Origin: Mytilus trossulus | Taxonomy: Eukaryota | NCBI RefSeq assembly: GCF_036588685.1 | Contig: NC_086380.1 | Location: forward strand, 50,654,001-50,718,000 | Length of the DNA: 64,000 nt | Direction of reading: 5' to 3' | Shown here: piece after piece, positions 1-64,000 of the stretch | Layout: each line of letters opens with the position of its first letter | How positions within the stretch are numbered: position 1 is the first letter of the stretch | Program-made: the position numbers and the translations under genes | The notes under the pieces: generated by a model | What the model saw: only the letters and a program-made list of their open reading frames with translations | What the model was told of the DNA's origin: nothing | The model's database searches: none

Positions 1-2319
1 GTCTTATGAGATTGTAAGTATGTTTTATTTTATCAACTTGCACTTTCACATTTTGTCTGAACAATTTGTTCAATATTCTGACCAGTTGAACAATTTGGTT
101 TAATTAAACAAATTGCAACTTGGTCAAAATTTTGAATGAGTTGCAATTGATTGAGAGCAACACTAACAGTCAAGTCACTGTAACACCAGAAAGAAAAAAA
201 AGTCAGAAACAGTTATTGTCGAATAATTATTTCCTCAACAAAAAAAAATAACAAATTTTATATATATCAAAAAGTCAGTCAATGATTTTATGTTTAGTAA
301 TTCAAAATACAAATGAAATACGTTTTTTATTCTAGCATTTATATTAGAATGTATCATCCACATGAAGGGGCGTAACTTCTAATATCATTCTGACACATTA
401 TACGGATCTTAAGCCGATATGAAAGTTTTGAACGTTGCATTTTATGTTTGGTCTAAATTTGTTCAAAACAGTCTTAACAGACTTGATTTAACGCTAGAAC
501 CTTAAATCTGAATTAAGTTGACATGACTGAACGGACTGAACACAACATATTTGAACAGCGCTTAAAATCTGAAAAGTCTTAACGTTTTTTTCCCTAGCGG
601 TAAATTAAGCCGATCTTGATCAGACCAAAATGACCGTTTCAGACTTAAATCTGTCTACTTGTATTAGGTATAAAAAATGTTATTGTTAAAACAAATTCTG
701 TAAAAACCACTTTTGAAAAATATCAGAAGATACCAAAGGGATTATAAACAATTTAAGAAAAATCGACAATATAATGGATATAATTTCAAAAAAAGACAAC
801 TTAACAACCACTGCATATAATCTTTTGACTAAACAAAACGAATGTCTACACAAACCAGGGGTTTCTCTATATTGCAGTCAAAAAAGTGGTTAAAACAGAT
901 GATGAATATGAACATTGTAACTATACATTTTGCACGAGAAAGACAAATTCATCTACCTTTGATAAGGTAAGTTTGTCACTGTAATCTTACTTTATATATA
1001 ACACATTTAAGATCAGTTTTACGAAATAAAAAAGTTTGAAAACGTCTTGCAGTAGAATTGTATCCATCCAGATAACTTCATATTCCTGGATATAATATTA
1101 TCAGACATATATTATTAAAAAATGAATGCGCTTATTTACCTGTATATCTTGAAATAATTCTCGCTTAGATTTAAAAAAAAAACTTCTACTCTATTACAAA
1201 CCATGTGTTATTTGGTCCTAGACAAACAGAACGAACCCACATGAAAAGCAAAAAAAATACTGTAATTATAATATACATCTTACATCATCTTACAGAAAAG
1301 TAATATAATGAGAGTCATTTCATCTGTGTCCTGTTTGTATTTTAAAGTTTCTGTTTCACTCCAATGAAGTTGAAAAGAGGAATACTTTAGCATGCTGTCT
1401 CAAGAAAAAAAGAATTTTGGGATTGATTTAGATCGCTTATTTCTCTATCAGTTTTCTTAAATTGGGTTTAAATCAAAACTTTATACTTCTTTTGGGTTCT
1501 TTAATACGCTAAAATTTCAAACTGATCTATATTGAGGTCAAATTGGTCTAAAGTTAGGCTTTGTTTCAATTCATCAAAAAATGAATTGTTAGGATTCTTT
1601 GATGTGCCAAATGTAACTGTATATTTAACATCTTAAGTGTGGGCCATGTTTCTAAATTCGTCCACATTAGGGTCCTAAGGGTTCAAATAAAACTTTGTTT
1701 GAATTCATAAAAAAAAATTATTGGGTTCTTTGATATGCCTATTCAAAACCTCATTTTTATATTTTAGTACACCTGCAAACATTTTTTTCGGTCGTATATT
1801 GGTATCATGTCGTCAAAAGACATTTTGTTTCCAGACAATAATATTAGTTTAAATGAAAGGATCTTTATGCAATATAAAACACAAGGTTTAAGCCCAAAAG
1901 GAAGGTTGGGATTGATTTAGGTAGTTATGGTCCCAACTGTTAAGAATTAAAGGACTTAAAAGGGGTCCAAGTAAGCATTTTTCTAGTTTCCATACAATAT
2001 CTTGTGTGTGAGTGCATTGATTTTTCTGAAAGTGTATCACAAGGTTCCATACCAAAAAGGAAGGTTGGAATTGATTTCGGTGGTTAAGGAATAAGGTACC
2101 AAAAACAATATTTTTATAACTTGCTTATTTGTTGACCAATTTTAATGGCTTTTATTTTTGATTTTTTGGGGTTCTTTGATACCCCGAATCTATCCGTGTA
2201 TTTATTGGTCTACATTACGGTCCAAAGGGTTTAAAATAAACTTAGTTTGATTTACCAAAAAATAAATTATTGGAGTTCTTTGATATGCTGATTCTTAATA
2301 TATTTTTTTATGTTTATGG

Positions 2320-2700
2320 ACTCGCCGTAGCGGAGGGGGCAATACGTTTTACCCTTGTCCGTCTGTCCGTCTGTACGCCCCAAATGTTGTTTCAGTTCTA
2401 TAACGTTAGTTTGTTTCAACCAAATGTTATGAAACTTATACACAATGCCTATAACTAATACAGATCAGGTTGGAATTTTGGTGGCGCCACTTTTACCGTT
2501 ATAGAGTAATGCCCCTTTACAAATGAAACAAATTGCTAAATTTGTTGTTTCCGTTCTCTAACTTAAGTTTGCCTCAACCAAATGTTATGAAACTGACACA
2601 CAATGCTTAATACTATAATTTTCAGATCAAGCTTGAATTTTGGTGCCGTCACTTTTTTTTTCTAGAGTTATGCCCTTTTACATGGAAAAATTGCTGAAAA
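2320..2700. mobile_element. Non-autonomous Helentron-associated (HINE-like) repeat with internal tandem units
   Basis: GTCC/CCGT microsatellite at about 2357-2375, followed by two copies of an internal unit (caaccaaatgttatgaaact...cagatca...gaattttggtg...gccc). Confidence 0.5.
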
Positions 2701-2749
2701 ATTTCAAAAATATCAATCAAGTATATTTTTTTTTAAATTGGAGTTATCT

Positions 2750-3436
2750 TATAAAATTGAGAATGGAAATGGGGAATGTGTCAAAGAGACAACAACCCGA
2801 CCAAAATAAAAAAAACACAACAGCAAAAGGTCACCAACAGGTCTTCAATGTAGCGAGAAATTCCCGCACCCGGAGGCGTCCTTCAGCTGGCCCCTAAACA
2901 AATATATACTGGTTCAGTGATAATGAACGCCATACTAATTTCCAAATTGTACACAAGAAACTAAAATTAAAATAATACAAGACTAACAAAGGCCAGAGGC
3001 TCCTGACTTGGGACAGGCGCAAAAATGCGGCGGGGTTAAACATGTTTGTGAGATCTCAACCCTCCCCCTATACCTCTAACCAGTGTAGAAAAGTAAAAGC
3101 ATAACAATACGCACATTAAAATTCAGTTCAAGAGAAGTCCGAGTCTGATGTCAGAAGATGTAACCAAAGAAAATAAACAAAATAACAATAATACATAAAT
3201 AACAACAGACTACTAGCAGTTAACTGACATGCCAGCTCCAGACTTCAATTAAACTGACTGAAAGATTATGATTTCATCATATGAACATCAGGCACAATCC
3301 TTCCCGTAAGGGGTTTAGTATCATACCATCATAACATATATGAGAAGAACATAACCCGTGTCATGCCAACAACTGTTTTTAGAATAAATGTGTTTAGTTC
3401 CGACGCAAAGACCTTATCAGTGACTCGATATTAACG
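2750..3436. repeat. High-copy mytilid interspersed repeat (probable retroelement untranslated end)
   Basis: Starts ataaaattgagaatggaaatggggaatgtgtc; shares ggctcctgacttgggac with the reverse-oriented fragment at about 41915-41940; family recognised from memory only. Confidence 0.5.
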
Positions 3437-3559
3437 TCCTTTGTCCGTGATTATATTTGAATCAACAACAATCAATGCTTTTTTTAAATCTTTTTTGAAT
3501 GCTTTATACAATGCAATATTCAATGTTACTACCAACGAATAAATAAAAGCAACGATATG

Positions 3560-3930
3560 CCATTGCTAAAAAATAAAAAAGACAAAACAGACAAATAATA
3601 GAACAACATAGAAAACTAAAGACTAAGCAACACGAACCCAACCAAAACTGGGAGTGATCGCAGGTGCTCCGGAAAGGAAAGTAGATCCTGCTCCACATAT
3701 GGCACCCGTTGTGTTGCACATGTTATTAAAAACCCGGTAAATAGTCTTTTTCGGTAGGTTACATTCGTGAAAAGGGAACGGGATGTTAGTTACGACATAA
3801 GGAACAGATCCGATATCATCTTTGAAGCGGATATTTCATAATGGGCAACAAAGGAATGATTTCAACCACCATTCGGAACTCTTGGTTTAATAGCTTCCTT
3901 GTGAGAATCAACCATCTTACATGGAAAGCA
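3560..3930 (-). mobile_element. Penelope-like retroelement 3' fragment (RT tail plus 3' UTR)
   Basis: Reverse-complement match to 36780-37170 (LTRKLLNQEF coding; gtggagcaggatct...ccttccggagcacctg...gggttcgtgttg). Confidence 0.75.
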
Positions 3931-4315
3931 GATTCTAATGCAATTAGTTTGTGACGATAATTGTCATTGGACGTTGACAAATATTTTGAGGGGTTACATT
4001 CCACGTTCTACCAGTCCGTAAATAAGAAAGCAACCATTTTGCATTTCAATTTTTTTGGGGTATGTTATTCCTCAAAAATAGTCACATTTTAAGCCTCAAA
4101 TTCTTCTGTGTGTCCATAATTTAACCATTCTGAAGCGTACGACATCCAGATATACATATGACCAGACGTCACATTGCTTAGATGCTAAAGACGATGCAAC
4201 AGTTTTGCGGACTTTTTCATTTATGCCTTTTTTTACCAAAATATTTATTAAATTTATTAAATCAAGCTGATGTGTATTACATCTCATTTTAGACACTAAA
4301 ATGTAATATGGAAAC

Positions 4316-4470
4316 GCTGTACATGTAGTTTATCAAATCTCATTTTTTATAAAAGCATATAATCAGGACAAGCTTTAGTTTATCAAATCTCATTCTAGAG
4401 AATAGAATACAATAAGGAAAAGCTGTAGTTTATCAGATTTCATTCAGGATAATAGTTTATAACTCTGGAA
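4316..4470. repeat. Degenerate ~51-bp tandem repeat, about 3 copies
   Basis: gct(g/t)tagtttatca(a/g)at(c/t)tcatt recurs at about 4316, 4373 and 4422. Confidence 0.7.
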
Positions 4471-4548
4471 AGCTGTTGCAATAGTGAGATTATCAAACTG
4501 TGGAAATGTTCAAGTGTGTACAGTCCTGGTACGAAAAATATTACATAC

Positions 4549-4650
4549 CTTATTTGCACAGTTTACATCTATATCTGTTCTTTCTAATAAAAGTTTGACT
4601 ACGTCAACATTTCCCCATTCAACAGCTGAGTGTAAGGTAGATTCGCCTCT
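4549..4650 (-). CDS. Ankyrin-repeat exon (RGESTLHSAVEWGNVDVVKLLLERTDIDVNCANK)
   Basis: Manual translation; ttttcAG/GTATG boundaries; 102 nt, phase 0. The downstream terminal exon was not resolved. Confidence 0.9.
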
Positions 4651-6490
4651 CTGAAAACAAAAGTACATTAATCACAGAGATAGTCGAAGGTATAGATATG
4701 AACAACTTTTTAGAAAAAAGTGTAATACAAAAATAAGAAATACTAGCCAACAGTACGCGAAATCAACTTATTTGGGTACCGTGTTTGCAGAAAAGTCTCA
4801 TGATGTAACATGTGTAATGTTCACACATTTTTTGTAGTAGCATATGGACGTAGAAAATTATCAACTGTATAAGAATAATTCGATTAGAAAGTTACTATGA
4901 AATAACAATACTCGCGATAAACTAATGAATTTAGAGACAATAAACAAACGCAGCAGAAACTACATTTTCAGCAAGTTTATAAATTTGTAAAGAATAGGAA
5001 AGTGTTGTCGATTCCCATCTTTATATACAAATGAAATGTGTGTTCAATTGACAATCGGAAGTTCAATGAAGTCAAGTTCAACAAAGCCGGTAAAATGGAT
5101 AAACAGCATTGGAAAACCAATTACAATTTAAATATAACTGCAAAAAACACGACCAGCCAGAGTTAAATACTTGTGTTTTAGTTTTCAATACTCACAACCA
5201 CCTACTACCTTGGTTTGCTCACAATACAATTCGTTGGTAAGTGTACATTATTTAATCAACTGTAAATGTACAGTGTATTGCGGTACTTATTTTGTAAGTA
5301 TTTTTGGTGGGGTTATTGTTGCTTTTACTTCAGTTTTCTATGATGTGTCTTTTATACTAATATTTGTCTGTTTTTCTTTATTTTTGTAACCATGGTGTTG
5401 TCAGTTTATTTTAGATTTATGAGTTTTACTTTAGCTCTGGTATATTGTCCCTCTTTTGTAACAGTTCCAACTCTGAAATAACTTGTTTTTAATATAAATC
5501 GACAACAAAAACGCACCGAAAAGGTTGCCACAGTTATAATATGACTGATGAACTGCTGAAAAATTGGTACAGTCTTAAATTCATGTTGTAATGCAAAGAA
5601 ACGTCGAAACAGTAACAAATAAATTATTAAAATGCCGAATATGTTGATACATGTATGATTTGTAACCTTTCAACTATTAGAAAATGCTAACAGTTAAATT
5701 ATTATGTTTTCAATTCCCAATCGTTATCAGTTTAACATTAATGACACCTTAAGCAACATTAAAGAATTGTTAAAAAACGACACAACCACCTACTACATTT
5801 TACATTGGTTTGAAACTGCTTGAAAAAAGCATGCTATATTATGATATATGCCACTGGACGTTTTTCATTCCGTTGTTAATGTGTTGAGTGATTATTTTTT
5901 TTTTATGTATATTCAGCACTTGATGCACTATTGAACAACAATTTCAAATGGGTGTCATAATTTTCCAGATTTATTCTTAGTATTTATTTCCTTTGTTTTC
6001 TATAAGATGTTTGTTAATTTCAGCTGCTCGCACCTTAAAACCTAGGTAAAGTACCCGCAATTTCTATTTTTTATGTGTATTTATATACGCATATATATGC
6101 AGAGTAGTTCATTCAGGCAAGTTGTCTTATTTGAATACCTACACATATAAATGATTGTGTATAGTCGGTTGTATCGATAATAGATATTACATCAAATAAA
6201 GAAAGAACTTACAACGTTCGATTACGATGAACCCTAGGTTGTTTTCGTCGGCAACATAGGGTTATTTAACAGATTGGTATGCATAAAATAATGTAAATGT
6301 TAAAAAAAAATCTCGAAAATCTCATAGTTACAAAACTTAAATCTAAGCTGGGAAATCGGAAGTAGTAAGAGAATAGTGGTATAGGTTTAATAAAAAAAAA
6401 CATGTCTATGTGATAATGGTTGCGCAAGATGAATATTAGCAATTCAAACAGTTTAAATTGACACCCATTAAAATAAGAAGTACCGCATAC

Positions 6491-6592
6491 CTTATTCTTT
6501 TGATTTGGGTCTATTCCTGAGATTTTTAATAGCAATTGGACAATTTCAAATTGTCCTCTTCTAGCAGCTATGTGTAAAACAGTGTCCCCATC
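6491..6592 (-). CDS. Ankyrin-repeat exon (DGDTVLHIAARRGQFEIVQLLLKISGIDPNQKNK)
   Basis: Ankyrin consensus; CAG/GTATG boundaries; 102 nt, phase 0. Confidence 0.92.
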
Positions 6593-7039
6593 CTGAAACA
6601 TAAAGATTGAATTATATTCAGTAATTACGCATAAGACTGATTGATATTCAGTTTAATACCAATATTTAATTACTGGTTAGTTACAGATACAACTAATGTA
6701 TGCGATCTAAACAAAATATGTCATTAAATAAGTAATGTGTAAAAGTTATGTTGCAAACTCTTTGTGGAAGTTAAATTTGATGTTTGCTGATTAAATATTA
6801 TTCCACCTGACTCGATTTTTCAATTATATCCGTGTTTGTCTCTATAAAACAACCATTCCCAAAAGCAAACGGGTTAGAAAAAATCAGACGATTGGAAAGC
6901 CTCAGCATAACTTTACTTCTTCTTTTTTCTCGGAGTAGTAAGTTTATTGTAGGATGGGTACACACAAATCAATGTGAAAATGAGTTTGATAGTTGTCTAA
7001 GCCGATTGTTCCACGACTGAGAAGTAGTACATTTCATAC

Positions 7040-7141
7040 CTTATATGTTCTTGTTGGATCTATTGTTGTTCTTGCTAATAATAATTTTATTATTTTGAAT
7101 AGTTCTGTTTCTACAGCCAAGTCAAATGGAGTGTTCCCATC
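7040..7141 (-). CDS. Ankyrin-repeat exon (DGNTPFDLAVETELFKIIKLLLARTTIDPTRTYK)
   Basis: Manual translation; TAG/GTATG boundaries; 102 nt, phase 0; absent from the ORF track. Confidence 0.88.
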
Positions 7142-8863
7142 CTAAAGAAGAATGTACGAGTATATATAAATAATGTTGTAAACCATTTTAATAACAAAAG
7201 GTAAATCACACAATAATTTAATTCAGAAAAACAAAGAAATTTTAAAATGATATCTCTTTAGTTAATGAAGTCTTGTTCGATCAGACATGTGTAATACATT
7301 CACAACCGATATGAGTGCCTGGAGATAATCATTAACTCTCGACATGAGTATATGTCCATAAAGATTGATATCGAGCGCACAGTCTCAGTGTTGATTGGCT
7401 AGTGATTCAGTGGATGATTTTTCTAAACTATCGCCAACCGAGGCCACAGAAAGAACTCATATAAGTACGTTGTGTATGTATATATGCGTATTACGGTTTA
7501 ACTTGTTGAATTGTGTTACTTTTTTTTTATATTCAATACTTGAAAAAAAAGACACAAAATTGGAAATTGCATTGTCTCTTTTGTTTTGCCATTAACCTTT
7601 GCAATCTTTGTTATTTTAGTAACGTTTCCGCTCTATTTATTCCTTGATTCGGCTAAATGTTTTTTTTAATACATTGACACAGTTTTATGAAGTATGCTTT
7701 TTAATTATAGCTAAACTAATTATGAAAGTGCTATGCATATAATTTTCAAAGACTTTCAAATCCATTAATTCATCGCCAAATTCTAAAGTTGATGACTACT
7801 GTTTTTTTACATTGTAGTTCCTCTGATAAAGTGTATTGGCATTATACTATAGGGAAAATGTAAAATTACAGGTGTGTAAACTCAATTCTTCCTGAACATG
7901 TTCTAAATTCACTGCAGCATTACATTGACCAATGGACTTCTTTCACGGGAGACTTTCAATGATAACGCTATAACGATACGTGTGAATATTTTTTGTCAAT
8001 CTACTTTGCCTAAACAAATGTATATCAAGCCTGATGTGACAACAAATCAGGATACACACGCTGTATAAGTAGATATACAAACACAACAACGTTGATTCAT
8101 TTTATTCTGATTTATTTGTTGTTTCGGATCAGAAAGGATAAGAAGATTGTGTTGTATGAAACGGACGGTATTACATTTTTTAAGTTACTTCTTCTTATGA
8201 TATTAGATTGATGTTTGACGTCCTGTTGTAAATATGAAATTAACATCCGAAGTACATCTTCCTGTGATTTGAATACAGACTGCAATGACATGGGGAGCCG
8301 TATTTTTTACATGCTAGTTTATCCTAATCAGATCGCTTCGAGGCACAAAACAACGAACAGTTAGTCATGTCTTCCTAGACAAAAAGTATCGACAGGTTGT
8401 TGGCCCTTAATGTTACCATATTGACAGTTTGTGGAATAATGATGACTCATAACTGTATAGTAATACATCTTAAGTAATGTTTTCATTAGTATAAACCAAA
8501 ACTACTGTTAATACCGATAAAGATAATTTTTTAAAGATTACCTTATAACTATTTAAGAACTAGCGTATTCAAAGGATCTTTAAGTTTACTTCGGTCGTTT
8601 CTCAAATCCAAAATTCTATAAACAACATCACCACAAACATAAGGATATGATATCCCGTTTAAAATTAGGTACAGCCAAATCAATGTATCTTTGAAAGTAT
8701 CTATACAAGAATTCAGTAATGTATGTCAACAAAATCCATGACTTACTAGCTATAATTATACATTGCGTTATTGTTCACATTTACAGTAAACATGTCATTA
8801 TGGTGAATGGCTAAAGATCCCACGTGACTCAAGTGCCAATTAGGACGAAATATTATCACATAC

Positions 8864-8965
8864 CACATTTTGCGCATTAAAGTCTGCATCTAGTGTTTCT
8901 AATATCAATTCAACATGTGCGGTGAGTCCTGCAGAAGCAGCAATATGTAATGGGGTCCATCCATC
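8864..8965 (-). CDS. Ankyrin-repeat exon (DGWTPLHIAASAGLTAHVELILETLDADFNAQNV)
   Basis: G-TPLH-AA consensus; CAG/GTATG boundaries; 102 nt, phase 0. Confidence 0.92.
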
Positions 8966-10431
8966 CTGGAATTTTAAGATTGCAATGTTAGTTAAATTCT
9001 TCAATGATGATTCAAAATTTGCAATCGAAATTTGTATGGCCAAATTAGAGGCAACAATAGTTTATCCTAGGGAAATCTCATCAATCCATCCAGAGCATGT
9101 AAATCAACGGGAAAACAACTATCGGTATGGCGAGAACTACAAAAAAGACCGACTGCTGCGCTTCGACAGGGTAAGCGTCTTTTGTTTTGAATACATTACC
9201 TAACCTCAGTTTAAAAGTAACAGTAGGGAATCATTCAGAAATGGTAAATTTACAGATGCTTATCATGAAAGCGATTAAGATTGTTCTTAATTTCCCAATT
9301 TATATACATAATATCTTAACCAGTGACCCTGTCGTCTTTCTCCGGTTCTAGTAAAATCAACACGTCGACATGACTCATAAATTTGGAAAACGCGAAGATA
9401 CTATTAATTTGAAAGGTAAAACATGCCGTGGACATGTATGAAAAATATATTACACAATGGTCCACCAAACAATCAAGGCTTCAAAAACCTTTTGAAGAGT
9501 CAACTTACAACATCTTGAAGAAACTTATAATGAAAACAAATGAGTAGAATAAATAAAATTTAATAGTAGTTTACCAATGTTCATATCCAACAAAGTCGTT
9601 ATCAATATACAAAGAAAAGTATTAAAACTAAGAAACTTCTCTGAACCTAAAATCGAGAGGGAACACTTGCGTCGTCATATGTAAACGTCTCATTTGCAAG
9701 CATCACCCAGCAGGTGAATTAAGATTCAATCAAAATTTCAATACTATTGAGGATACAAATTTACTTCACCAGATGCATATAAGACAATAGTATAGTTGAT
9801 ATGACAAAATCGGGTTATTTTTTTTAAATCGGACAACCAGTCTGGTATCTTATGATTCGAGCCACAAAAAACATGTGTCAGGACATCAGGAAGTCGACAC
9901 ATCGCTAAGTCAACAAATTCGTGATTGTGGAAAATCACGTGAACTGTTGGTATTCACCATTCATCCTCATTACTCTGCAGGAGACGATTTTGTTCCAGAA
10001 GCACTTTCCTATTATTAAAGTTAATTTAATATAAAAATTAATGCGTTTCCCGTATAAAATGAACAGTGGTCGCCATACGAGCGGGAAGAGGGTAGGTTTC
10101 TACCAAGAAAGGTAAAATTAAATCGTCATCTTACGAAATATTAATCATGATTCTATATTTCAAAGTTTTTAAATGTTCAAATACAAGTATATCGACATTT
10201 CTCAACAAGTTGCAGTGAAAAAAAAAATCGACAATATCATGGAAAGAAACAAAACACGACAAAAGACTTTACATTACATAGGACTCGTTAGACGGAACAA
10301 CAAGAACACAAATATAGGATTATAGATGAACACCTGTTTGTATAAATGAAGACTAATACGTGTTATAATTATTTTTCATCTCACAATGCAGTTTCACTTA
10401 TTAATAAAGCTGTCTACGATATTATCCTCAC

Positions 10432-10518
10432 CCAGTCACATCCGTTAATATCTGCACCTCCGGCAAGACTATCCTTGACGTTTTCTAAATCCTTAAATGT
10501 AATGGCTTCTCGGAGAAT
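10432..10518 (-). CDS. Ankyrin-repeat gene exon (ILREAITFKDLENVKDSLAGGADINGCDW)
   Basis: ccttccAG acceptor, GTGAG donor, 87 nt, phase 0-0; GADIN ankyrin cap motif. Confidence 0.8.
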
Positions 10519-10927
10519 CTGGAAGGTTAATAAATAAATATTGTTCTGAATAATGGTTAATATAAGATTCTCTGATTTTTTCTGAATTTTAGAAAAAAAC
10601 TTTGAAATTCTAAAAACAGGAATATAACAACAGACTTATATATATGTTGTTGTATTAAGAAGCAAAATTGTGTGTGAGTGTGTGTGTTTTTTTTTTATTA
10701 TTATTTTTCTTTTTAAATCAAATCAGGAACACACTGACATTTCCAAAAAAAGGTTTCATATAGTGCTATTATACTGCAAATGCCCATAGGTCGAAACCCT
10801 CCTTGTGACTTAACTGTAAGAACACAAATATTATTTTCACTTTTCGTATTTTACACAAAAATATTCGCAAAATATAGAAAGTAGAATAATAACAAAATTA
10901 ACAAATATTTTAGGTTTTTACACATAC

Positions 10928-10963
10928 CATCAGTTTCTGGTTTATTATTAACAACGCATACAT
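10928..10963 (-). CDS. Ankyrin-repeat gene, putative first coding exon (MYALLIINQKLM)
   Basis: ATG at 10963 is open to a GTATGT donor in phase 0, compatible with the next exon. Confidence 0.5.
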
Positions 10964-12579
10964 ATTTTAGACCATGTTTGACTAACGGCAAAATGTGTTG
11001 AATTCACTAAAACGTTAGGAGTGTTGGGATAAAGGATTTAAATTCGTCATCATGGATTATTGTAATTACTATACTAAATATAGACCTCCTTATAAACTGA
11101 TGTTGCCAGATGCGTTCGGTCGTCTATATGGCAACATGTAGTGCATCAACTACTTTTGTACAATTGATCTAAAGTTTATAGATGTGACCATGTATGATGA
11201 AATAAATCGTCCGATCTGTCGTGCAACCATTTCCTATTTACTGATGCTGATTTATTTCTATATCAACATGATCCAGTTACCTTCTTTTTTTTTTAAATTA
11301 TTCTAATTTCGTTATCTTGCATATTCATATGAATGGTATCATGTAACTTATGTCAAGGTCTGTCATGAAACAATTTCCTGTGCGTCAATACTTTAAAAGT
11401 ATCATTTATTAACGCCTTAAGAAGAACAATCATGCTATTAAATATTTAACAGTTCAGCCTTTAGAAGTTGTTAATAAGCAGCTTGGGAAATCTAATTCAA
11501 AGTTTGTACGATCACAGGAAATAATTGAATTACATTGGATTAAACAAATATTAATTAATGATAATTAATGTAGAATCATGAGAATTGGTAATCAATCAAG
11601 AACATATTATGTTAACATTTTGAATGAAGTTTCTTAAACTGTTCGTAAAAACCGTTCTCATTGACGTAGAATAATTCGCAATCAAAGAAAATTTTGTACC
11701 AACAATACAAATATAACGGACCTAATTTCTATTTTAAAAGACAACGGCAGATTTTATCTGTTAAACAATCTCTTTTTTACTTGTTAATAATATACATACA
11801 AATAAAGCGAATTGCAACACAATTCCATATTGCAGTCCTAAGTATACAATGGTTCAAATTATAATTGCATATTCATGATATTGTTATTCCAAACTGTTTC
11901 CCAAATTTGAAGATCATAAAAACATTTTACTAGAACCAAATATGTCAATAAAGGTTTTGATTTTGTTAATAGTGCCAGTAAAATTGATAATCATTCTGTT
12001 AAAGAACAAATTCCGGGATATTTTGATAATTCTTAACTCCCTCTTATTTGTTATGTTTAACAAAAATCAACATGTAAATATGCGTTTAATTATAGCGAGT
12101 GTGGAAAGATGTAAATATCAGTGCCAATACACCATTGTACACCTACATCATGAAATTTCAATAATTCTCAATACACGAGACCTTTATTTCGTTCGTGACC
12201 GAGAGTTGAAATCATTCCTCAACAAAGAACCTAATTGCTGCACTTTGTAAATACAGCTGTTTTGGGGGAGACATATAATATTCATAGATAATTAATTTTC
12301 ATATCCATATCGGTCAAATTGAAATCTGTGGGAAACCTATAGTCAAGGATGGGGTAATACAGGAATTTGGTGTAAGTTTAAACAGTTAGGAGTTTGGGGC
12401 ATGTAAACGTTAAAAATATGCCTCACAGCCCTATATTTGTACCTTTAAAAAAATGAAGTGCATATGAACTTTTCATTCTAGGATTCATTTTTTCACAACT
12501 TCATAGTAAAAGTAGTACAGCTTTAACCGAAACAGGAGTTCCTATGGGAAATTGCATTGTCAATATTTACAGAAATGAA

Positions 12580-12985
12580 ACCTAAATATCGTTCCCTGTC
12601 AATTATTTATTGGAAAGAGTGTCGGAAAATCACCCACGACACTCTCCGTACTTACTACTCGAAATGGATAAAACGCGAAAATGATGACAAAAAATCCTTA
12701 GATTCTTTTTTTAATTCAGTAGCGAACATATTTGATATACTATACAACATTTGAAAGAACCTTTTACCTCTAACAATAACCATAATAACCATAATTTTCG
12801 TATCAAACATAAGCTTAAAGAACTCGCCAAGGAATTTTGTTTTGTCGCGGCTGATAAGGCTGCTTATGATATCAGTATTGTTCTACGTTAATTTTACATT
12901 GAGGTTCTGCAAAAGACAATCACGAATTCACCAACATTTCAACTGTTTCCATTTTTGGAAAATGACATCTATAACAAACATTAAC
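12580..12985 (+). pseudogene. Degenerate Penelope-like RT N-terminal fragment
   Basis: Translates as KHKLKELAKEFCFVAADKAAYDISIVLR*FYIEVLQKTI; the ADKA motif precedes the RT core in Penelope-like elements. Confidence 0.55.
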
Positions 12986-13471
12986 AAATAAAGAAATAAT
13001 TCATGGAAGCCTTAGATTTGTTGGATATGTACACATGAATTGCTAACGTCACGTACATTTATACACAAACATGGTTTCTATTATAATATTTAAATTTATA
13101 GCATGACAGGTACAGGTCTCTGAGCTTTTTTAAGCTACAGGTTGTGCTAAAGCATCAAATTTTGTAGGAATTATACATGAAAAAAACACATATGTGTGTA
13201 CACGCTGAAACGAAACCAAATTACAGACGTTGAAATAATTAGATAGCATTCATAATGTGATTTCAGAAAGAAAAAAGTACATAAGGGTTACCGTACTTGA
13301 GATTTTGCTACATACAAATCGGTAAATCACTGTACATTCTGTGTAACATTAAATTATATGAACTGTCTTCAAAAAAATAAAACACAGTTTTAAAGACTGA
13401 ATTACGAAATGGTATTATTTTTTTCATAAATCTTTGTAATGGTACGAAATGGTACACATTTAAATATTCCT

Positions 13472-13586
13472 TGAGGTACGAAATGCCATACATAAATATA
13501 TCCCATGAGGTACGAAATGCCATTCATAAATATATCCTATGAGGTACGCAACGCCATACATTAATATATTCCATGAGGTACGAAAT
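13472..13586. repeat. 34-bp minisatellite (tgaggtacgaaatgccatacataaatatatccca), about 3.4 copies
   Basis: Direct reading. Confidence 0.85.
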
Positions 13587-13991
13587 AGTAAAGTTACAAA
13601 ATGGTCAGGGTAAGGAATTGTTTCTGTAAGGGTACAAAATGGGGTACAACATAATTCAACAATAAATAAGCTGAGAAGTTAGATCAATTATCGAGCCCAT
13701 ATTTTAAATTATAAAATGCCCACTCTCTGTATATTTTCGGTACGTTTCTATATAGGTTGACCAATTCCTATTGATGTTTAATATTTCATCAGTCGTTAAA
13801 ATATATCGGTTAAATTTATCAAATTCATATACGTCAAAGTTCAGCGGTTTAATTCTATTAGTGATTGCCCTTCTCCAGAGTAGCTTTAGTCCCTGTGATG
13901 AAATGTAATCTATTGGCTAATGTTTACCAAATGATGTGAATTACAAATAGAAAATACCATCTGGCAAGTAAAATCATATTTCCAAGAAATA

Positions 13992-14155
13992 ATACACCTT
14001 ATCGCTATTCCCGGCTGACCCTGCCGCTTGAACTTTTGACGAATACAACAATCACTTTTTCATTGTGGCGTCAGATATTTTGTTTTATGACGTCATAATT
14101 TTACGGGAACCTGTGTGATATTCAGTAATGGCGGACAAATAGCGATAAGGTGTAT
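13992..14155. mobile_element. MITE with 18-bp TIRs (atacaccttatcgctatt) and probable TA TSD
   Basis: Perfect inverted termini. Confidence 0.85.
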
Positions 14156-14364
14156 TAAAAGATAAATGCTACGACAGATGTTTACTTCTAAAAAATCTTA
14201 TTTTTTTTTGGCCATTTAACAACGGTTATCTTGGATCATGACGTAATTTTTTATGAAATTTGAATCGACGTTTTATTGAAATGTTGATAGATAACAAAGA
14301 CGTCTGAATAACAAATGCATGTGTTAGCTTTCTAATTACTCGCAAAAAAGGTTTCACCTTTTTT

Positions 14365-14996
14365 AGAGGCATAAGCTCCGAGATATATATTTTTTTCATT
14401 CATTAATGAAAGTGACAAAATTCGCTTTCGCAGCCAGTTTTCTAAATTTTGTCAAAACTATAAACATTGCTGATAAAGTATTTACTTACTGGTAAATAAT
14501 TTGACCTCATTGAAATCGTATTGATGTGACCTTCTATTTAACATCTTAGCTTAAGATTTGTTACGCAAGAACAAGTCGCGTTTCGCATATAAACGGGATA
14601 AAGGTCAACGTTTAAATTGAAACTAGAGAACACCATTGCTGTGACTAATTCGATCCACACAAACTCATTATTATACAAGTAAAAACGATTATTAACATAT
14701 TTGTTTAATCTTTGATATGAAATTAAACAGGCATTGGACAATCTCAATTGCACGTGTTCACTATCTATTTATAAGTATATCTATGTTTATATTGGGTTAT
14801 ATGACCACTGGCGGTCTTCATGGTTAATTAGATGTCCCATAGACTAAAATGTATCCGAAATGCGAAAAAAGTTATCAATCCCATGCATTGTTATTTTCTT
14901 TTGTAAGTTTGAAAAAAAAACGTGTCAGTAGGTTATAAATCACATATGATAATTTGAGTCAAAACGGTGAACATGACTTTTAGAGCTAATGCTCTT
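14365..14996. mobile_element. Degenerate copy of the Kolobok-like element at 29437-30338
   Basis: Decayed TIRs (agaggcataagct...agctaatgctct) and shared internal blocks (acctcattgaa, cggtgaacatga). Confidence 0.55.
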
Positions 14997-15714
14997 TGAC
15001 ATATAAATCATAACAATCATATATTAATTTTTATATCTATAAAAAAAATTATTGTTTTTTTCCTAATGATGATAATAATAAGCATGATAAAAGTGATAAT
15101 AGTGTGATCACGTTTCTCAAAAATTTGATATTTTTTGAGTTACAGAAAATACCGTAATGATAGGGAAAATAGTAATGTCAATAATACTCATTATATAACA
15201 TTTATTTGTAATATAATATTCCTTTAAAGGACACTGCGGCTGTTAATAGTGTTTATTATGGGTAGTTTTAATTAGTTCTGGGGTTGGAAGTTAATTTCAC
15301 AAATATTTATTGATATGTAGCACCGAACAAAATGTCATGAAAATAACTAATACAAGTAACTGTATTGTTTGTCACGCACTGTAAAAATTAAACGATAGAA
15401 CAAACATTTCAACCAATTTACCATTAATATGGTTTTAAGGTCGGGTTTATTGTAATAAATTTAATATCCCGCCAAAATTTGAAGTCTAATAAAACTTATA
15501 TAAAAGTCTCAATTATAATTGAAAATAAAAATATCGTTTCATACGAAATACGAATAAAATTATGTTTCTCATTTAAGTTCGAATTACCTGATTAAGACAC
15601 TCCTTTTCCATCTTCTATCTGCAAAGGAAGGTAAATTTTTACTGAAAGTGTTAAATATGTTTTAGAATATTTAGTACATGCGAATATATTATTGGTAGAT
15701 AGTGGTTAAAACTG

Positions 15715-15915
15715 GGGCCACATGTGAAGCAGGATCTGTTTGACCTTCCGGAGCACCTGCTATCACCCTTGTTTTGGTAAGGTTCGTGTTTCTCAGTATT
15801 AAGTTTGATGTGTCTTGTTTTGTATACTGTTTTTGTTTTTTTCTTTTCCGTATTTTTACATGATATGTTAGTTTATTTTGGACTTTTGAATATCCATTTT
15901 ATATCTTTCGGCTCT
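15715..15915 (+). mobile_element. Penelope-like 3' UTR fragment
   Basis: Matches 37010-37225. Confidence 0.7.
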
Positions 15916-16234
15916 ATTCTTAGAATAATTTGCCATAATGAAGTTTTCCTCGCGCTTTTTTTCCCCCGTAAAAAATATTAAAACTAGGATTACTGGCCAT
16001 CAAATGACATATATTCTGTCTTGTAAAAGAAATACATGCAATATAAAACACATACAGTCTTTCAAATGAATTACATTCTTCTTTCAACATTTGTACATCT
16101 CATTAAAGGTTTATGAACCGAGTGATTTCTGCTATTTTACCTTCCAAGGCTGCGAAACCACTCGATTTATTTTGATAATGTTTACTTATACTTTCACGTA
16201 TATATACCCGTTTGAGTGAATATCATTAGTTACA

Positions 16235-16842
16235 TTGTGTGCTAGTGACCTAATCCGATATATATGGGTTCTGAAAATCCCAATATGAAATTTACTGACC
16301 CCATATATATATCGTATCAGGTCACTAGCACACTATTTAACGAATGTATCTTACCGTCTATCTTAATATGTTGTATTGAAACTAGTGGCCTATCAAAGTA
16401 ATAAAGTCTTCAATACCATTAGTATTAAGAACCTACTTCCATTGGTCTATACAAAAAAAAACAGTAACAACTTGTTAGCTTTAAATGCGTTTTACTAATT
16501 TATTTCAATCGTTCATTATTGTAATATCGCATTGAACTTTTAAGATATTTTCTCCACATCGTGTTTTTATAAAGGGACGTAACACCACTACCAACCGTGT
16601 ATTGAAATAAGCCCCGCCTTCCTTCTAACCTAATATGGAATATCAGTAAAAAACAAATGCCAACAATAACTACTTGTTAGCTTTAAATATGTTTTCTGAA
16701 TTTATTTCAATCTTTAATCGTCTGTTGAAACCATTAAGATTTTTTCTCAGTACTGTTTTTTTTCTATAAAGGGACGTAACTTCACTACTAACCGTGTATT
16801 GAAATAAGGCCCGCCTACTTACCTAGCTAATATGGAATATAC
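16235..16842. repeat. Non-autonomous element with a ~35-bp inverted repeat (16235-16336) and a ~200-bp direct duplication (about 16465 and 16667)
   Basis: gtgtgctagtgacct...aggtcactagcacac; duplicated aagggacgtaac...aaccgtgtattgaaataag. Confidence 0.65.
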
Positions 16843-18564
16843 AAGGTCTCCACGAAGTTGCTTTTAACCAATCATATTCCTAGAAATGCATAGGAGGTAA
16901 GATGAACAGGACTATGTTGTATATATCACTATTTTATTATGGCAAACGTCATTTTTCATTCAAGGTACTGTGCTATCAATGTATGATGAGCATATAAAAC
17001 TGAATATAAACAAGAGTTTTAATTGACATACCCTTATCTTGATACAAGAAAACTTATATGCAAATTAATGATTAGTGAGCAATCCATCGCTATTGAAACT
17101 GGAAGGTATAAAAATATGCCACGCCCTCTCAAAGACTTTGTAGTAAGTGCTAAGTTCTAGATGACTAATATGTAAAATAAATGAAAAAACTCAAAACAAA
17201 GATTTTTCTGATAATAAAATGAAATATATAGTACTAAATCCAACCACTGGTCAGCAAGTGAAATCTTTAATCTCCGTAATTAAACAGTAATTGGGATTGA
17301 GAACAGGGGGTACGTGAGGTTGTGTGTTATGTTTTAATTGTTTTATTTTCATTTTTATGTGAATGTAAATGTCATCAGTATATTGTTGTTATCACATGTA
17401 ATTGTCATGCATTTGGCCCGCCTATGGGTGTAATGTGTGCCTTAATCAAGTATTCAAGTCGTTATTCAGACTGCTGAGGTATATCAAGTCTCTGAGTGGG
17501 TACAAGCTTACAAAATAACAAACTTCTTCAATATAACTGTTATCATAAGCTGAATATTTTTTTCTTTATTTTGACAGTATAATAAAATGAATGTGCAAAA
17601 CAATGCATCTTCTGAAAATAAAGATTGTTTGCAAACATTTCTGCCATCGATTGCAAGCTATTGTTCCATGTAAGGTATGTAAGTGCCCATGACGAACAAG
17701 AAAGGTTTTATGGAGACATTTCAGTTGAGATAGAGATGAGAGTGTGAACATGACTTTTTCAGATAAATAGCAACATTATTATATGAAGGGGTTTGGCCTG
17801 ACAGCAGGGTAAAACTCTTAGCTGCACAGAAAAATCATCCACAGTACCGGGGCCTATGACAAATAGCTAAGACAATAATACTGATGTTTGCAATCATCAG
17901 TGACTTACAATTATTGCTTTCATCGTTTATTTACAAAGCAGCATCAAAAAGGACAGACGATACCAAGAAACCAAATAAAAACTACGAGTCCTTTATTTTA
18001 CATAACAAAAACTATGTGATGTTTCCTTGTAATTTGAATTAAGTTTAACATAATCATTGCAAGAGGGGTTTAGAATTCTAGTTTCTTCATAATCTAATAT
18101 TTATAATATGGTAGAAATAAGATCTTACCTTGCAATTACATGAATTATGATTGTTTCATTCATCCTGAGCAGCTTTACGTGTTATTTGCTGTATGGTTTT
18201 GAGATTGATTTGTTTAATTTCATTTTTATTGTTAAAATATCAATATCAAGTGGGGATATGTTTGTACGTAACACAACTTGAAATGAACTTCCTGGTCACA
18301 TCCTGTATAGCTAGTAAAGGATCTTGAAGGGGTCTTCATTTTTGTATTTTTTTGATTTCAGGCGTTATTATCTGCCCTTAAACATATTTTTGTTATTCTG
18401 CCTTATAATTTAACACTCCATTATTCTTTTCTTTATTTTTGTCAAATGTTTTTGTTGTGTCGAATAGCATTTTATAACGTCTTTTAATACACATTTGACA
18501 AATCAAATTTAATATCTAATAAAAAACAAACTTTACCAGGAAAACTTAACATTGACCAATGACC

Positions 18565-19691
18565 AGGGTAGCGAACGCACGATTCAAGTCGGGGAGACTG
18601 CGCTACGATCTCATAGTGACGTAATTACGACCTCACTACGACCATCACGTTCTTATTGCGATCCAACCAAGCTTTCACCACGACAATACCTCGCTTATAC
18701 CACGCTGTTTAAGACCATAGTTCGAATTCAACACGCCGACATCGTCCTCATCACACTCTTCTTACGACCAGACTACGATGACACGGCGACCATCTTGCTC
18801 ATTGTCACTGTCATATAAGATATATAAAAGCTCTCCGTGTTTTGTTTGTCTGTATAAAATATGGACCTCTTGTCCTTTATCTCCAACAGCTCAACCATTT
18901 TTGACAAATATGTGTCATCCCTACTATCGTTCACTTAAGTATCATCATTTGATCTTAATGGACAGCAATATGTGGTGATAAAGGTTGGATTTGTGGGTCC
19001 GACAATATCTCTACTGGATCATGATTCGTTACTATCAGATGTTCCTCTGGCTCTACCGTTTCGACTGCCATAATGCCCACGAGTTCTGGTACATCTTGGT
19101 TACATGACTGTATTATTTCCGAGGAACTCTACATATAATGAGAAATACATGGAATTGAACAGTATGTATATGGAACTCGATGTTGACGTTATTGCTGCGT
19201 AGTAAGATCGCGGTGTGAACGTGGTATGATCGTAGTATGGTCCTGGTAAGAGCGTTCTTTGATTGCAGTAGAAGCGTGGAAAGATCGTGTTGCAATTAGA
19301 TAAATCGTGATATGGTCATAATGAGGACGTTAAAAGTGTAGAAAGATCGTGATGGTTGTAGTGAGGTCGCAGAATAAGCTTAGTGAGAACTTGGTACAAA
19401 AATAGCGGAATCGTTAAAGAAGCGTAATGGGGACGTAGTAGCAACGTGAAAAAAACAAACATAGATTACTTTAGCTGTATTTGGCAAAACTTTAAGAATT
19501 TTGGTCCTCAATGCTCTTCAACATCGTACTTTTTTGGGCTTTTTTAACTTTTTATCACTACATTGCACTAGTTATGAAAAGGAGTTGGTAAAAATGTATT
19601 TGAACTGATAACCGCGATATCACCACGATTTGAATGTATTTTAAATCGCGGTGAGCATGGTGCGATCGTGGTCTTATGTAACTGGGGCTTT
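18565..19691. mobile_element. Degenerate fold-back type non-autonomous DNA transposon
   Basis: ACGA/CACG-rich left arm mirrored by a TCGT/CGTG-rich right arm; ends tgtaactggggcttta. Confidence 0.45.
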
Positions 19692-22600
19692 AATAAACGA
19701 TATTGCAAAAGATCAAATACTTTTCTAAAAAAATAAAAACAAAATTTCGAAAAATAACTTTTTGTTTCTTGTTTATGATATTCAAGTACTGTTCATAAGA
19801 GTTCAAAGGAATTTATGTACTAATACATTTTTTTAAGTTACTATTAACGGACTGCAATAAATTTTGATACTCTGCAATATTCGTTCTCAAAATGGATTGT
19901 TTTGAATCATTGCAAATTGGCTAAAATTCTATGTTTTTTGCCTGAAATCTAATGAATTTCTTTCTGTTTAGAGAAATTGCATCAAACTTTTAAATACTAC
20001 AGCTTAATTCAATTTTTCTTAGAAAAAAAAAGACAATTCTCAGCTACCTTCAAATTCTTCCTGCAATAACAAAAGAAAATAAATAATATACATACTAATA
20101 TTTTAGCATTTCCCTGTTCTAAGTCATATTGTACTTTTAAATTTATACAATAAACTAAATTTTTAGCCTTCTGAAATCTTACATTCAAAACTCAAGGCTA
20201 AATTTTTAGCTTTCAAAGATTCTCAATTAAATGTAAATGGCTCGAGTTTTAACTATAAATTTGATCAGTTTGAACAAAAACAGTTGATACATGAAAAAAA
20301 TGCTAAAGTTTTAGTAAAAAAAAATAACATGTTGATCGCAATGCAATATAGTAAATTGTAAATTATAAGCCTGGTACCTTTGATAATCGATTTTGGAGAT
20401 GAAATTTAGCGACTTTAGCAATCATTATTTTGATTTGATCACGAAAATCACGAGTAAGAGTTTACATTTAAGTTTTGAAACAAGCACTAGAATTGAATGT
20501 CCTACAACATTCATAAACTGTCATCAACATGTAGAATAGTTTATCATTATTATACTAATCGACTTTTGGTGGGATTTTATTTCTCAATCTGTAGGTATTA
20601 TGTGGTTTTGGTAGGATTGATATTCTTTTCGACATTTTGAGATTGCCTCAGGCATCAGCAACCTCTTCAATACTATAAAACTATAGTTTGTACCAGGCAG
20701 TATATATATTGTACATATGCCTCATTCAATGTAAAGCGCTAGAAATTAATAGAAATGTACTCTTTTGTAATTTAAGTGATATAGTTCCGTCTTTTGCTAA
20801 TATGTGTGAACAAGATAAGTTTAGTTTCATTCTGAAAAGTAATGATACAGACATTAGTACTGTAAGTGTAGCTGGAATAAGCGATATGTATGATTTGAAC
20901 ATTCATTTAAAGCAAAAATAATGTTGTTAAGAACTTTTATAGTATTAATGCTAATTGTTAATGGCTTGAATTAATAATTTTGTATGAATAACACCTCCAC
21001 GCAATGTAAATATAAAATATGTATCTCTTATCATTGAGAAAATATGTTTGGTTTGTTTTTTTTGTTTTTGTCTGTTTGTTTGTTCATTTTTGTATTTGTA
21101 TTTGTATTTTGTAAATGTCGGCTGGTATCATTTCTGTATAGGAATTTACACCAATAAAATTATTTGATTTGATGTTATGCCTATGGTTTGTCTATAGTAT
21201 GTGTTGACACTTTAAAGTAAATGTCTTCTATTATAAGGACTCTATATGAGGTCAAAAGACATGGAACATGGTATTTGAAAAAAACGAGAGAAAGTTTAAA
21301 TGAAAACCAGACATGAACTCTGGTTACAATTCATATTTTGTTTACATATTTTCATACAAAATAAAACTAGCAAAACTAGTTATATATAGAGATTAAATAA
21401 CGTTCAAGTTACCAAGTTTCTCCTCCTCTTCTGGTATGCTTATTTCCCTTGAATACAATTATCATTTACATTAAGAAAACACGAACAGTTGATGTATTGT
21501 AATATTACAATAGAGTAAAAACAACTTTGCGCCATTTTGTAATCATAAACAGTCTGCGTCCTTCAAATGCTTTAATTATATTTGATGAATTTATGAAATG
21601 TCAAACGTTTACGTGATTTTAACATTTAAAGCGCCTTTATGATTAACATTTTGTCTTTAAAACTCTTGAATAATTGTATCACCTTTAGATTATTTGGTTC
21701 TGTAATTATTAATGTTACAGCTTCAATAAAAAAAATATCATTATACATTTCTAATTTTATTTAACTGTTCCGAACTTAAAAGATTCTATAGACACACATT
21801 TGTGATATATCAGCTAAGCATGTTCAGATTTGAATGACAATATTTGAGTTAAGAACCTTTCACTTGAGCTTCTCATCAGTATTTACATGAAGATCAATAA
21901 TAGGAGATTAATGAAAACCAAAACAAATAGATAGATGTACACTAAAGTCATGTAAGTATACGTTATCAGTTTGTGTAAATGCCTTGTACTTAATTCAAAT
22001 TTCAGAAACGTACAGGGATTTTTGTTGCTAAATCCACGAAATGATATATCAGACTATACATTGTTTCCCTACATACTTCAATTCATACAACAATACACTT
22101 AGGTTTAATTGTAATCTTTATATTATTGGTGATTAAATTAATCAGGTATTAATAACCAAATATTCAGCTGAAACTTCTACTTAAAGAACCTTCAATTGGT
22201 AAGTGACATTCCACATAATAGTTAAATTTGAATATTGTCTATATCGCAAATTCATTTTATTTTGATATTTTAAAACATAACTTAACATGCATTGATATCC
22301 AGGTATTTATTTTTATATATTTTATAAATGAGGTACCAAGGATAAGTCTTCCGAATTGTGATAATTTCATTATGACATAATTAATTGTGATGTAATTGGT
22401 TGCTTTATTGTGATGTCCCCACAGCTGGCCTTCGACTATTTTATCTTTTTTGTGTGTTATTTTGGCACTTCAACTGTTTGTTTTGTTTTTTTACATCCTT
22501 AGCTTTCTAATATAAGGTTCTGAGCGTAAATGATGAAGATAAACCCAGAATAGCTTCATTTTTATCACTTTTGCAGCGATTTTTGTTATAAACGGTTATC

Positions 22601-24323
22601 TTAGTCTGACCCCAGTCACGAACTGTTTTAAAAATGCTATAATATGTAATATGTTAAACAACACGGGCGGAAAATGTAAGGTAAACTTTGTTTGCTATAG
22701 TGGACAAAATGATGACGACAGTGCAACGTGTGATTTTGGAGGAAATTACCGATGCTCACGTTTTTATATATAATATGCATGTTTACCACTCTAGTTTGTA
22801 GTTCAGAACCTTCCACTTAAGCATGTTTACCTTCTCATCCACTGGAGGTATGACTGAGAATGTCAACCGTTAAAGATAAGTGCAAAACAAAACAAATAAA
22901 ATGATATAAACCATAATAAAAGTTAGTAGCCCAAGCAAACGCTTGCATTCAGTTATACAACTCTACACATAAGTCGACATTTCAAAATTTGGGCATTGAC
23001 AATTATGAACTCATTTGTGCGCTCTCGCTGAAGCATCCAGAAAAGCACTCTGGGGACACTTTGTTTATGAAATGTAATGGAATTTCTACATGCTATCAAT
23101 TTTTATGTATGCATAAAACAAGCCCTTCATTTTTCGGCGAAAGCTTATAACTTTGTGTTATAACTTAATGTCTATAAAGTGAGCTGAAGTTAAATACTGG
23201 TATTATATGGCTGATTCACTCGTTGAAATTGATCTTTTTTCTATGGAGAACACTTGTTCTGCTGACAGAAATGATAGGGTCCTGATATTTTGTGTACTTT
23301 AATATCCTATACTCTCATTCAAGGTTTATCCTTAACTTGGTCTCAACTTTTGAATAATCTCTTTCAACTGTGTCTCTGAATGTTATTTCTGACTATACAG
23401 CTTATATGTATGTTCAACTTGGCGTTTATTTTTGTTGTAGTTCAGTTGTTTTGCTGTTCTATTGTTTTCCTCTTGTAGTTGATTGTTTGGTTTTGGTTTG
23501 TAATCCGGATTTGTTTTTATTGTTTAATTAGATTTATGACTATGGCGGTATATTACTGTTGCTTTCAGTACGATTAAAGAGTTTTTTCATGATGAAGGCT
23601 ATACTGTAATATTCATTTTCTTTGGCTGGATAGTAGATCATTTGGCAATCATTAAACCTTACCCAACTATAAAAGTTATTTCATGTCTAGAGTTTATTAC
23701 TATGGAAGGAGGAAAATAAGAAATAAAACTGTTATGTTGAGAAACTTTAAAATACCCCAACAAGGAGAGTCTCAGTCCACGTTAATACAAAAATTGAAAA
23801 AAGGGCACTGTCTCTTGTCAAATGAGGTAAAAAATTATAAGCAACAAAGCAACAAATTCAACAAGCTAAATGAAACACAATAATACATCAAGACAATAAC
23901 AAACATTAAAAAGCATAAACCTGGTGGAACTGAAACCATTTTTTTAAATTATGTCCTGTACCAAGTTAAGAATATGTCAGTTGTTTATCAGTTTGTCCGT
24001 TTCTATAAACTTTTGTTTTGGACAGGCTATTTGCGATGTTTTTTGGAGTTTAGTATTTTTGTTGTTCCTTTATTTCCTTTTAGCGACTGATTCGTATAAT
24101 CAACAGACCTTGAGTTCATAAGGATTCATTAAAAATATGGCCATTTCAACATGTTCAAATCCTTTTTTTCTGTTTTATTATTTTTAGTATGTTTCTTCTA
24201 TCAATAAATCAACAACTACTAGAACTTATATATGATTAAAATAATTTATTAGCATAATAAATACATAACAATAAAATAATCTGATCATGTGATACATGTA
24301 AACTATGGAATAACAGAATACCA

Positions 24324-25019
24324 TTAGCCAGGTCTACCACCTGTTAACTGTTGTTGTCCTACTGGTAAATTACAAAAAGGGCTATTTGTAATAGGACCAT
24401 GGTAAGGTGTTGCATAGGTACATTCTAAAAGCTGATTAAGTCTTTCATGTCTATACTCAGTGCATCTCAAACAAATGCAAACTGATAAAATGTGCACTAA
24501 ATAATGAGCATGACAGGTTTTAAGTTCATGCAATAACCTCATAAAATCTTCTGCACTTATATGTCCCTGTAAATTAACTCCATGTAAATTAAGTAAATAA
24601 AACTCATTAATGACAGAACGATACATTGGTTTGATATAAAGCGAATGAATTGCAACAGCATTTTTTGCACTGATTTTTCGTGGCAGAAGCAGTTTAACAA
24701 AGTCTGTTTCCAGTTGGAACTTTTCAATCAGTGGAACAAGAAGAGCTGTTTTGCCCTCTCTGCATCTTTTTACTTCACTATTGTCATTTACTAACCATTT
24801 AAATAAAAAGCCTAATGTAAAATTGCGATTATACTCTGATAAAATAATTTCTATTTCTATTACATCATTTTCATTTTGCATTTGCATATAATTATTAACA
24901 ACATCTAATAAAAACTCACTTCTTTTTAGTGCTAAATGAACTTTGGTCTGGGGCGCAATGGTAACCACACTGGGTTCACCATCATGACCAAAGTTTAAAT
25001 GAAGAACTAGCTTATTCAT
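24324..25019 (-). CDS. Intronless 231-aa divergent BTB/POZ-BACK-like protein
   Basis: Longest intact ORF in the window; pattern HLALKRSEFL...EIEIIL...FLFKWL...LLVPLIEKFQLE...ISAKNAVAI...INEFYLLNL...ISAEDFMRLL...RHERLNQLLEC parallels BTB then BACK; minus-strand AATAAA at 24245-24250. Confidence 0.6.
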   Translation of the reverse strand: MNKLVLHLNFGHDGEPSVVTIAPQTKVHLALKRSEFLLDVVNNYMQMQNENDVIEIEIILSEYNRNFTLGFLFKWLVNDNSEVKRCREGKTALLVPLIEKFQLETDFVKLLLPRKISAKNAVAIHSLYIKPMYRSVINEFYLLNLHGVNLQGHISAEDFMRLLHELKTCHAHYLVHILSVCICLRCTEYRHERLNQLLECTYATPYHGPITNSPFCNLPVGQQQLTGGRPG

Positions 25020-25378
25020 GATAGAATTGCAATATCTCTTTTCCTTTTTTCCCTAACTATTTAATCATAGTTCCCTATTAAGAACAATATTCTTGCCCGC
25101 CCCAAAAAGGAAAAAGGATAGAAGCAGATATGTTTTCAAGATGCTTCTACACCATAGCAAACATTCAGACAATCATGTGGATAGTGTTTTTAAAACACTC
25201 TTTGAATGTCCAAACATTTGGTCTTTAATGTGACCCTTGAAGGTTTTAATATATCCAATTATTTTTAACAATGACAAAATATAAACAGTTTATAACTAAT
25301 TCTTATAATTCATCATTGCAGTGGGTCAAACAGCATAAAACTTCTATAGGCCACGGTGGACTGAATATAATATATATT

Positions 25379-27397
25379 AACTAGAGGCTCTAAAGAGCCT
25401 GTGTCGCTCACCTTGGTATATGTGAATTAAACACAGGAAGCAGACAGTTCATGAAAACTTGTGTTAAGGTGATTGTGAAGTGTTTGAACATCTTACTTTA
25501 CTGAACATTTTTTGCTGCTTACAATTATCTGTCTATAATGAACTTGTCCGTGTAGTTTCAGTGGAAAATGTTAGTAAAAATTTACAAATTTTATGAAAAA
25601 TTTAAAAAATTGATTATAAAGGACAATTACTTCTTAGGGGGTCAATTGACCATTTTTGTCATTTTGACTTATTTTTGAGTCTTAAATTGCTGTACATTAT
25701 TGCTGTTTACAGTTTATCTCTATCTATAATAATATTCAAGATAATAACCCAAAAGAGCAAAATTTCCTTAAAATTACCAATTTAGGGGCAGCAACCTAAC
25801 ATCGCGTTGTCCGATTCATCTAAACATTTCAGGGCAGATAGATCTTGACCAGATTAACAATGTTACTACCTGTCAGATTTGCTCTAAATGCTTTGATTTT
25901 TGAGTTATAAGCCAAAAACTGCATTTTACCCCTATGTTCTATTTTCAACCGTAGCGACCATATTGATTGGTTAGCTCGGTAACAAAACACAATTTTTAAA
26001 CTAGATAGCCTAATAATATTTATGGCTATGTTTGGTAAAATTTGGCTTAGTAGTTTCAGAGAAGAAGATTTTTGAAAAAGTTTACTTAGATTTACGAAAA
26101 AAGGGACTATAAAGGGCAATAACTCCTGAAGGGGTCAACTGACCATATGGTTCTCTTGACTAATTTGTAAATCTTACTTTGCTGAACATTTTTGCTATTT
26201 ACAGTTTATCTCTATCCATAATAATATTCAAGATAATAACCATTATATATATGTTTATTATCCTCCTTCAGGAGAGTATAGATATACAAATGTGGTATAA
26301 TACAGAGTGTTAATAATAAGAATTTAAATAACGATTTAAATAAAATAAAAGAATAAATAAATATTTATATTAATGAATAATTAAATTGATCATTGAATAA
26401 ATAGAATAGATAAGTTCAGATGAATCGAAAAATGTCTTTTAAGATTTTTCAGTTGTAATAAATATCAAGTTAACTGTCATATTCCTTAAACAGTAAAATT
26501 TCCTTAAAATTAATAATTTAGGGGCAGCAACCCAACAATGGGTTGTCTGATTCATCTGAAAATTTCAGGGCAGATAGATCTTGACCAGATAAACAATTTT
26601 ACCCATTGTCAAATTTGCTCTAAATGTTTAGTTTTTGAGTAATAACCAAAAACTGCATTTAACCTCCATATTCTATTTTTAGCCGTGGCAGCCATCTTGG
26701 TTGGTTGGCCGGGTCAAAAAACACAATTTTCAAACTAGATACATCAATGATGATTGTGGCTAAGTATGGATTAATTTGGACCGGTAGTTTCAGAGAAGAA
26801 GATTTTTGTAAAAGATCATGGAGATTTACAAAAAATGGTTTAAAATTGACTATAAAGGGCAATAACTCCTAAAGGGTTCAACTGACCTTTTTGATCATGT
26901 TGACTTATTTGTAAATCTTACTTTGATGAACATTATTGCTGTTTTCAGTTTATCTCCATCTATAATAATTTTCAAGATAATAACCAAAAACAGTAAAATT
27001 TCCTTAAAATTACCAATTTAGGGGCAGCAACCCAACAATGGGTTGTCTGATTCATCTGAAAATGTCAGCGCAGATAGATCTTGACCTGATAAACAATTTT
27101 ACTCCTTGTCAGATTTGCTCTAAATGCTTTGTTTTTTTGAGTTTTAAGCCAAAAACTGCATTTTACCCCTTGTGTTCTATTTTTGCCATGCCGGCCATCT
27201 TGGTTGGTTGGTCAGGTCAAAAAACACAAATTTTAAACTAGATACATCAATGATAATTATGGCCAAGTTTGGTTTAATTTGGCCCAGTAGTTTTAGAGGA
27301 GAAGATTTTTGTAAAAGTTAACAACGACGGACGACAGACGACGGACGCCAAGTGATGAGAAAAGCTCACTTGGCCTTTTAGGCCAGGTGAGCTTAAA
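25379..27397 (-). mobile_element. Non-autonomous Helentron-associated element (HINE/DINE-1-like) with internal tandem repeats
   Basis: Sub-TIR gctcacct/aggtgagc, terminal hairpin ggctctaaagagcc, CTAG end on the minus strand, GACG microsatellite, internal units of about 480 bp. Confidence 0.8.
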
Positions 27398-27949
27398 ACA
27401 TGTTATGAAAACATATTTTGCCAACATGAATCGTGAAACAATACAAATAATTCTAAAACTTTCTGATCACTGTGCTCTAAAATTACATTCTGAGTTTATT
27501 TTTGTTTTAGTCAGAAAAATTTAAATGTATTTGCAGCTTTATTTTAATTCATTTTAAAATTTTGTAAAGTTTAAACCATTTTTAAGCAATGTATTGTACA
27601 TGTTATACTATGTTTGAGGTATTTTTGTACAGTTCATAACAAGCCTTTTTTGCAATTATATACTAGTTATAACATGTACAATATTTCTGTACATGATATA
27701 ACATGTACAAAATTGCAATTTGAATACAACATATAGAAATATTTACATGATTTATGTACATATATATACAAAAAAAATATCCTTATTACTTTTGATTCAT
27801 TTTTTATCATTGTTTCAGATGTTAAAATATATATTTCTTAATCAATTTTGTTTTTAAATTTAACACTGTAGCATTTATTTATCATCCTAGCTGTACTCTA
27901 ACATTATAATGACTTGGACACGTAAAAACTTACTCTTTCATTCAATCAA

Positions 27950-28610
27950 ACAAAGAGACAATTATGAGCATAATCTCTTCATCCTGGCTGAACGCTTACA
28001 GTATGAAGATCATTAAACACAAGTATTTGTCTTTTATTCAATTCAATAATTAAACAACTTGTATATCCAAGCAGAATGATGAAGTAAAAGGATTATATCT
28101 ATATACATTATGGTTCATATTATAGGTAAAGAAAAATAAAGTTAAAGATGCATGATGCGTGAATATTTTGACATTTATGTTGCAAAAGATTATCCACCAA
28201 TTCTGAAGGTCCACAAAAAAACTGATAATGTAACAGAACATGGAATAACTTAAGAAACTATACCTATTCACAGAAACTTAATACATTGTTTATATAAACA
28301 AACAACAACAATAAAATATTGAAGTCACAAGATAGTCTTTATTATATCATTATCCTCACTGTAACTAAAAATAACTATAAGGTTCAATCTCTTTCAGTGT
28401 ATCTATAACTTTCCTACTTTTCTCATATTAAAGATAAAAACTCTTTGATTCAATCCAATAAAGAGACAATTTTGGGCATAATCTCTTCATCCTGGCTGAA
28501 CGCTAACAGTATGAAGATCATTAAACACAAGTATTTGTTTGTTTTTTTATTCAATTTGAAAATTTGACAAGTTTGCTATCCAAGAGAATGATTAAGTAAA
28601 AGTATTATAT
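27950..28610. repeat. ~150-bp direct duplication (about 27950-28100 and 28460-28610)
   Basis: aagagacaatt...cataatctcttcatcctggctgaacgct.acagtatgaagatcattaaacacaagtatttgt occurs twice. Confidence 0.85.
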
Positions 28611-29436
28611 ATATATATATCATTGCAAAAATCAAGGTCATCTTTGACTTGAATTTTCTTTATATATATTAAGTTCTTGCTAAAAAAATCAGACTCAAGC
28701 AAAACTTTACTGAATTTGAACTTATGAAGTTGTAACTTTTCGGATATGTCCCTGTTATACACATGGAAACTTTTTTCTCAAGCTTCTTATACTATATACA
28801 TGTTATAGGGGTGTATACAATACACAGTGAAAAAACAGTACTCATAATTATGATTTTTTTTGTGCATAAATGAATAAATATGAACTTAATGGAAAGAACT
28901 GTGTAATACACTCTTTTGTTTGCAATGCAGACTCATTTACTCCATGAAAAAATAATATTGAAAATTTGCAGACATAACAAACATTTACACTTAGTCTATC
29001 TATTGAAAAATTGAAAAAACTTTAGATAAATAATAATGTAAATTTAAGTCAAACAGAACTAATATACATCCATGTGTTCTCTTTCCTGATTTTTATTGTT
29101 TGCTTTGCATTTGCTTTGTATTTGGTCAAACTTATGGTAAAGTTGCATAACATAAAAAAGTTCTGCTGTCATAGAACTGCATGACTAAACTAAAGGTCAC
29201 AATATTTTCTTGAAGGGATTTTGTTATATATTAATATATTTACTTATATTCTTACTTCACAGGCTTTTTTTACTTTTCCTATTATCGATTTTCATCAATA
29301 AGACAAAAAAAAATTTACAACATTTTGCAATACCATAGTTTTATCATAAGTAGATATACATTCAACTTATTTAAAATATGACACAAAGTATCCTGAATTT
29401 GTTGTTTCATATCAGACGAACTTATTTAAATCTTAA

Positions 29437-30338
29437 AGGGGCACTAGCTACAAGATATATAAAAAAAACAATTATATATTTTTTTTTGGCTCAATCACTA
29501 ATGAAATACAAATTGTGAAATAATAATTCACTTTTAGCATTTAGCAGCCAGTATGATTTAGTTCTGTCAAAATAAGCTAAAATCATTGATAATTAATTAT
29601 TCACTTGCAAGTGAATAATTCAACCTCATTGAATTTGTATTAATGTGATCTTCAATTTAACTCCTTAGCTTGAAATGGATAACACATGAATTGAATGTGT
29701 ACAATTATTTAAAGGAAAAGAATATCAACATTGAAAGTGAAACAAAGGTAAATCAATTGATTGACTGATTTGATCCACAGAAAAAAAACCCGATGATAAA
29801 CATTAATTTTTCATCCACTGTGGATTCATTATTATTCGTTGGATATCAATTTTCGTGGATTTCGTGGGAACAGACGAACCACGAAATTAAATGTTCAACA
29901 AATACCAAATTTTCTATTGGCTTGTATGCAGATTTCTCCAAAACCACGAAATTAAATATCCACGAACATGTAAGTTTTCCTCAATCCACGAAAAATTGGT
30001 ACCCACGAAAATAAACAAATCCACAGTATAATATAAAATTAACTAGACCTAGAACAATCCAAGAGCATGAATTTGCTTGATCTATTTATATCTATATTTA
30101 TGTTTACATCGCTTATATGATCATTGAATGACTTTAGAGGTCAACTCAATAATTAATTAGATGGCGGTCTAGACTGAGAACACACGAAATGAAGCTATGT
30201 AATTTTATACCGTGTCCTCTTAATATTTATTGTAGACTTTTAATAGGTTGGATAAATGTTGACATTATTCATTATTATAAATCAAATACTAGAAATTAAG
30301 TAAAATCGGTGAACATGAATTTGACAGCTAGTGCCCCT
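29437..30338. mobile_element. Non-autonomous Kolobok-like DNA transposon
   Basis: 13-bp perfect TIR AGGGGCACTAGCT with TTAA target duplications at 29433-29436 and 30339-30342. Confidence 0.85.
29818..30026. mobile_element. MITE (ctgtggatt...aatccacag) nested in the Kolobok-like element
   Basis: Inverted termini and ccacgaa subterminal repeats; second family copy at 33998-34205. Confidence 0.75.
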
Positions 30339-30356
30339 TTAACATTTAACATTTTT

Positions 30357-30514
30357 TTACAAGTTCTTTACACATATCTTCCTTCTTTTTCTTTTTTTCT
30401 CTGTCTTGTTTACATATGTTTTCAAGTTTTTAATAGTACCAATATCAGTCAGTCTTACTGTACACTTCTTGGATTCTGCTGTATATATTTTCTTATTTCC
30501 TGATCTTTTTCTGC
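30357..30514 (-). pseudogene. Putative late exon of the SET/ARKS gene (GRKRSGNKKIYTAESKKCTVRLTDIG...KKRKRRK)
   Basis: ttttgtAG acceptor; phase-1 frame open for about 52 codons; basic NLS-like run; reading frame and membership of the gene are inferred. Confidence 0.4.
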
Positions 30515-30579
30515 CTACAAAACATCAACTTATTTTACTAACTAAAAAGACTATTATTATGCAAATACATTGCTTTTAA

Positions 30580-32085
30580 AACTAGAGGCTCTAAAGAGCC
30601 TGTGTCGCTCACCTTGGTCTGTGTGAATATTAAACAAAGGACGCAGATGGATTCATGACAAAATTGTGTTTTGGTGATGGTGATGTGTTTGTACATCTTA
30701 ATTTACTGAACATTCTAGCTGCTTACAATTATCTCTATCTATAATTAACTTGGCCCAGTAGTTTCAGAGGAGAAGATTTTTGTAAAAGATTACTAAGATT
30801 TACAAAAAAATGGTTAAAACTTGACTATAAAGGGCAATAACTCCTAAAGAGGTCAACTGACAATTTCAGTCATATTGACTTATTCATAGATCTTACTTTG
30901 ACAGCATTTATTGTATTTTAAAGTTTATCTCTATCTATAATAATATTCAAGATAATAACCAATAACAGCAAAATTTCCTTAAAATTACCAGTTCAGGGGC
31001 AGCAACCCAACAACAGGTTGTCCAATTCATCTGAAAATTGCCGGGCAGATAGATTTTGACCTGATAAACAATTCTCATTCTGTCAGATTTGCTTTAAATG
31101 CTTTGGTTTTTGAGTTATGAGCCAAAAACTGAATTTTACCCCTATGTTCTATTTCTAGCTGTGGAGGCCATCTTAATTGTTTGACTGGGTCACGCCACAC
31201 ATTTTTACAACTCAATACCCAAATGATGATTGTGGCCAAGTTTGGTTTAATTTGGCTAGGTAGTATCAGAGGAGAAGATTTTTGTAAAAGATTAAGATTT
31301 ACGAAAAATTGTTAAAAATTTACTATAAAGGACAATACCTCCTATTGCTGTTTACAGTTTATCTCTATCTATAATAATATTCAAGATAATAACTAAGAAC
31401 AGCAAAATTTCCTTAAAATGACCAATTCAGGGGCAGCAACCCAACAACAGGTTGTCCCATTCATCTGAAAATTTCAGGGCAGATAGATTTTGACCTGATA
31501 AACAATTTTATTTCATGTCAAATGGCTCTTAATGCTTTGAGTTATAAGCCAAAAACTGCATTTTACCCCTATGTTCTATTTTTAGCTGTGGTGGCCATCT
31601 TGGTTTGTTGGCCAGGTCACGCCACTCAATTTTTAAACTGAATACCCCAATGATAGTTGTAGCCAAGTTCGGTTTAGTTTGGCCCAGTTGTTTCAGAGGA
31701 GAAGATTTTTGTAAAAGATTACTAACATTTACGAAAAATGGTAAAAAATTGTCTATAAAGGGCAATCACTCCTTAAGGGGTCAACTGACAATTTCGGTCA
31801 TGTTGACTTATTTGAAATCTTACTTTGCTGAACATTGTTGCTGTTTACCGTTTATCTCTGAATTTACCCCTATGTTCTTTTTTTAGCCATGGCGGCCATC
31901 TTGGTTGGTTGACTGGGTCACTGGACACAAATTTTAAACTAGAAACTAGAAACCCTAATAATGAATTTGGCAATGTTTGTTTAAATTTGGCCAAGCAGTT
32001 TCAGAGGAGAAGATTTTTGTAAAAGTTAATGATGACGGACACCAAGTGATGAGAAAAGCTCACTTCGGGCCAGGTGAGCTAAAAA
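30580..32085 (-). mobile_element. HINE, same family as 25379-27397
   Basis: Same termini (actagaggctctaaagagcctgtgtcgctcacc...ggccaggtgagctaaaa) and internal tandem units. Confidence 0.8.
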
Positions 32086-32696
32086 TAACACTTTCTTAAT
32101 AACTCACATGAAAAGAAAATACTTCTGACTTTGATTTATATTCAATATAGGGTAAAATAACAATAAGTTTGTAATAAAATATATTATTTTTTTCAAATGA
32201 GGATTTGCATATCTTTTTGTTTCTTTTACTCCTATCTTTCGATCTATTGTGCATAATTTTAATAAATGTCAAAATGCCTCTTATTATATTTCATTCATTT
32301 GGTAAGTTCAAAATGTATATGTTTCAATAATAATAATATTGCAAGTACATTTAACAATAATAAATTTCCAAAAAAGCTCAGAAGTAAAAGTAACATCTCA
32401 AATATAAAGAGAAATGTGTTGGTTTTTTTTTTTATTTTAAAAGCATCTAGGGCTATATCATAACCATCTTTGCCTTCAAGGGGTTAAATATCAGCATGAA
32501 TCAACAATATATCAATAGCTAGTAGTGAATGTATATATATGATATAAGGTCAATGCGGAAAAATAAAAAAAAAATATATGAGGCTGAAAAGTTGGGGAAA
32601 GGTGGAGTTTTAAAGAACTATTAAATGTATACTAAATTATACGAGGGGAATAAGAGGTTTTAACCAACTATTATTTTATACTAAATGATTTCTCAC

Positions 32697-33136
32697 CTAT
32701 TTCGGATTTTTTATCTTTTGTCGATGAATGATTAATAAGTCCTGTAATTGCATCTGAAATGAAAATAAGGATTTAAAAAAAAAATTAATTCATTCTAACC
32801 TTCCCTGAAATATTTGTATGGAATTAATACAATTAAAACTATTTTAAATGTGCATTATAAAGATAAAACTTCTTTTCACAAACTGTTATCATCCTTTTCA
32901 AAATCTGAATAAAATTCTGTTATCAGTCAAATCTTCAAAAGTATACAAGTTGCAGTTCAGACTGTAAATAAGATTTAAAAGACAAACTGTGAACAAACAA
33001 TCTTTGGACTGATATAAAGTTGTAAAAACTTTAGATTATTTACCCTTTTTAGTATTTTTACCAATCCTTTCATATTCTCCAGTAGTTTCACTGGTCCTTT
33101 CTAAATTTGGGCAAACATCTATTGGATTATTTAAAT
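32697..33136 (-). pseudogene. Two open phase-1 exons of the SET/ARKS gene: 33044-33136 (DLNNPIDVCPNLERTSETTGEYERIGKNTKK) and 32697-32753 (DAITGLINHSSTKDKKSEI)
   Basis: AG/GT boundaries; lengths 93 and 57 nt; no stops. Confidence 0.55.
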
Positions 33137-33643
33137 CTGGAAAATTAAAAGGTTAAATACAATAACAATGTAAATGAAAAAGGAGAAAACCAAGGTTATT
33201 CCACCAGGGATGATTCTAGGTGTTTTCAAATGGGTCCCTTAAACATCAAATTGGGAATTTTTTTTGAATAAAATCTAAGAGGAAATAACTTTGTTTTCCT
33301 GTAAAAACGGAAAATGTATATCATTAAGTTTAACCTTTACACTGATGTTCATGTAAGTTGTAACATTTTGAATAATTCTGGATGGGCTACTGTAATTACA
33401 TGAATATTATTGAACATGAGGCACTAAGTCTATCATCTTAGCTATAGTTACCTAGGCCTATTACAAAAATATTTCAGCTAACATAAATAAACCACTGAAA
33501 CAAATCATTCATCAGGTCGCAAATCTCTGTTTTACTGTCTACTTTGTAACAATTGACGGTGGCAACTCTTCAACTACAGTACTGTTATTCCTTATGTAAC
33601 AGAAAGTAAAAAAAAATATTGTTTTCTCTCATTAAAGTTGTAC

Positions 33644-33946
33644 CTTTGTTTCCTGAATGATGTTTATGAATGATATAGTGTTGTGCATCATAGATGGAAT
33701 GTCAGAACTGACAGATAGATTGAAAATGTCTTTATATGTCAAGCTAAGATATGAAGTTAATTCATCTCTCACTTCCTTAGATATGCCTCTAGTGTTGTCA
33801 ACATAGTGGTTAAACAGGCTTTCTCCAACTTTTGGCAATGATTTAAATGGCTTATAATTCTGCAGATACTCTATAATTTCAGCTTTCATTTCTTTTGCCT
33901 TTATAACTAAGGAGATGGGCATACCTGAGGAAATATTTTTCATTTA
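33644..33946 (-). pseudogene. Probable exon of the same gene (NISSGMPISLVIKAKEMKAEIIEYLQNYKPF...)
   Basis: 100-codon protein-like open frame; splice phase does not fit cleanly. Confidence 0.45.
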
Positions 33947-33997
33947 CTTCAATTAAAATAAATAAAAAAAGGATGTAGGAACATGTAAGCTGTCTTA

Positions 33998-34205
33998 CTG
34001 TGAATTCATTTATTTTCGTGGATACCAGTTTTCTTGGATTGTGGAAAAATTGTGCTTTCTAGTATATTTGATTTCATGGTTTTTATTATGTGTTGAAACA
34101 AACCTATATAAAATTCCTACTTCGTTGAGTATTCAAATTTGTGGTTCACCTACACCCACGTAATCCACAAAAATTGGTATCCCACGAAAATCAATAAATC
34201 CACAG
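33998..34205. mobile_element. MITE, same family as 29818-30026
   Basis: ctgtgaattc...aatccacag termini. Confidence 0.65.
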
Positions 34206-35396
34206 AATCTTAAAATATAAGCAAATAAATTGTTCCTCCTATTTTAATTGCATACAGTTTAATATCTCATTTCAAATTCACTCATTTGACTCATGTGTAG
34301 ATCTTACTTTGCTGAACATTTTTTGCTGTAACATTTTATCTCTATATATCTCAAAAAAAAATTGAAGATAATAACCAAAAGCAATGAAATTCCCTAAAAA
34401 AATAACTATTTCGGAACAGTAACCTGACAATGGGTTGTTGGATATGTCTGAAAATTACAAGGCCTATAGATCTTAACCTGATAATTACTTTAACAACAGC
34501 AACTTGAGTTTTACTCTAACAGCTTTTGTCTTTGAGATATTAGTCAAAAACTGCAATTAACCCCTATGTTCTACTTTTACAACATCAGACTTCATTGATG
34601 AAGGATCAAATACCTGGATAATATTTATACAAACAAGATACCCTAAGGAAAATTCAAGTACAGTTCAGTTCATATTGGTCTAGTAGCTTCAGAGAAGATG
34701 ATTTTTGAAAAAAATACTTCCTACAAAAAAATTGTCTTTCCAGGTGAATAACTCCTGAAGAGGTCAATTTACCATTCTAATGCAATTTTTATGTAACATT
34801 TATTTTTTCATTGGATAAAAGCCATCGTATTATTTCTTTTTATAATGCATTAGAATCAGAATAACAGTACTGAAGTTGAAGAGTTGCCACCATAAATTTT
34901 GATTTGACTGTCTCAAATAACCGTTTTACTGGCTCCCTTACGCGTTGCAGTAAAACTGGATTTGCAACTGTCAAATCGACAATTGACTGTGGCAACTCTT
35001 CAACCACAGTACTATTATTCCTTAATTTCACCAACAAACGACAACCATTAAACAACAGCCTCTTGACTAAGGACAGGTGCATATAATAAATGCAACAGGT
35101 TTGAATGTTTTAACAGATGCCAACCTTTACCCTAACCTTATTAACAATAGTATAACATTACAACATGAAAAGACGCACTAAAAAATATTAATTGAAAATG
35201 GCATAATTCTATTAAAAAGACACCAATTTCACAAAAACCACTAAACTATGTTCTTTTTCTTAGCAACAGCATCAAGATTTGTTGATGAATCAAATCATCA
35301 ATTAAAATGTATAAACTATATACCCTAAAGAACATTCACTTTAAGTTATTTTGAAGTATTTGATAGTTATCAAAAGTACCAGGATTATAATTTTAT

Positions 35397-35440
35397 ACGC
35401 CAGACGCGCGTTTCGTCTACATAAGACTCATCAGTGACGC
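35397..35440 (-). ncRNA. Type I hammerhead ribozyme in a retrozyme fragment
   Basis: Reverse complement is gcgtca-CTGATGA-gtct/agac-GAAA-cgcgcg-TC-tggcgt. Confidence 0.85.
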
Positions 35441-35714
35441 TCAGATCAAAATAGTTAAAAAGCCGAATAAATACAAAGTTGAAGAGCATTTAAGGATCCA
35501 AAATTCCAAAATTAATTTCAGAACAGAAGATTCTTGAAATAATTCATGAGGATTATAGCAAGTGATGGCATAAGCTCAAATGACTATCTGGATCAAAAAC
35601 TAAATTTCAGGATTTTGAATGGTTAAAGTAATGGTATTAACTTTCATTGTCCCCTATGTTAGCTTCCTCTTTTTAATGGTAATAGGTATATAACATATTT
35701 ATATTATCACTCAC

Positions 35715-36165
35715 CTTGTATTGCTTTTAATGGAGAACTATCTTCACTTGTAAGGGATTTCCTAGCTTTTAATGGAGAACTATCTTCACTTGTAAGGGAT
35801 TTCCTAGCTTTTAATGGAGAACTATCTTCACTTGTAAGGGATTTCCTAGCTTTTAATGGAAAACTATCTTCATTTGTAAAGGATTTCCTAGCTTTTAATG
35901 AAGAATTATCCACACTTCTTTTTCCTATAAAGAAATTAATTGTAAAGTGTTAGAAGTAAGTGTTACGAAGAAACTTGTGTGTTCTTTTTTAAGTCAGCTT
36001 ACTACACAGTTATGTCTAGAACAGAAAAAATATATCAACATACAAAATATAGAAAATACCTACCATTTCTTGCTTTATATGGAGAACTGTCTTTGCTATT
36101 TAAGGATTTCCTAGCTTTTAATGGAGATCTGTCATCACTATCAAAGGATTTCTTATCTCTACTAC
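35715..36165 (-). CDS. ARKS-repeat exon pair, copy 2: 36064-36165 and 35715-35924
   Basis: Phase 1-1 exons of 102 and 210 nt with no stops; 42-bp repeat encoding SPLKARKS(L/F)TSEDS. Confidence 0.7.
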
Positions 36166-36589
36166 CTACAATTATGTCATAGTTTATTGTTAAACCTTGA
36201 TTGTATCAATAAGTGTGTCTGCATCAACTGTTTCTTAAATTACTTAAAATGTTAATATTTATATGTTGTATCCTGTAAGAACAATGAAATTAGGCCTATT
36301 GTGTTTTATTTTTGTACTATCAATTCCAAGTTTACTTTCCACAGCAGTCACTAAGACTCAGAGTGAGAGAAAGTATATTCCACTTCGTATCTTATCACCT
36401 ATTTTCCTACATTAGTTCTAGGAGGAACCCCATTCCTAACTCTTTAAATATTTAATTTTCTGTGAGTCAGTGATCATGACTCCTTTCCGTACACATTTAT
36501 TGGTTCAAATTGCGATCTTTTTAAATAAAATACAACATTTATTGACAGAACGAGCTAATACTGGACATGTCGTTTGATTCAACATTTAA

Positions 36590-37228
36590 ATTGACAATGA
36601 GGGTCGGTTGAAGACAAAACTTTACGACAAAAGAGATGATTTCAGCTTTCCAATTGTGAACTTTCCATTTCTAAGTAGCAACATTCCAGCAGCACCTGCA
36701 TACGGGGTATATATCTCCCAATTGATACGATATTCCCGTGCTTGCATTTCCTATCATGATTTTCTTGATAGAGGGTTACTGCTCACAAGGAAGCTATTAA
36801 ACCAAGAGTTCCAAACGGTGAAGTTGAAATCATCCCTTCGTAAATTTTACGGACGCCATCACGAGTTGGTTGACCGTTATGGAATAACCGTTTCACAAAT
36901 GATATCGGATATGTTCCTTACGTCGTAACTACAATCCCCTTCCCTTTCATGAATTTGACCTACCGAATTAGACTATTTACCGGATTTGTAATCACATAAG
37001 CAACACGACGGGTGCCGCATGTGGAGCAGGATCTGCTTACCCTTCCGGAGCACCTGAGATCACCCCTAGTTTTTGGTGGGGTTCGTGTTGTTTATTCTTT
37101 AGTTTTCTATGTTGTGTCATGTGTACTATTGTTTTTCTGTTTGTCTTTTTCATTTTTAGCCATGGCGTTGTCAGTTTGTTTTAGATTTACGAGTTTGACT
37201 GTCCCTTTGGTGTCTTTCGTCCCTCTTT
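36590..37228 (+). mobile_element. 5'-truncated Penelope-like retroelement: RT C-terminus plus 3' UTR
   Basis: KLYDKRDDFSFPIVNFPFLSSNIPAAPAYGVYISQLIRYSRAC...; open to the stop at 36928; intronic and antisense to the host gene. Confidence 0.8.
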
Positions 37229-38054
37229 TAAGGAAGTGAGACAACTCGAAACGATAATATGGAAGACTCCATTTTGCCTGATGTTCTATGATGATGACTA
37301 CATTCATTTTTTTTAAATGATGCATATGATTTAAAGAAATGCAACAACAATAACCCTCAAAAGCAGACATTCATAGAAAAGATCCCATGAGTTGTAAATT
37401 AATTGAGTGGGGAATCCAGAGCTAAAACCCCTTGAAGTCAAGAAATCTATACGCATGCGCATAATTACCAAAACAAACCTTTGAGCAAGGTCGTATATTA
37501 AATGTTAACTAAACGATGGTTCTCTATTTCTTTATGGAATTACAATGATCTTGAATATCAGTTTCATAACAGTAACATATAAGAAAAACTCCACTTCATT
37601 TCTTATATGACAAAAATAGATTTATCGGAATTCAGAGAACTCTCGTATTTTATCAAAACTGGGATTCCCTCTGACGTGTTTCTAAATTTATAAAAACATT
37701 CAATATAAATACTGCTTAATTCTGATTTTTCGTGTTGTTAAAAACACACATATAAGTCAATGGAATTATCAAACATGAAGATTATGAAAAGAATATTATA
37801 GGAAAGTTGTTTTAGTTCAATCCCTTTGTTTGTTTTTTATATAAGTATAAGTCTACAGATTGCTTGAAAGCAATTGTATCCAAAAAAAAACTCACCTTTA
37901 CAAAGCTCCACATCAAAAATGAAATTATTTCTTTTCATAAAAGCCATTAAAACTTTGACAAAAATTAAACAACAAAGTCTTTTGGACTGACAGACTGACA
38001 GTTACCAGTTCAGCAACTATGTCGACAGGTAAAATATAACATATTATCACTCAC

Positions 38055-38602
38055 CTTTTATTGCTTTTAATGGAGAACTGTCCTTGCTTGTAAAGGATGT
38101 CCTAGCAATTAATGGAGAACTGTCCTCAGTTGTAAAGGATTTCCTAGCTTTTAATGGAGAACTATCTTCACTTGTAAGGGATTTCCTAGCTTTTAATGGA
38201 GAACTATCCTCACTTGTAAAGGATTTCCTAGCTTTTAATGGAGAATTGTCCTCACTTGTAAAGGATTTCCTAGCTTTCAATGGAGAACTGTCCTCACTTG
38301 TAAAGGATTTCCTAGCTTTCCTAGCTTTTAATGGAGAACATTCCTCACTTGTAAAGGAATATACACTTCTTTTTTCTATAAAGTAATTAATTATAAGATG
38401 TTAGAAGTGACTTGTTAAGATGAAATGCTTCTGGCATGCAACATAATAAGCCTGATACATGCATAATTGAGTAGGAAATTTGTAGATGTGTAGAACAACA
38501 GCAATAAGTATTTTTAAATACAAAAAATATCAAAATACCTACCTTTTCTTGCTTTAAATGGAGATCTGTCATCACTATCAAAGGATTTCTTATCTTTTTT
38601 AC
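38055..38602 (-). CDS. ARKS-repeat exon pair, copy 1: 38543-38602 and 38055-38375
   Basis: Phase 1-1 exons of 60 and 321 nt with no stops; about 7 units of the 42-bp repeat. Confidence 0.7.
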
Positions 38603-39699
38603 CTAGAATTATGTCATAGAACTTTTTTTTATACCTTGGTTATCTATAAAAGAACTTAAGTTAAGTGAGCAGGATCACATACTCCACATCCCTATATTGT
38701 CACTAGGCAAACAAAATATAAATCTATGATTTTCATCCAAGTCCCCCCCCCCTCCCTGACAAAGTGGTCCACCTTAACCGATATCCAGCACTTCATTGAA
38801 ATTTATAGGAAATCCAACCAACAAAAAATAAATGTGCTTTCTACATGTTCTAGGCATAAAGCAGAAAGTCCCCCTCCTGAACAAAAAATACCCCTCTACA
38901 GATTTATCTAAAAATCAATCCTATCGAAGCTTTTATGGTAACCAACACTTTATTTATGTAAAGAAGAAAATCACACCAGAAATGAAGGCAGCATCCAGAC
39001 GATGATTTTTATCCAGTCCCCTCGTGACAAAAGCTTCCTTCCTCTTATTTCTGTCAATAACAATCCCATCAAAGCTTTTTTGTTTACAGATGGCGACAGA
39101 CAAAAAGAGAGATGGACCAGTCAAAAACATTTTACCTTTCGTAACTTAAGTTGCATAGGGTATAAAAAATGTGTATAAATAAACTGCTTAAATTTTTAGT
39201 ATTCTTTGTTATATCATATCTCCCCAGGTTGGCATAAACATTTTTCACAAATATTGAAACAAGATATCTACAGAAACAAGAGGATCATGAAAGCCTGAAA
39301 TCATATATAATTCATGATGCCTTAAGTACAATTAAATACATTTTCAAAAATGCTATTTCATTTTTCTGCCAAAAAGCTAAAAAAATATATTAAAATCATC
39401 TTTTAAGAGAAAAAAATGGAATAAGAGGTGAATTTTCAAATTTCAACTTACACAAATGAACAACCTATCTGGTTTTATACTAAATCGATACAAATATAAA
39501 AAGTAAATAATATACTATGCAGAGTTAACATCTCGCACTATCAATGTTACTGGAGCATATTGATAAATATTTAAGATGGTTCAGACTTATCTGTAGAACC
39601 CAAACTGTATTATGTCCAAAGAAATACTTGTGCAGTAGAAAACAGCACTAATCAGACCATTATGAATTAAAATACTAACACAAGTCAAGAATTACTTAC

Positions 39700-40317
39700 T
39701 TGATTTAATCTGGTCTGATGTCCTTTTTGAAAACTTTTTAAATATTCTTCCTACAAATTTTTTTTTCAAAGTGCTTGAATAAGCTTTATCCTTAAAACAA
39801 TGGTGAAGTTATTACAAAGTCTTAACATAATGTCACAAAGTCTTCATAACTTCCTACATTTTAAAGATGTTGCTTATTGTTGAAGGCCAAACAGTAACCA
39901 ATAGTAGTTTACATCTATGCAAATTGGTCTCTAGCTCATTGTTGTCTTCTTGAAAATCTTTTACACATTTTATATTTTCATTAATTAACTTATTGGAAAT
40001 AAAATCAATTTGCTCTTAGGTCCATGGCCAGTTAAACACGTTTCTACTATAAACCAGCAGAAACCAGTCAAAAGTCAACTTTATAATGATGTCAAACTTG
40101 AACTCGTAGAGAGCTTATTTAATACTTGTTCAATGTCGTAACTGGGTTTGGTACCAATGACAATTATTCCACATATAAGTACTTACGTTCAGATGTTTTT
40201 TTCAATATTCATTAATATGAAACTCACCTTCAACTGGACCTATTAAAGCTTTGCCTTTTCTTGTTTGGCATGGAGAAATCTTATCATAATACTTCTGAGT
40301 GTTACTAATATACATAT
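39700..40317 (-). CDS. Two open phase-1 exons: 40228-40317 (DMYISNTQKYYDKISPCQTRKGKALIGPVE) and 39700-39750 (GRIFKKFSKRTSDQIKS)
   Basis: Strong GTGAGT and GTAAGT donors, pyrimidine-rich AG acceptors, lengths 90 and 51 nt. Confidence 0.6.
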
Positions 40318-40327
40318 CTAAAACATA

Positions 40328-41082
40328 AATTAGAGGCTCTAAAGACCCTGTGTCGCTCACCTTAGTCTATGAAGGACACAGATGGATTCATGACAAAATT
40401 GTGTTTGAAGATCTTACTTGACTGAACATTCTTGTTACTTACAATTTTTCTATCTATAATAAACTTGGCCCTTTAGATAGAAAGGAAAGTATTTTGTAAA
40501 CCAATTTACCAAATTAATGAAAATTGTTAAAAATTTACTATAAAGGGCAATAACTCTTTCAGAGGTCAACTGACCATTTTGGTCATGTTGACTTATTTGT
40601 AGATCTTACTTTGCTGAACATTTATGCTGTTTACAATTTATCTCTATTTATAACAATATTCAAGATAATAACCAAAAAAGGCATTTTTTTCAAATTACCA
40701 ATTGAGGGGGAGGCAACCCAACAATCATTTCTCCAAATCATCTGAAAATTTCAGGGAAAATAGATATTGACTAGATACCAATTCAATCCTTTGTCAGATT
40801 TGTTCTAAATGCTTTATTTTCAGAGTTATAATCTTCATTTTACCCCATGTGTTCTATTTTTAGCCATGGCGGCCATCTTGATTGGTTGGCTGGGTCACTG
40901 CACACATTTTTTTTTCAAAAAGATACCCCAATAATGATTGTGGCTAAGTTTGGTTAAATTTGACTCAGAGGAGAAGATTTTTGTAAAAGTTAACAACGAT
41001 GTCGACGGAGACGAACAAAGGACGAGGAACGCCAAGTGATGCGAAAAGCTCACTTGGCCTTGTGGGCCAGGTGAGCTAAAAA
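40328..41082 (-). mobile_element. HINE, third and shorter copy
   Basis: Same termini as 25379-27397. Confidence 0.8.
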
Positions 41083-41119
41083 AGCAATGAAAATTCTTTG
41101 ATTGCAGCAGTTAAGTTAA

Positions 41120-42030
41120 AATTTAACCTTAAATAGTAACAAACGTTAATGACTGATGAATAAAACTGAAAGTGCAATGCAATGTGATATATGTGGAAAT
41201 GCCAATGTAAAAAAAAACCTGCATGTTTAACCCAGCCACATTATCTATGCATGTGCCTATCCCAAGTCAGGAGCCTGTAATCAGTGGTTTGTTTATGTGT
41301 TACATATTTGTTTTTTGTTCATTTTTATATTTAAATAAGGTCGTTAGTTTTCTATTTTTAATATTCAGACTTGTTACATTTGTGTACCTTCTAATACTTT
41401 GAGAGTATTTAAAACAAGCTGCCATGCATCTTTACTAAAGTAGGTCTTCGCTGAAGTTTGTGTTTCAGGACATATTAAACAGAATATCTGTATGACTCAA
41501 CATATTTTCTGGCTTTGTTTCCACTTCTTCTTCAATCACAAACAGTACAGACTGTGCTCTTAAAACAGCATCTAGATCAGCCATATGATATAAAAAGCCT
41601 GAAAAATTAAGATCTAACTATGTAGTTGAAACTTTTAATAAAATTTAGAAAAAGAGGCCATCAATAGGATGTGCTATTTCAAACCAACACTGAATTCAAA
41701 AGTCCTCAAGGGGCAGGTAGGAAAAAGTGGATATGACATTTGAAATCATGCAAATGGTTTAATCATTCAAAACAAATAAAACTTAACCTTAAATTGTGAA
41801 AAAACGTTAATGACTGATGAATGAAACTGAAAGTGCAATGCAATGTGATATATGTGGAAATGCCAATGTAAAAAAAACTTTGCATGTTTAACCCAGCCAC
41901 ATTATCTATGCATGTGCCTATCCTAAGTCAGGAGCCTGTAATCAGTGGGTGTCGTTTCGTTTGTTTATGTGTTACATATTTGTTTTTTGTTCATTATTAT
42001 AATTATTTAAATAAGGTCATTAGTTTTCTT
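41120..42030. repeat. ~240-bp direct duplication (about 41120-41355 and 41782-42030) flanking the zinc-finger exon
   Basis: ttaaccttaaat...aaactgaaagtgcaatgcaatgtgatatatgtggaaatgccaatg...aagtcaggagcctgtaatcagtgg occurs twice. Confidence 0.85.
41388..41598 (-). pseudogene. Decayed zinc-finger-like exon (VCTVCD*RRSGNKARKYVES / CLICPETQTSAKTYFSKDAW)
   Basis: Two CxxC motifs; stops and one frameshift; AG/GT boundaries. Confidence 0.45.
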
Positions 42031-43406
42031 GTTTGAATTGTTTTACATTAATATTGTCATATCGGGGCCTTTTATAGCTGACTATGCAGTATTGGCTTTG
42101 CTCATTGTTGAAGCCCATATTTTTGTCTCTTGTGGACAGTTGTCTGATTGGCAATCATACCACATCTTCTTTTTTTTTTTTTATATATAACAATATCATT
42201 AGTGGTTCCCCTTTAGCAGCTTATATCTACAGTTTTAACATTTGAAATAAGTTTTTTTGAAGAATATTATATTTTTTTCACATAAAAATAGACTGTCCAT
42301 TTCAAACATACTTTTTAAGACAACTAATTTCTTTCAATGGCCACTTTTGTCCTAGCTTACAAAATTGGAATCAACCATATTTCCTATTTTCAATCATTTG
42401 GTTTGACCTTATGGTTGTACAGTCACAAACAAACTAAAATTGGAAGAACAAGGATGTGTCCAAAGTACACGGATGCCCCACTCGCACTATAATTTTCCAT
42501 GTTCAATGGACCATGAAATTGGGTAAAAAATCTAATGTGGCATAAAAATTAGGAATATCATACCATAGGAAACATGTGTACTAAGTTTCAAGTTGATTGG
42601 ACTTCAACATCCTCAAAAACTACCTTGACCGAAAAATCTAACCTGAAACTCACACTTTCATTTTCAATATCTCAACACCATAACTTCTGAACTGTTAAGG
42701 TAAAATTGCCTCTATTGAACTAGACATCCATTTTGTCATCAGTAGCAACATTTTTGAAAAAAACTTTTTTTTTTGTCAAATGTATTACATTTAAGAGACA
42801 TTTATAAACTTAAACAATCTATTCTTTTTAAACTAACAAAAGTAATGGGAATTGTATCATATAAAATCTGCTTCAATGGTTTCAAGTTCAATGTTCAGTT
42901 GAATAACATTACCTTTGTCTATCAAGGTGATCTTTCTACTTTTTGTTCAGCAGATCTTTTTAACAGCATCTTTTATTTTATACATTTCTATTTTAAGTTT
43001 CATGCATATGTTACAAGGATTTATATTCTTTGTCTAAAAGATCAAAAGTATTATAAGGTAAATGAGATTTTTCAATCAGATATGACAAGGTTTTGGATTT
43101 GAATAGCCTGCATCACTCATCTGTAATATTTTGAGTATCAATGATAATATTTTTGCTATTTAATGATTACAAATATGCACACGCTGTTTTCATTTTCTTG
43201 AAATTATAGTTTTAACAAATGAATAGGAACATTTGTCGAACGGCAAATCATTAGAATTGTTTTTGACAAATGTTGGAATTAAAATAGCTACACTTTAACA
43301 TGTCAGTGTTGCAAATATTGAAAGACAGTTATCCACGCATGACTGAAGGAACATGGGCTAAACAATCTCTATAGAAAAGAGATGTGCCAATGCTAATACA
43401 ACTACT

Positions 43407-43843
43407 GGTCTGAGAACACAATTAAGTCGTAGTGCATTTCTTTTAGAACATAGATGAAAATTGAAAAAATCCCACCTGCGCTTTCTCAATGAAATTTTTA
43501 CAGTGTGTTGTACTACTTTTGGGACAAATTATATCAAAATTATAGAAAACTTCATCGCCTCTAACTCAAAATATGGACAATTTTGTGTTTAGGGTGTCTT
43601 AAAATCTTTTAACAGCTTCCAAATTGCTAATTTTTAACCTTTTTTCAGCTGGACCAAATCACTACTTTCTTGTAAAATTCTGGACCCAAATTTTTTACAG
43701 TGTAATTTCACCCCCTACTTACAATTTGAGTCATTAAACATGGAGAAATAAACTTGGAAGGGGTATAAAAATTATTTGCAAGTAACCCACTGTTAACACT
43801 AGGGACTATATTAATCAAGGGACGACAATTGTGGTCTCGGACC
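43407..43843. mobile_element. MITE with 17-bp imperfect TIR and 4-bp TSD (TACT)
   Basis: ggtctgagaacacaatt...aattgtggtctcggacc; tact at 43403-43406 and 43844-43847. Confidence 0.8.
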
Positions 43844-43983
43844 TACTTACCAAATCCCATTGACTTATCACAAGTAGTTGCCTTTAAACAAATCTAAACA
43901 CAAACTAATACATGTAAACTAAGCAAAATTTCAAAGTCAATATTCTTCTGACAGAAATAAAAGAGAAGCAAAAACAGACAAAC

Positions 43984-44459
43984 CTGAATCAAAGTTGGAT
44001 GGTCTGTGTATCAAAGTGCATGTAATAGTGACATGAATTAGACTTGGTACATGTACATCAAGGTGTTGCAAGGTGATTGGATGAACATTGTCACATAAAT
44101 ATTTTAGGATTGATGATCTTTGCTCCTAAGTAAAATTCCTAGTTTTATCAGCATAGTCTTCACAACTATTCGCGGGGTCTCCTACTTTTGGCATTAATTT
44201 AATGTAGTTGAACAATTTTGAATATATTTCAAAATATCGAGATGCATATTGCCTCTATCCAGCATTAATTTTGAAAATTCGCCGTTAGTAAATTTCTGTG
44301 CTTGATCTGACGTTTTTTCGGGACAACATAAGAGGTGTTTGTGTTGTTTGTCCTTTGTTGATGAGTTTCATCAATCTTTTGTACATTAGTTGATTTTGTT
44401 TCAGAATTGTCTTTTCTTTTAGGAGGTTCCTCTTTACATAAATTTCTGATGATTTCCAC
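43984..44459 (-). pseudogene. Decayed exon with a USP-type Cys-box-like motif (NFQN*CWIEAICISIF)
   Basis: tttgtAG acceptor and GT donor; N-x2-N-x-C-W at 44259-44279; several stops and frameshifts. Confidence 0.4.
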
Positions 44460-47289
44460 CTACAAATAAATTTAGATCTTTACATACATTAAAATTGTAG
44501 AAAAAAATTTAGAAACGTTAAATGGAACAAACATTATAATGATAGTTTATGACTGAATATAGATCTTTACAAATCTTTAGGTTGTAATAGTGATGTTGGG
44601 TTTCCTCTCTTCTTCATTCAAACCCACATACAAGTTTACAAGTTACATCTTCATACTCTGAACATAATGCAAATCATCTGAGAAATAAATATTGTTGAAG
44701 CGCAGCAAAATGTGAAGTATACATTGTATCAACAGAATTTATGAGAAAGTTTTAAGTTTTAAGAATTTTCAATTATGAAAATAATGCAAAGTTCATTTCT
44801 GTAATCTGAATGTTATTCTTCTCTTGTGTGATTTTTTCATAATGTTGAGCTTCAATATACATAATATATAGATTTGAAAACAATATCTACATTTATTTCA
44901 GTGTTTTTTTTTTTTACTCTGTAAATGTTATATAATAACAATTTCTTACATATTTAAAGAGGTTAACATCGTAAGCTGTAGGACTGTTTTTTCCTGAGGC
45001 CCATAAGAATATACATGTATTACTTAGGTGTACACACATTTTTATATCAATTTGTAGTCCTTATTCAGCTCTTTCATTTCAAAGATTAGTGCAAGAAAAC
45101 TTTAAAGTTCATACCAAACTACATGTACATTATCATATCATTCACACTACCTTGGTAGCTATTTTAATTACTTTATTCTGCCATTAGCACGAAAATTGCT
45201 TGAGGTAGATGTGCAGAGCTCACAATTTTTCACATTCACACTGTTATCATTTGTCACTGTACATGTACAATTTATAGCCTCTGAAAAAAAAATCTATAGT
45301 ATTATCATTTACATCTACTTTACATACCTAGTACGCACATACAAATATTTTGAACATAGGCTAGCTGAATATATAAAATATACACATAACCGTCACACTA
45401 TAAAAGATAAACATGATAAAGACATTGACGGACATCCATCTCTTAGTTAGGGTTTATTTTATCGGCTTCGATAAAAAAGCGATTTGTATAGAGTTTTGCT
45501 ATTTTGCCGGTCTTATTAAGACAAACAATTTTACGAACAAGTAAGAACATCCTGACCTCAAATGTTGATGTGCTTGAAGAAAACCTCACATATAAAATGA
45601 CAATACAAGTATTAATGGACAAAACAAGCATATAAACTGTTTACTGAGTCACATCTGACCTGATATCTCAAAATAAAATTCCAATCAAGAAGGTCAGTGT
45701 TCCTTATACAGAATGCACGATATCAACTGGTGATGAAAGACCAAGCAAACAAAAAAGATGCACGAAGAGTGGGTCCAAGGATGGGTGTTGCAGCAATGAA
45801 TAATTAAACAAACATATGAAAATCTGGTCTACTTAATACAATTTTCAAAAGTATAATCCTTTTTATTAAATCTTAAAGTCTCAGTTAATGAATATGTGAA
45901 TTAACATTAAATAAGTCGTTTTTTTCTAAACTCTCATAATACACAGTAAATAAATTAGTGCCATATTACTTTAAAGATATAAAGGTCAATTCTTAAAGGT
46001 CAAAGACTATGAATTTAGTTTTTTTCTGAATTACGAATTATCTAAAAAGAATTTATGTAATTTATTCTGTAAGTGTTATTACATTAAATAGTACTATACC
46101 AAAATAAAACAAACTGCTTAAAGTAAAAAATCAGAAATATTCTTAACTTTGTATGTAAAAAGTCTTAAAACTCTGTAAACTTCCCATGTCAAAGTAAAAA
46201 AACTGTAAACTTCCCATGTATAAAGTCATTAAAACTTAAAGATCCTAATGTAAATAGTGAACATAAGGTTGTTGTGTTAGGATTGTTAATTAAGTTTTCC
46301 GTTTATTATTTGGTGGTGGAACTGTTCGACATACGAAAGTATGGTTATCCTTTATCTAGTCGAAGAAATCTCACCTAGTAGCCACATATATCATGTGTGT
46401 TCATGATAATTTTTTTCAATAAAATGTATTTCATATAGTCCGGAGCCGGCAACATAGCCACTGCCTTTTACCTACCTTGCTTTCGATCGGTAGTTATATC
46501 CTGCATTCCTTGTTTACCTTTATATGTATTAGTCCATATGGACTGGTGTGAAGCCTCATATAAAATCAAACTAGTTGTTATATTGTATAAAACAGAATCC
46601 CGGTCCATTAGCCCTTATTCATGTTCTATCTAGTACATGTTTGCCCTGATTATTATGTTTTGTTGTTGTCTAGTTGCATAATGTTTATTATTAGAACAAA
46701 GTATATTTAAGTTTGTTGACAAACAATCGGTGAATATTTGTATTGACGCAACCAATTAATTATTTTCCTGTGATTTGCATAGACGAATTCTGGAATACAA
46801 TGTATATCTTTATTGATATTTATTACCAATTTGATCTATTCAATCAATTTATGCATGCAGTAAAATAATAAATGACCTTTCGATAAAATATCCAAATTTC
46901 CTGATCTTTTGTAAACATATATGAAATTGTTTCACATTCAATCCAGTCACTCACTAATCCCCACTGTTACGTATATTTTAGACACGAAAAAATTTAATGA
47001 AATTAAAAATGTTTTTTCTTTCTTAATAAGTTAAGGTAGGCTGTAGTATCTATTCGAAATAACATCAAACATGTGATCCAAACTTTAATTAGAAAGAAAC
47101 AGATATTACAGTCATTCTTTAAACATTGTTCAAGTATAGATTTCAATTCTTGAAACTTGTACGCACAACTTACAAATTGTGCCCGAAGCGCTAGCCTGAC
47201 CACTACTACCTAGTCTCTAGACAAATTTTACCAAATATTGAATTTGAATATATAAAAATAAATCGATGAATTATTGTCTTCCTACTTAC

Positions 47290-47862
47290 CAATTGATAAT
47301 TGACATTTTACATTTAATTTAGAAGCGACAGAGTTATCCGGTCATTCAAGGGTTTCCTAGAATCCTATCTCTCTTGGTCTATCCATAGTCCAAAACCAAT
47401 TCTATATCTTTCGGTATATTAACTTTAGACACCAAGAAAAGTTTCTCACAACTTTTTCCTTTTAAATTATCATGCACCACAGAAATAAGTTTAAAACTCG
47501 AAAACTGTTACGAATGATTGAAATATCGTGCTTAATTTTCCTCTTAATTAAACAAAACTCCACGCTTATCCTTTTAGAATCTAACACTAAATTCGTTACA
47601 GGATCAAATACTGCTACTGGGGGCAAATTTTTTTCTGTATATTCCTTCTCGCGATCTTCATTTTCGGAACTTGTTCGGCGATGAAGGTCAACCGCCTCAG
47701 TTCAAACATTTACGTATCCAAGGTATATATCTTCAAATCAGTTCTTTTAACTGCAATGACAGACGACTTCAATGATTTGACAAAATCCTCAATATATAGA
47801 ATAACTACCAACACGTCCCTTTGATGGCGATTTATTACTTTTTATTCGGGATTCTTAGGCAT
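47290..47862 (-). pseudogene. First exon: decayed SET-domain lysine methyltransferase (PR-Set7/SETD8-like)
   Basis: One frame reads ARYFNHS*QFSSFKLISVVHDNLKGKSCEKLFLVSKVNIPKDIELVLDYG (47382-47531), giving the NHS and ELxxDYG SET motifs with correct spacing; upstream EDREKEY; ATG at 47862; GTAAGT donor at 47289. Confidence 0.75.
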
Positions 47863-47976
47863 TTAGCGTGACGGTTTTCAACACTTATGTACTTGATTAA
47901 CTCGACGTTCATAGTAAACTAATACACAGTTTAATTGAAATGTCAAATTTAATTTAGTCATTGTATGTCGAAAAGT

Positions 47977-47982
47977 TTATAC
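47977..47982 (-). promoter_or_regulatory. Candidate TATA box upstream of the SET exon
   Basis: TATAAA on the minus strand about 115 nt upstream of the ATG; weak evidence in AT-rich DNA. Confidence 0.25.
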
Positions 47983-48967
47983 AGTGCTGGTATCGATTGT
48001 TAAGTCGACGCAAATATATATGAACCATTATGAATAACAAACAGAGGATGGGTTTATGAAGTCATCCCGTTAGTTTTGCCGTAATACAATTTGTGACCAC
48101 AAAAGATCTATACAGCTCCATTAAAATCTTTCAGACATTAATGAAACTCTTAACTTGAGGCACGAACACATACATTTTGTATAAAAGGTGACATTGTGAC
48201 AATTGCCAAACCTTTTAGAATACGTATTAACATTTGTACCTCCCTTTTAACGCTTTGTCAACACTTTGAGTCCGTTCGTTCGTCCATCCGTCTGTCGTCC
48301 ATAGATCTCTCAACTTTAAACATTTTGTCTTCTCCACTAAAACAACTACATGTAGAGAAAAATGGAAATAAACTAAGCAGTAAGTCTTTCATATAATTTG
48401 CCCATTCTGACCAGATGGCCAATCGTTGTTACTAATTAACTGACCAAATTGCAATGGCTTCCGTTAAATTTACGAAGGGATGATTTCAACTTCACCATTT
48501 GGAACTCTTGTTTTAATAGCTTCCTTTATTAACAATTGGTTGAGGCAAACTCAATGTTGACAAGGGAAACGACAGAATTATCACTTTTCCATTAATAAAG
48601 GACTTAACCTATGAACTTATGAACTGTAAAAGTGACGCTCTTCAATTACAAGTTTGATTGTGTTTTGTGGTAAAAAGTATAACGTATAAATATTGTAACA
48701 TTTGGTCAAATTGTTTCAGCGAATAAGACTTTTTATTTAAAACAGCAACAGGTGCAACCTAAGGGGAAAATCTCACATTCTAGTGTGGGTCAGGTGTGCT
48801 AAACATCTGTGAAAATGATTTTTAATCAGAAATCATAAATTACTAAAAAATGATAATTACTAATTCAACGAATTTAAACCGTTCTAACCAATTAAATAAT
48901 TCGTTATCACAAATTACAAAAAATGTTTTGCACTTTTTTTACACAAAAAAAACCCTATTTTTCCGGG

Positions 48968-49006
48968 CAGACGCGCGTTTCGTCTACATAAGACTCATCA
49001 GTGACG
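48968..49006 (-). ncRNA. Hammerhead ribozyme core with truncated stem I
   Basis: CTGATGA/GAAA/GTC core intact; 3' strand of stem I is lost. Confidence 0.7.
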
Positions 49007-52000
49007 TTCGTATCAAAATATTTATCAATCCAAACAAGTATCGGACACGTTACTAGATACCCCAATTATGATTGTGGCCAAGATTGGTTAAATTTGGCCC
49101 AGTAGTTTCAGAGGAGAAGATTTTTGTAAAAATTGACGGACGACGGACGCAGGACGAATGACGCCAAGTGATGAGAAAAGCTCACTTAGCCCTTCGAAGC
49201 ATGCTATCGCTGTTTTCATTTTGAGCTAAACTGCAAACCCTTTGTTATGTTATAGCAAAATTATTGAAATTAAATCAAACATCACTATAGTGATCGCCCT
49301 TATGTCCGCGTCTCACTGTCCTGATTTTTACGCCGATGGCAACTCGATTATGGAAATTTTCTAAATCGGGACTAATCGTTTCCAGATCGGGCTATTCGTG
49401 GTGCCATCTTTAACCATCGTAGAACCATTGGTCACTTTTTCAAACCTCCTGGGACAACTTCGGAAAAGGTTTTTAATTTTTAACATGTTCGTAATCTCGT
49501 CGTGTTGCCATCGAATACAAGTAAGAAGGCGAAAAGATGGAACTACGACGGCATTAAATCCAGCAAAATGTAAGCTTAATTTTCGCGCTAAAATACATTT
49601 TAAGTGCCATGCGCGATATGCACAGCTGGTCAGTCTAAGACCACAATTAAAAAAGACGTTCACAAAAAATGGAACTCATATCATATGATTCTATGAGATT
49701 CTAACAAAAACAGGGAACTGCATTGTTTCTATTATTTCAAATAGAACAAGAAGAGCAGCTATTACAGGCTCAGGATTTACATTTACAAGTATTATAATAT
49801 TTTTTGTCAATTTTTCATATCAAGTAACATAATGAAAATCATAAATGCGCCTCGTACACCAACACTGCAGGTACATGTATATAGGGAAACCAACTTTTTC
49901 TTCGTTATTCTGATTATTTATGTATCGTTTGAGTTGTTGTCACACGAATGTTTACTCCATAACCATTTTGTTTTCTATATGTCATATTTTGTCGCATTTG
50001 ATGATTTCCCCACATCCTTCCGTGTGTCTATATCATAATGATATTCAACTGGAAAGAGCTCGTTTTGCATTACCTTACCTTTAAGATAGACCAGAAAACA
50101 TGGGCATAAGTATGGGTGATTATTCAGACTAGTAGACACATTTTACAGTTTAAACAAGGCAATGCCGAGCCTGGCATGTCCTCGTATATCACATATTGGG
50201 GACAAATATGGACACTATATGTGTATATGACACATGCAGAAAATTGTAAATTGAACGTAAAAAATATCAGATCATTACAAGGAGGAAGAACATACCAAAT
50301 GTGTTTTGAAGCATAATGGTTTTAGAGTGTCCACAAGGGTGATATTGCCATGTATTACAACTGCCACTGTGACCTTGACCTTTGAACTTTAAAGTCAATA
50401 GTGCTTAAGATTTTCTTAACGAGTAACACCATACCAAGTTTTGAGCATTTTTGTTCTAGAGTGTCCATAACAGTTAATCTACACGCAACTTGCATGTAGT
50501 AGGCGAGGGGACAATAAACTAAGTTTCATAAGAATTAGACAAAAAGATCGATTTCCCCCATGCATGGCAGCCTTGTACAGATACGATATGTTGTCGAAAT
50601 TATGTTCGTACCATAAAAAAATCAAAACAGGTAGAACGCCGTTTTGATCGTTTTCATACATGTATTATGTACATACATGTATTTTACCTTTATGTATCTT
50701 GTTTGTTTTCGCACCATCGTTGTAATCAATCGTGTAGCATTCGTAATCCATCGTGTACATAGCCTTCGTGATCCATCGTGTAGGCTTCGGCTGAGATATG
50801 AAGCTTAAATACACGTCGTCGGTAACCTTCAAATGTCCATCTTTTGCTATCATATATAATTTCGGCACCATCGTATAGACTTCGTTATTCATCGTTCTTG
50901 CTTCGGTCTCTTTTTGGTATTTTAACGAGATCGGGAACAACTTCATACGAACTTAAAATTTTCCCATTCGGGTGTCCATCGTATATAATAATCGGTATAG
51001 TGTGACGCAGGCATTAATAAAAGAGGGAAGAAAGATACCAAAGGAACATTCAAATTCATAAATCGAAAAAAGTGACAACGCCATGGCTAAAAATGAAAAA
51101 GACAAACTGACAAAAAAAATACACACGACACAACATATAAAACTGAATAATAAGCAACACGAACCCCACCAAAAACATTAACTTGATGTATTTCAGAGAT
51201 TGGTTGATTGCTTGGAGGTTAACGCCTTTTTTGGGAAATATTGGACTATTTAGTGGCAAAGGCGGGTCCAAGTAGGACCTTTTGTATGACAATTTGGTTG
51301 ATTATATAGGGAATGACCGAAGCATGATTGCCCCCCCCCCCCTTTTTTTTTTGCTCAGCCAGCGGCCTGTCCCTAATAAAAACTATAAAAAATGAAGATG
51401 TGGTATGATTGTCCATGTAACATCTTATATATAACATAAAGACACTAAGTACAGATGTGAGAGTACTTGCAGTTACTGAAAATCATTTCAAAGCCACTGG
51501 TATATTTCGGCCCTTTTATTTATGTAATTGTGTCATGAAACCCTTACTGAATAACTTGAAGCTAAAGATCGCTCTTTCTTACGTACATGTACAACCGTTT
51601 ACATCATTTCTTAAATTCCAAACTAAGAAAATATTCAGTTGACGATCGCACTTTCCTACCTTCCGTGCAAGTTTAATATTTCAAAGTCTTTAACTTGCAC
51701 AATAATGCAGTGATCATGCAATTACTACCCAGAAAGAGTATTCTCAAATAAAGAGCGAACTTAAGCAGAATTTAACAAGAAAGATAATGATGTGTAACTA
51801 TTGAAGTTGGAAATTGAAAGAGAGTTGGATGAAAAATGCGGAAAGCAAACATTATCTGAATATTTTATTTTGTCAAAATTAATGTCCATTGCTAAAATAA
51901 ATTTAAGTTGTTAAAATGTAAACGTATTTTTTCTCTTGACGAAAAAAACGTTATTCATAACGAAATGTTCCTTCCGATTAAAACAAAAAAGGAGGTTTTT

Positions 52001-53632
52001 GTAGAAAAAACATACAAACAAACTATCGCTGTGTTCATTCTTAACAGAACTCTAAACCAGAGATTTAAACGGTTAAAACCAAATCAAACATATTTAACCA
52101 ATGATCGCCCATCACTTTTAAAATGTATAGGATAGTTTTATAGATTTGCTTTAAAGATAACGACTTTAAAATTACAGATACGAATACACGATTTATATCT
52201 TGTTATTCTATCATAAATTCCCATACGAATGACATTCCTTTTGTCGAACACTACACATTGTGACACAGAGTGAGACAAAGGTTGAAATAATACATAGAAA
52301 CATGAAAATATATCGCTGTCTTCATTTTTATAAGCAGAACGTCACAAGAAAGATAATGATGTGTGTTAAAGTTGGAAAAGGCAGAATACCAAAATATTCA
52401 TAATGTAATCATCCTGACATAAACTATTCTCTAGGTAAAAATTAAGTTGTTGATTGATCTTTTGTACGTTAAAGTAAATTAATATTCACTTGCAAACAAA
52501 AAACCCAATCACACTAAGTTTTTTTTTTCAATTATGACATAGAAAAAAGATTATTAGCAAAAACAAGAAAAACATATCGCTGTCTTTGTTATTAGAACAA
52601 CTCCATATCGAACGTTTAGCCGCAAACATAGATAAAACCCGATCGCCTTTCCTATCATTAAAAATAGGATAGTGATGTGCATCAAAGAAAAAAAGCTGCA
52701 AAAATGATCTTTTTTATGTTATTGTGTTATAAACCTTTTACTGACGAAATATTGGCCGTAAATAGCTCTTTCCTACCCACAACCGTTAATTATGTCACAA
52801 ACTTCATACTTAGAAGAAAATTTAAGTTGACGATCGCTCTTTCCCACCTTCACGCCTTCGATTTAGTGTCATTTTCACTTGAATAAAAAATTAAACTAAT
52901 AAAAGTTGACAAAAAAACCAACAAGAAGCTCTCAAGAACTTGAATCTTTCACCTGTAATTCTTTTATCTATGATTTTTGTTTGTTTTTCAATATAGTACA
53001 TTAATCAATGACTTAAAATTTCCTTTGAAATGATCTTTGTATCTGTCTTATTTTCTTCAAAATCAAAGAAATGCACTTTACCCATATGTTCCATTTTAGT
53101 CCTAGATGCTATGGTTCTTGACAAAGAAATTAAATATAAAATTTATAGTAGATACTTTGAAACGCATTCGGCCCAAGTTTGGCTGAAATTGTTTCAGCAG
53201 TTTCAAAGGAGCAGATTCTTTAAAGTAAGCAAATTAAATGAACAAATTGTGATTTTTTTAAAAGGGCAATAATACCTTTAGGGGAAAATTGACAATATTG
53301 GTCATTGAACTTATTTGTAGATAGAACTTTGTTTGAAATAGTATACACTAGACGCACGACGATGACAGACGGAAACGACGACGACAGACGGAGTCGATGA
53401 ACGCCAAGTAATGGCTAAAAAAAGAAACAGATATTTCTGTCTGCGTTATAAAAATAACTTGATATCGAATTAATATTGATATATATATATTAATAACAAT
53501 CGCCCTTTCCATCATTCACAATATGACGTAGAGATGCATCAAGAAAAAAAAGCTGAAAAGGTGGAGTGCCAAAATGATCAATGTTCTTCAACTGCGTACT
53601 TTATTTGGGCTTTTAAACATTTTTGAATTAGA

Positions 53633-53676
53633 GCGTCACTGATGAGTCTTTTGTAGACGAAACGCGCGTCTGGCGT
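53633..53676 (+). ncRNA. Type I hammerhead ribozyme (retrozyme fragment)
   Basis: gcgtca-CTGATGA-gtct(tttgt)agac-GAAA-cgcgcg-TC-tggcgt. Confidence 0.85.
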
Positions 53677-53966
53677 ATATACTAAATTTAGTCCTCTATG
53701 ATAAGTTTATATGATGTTATTGAGAAATGACCCCACCTCCCCCCCCCCTCCCCCCGCCCCACTGACAGACTTACATTGTACATTTAAAGATCGCACTTTC
53801 CTACCTACTTCTTTTTAAATTCTGTCATAATGTTTTTTTTTAGTATTCAAGTTACCGATCGCTCTTTCTAGACCATCTAGACTGAATTAATAATTTAGCT
53901 TCCGGTGGCCTAGTACTTGTTCTAAAAAAGATCAAATTGGTAAATATGTATATATATATATATATA

Positions 53967-54238
53967 CAACTCGTCTAAACATCAACCCAACAATGTTAGA
54001 TCTGTAAATTTGCATTCGCAAATCTTCTGTTCTTCCCTCGCCGGGATTCGAACCCATGCTACTGTGATATCGTGACACCAAATCGCCTGCACTGCGGCCG
54101 TCCCGTTAGACCACACGGCCACATGGGCTCTACAAAAATAAAGCTTTCAGTGGCCGTGTGTTACCTTTCCTCGTCAGTTTTAATCTAGCGTCGTACTACA
54201 GTACATGATATATAAGGCATGGAGATGTTATTGTTACT
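53967..54238 (-). mobile_element. tRNA-derived SINE-like element with a 5' extension and a (TA)n tail
   Basis: Minus-strand A box TGGCCGTGTGG (54111-54121) and B box GGTTCGAATCC (54044-54054); no canonical cloverleaf; (TA)n at 53949-53966. Confidence 0.75.
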
Positions 54239-54244
54239 TATATA

Positions 54245-54856
54245 TGAATATCAATTATATGGTCAGTTTTATAAATTTTCTGTATACAAAACTTTGAATT
54301 TTTCGAAAAACTAAGGATTTTCTTACCCCAGGAGTAGATTACCTTAGCCGTATTTGGCACAACTTTTTGGAATTTTGGATCCTCAATGCTCTTCAACTTT
54401 GTATTCATTTGGCTTTTTAACTATTTTGATCTGAGCGTCACTGATGAGTCTTATGTAGACGAAACGCGCGTCTGGCGTATAAAATTATAATCCTGGTACT
54501 TTTGAGAACTATTTACACCACTGGGTCGATGCCACTGCTGGTGGACGTTTCGTCCCCGAGGGTATCACCAGCCCAGTAGTCATCACTTCGGTGTTGACAT
54601 GAATATCAATTATTTGGTCATTTTTATAAATTTTCTGTATACAAAACTTTGAATTTTTCGAAAAACTAAGGATTTTCTTACCCCAGGAGTAGATTACCTT
54701 AGCCGTATTTGGCACAACTTTTTGGAATTTTGAATCCTCAATGCTCTTCAAATTTGTATTTATTTGGCTTTTTAACTATTTTGATCTGAGCGTCACTGAT
54801 GAGTCTTATGTAGACGAAACGCGCGTCTGGCGTATAAAATTATAATCCTGGTACTT
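54245..54856 (+). mobile_element. Non-LTR retrozyme, about 1.7 tandem copies of a 355-nt unit with two hammerheads (54435-54478 and 54790-54833)
   Basis: Near-identical tandem repeat; GUC cleavage sites at 54472 and 54827. Confidence 0.9.
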
Positions 54857-55212
54857 ATATATATATTTCTCTAATTCTTCGTCAATTTATCCCTTTCTGC
54901 ACCCATTGTATACCAAAAATTTAATCAACGTGTGGTTCGTTTGATCTCAGTACTTCATTGGTTAAAATCAGATTGTGACGTCGAATTTTCTTGCTTTCCT
55001 CTGAATTTCCTATTGTGACGGCATGAAAAAGGCGACCATGTCTGACGACGTCACATAGAAAGAACACATCTTTTTGCAGATCATTCGAAAAGAAAGAATA
55101 TGTTTGCCTGCATAATGTTAGAAAATCATTAGAGAAACAGATTCCACCACCAAATATCGTGTAATACGATATTTATCCACTCTCAACAGTTAAATTATCA
55201 ATTTTAAAGTCC

Positions 55213-56454
55213 TTGCTGAGGCGGCTCAAACATGAGCGTGATAGAGCTGTGGGAATGGTACAAGCAGATATGCGTCATATTGACGTCGCAAACAACTTTG
55301 GTGTTTCTAAATTGACAATAACAGGATCAATGAGTCGTCTAAGACAGACTGGGTTCTCAAATGACAGACGACGTAGTGGACGTCCAAGAGAAACGACGTT
55401 ACGCCAAGATCGTCGAATAAAATTCACACATCTCAGGAATCGGTTTTTACCAGCTACAATTACCGCTAGACAATCACCTGGAAGCCATAATCCAAGGATA
55501 TCAGCCCAAACAGTACGTAATAGGCTAAGAGAGGCTGGTTTACGTTCACGACGTCTAGTAGTAGGAGCCATTCTAAAACAGTGTCATCGAACTGCACGCC
55601 TACACATGTACATTGGGCAAATGCACATTTGTATTGGAATCGTGTAAGGTGGCAAAACGTCATTTTTAGCGATGAGTCAAGATTTCTCTTACGTAGAAGT
55701 GATTGCAGAATGAGAGTGAACCGACGTCAAAATGAACGTTATGCAGACGCGTGTGTACATGAATGTGATCGCTTTGGTGGTGGTGGTGTGATGGTTTGGG
55801 CAGGAATCACGCATTGTGGACGAACTGACTTGACGTTCATTAACGAAAGCCTTACTGGAGTTCGTTATCGTGATATATTTCTCTCTCCCATTGTACAACC
55901 ATTCATTGCAAGGCATAGAAATCGGCATAGTTTCCAACAGGACAATGCTAGGTGCCACGTGGCACGTGTATCAACACAATATCTTGGACAAAATAACATT
56001 GATAAAAATAAAATTGACATTCTTCCATGGCCAGCTTTATCACCAGATCTATCACCCATTGAACATTTATGGGATGAACTTGTTAAACGTTTTCGCAGAC
56101 GTCATCAACCACCAGAGTCAGTCAACCAGCTACGAGCCGCCTTAGTGGAAGAGTGGAATAACATTCAACAAGCATTTATTCAACGATTACTTGGATCAAT
56201 GCGTCGGCGATTGACTGCTTTTATCGACGCAAGAGGTGGCCATACGCGATATTAACTCTTCAACTTTTGGTTTTGACAACAACAACTTCAACAGCCCTTG
56301 AAATAAGGAAAATTATTTGTGATTTGTTATCTTTGTTAAGTTTGTGTGCTTTGATGTCATTGTTTCATAAAATACAAAACAAAAACAATATTGTTGAAAA
56401 ATAAAGTAGATATTTTTGATAAAAATCAGGTATCGTTTCTTTTTGTGGCTAGTA
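55213..56454 (+). mobile_element. Tc1-family transposon, 5'-truncated, with frameshifted transposase (55213-56255)
   Basis: HTH plus GRPR, FSDESRF, FQQDNA and SPDLSPIEHLW motifs; right-end-like atcgtttctttttgtggctag followed by TA; no left TIR found. Confidence 0.93.
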
Positions 56455-56701
56455 TATATATCATTCCTAAATACTGAAAAAAAAGTTCAGTTGACGATCG
56501 CTTTTTCCTAACTTTTCTACCTATGTGTATTTTAATTCTAATCGTTGTGTTCATAAAAGATCAGTAACTGTATATTGCCCTGCAATTCTGAAACAAAACA
56601 AAAAAGACTGGTATAATTCGACTATAATCTAAACAAGGGGAAACATACTGCCGTACAATCTAACTATCAGTCAAAATGTAACCATTGGAAAGTATATACA
56701 C

Positions 56702-57342
56702 AGTGTACGGTTTTTAAATATTTTGGTAATTCGGGAGACTGTACATGTCAAGCGGGGTTCTGACATTCGACAAAAAACAAGTTGCTTGATTAAAACTTTT
56801 ATGAACCAGTATAGAAGTATAGTATGGGTAGTATAGTTTGCCAACGATTGCAGAGTAAAGCTCTCAAGTGATTGTACAGGAAAGTTTCAAGTGATTGTAC
56901 AGTTAGATCGCAAGCGATTCAAGAAAACTATTCGACATGGATAAAAATAATGTATTTGGGTTTTTACTGCGACAATGGTTTTAAATCATCAAGACAGGTA
57001 AGACTATAATATACCAGAAATGGTACACGTGAACATTCTGGTAGTAACGATTGTTTTCTTGATGTTTTTTTGACATTTTGTATCGCTGTTGTGTGGCAGT
57101 TTCGATCGTTTTACTCGGAGCTCCTCCATCCTTAAGAACACGTTAGGATGGATATTTCTTTTTTACCATTTGATTGATTCATATTTATATGTTGAATGTT
57201 TTAGCTACCGAAACTTGAAGCAGAAACGTTAAACAGTAAGATGAATTTCATAAAAATTTTCATCAAGCAGCTTCATATGTCATATGTCGGAGCCCCGCTT
57301 GACAGTCTCCCGAATAACCAAACTATTAGAAAACCATACAGT
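56702..57342. mobile_element. MITE with ~55-bp TIRs
   Basis: ttcgggagactg...tcaagcgggg.tc.gacat mirrored by atgtcggagccccgcttgacagtctcccgaa. Confidence 0.8.
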
Positions 57343-60300
57343 TCCGTCCCCAGCTTCCCACACTGTAATATACAGTTGATACATTTACAGATCGGACTAA
57401 TGGTCTAGATTTTATTTTTAAATATCTAAATGAGTTGACCTTAACGAGACGTGGGTGTTATTGGCAGAGCCCGGAACTGTATCAGTGGAGCCTAGGGCGA
57501 CAATACATTGGTTATGTTTTAAGAATGATAAGAGCAAAAACTATGTTTGCATATTATTTTATTTGAAGAATTCATAAGTGTTTTTTTCTTGTTTTTTGCT
57601 TTGATTTTTATAAGAATTTGCGTTTTCCTAAAAAAAAAACTTTTTTCCGAAAATAATAATAAATAATAATAAAAAAACAACATTTTCCTGGTTTAGATTT
57701 TTTACCAATTTTTGTTTGAAAAAATAAATTTTCAATTTTCAGAGAAAGTTATAATATAATTCGGTCTATTCTCATTTTTTACACTTCTGGTCTGAATTAA
57801 GATTACTGCACTCTTAAAAATAAGAAGTGTGTTGGTCTCGTAAGTTATCTCCAAATGAAACATTGTTAAACTTGTTAATTCTCCAAACAACGTAAATAGT
57901 TATTGGAGTGGCGTGTTTCTGTAAATATAAACGAACAATGACTTTTCCATATCTGGTTTACAATTTTAATTTGATATCTGCATGCTACAAATAAAGTCTA
58001 TAATATATTACAGAATGAGATTTAGAACGATTTGTATTAAAATAAAGACCTTACAATTGCCCTTTTGTTAAATGATAGAGTAGTTAATTGTAGTAGTTGA
58101 CAGGTAAATGTTAAACTTTAGTGCACTAATCATATAACTTGCTGGCCTTGCATGGTGGTGAAATTGATTTTATACAAATAAAATTTAGGGATGATTGTCT
58201 ACTTAAATAGAAAATTGCGCAAAAAGATGTCAACACGGTCGATTAATGAAAATTTATGTCACGTATATTATAGATGTACATTTTTGTATTTAAAGAAAAA
58301 ATATAACATCAAAAATATAAATTTTCATTCACTAGAATAGATAACTGGTTATTGATCGAATGATGACCGTGAAAGAAAATGCATGTGTGTTCTACTGACC
58401 GTTTATGAATGTACACGCTGAAGGGTCAAGAAGAATTCCCTGACCAGTTTTAACAAGAAAATTTCACAACCTGTACATTTATAGAAAATATTTAAACCGC
58501 AACATTTTCGATACATGCGATAGTCGGTTAAAGAGCTCTCGAATGGTGCTCATTTGTTGTCTGGTATTATGTATATCATATGTCAGCTTAAAATAAAAGT
58601 TACTAACTTTCTTTCGCGTTATAAACAGTGAAAAACATTTGTTTATCTCTTGGGCGATTCATTCATTGAATCTTCCGTATGTCATATTTCCAGAGAGTTC
58701 GCCAAAGTACACCCCCAGCTAGGTCACGCGTCTACTTAACACGGTGGATCACACAGTCACGATTTGTACGTCCGTCCTGTTGAAAATTAGTTTGTTCTGG
58801 AAGCGTAAAAAAAAAAAAATTCCATCCAAACTTGTACCGATTATCCCGTCCTTCATCCGATTTTAGTCCGATTTGCATCTTTCCCATGGTTAAAAACGAC
58901 CGAATATATCTCGACAGCGTCCCTATTAAGCTGTATGCGACGCAACAGACATCAGACAGTGACCAGACAGTGAACCGACGCTGACGGAAGATATCCGTTA
59001 GAAAACTGTCTCTATATTTGGGATGATCAGGTACTGTCGGAACACAACCCTATCACAGTTTGCTGGACAACATTTCAAACGGCTTTGTATAGACTCGTAT
59101 CGTGTTCTGTAATTTTCAGGACTCAGACGAGGGTCCTATTGCTAATTTCGTATTAATAACGGGACTGTTCCGGAACGGTTTCGTCACAGACGGTTCGTAT
59201 TCAGGATGTGGATTCAACCGGCAAAACATAGCAATGACAAATCGCACCAGATCATGCCCGGTCCATAGGACAAAGTCTACATTGTAACTCAGAACATTGT
59301 TACGATTTTGATCCGATACAGCAGAGTCTGTCGTGACATAATCAAGATTGTAATCCGACTAGACAAAATCGGATGAGTGTTCCCGAATGTTACGAGACGC
59401 ATCTAACTATCTGGGGTGCTTCGATCCGTTCGAATATGTAACGAACGTTTACAACAGCATTTAGCCAAAAATAGGACACTCCAGATCATTGTGGAATCCG
59501 ACTTATTTACTTTTCGTGTTTAAACGATGTCTGATTTCAAACGGGAGCAACAATCGGCACTGTGATAACGCCGCGTAAACGTTTCAATTTTCAGTTACGA
59601 TTCACAGGATCTTAATCAGACTTGGGACAAATTCGAATCTAGAATTGTCCTGTCAAGGACAACAGTAAAAATCTAAATTAAAAATCGTGAATGTGTAACC
59701 CTGGCTTAAATCGACTCTATTTTAATGTTTCCGTGACAAATTGTCAGCGGGGCTTATTTTTTTATATCCCTGTCTTTCCGCCTGTAAATATAATTTACAA
59801 TAACAGTGGTATATATATTAAATGCTACCTCTCTATCAGCATATATGCTAAATCCCAAGTTAAGTTAAGTTTCTGCTTCAATGTAAATTTTTTAAACATT
59901 TTTGAAATGGGTTATCAAAGCAAAAGCAAATTCAGGATATGATTTAGATGTTTTTCTTTCTGTAGAACCTCTAGTCTTGTTTTCATTCTGAATTTTGCCC
60001 AATATTGTAATTATCTATAGGCGAGCGCCAAAACACGGATTCTGAGGTTTTTAATGCACCTATACTAGAATATATATAATTGAGTTGAATTTTGAATAGG
60101 GAAGTATAAATCCAGAGTACTTCATGTGGCTGTTTAATATCTCTATCTTTGTTTCGGGTTGTCTTTTCTTATTTGAACAATAATAGTGTATGTTTGTATA
60201 AGGGCAACTACAATACTCAGCTTATATTGTTATGTAAAGTATTTGGAATTTGCTTTTATGCATTATAACAAAGGGACAATCAAACTCATTACCAGAAGAC

Positions 60301-62053
60301 AAACTAACATCGCACACACGTCATAGCAAAAAATCAAACAATAAAAAAAGACCAGCGCCAGTCTTCAAAGCACTACACAGAAACCTAAGGATCAACAAAT
60401 ACCTAACAAATACTGGAAGAGGTCTTAGATGCTCCTAAAGGGTTACACATCCTGCTCCACATGTGACACTGGTCTTGATGGTCATGTATAATTCAGCTGA
60501 CAAGTCTCGAGCATTCTAAGTGAAGTCATACTTGAGGAAGATTACAGAGAAATGTGGTATCAACACTTGGAAAATATCCGTGTCTCAGATATCCCCTAAT
60601 GTTCAACCAACTCGTGATGGGTCCGTAAATCAGTCAAGGCAGGACTGCAATTTTATCTGGTCGATACCCTAGGTTTTATGAGCTTCTTTGTAAGCAGCAA
60701 CCCTCTACCACATAAATCATGTAAACTTCATAACATGAAATCAATTTGGATATTTCCTCCATATAAAGGAACTTCATCCATAGAAAATGTAATGTTCACA
60801 ATAAGGAAGCTGAAACTATAATTGTGAGTCTACTCACAATAGCATTCCCCAATTCCGCACTACTCTATGCACATCCTCATGTCTTGTACTATAACCGTCC
60901 ATCCTTCTATACCAATCCATTCGTTACGGAGGAGCTGCGTTTACCAGACAAATTAACAGACATGCAGACCAAATGACAGATGGACGCGGACACACGAATG
61001 GATGGACATGGTGATTCGTATATACACCTAAAGCTTTGCTTACAGGAGGTATACTCATGATTCCTTTTGTATTATTCACAGCAGACCATATATAGCTCAA
61101 GGTTAGATAAGGTTTGTAAACAATTATATCTGTGTTAACCTTGACGTTAATTTAATGTACGACGAATCCAGAGTCACATATTTGAAATGTTTAAACTTAG
61201 ATGATTGGCCATGGCCAAATTATTTTTATTTCAAAAGTAGTCAATTATATTTTTAGTAAACGTCGCTCGACTCTGGTAATCTATTAGTAACGTGAATGCT
61301 TTGCACGTATACGTATGAAGTACTAGGGTCGTTCTTGGTCGGCTATTGGTATTTGCAACCCGATCCCAAGCACGCACTCAGTTGGGGCGACCTGGTAGAA
61401 ACCTATTTTTCATTCTTCTATACTATCAGATTATTACGTGGCATTTCCCAGATAAATTATGGGATAACCTTTGTACATTCATGGTTTCATGAGAAATAAA
61501 CTATCTAATAAACTATTTATCAGCAGAGGGATCTGTGTCAGTCCTCGAGTCTTTGCGTCGTGGGCTTACATTGACCGAAGAATTATAATACATCTGTGGC
61601 TGTGTCAACGAAACTGTCATATAACTAGGACGTGTCTTAGGATGGTCTCAGAACAATACATTGTTTACTTAACTATAGAAACCACTAAATAAATAACCAG
61701 CAAAGCCCCTGAATGACTGCGGGTACTAGGCAGAATAACCAGTGGCAGATCACGAGGGCCGTAGAGGGTGTACGCACCTCTTACTTGCACTTTTCTTTTT
61801 ATTAGGACTATACTATAATTAATCCCACTAGATATCGTTGTTAACCTTGTCATTTCACGTATATCTATTTTTTATGGGACAATTCGTTATATATAAATAA
61901 TTTGTTTGTTTCTATTTACATGTAATAAATTATTGATTAATATTTCAACGTAACATGATTTGGCAAATTGCCACCGTGGAGTTGACCAACGTCCCTCGGT
62001 CATTATTAAAGTTAATAAACTCATCATAGATACCAGGACTAAATTTTGTATAT

Positions 62054-62097
62054 ACGCCAGACGCGTGTTTCGTCTACAAAAGACTCACAAGTGACGC
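62054..62097 (-). ncRNA. Mutated hammerhead (core CTTGTGA), probably inactive
   Basis: Same retrozyme family; catalytic core altered. Confidence 0.65.
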
Positions 62098-63105
62098 TCG
62101 AATACTCAGGATTGCTTAGGTTAAAAATGACAGGCATGATGCCTTTAAAGCGACAAAGGATGGAACAAGGACGTATTGACCCCTATTTCACAATTCCACC
62201 CAACAGAAGGTAATACTCCATTACAGTCACATGATAACAAAATGTTCCACAGCTTAAGTATTTACATACAAAACATGTTTAACCCCACACGCCCCAGTCC
62301 ATTTGTGCCTGATTGATAATAATCCCTAGTCAGTAATTCTTATTTAAATTTAAAGTCAATAGTACGGACCATTTGTTTTTCTCAGAGGGGAAGGAGAGGA
62401 AAGGGTAGGGATAATTTTGAACTTGTTTGTTTCTGAAACAACTATGATTGTACCTTGGTTGAAAACAGTAATCTAGTCCATTTGTTTTTCTATAAGACAA
62501 AATTAATTTCAAACAAATTCATTATTTGAATTTTTATTTTTACTATTTTTATAAAAGAAGACCAACGTATTTTTTTTTCTGCATGTAAATCCCAGGCAAT
62601 CCCCCTAAAAATAAAATGGTACGTGCCTTAACATTTGTTGGTTTTTGAATTACTTTTCTTCTTTTCCTTAATGTTTTTAACAGGATATGACTGTAACCGG
62701 AAAATCTGTTTCGCCGAAATGTTATACTGAGTCCTTTTTGCAAGGACCGACTGCAACTTGCCTACTGGGAATCCCCCTTTCTCAACCGTCATTCACAACT
62801 TTATTGTCATTTAAGACTCATTCGTATAAAGCCTTTGATTGATATTGAACCACTCATTTCCCTTGTTGGGTGAAACATTTCAACCGTACATTTGAATAAA
62901 AAATGCTTGTTTGACTTTCTTTATTTAAGTCGCGGTCGTATCTTACATTTCATTAAATGACCGTAAATCTTGTTTACAACAAGAAACCTGTGAGGTTATG
63001 CTTATTAATCTTACAACAAACGTCAGTCACCGTTGCAATTACTCATCTCTCCTTCGACTTGACTAGGATAGTGATCCGGTTTTATCCTGCAATATTGTGT
63101 CCTAC

Positions 63106-63250
63106 ACTGTAAAAACAGTGTTTAGATCCTAAACACTTATCTAAACACTTTTTCTGTGTATGTTTTGAAACGCGTTTAGCATCTAAACATGTTTAGATTT
63201 AAACAAGTGTTTAGATTTCAACAAGTGTTTATATGTTATATGTTTAGACC
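63106..63250. repeat. Transposon-end-like cluster of tgtttaga/tctaaaca motifs after cactgtaaaaa
   Basis: At least 7 direct or inverted copies of the short motif. Confidence 0.5.
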
Positions 63251-63893
63251 TTCCAACGGTTAGCTTACTAGTACTTTGATTTCACAGGAACTACTTGTGC
63301 GGTACAGCACTACAGGTTGAATAGTCCACACTGTTTTGTAAAATATACTATGCACGTGTACATTTCTGCTTTCATGTTCTTGCAATGATTTTTACCCTAA
63401 TAAAATTATTTTACTATACAGATACAGCCTACAGCCCTACATATATCGCTATCTTGTATCTGTATACTATACAGATATTGCTGTAAAGCTCCGCCCACTG
63501 ATGGACTGAGTATTGTATGAACCTGCGTGACCTCAGAATGTGTATTGCAGTCGCATTCCAATGACGTATTGTTTGACCTTATGCGAATTAACGATTACTT
63601 TTATACGTTGTGTTTGTTTTCAAACATTGCATAAGAGCAATACGAATTACCCCAATTTTGTGATAACATACACACACGAACAGCAGATGACAATTGTCGA
63701 TTTCAAAACTTGAATGTGTAACAAAATCAACCATGTAAATTTTAGCATGCATGTTTAGTGAATGTCAAGTCTGAAGCGTAAGACAACTCATACACTTCTG
63801 TTTCAAATTGGACAATGTTTTGTTATTTGTTTCTACTGTTAAAATAAGTTGTTATGTTAATAGTTATCAAAAGTACCAGGATTATAACTTAGT

Positions 63894-63936
63894 ACCCAGA
63901 CGCACGTTTCGTCTACATAAGACTCATCAGTGACGC
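63894..63936 (-). ncRNA. Type I hammerhead in a retrozyme running off the window end
   Basis: Core intact; stem III is cgtgcg instead of the palindromic cgcgcg. Confidence 0.8.
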
Positions 63937-64000
63937 TCAGATAAAAATATTTAAAAAGCCAAACAAGTACAAAAATGTACAAAGTTGAAGAGCATTGAGG

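Follow-up and report, generated by a model that had tools for sequence, protein, structure and literature searches.

A tandem KARKS repeat in the ParB-family accessory gene of a giant DNA transposon from Mytilus

A 64,000-nucleotide stretch of Mytilus trossulus contig NC_086380.1 (positions 50,654,001 to 50,718,000; hereafter the window) contains four short minus-strand exons, A to D, three of which hold arrays of a 42-bp tandem repeat (Table 1). All four are bounded by AG/GT and are multiples of 3 in length, and when joined they encode 230 residues without a stop, including 10 KARKS motifs, 12 SPxK sites and seven full SPLKARKS sequences. The sequence-only reading of this DNA had counted 5, 1 and 4 KARKS motifs in what are here exons B, C and D, and these counts are exact. 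Each repeat unit contains three Lys/Arg, two Asp/Glu and five Ser/Thr residues. Pfam searches of the repeat exon and the full proteins returned nothing but a sub-threshold match to DUF6446.

Splice joints were collected from contigs of four public runs aligned to window positions 32600-48200; runs X1 and X2 were taken as RNA by guess. Contigs of X2, one of the four runs, contain joint 35923/36063 between exons C and D and joint 33136/35715 between exon D and the exon that follows, in each case with minus-strand GT..AG ends, and the downstream joint listed in Table 1 is present in contigs of X2, X21 and X24. Contig depth was 141-218 at the X2 joints C-D, D-33136 and 37355-C. No joint involving exon A or exon B was among the 15 joints listed of 283. 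Because of the C-D and D-33136 joints, the repeat can be considered exonic on the minus strand, as had been presumed earlier, at least for exons C and D. The repeat exons were nearly devoid of reads in the two raw RNA runs and RefSeq models leave out exon A, B or D; the repeat is expressed in some samples only. An in-frame ATG lies upstream of exon C at 37370 (minus strand), and a GCGCATGCG motif, which we take to be NRF1-like, is found near 37460 on the same strand and in 22 of the 25 stretches compared. It is possible that 37355-37470 (minus strand) acts as an internal promoter and start for a 211-aa KARKS-rich protein; the X2 joints permit a 211-aa product that is devoid of the ParB domain and carries five ARKS motifs, with its last exon taken from RefSeq models.

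Table 1. Features of the element in the window and coordinates of two sister elements
Feature	Position	Strand	Remarks
Left 4-bp target-site copy TATT	19842-19845	+	right copy AATT beyond window, one mismatch
Giant DNA transposon	19846 to beyond window (past 64000)		70.8 kb total; non-autonomous
Left TIR	19846-19955	+	97% identical to right TIR over 110 bp
242-aa ORF	24327-25052	-	intronless; in long subterminal inverted region
Last exon of ParB-family accessory gene	30360-30514	-	basic, NLS-like C-terminus
Accessory-gene exon	32697-32753	-	RNA joint 32753/33044
Accessory-gene exon	33044-33136	-	sister-family counterpart holds another 10-aa repeat (GEKISETTGQ)
Cassette exon of accessory gene	33665-33925	-	36% identical to transposase N-terminal region
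Repeat exon D	35715-35924	-	210 nt; 4 KARKS
42-bp array	35723-35917		4.6 copies (TRF)
Repeat exon C	36064-36165	-	102 nt; 1 KARKS
42-bp array	36065-36152		2.1 copies (TRF)
Window-copy-specific insertion	36590-37226	+	gap in all aligned copies; no Pfam match
Internal upstream exon piece	37355-37370	-	ATG to GT donor (37354); spliced to exon C in X2
Repeat exon B	38055-38375	-	321 nt; 5 KARKS; expanded from sister family's single-unit exon
42-bp array	38063-38319		6.1 copies (TRF)
Exon A	38543-38602	-	60 nt; SPFKARK, no ARKS
Accessory-gene upstream exons	39695-39750, 40226-40315, 41389-41602	-	ParB-domain exons absent
Broken transposase 5' exon remnants	42923-43033, 43982-44455, 45180-45260	-	no DUF7869 core
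SETD8-like SET pseudogene	47337-47862	-	~80-codon deletion plus frameshifts/stops, common to 5/5 aligned copies
Sister element	G000:C72:307965-408988		101 kb; same termini
Sister element	C18:254341-377100		123 kb; same termini

The KARKS gene is the cargo of a DNA transposon and not a host gene, a feature that the sequence-only reading overlooked. The element ends at G000:C8:50744624 (position 90624 in extended window numbering), 26.6 kb past the window, and its TIRs begin AACGGACTGC. Alignment of four other copies placed a sharp start of similarity at 19846 in three of them and an end at extended position 90624 in three; the window element is ~98% identical to three of the four, and 93-98% identical to the copy on C10. 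At all 30 ends read, the termini were identical and the flanks unrelated, and target-site duplications (TSDs) of exactly 4 bp bordered seven of eight paired copies of the window family. More than 20 dispersed copies, 92-98% identical, are present in a Mytilus genome, 13 TIR pairs span 54.8-80.9 kb, and sequences matching exon B at 88-97% identity occur at 20 further loci spread over eight contigs (21 loci including the window). Segmental duplication of a host gene family, with no transposon involved, would account for the introns, the RefSeq gene models and the large size, but not for identical termini within unrelated flanks or for the exact 4-bp duplications. The TSD and TIR data refute this alternative, to which we give next to no weight. 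The protein relatives of the accessory gene are all labelled Mytilus.

Several other features were recorded in and around the element. The window-specific insertion at 36590-37226 is presumably a reverse-transcriptase-like fragment. A Tc1/mariner remnant (55165-56255, plus strand; DDE_3, 3e-11) is nested in the element and present in its copies. Near the right end, at extended positions 76410-89000 (L042-L043), a 4.3-kb unit is triplicated in the window copy only, and an incomplete copy of the 242-aa ORF lies within it in inverted orientation. Outside the element, an ankyrin-repeat exon of a host gene lies at 6269-6652 (minus strand; Pfam Ank, 3e-9).

Gene models from M. galloprovincialis and M. 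coruscus (P0001/P0011 and P0002) contain an extra N-terminal domain that is absent from the window element and the four aligned copies, and a search with this domain located the two sister elements. Their 6,726-bp TIRs are 99.7% identical and their flanks differ; the TSDs are ATTG/ATTA in one element and TAAG in the other, exact in one of the two. The sister elements are 99.6% identical to each other and recently inserted, and they encode a DUF7869 transposase, an intact SET ORF and a whole accessory gene, which contains no ARKS and in which a different 10-aa repeat has expanded in a later exon. The 242-aa ORF has no Pfam family, is intact in both families (omega 0.29) and occurs at either end of each sister element; it represents a fourth element gene.

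The transposase is a 1006-residue protein with a DUF7869 match (E 8e-71), the only Pfam hit. Its aspartate pattern, GMDQ / CDNC / HEDID with motifs judged by eye, is one that we take to be the three-Asp pattern of Sola. It has acidic exon repeats of its own, and the accessory-gene exon at 33665-33925 (minus strand) is a small module common to the ParB-gene protein and the transposase. A sequence search of the PDB with the transposase gave no match, the AlphaFold model built from a 5-row alignment reached a pLDDT of 36, and 11% of its Atlas neighbour cluster is DDE_Tnp_ISAZ013. Genome-wide, 139 DUF7869 matches were found, some within single 667-aa ORFs.

The N-terminal domain of the accessory protein is predicted to adopt a ParB fold (pLDDT 91, 35-row alignment), and the top Foldseek matches of the model were ParB, Noc, PadC, KorB and Srx (best E 7e-4). 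GxxR is the nucleotide-binding arginine motif of ParB; the Mytilus domain has GNHS, with Ser at the usual Arg position, and Arg occurs in 10 of the 35 aligned rows. The sister SET ORF is intact (259 aa; Pfam SET 7e-13), and its best PDB matches are a SET-domain protein (4ldg) and SETD8. Judged by E-values that differ by a modest margin (~1e-7 for SETD8 versus 1e-5 for SETD2 and 1e-4 for Clr4), the element SET appears closest to SETD8, the H4K20 enzyme, and not to the K9/K27 enzymes. This does not favor the notion of a cognate SET domain serving as K9/K27 writer, and the gene is broken in the window. Methylase and 2OG domains gave no Pfam match on the SET or ParB proteins. A third intact SET ORF (G000:C69:30528-31349), 46% identical to the sister SET and ~14 kb from telomere-like repeats, possibly represents a third giant family.

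Relative to the sister elements, the window family has its SET gene and 5' transposase exons inverted with respect to the ParB gene, broken, and fused to the 3' half of that gene; in the window copy neither SET nor the transposase is intact, and the ParB domain is deleted. Stops interrupt all 26 of the listed C-terminal SET matches that are neither from the sister elements nor from C69, and no DUF7869 match fell within a paired KARKS-family copy among the best 150 of 202 candidates. A genome search for an intact element with both ParB and KARKS recovered none at 90% identity or above, the best ParB matches among 23 candidates being the sister elements at 83%. The window family arose by rearrangement and deletion, and with its SET and transposase genes broken and rearranged it is thus non-autonomous. 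Because the termini are common to both families, we infer that it was mobilized in trans. Degraded ParB-exon and DUF7869 matches that cluster at G000:C5:47.2-53.2 Mb and C14:72.9 Mb mark older related elements.

In M. galloprovincialis, gene models fuse 10 ARKS motifs to ParB, and the locus number of a ParB+KARKS model is next to that of a DUF7869 model, which suggests that a complete KARKS-bearing element may exist in that species. Through most of its 3' half, the M. galloprovincialis model P0011 shows 91-100% identity with the window exons, and a model from M. edulis is similar to the second subfamily. Mussel species may thus have exchanged the element recently, by hybridization or transfer.

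The origin of the motif can be traced by comparing families. At the position of exon B the sister family has a single short exon, KRNVYSFTSEDSSPLKAMEG, and the corresponding exon of a third, more distant family is KRDVYSFSSNDSPVKA; the array grew from one ancestral unit, VYSFTSEDSSPLKAMEG. Exon B corresponds to the ancestral short exon with SFTSEDSSPLKA(xx) duplicated, and ARKS arises at the duplication seam, where the KA-RK end of one unit meets the Ser of the next. The seam precursor was KA-ME ancestrally, and terminal units have KA-IK. VYSF-x-S-x-D and SP[LV]K are kept across the three families, but ARKS is not. The first of these, located at 38350-38375 (minus strand) in the window and also in P0016 and P0019, is common to the three families and, we presume, resembles YxF cohesin-binding motifs. 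ARK took the place of AME/AIK and of ATD in two different exon types, which could mean that basic residues were selected for or that gene conversion occurred. When the circular 14-aa unit was shuffled, ARKS appeared in 0.47% of cases, KARKS in 0.047%, and one or another of several histone-like motifs in 2.2%. The ten motifs constitute one event, multiplied by tandem duplication.

Variation at orthologous columns was scored in 22 of the 25 stretches, with L187, L184 and L190 left out. The 22 copies contain 41 non-synonymous and nine synonymous variants (omega 1.19), and the non-synonymous rate is 0.004-0.005 versus 0.004 in introns. The sequence-only reading had asked whether ARKS is more conserved than the other positions of the unit, and had named equally free variation as the outcome that would contradict it. 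That outcome was observed: of the 41 non-synonymous changes, 10 fall in ARKS codons, where 20% would be expected (p=0.44), so that ARKS varies as freely as the rest. This test is weak by itself because inserted copies drift, and as the drift is neutral the result is compatible with selection in an active master lineage. Comparisons between units gave an omega-like value of 0.57 from a small sample (11 non-synonymous, five synonymous), and pairs of lineages, likewise a small test, gave mixed values of 0.45-1.49. Against the sister family, omega was near 0.3 in three of the five non-repeat exons of the accessory gene.

More telling than the variant counts are the spread of a damaged subfamily and the array of M. 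coruscus. Exon B was found in 21 of the 25 stretches, with a frameshift or stop in six of the 21; exon C was found in 22, in 15 of which the acceptor is not AG; and exon D was found in 21, 14 of them sharing a 2-bp frameshift. All three exons are usable in only six of the 25 stretches. (Exon A was found in seven and exon E3 in one of the 25, counts that depend on matching of flanks and may include misses.) A 15-copy subfamily has spread with exon D frameshifted, in 14 of 14 copies where this exon was found, and with AKKS and ARKY changes. The M. coruscus array contains five TRKS versus six ARKS motifs, and the Ala at position -2 of ARKS is described as buried in the chromodomain pocket (available text of 10.1101/820647). 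These TRKS units, together with the ARKS-free gene of the sister family, do not support the idea that a mimic is maintained in homologues. ARK[ST] was present in none of 60 ParB-family proteins (P0019 and 59 new representatives) and in none of five Mytilus proteins from other families. The long homologues P0042, P0047, P0057 and P0053 have unrelated tandem repeats of their own, two of them with basic SP/TP units.

These data bear on the possibility that the array is a selected histone mimic, in which amplification was favored and the methylated, ParB-tethered tail soaks up or docks K9/K27 writers and chromodomain readers, with phosphorylation as the off state. KARKS is the motif of H3K9, H3K27 and H1.4K26 that chromodomains read (10.1101/820647, available text). 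The array lies in a ParB-fold protein with a SET gene adjoining, both the M. galloprovincialis models and the window's subfamily retain ten copies, X2 contains spliced exons C and D with the possible product of five ARKS described above, and the per-unit chance of ARKS is only 0.5%. However, ARKS codons show no excess conservation, the pocket-buried Ala has become Thr in five M. coruscus units, the larger subfamily spread with a damaged array, the recently inserted sister elements do without ARKS, and the SET enzyme is SETD8-like. We consider a selected mimic unlikely. The more elaborate proposal that the element runs its own chromatin program, with ParB loading, a ten-fold ARKS tail decoying HP1/Polycomb, SET marking, and a small ParB-less KARKS protein made by non-autonomous copies from an internal start as a diffusible sponge, is in our estimation quite doubtful.

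At the other extreme, the array might be a slippage minisatellite in a dispensable tail, functionless and tolerated because its in-frame cassettes are often skipped. Neutral rates across copies, four exons that are each a 3n cassette, RefSeq models that skip A, B or D, and the scarcity of repeat-exon reads in both raw RNA runs all accord with this view. It does not readily explain the recurrence of unrelated basic SP/TP repeats in homologues, the VYSF..SP[LV]K core kept in three families, or the omega near 0.3 in three of five flanking exons, and it seems to us quite improbable.

Taken together, we favor, with a probability of roughly 0.7, the reading that tandem expansion of a 42-bp unit produced the KARKS array, which forms part of the tail of an accessory protein with a ParB fold encoded by a giant cut-and-paste transposon, and that ARKS itself is likely incidental. 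The complete element would encode a transposase together with a chromatin cassette consisting of the ParB-fold protein and the SETD8-like SET enzyme, and the window family would be moved in trans by a transposase recognizing the common termini. The ParB protein may bind the DNA of the element that encodes it and, acting together with the SET enzyme, may set the element's chromatin state or help to join ends that lie 55-120 kb apart. The long Ser/Thr-rich tail would grow freely as minisatellite units and exons are duplicated, and is likely a basic, phosphorylation-switched disordered region that works through charge. SPxK is the CDK consensus and RKS-F/L an Aurora/PKA-type consensus; phosphorylation at these sites may tune the charge of the tail. 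Of the chromatin platform envisaged by the sequence-only reading, a chromatin role is thus retained as very likely, given the ParB fold and the SET gene on the element, but selection of ARKS as a K9/K27 mimic is not.

Among known systems, the closest functional parallel appears to be Plavaka of the red alga Bostrychia, whose accessory genes are described as PAG2 (N6A-methylase plus SET) and PAG3 (ParB-like) (10.1101/2025.02.11.637652, available text). Plavaka is a giant DDE transposon that, like the giant mussel element, carries SET and ParB genes, and binding and modification of its own chromatin has been proposed for it. As described there, Plavaka elements are 17.4-19.1 kb EnSpm/CACTA transposons of algae with methylase and 2OG-oxygenase fusions, whereas the mussel element has an animal host, a DUF7869 transposase, a 4-bp TSD, a length of 55-123 kb, intron-rich genes and a stand-alone SET. 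By analogy, the mussel element may work like Plavaka but is not one, since transposase, TSD and size differ. Published descriptions give Sola a TSD of 4 bp and TIRs whose termini vary, features that the mussel element shares, and the mussel transposase has a putative three-Asp pattern of the Sola kind. Sola elements are given as 2-9 kb long, with some >15 kb, and their TIRs as 11-1124 bp (PMC10741241, PMC3845634, in part); the mussel elements differ in their 55-123 kb length, 6.7-kb TIRs, accessory genes and lack of a strict AWWT preference. The mussel element thus looks Sola-like in a comparison made with descriptions of Sola rather than with named Sola sequences.

Other comparisons are more distant. 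HarbingerS and SET-carrying Helitrons are likewise reported as transposon-borne SET methyltransferase carriers, but they belong to other superfamilies, and the descriptions available to us mention neither a ParB gene nor giant size. DUF3723 is described as conserved cargo of giant Starship elements, which are fungal and mobilized by a tyrosine recombinase (10.1101/2021.12.13.472469, in part); in Atlas the ParB-like region was nearest to DUF3723 clusters (0.96), and Pfam DUF3723 gave no match here. Teratorn (180 kb) is also a giant animal TIR transposon, but is described as a piggyBac-herpesvirus fusion (PMC10175614, in part); no viral genes were found among the selected mussel-element ORFs scanned with Pfam. 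The single motifs of G9a (ARKT) and influenza NS1 (ARSK) are reported to be methylated or bound experimentally (PMC6028506, in part), whereas the mussel ARKS is a tandem, unconserved seam motif known from sequence alone. According to the same source, NS1 mimics H3K4 and so was miscast by the earlier reading as an ARKS/ARKT mimic.

The giant transposon, rather than the mimic idea, is the notable part of this locus: what is new is a putative giant Sola-like transposon with a SET and ParB cassette, paralleling red-algal Plavaka. No description of the family was found in the literature searched; it may be catalogued in Repbase Reports or in subscription journals, which, like bioRxiv supplements, lay outside that search. 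Cut-and-paste transposons have been thought to be size-restricted in nature (PMC6431247, in part), and curated bivalve DDE elements are reported to average <6 kb (PMC10294476, in part). DUF7869 gains a transposon context, and the element serves as a warning that many mussel genes annotated in RefSeq as 'neurofilament-like' or uncharacterized are carried by transposons. The two sister families, one bearing ARKS and the other lacking it, form a natural control pair for histone mimicry. A recently active family of 55-123 kb TIR elements in mussels that carries SET and ParB genes suggests a recurring toolkit by which very large elements manage their own chromatin.
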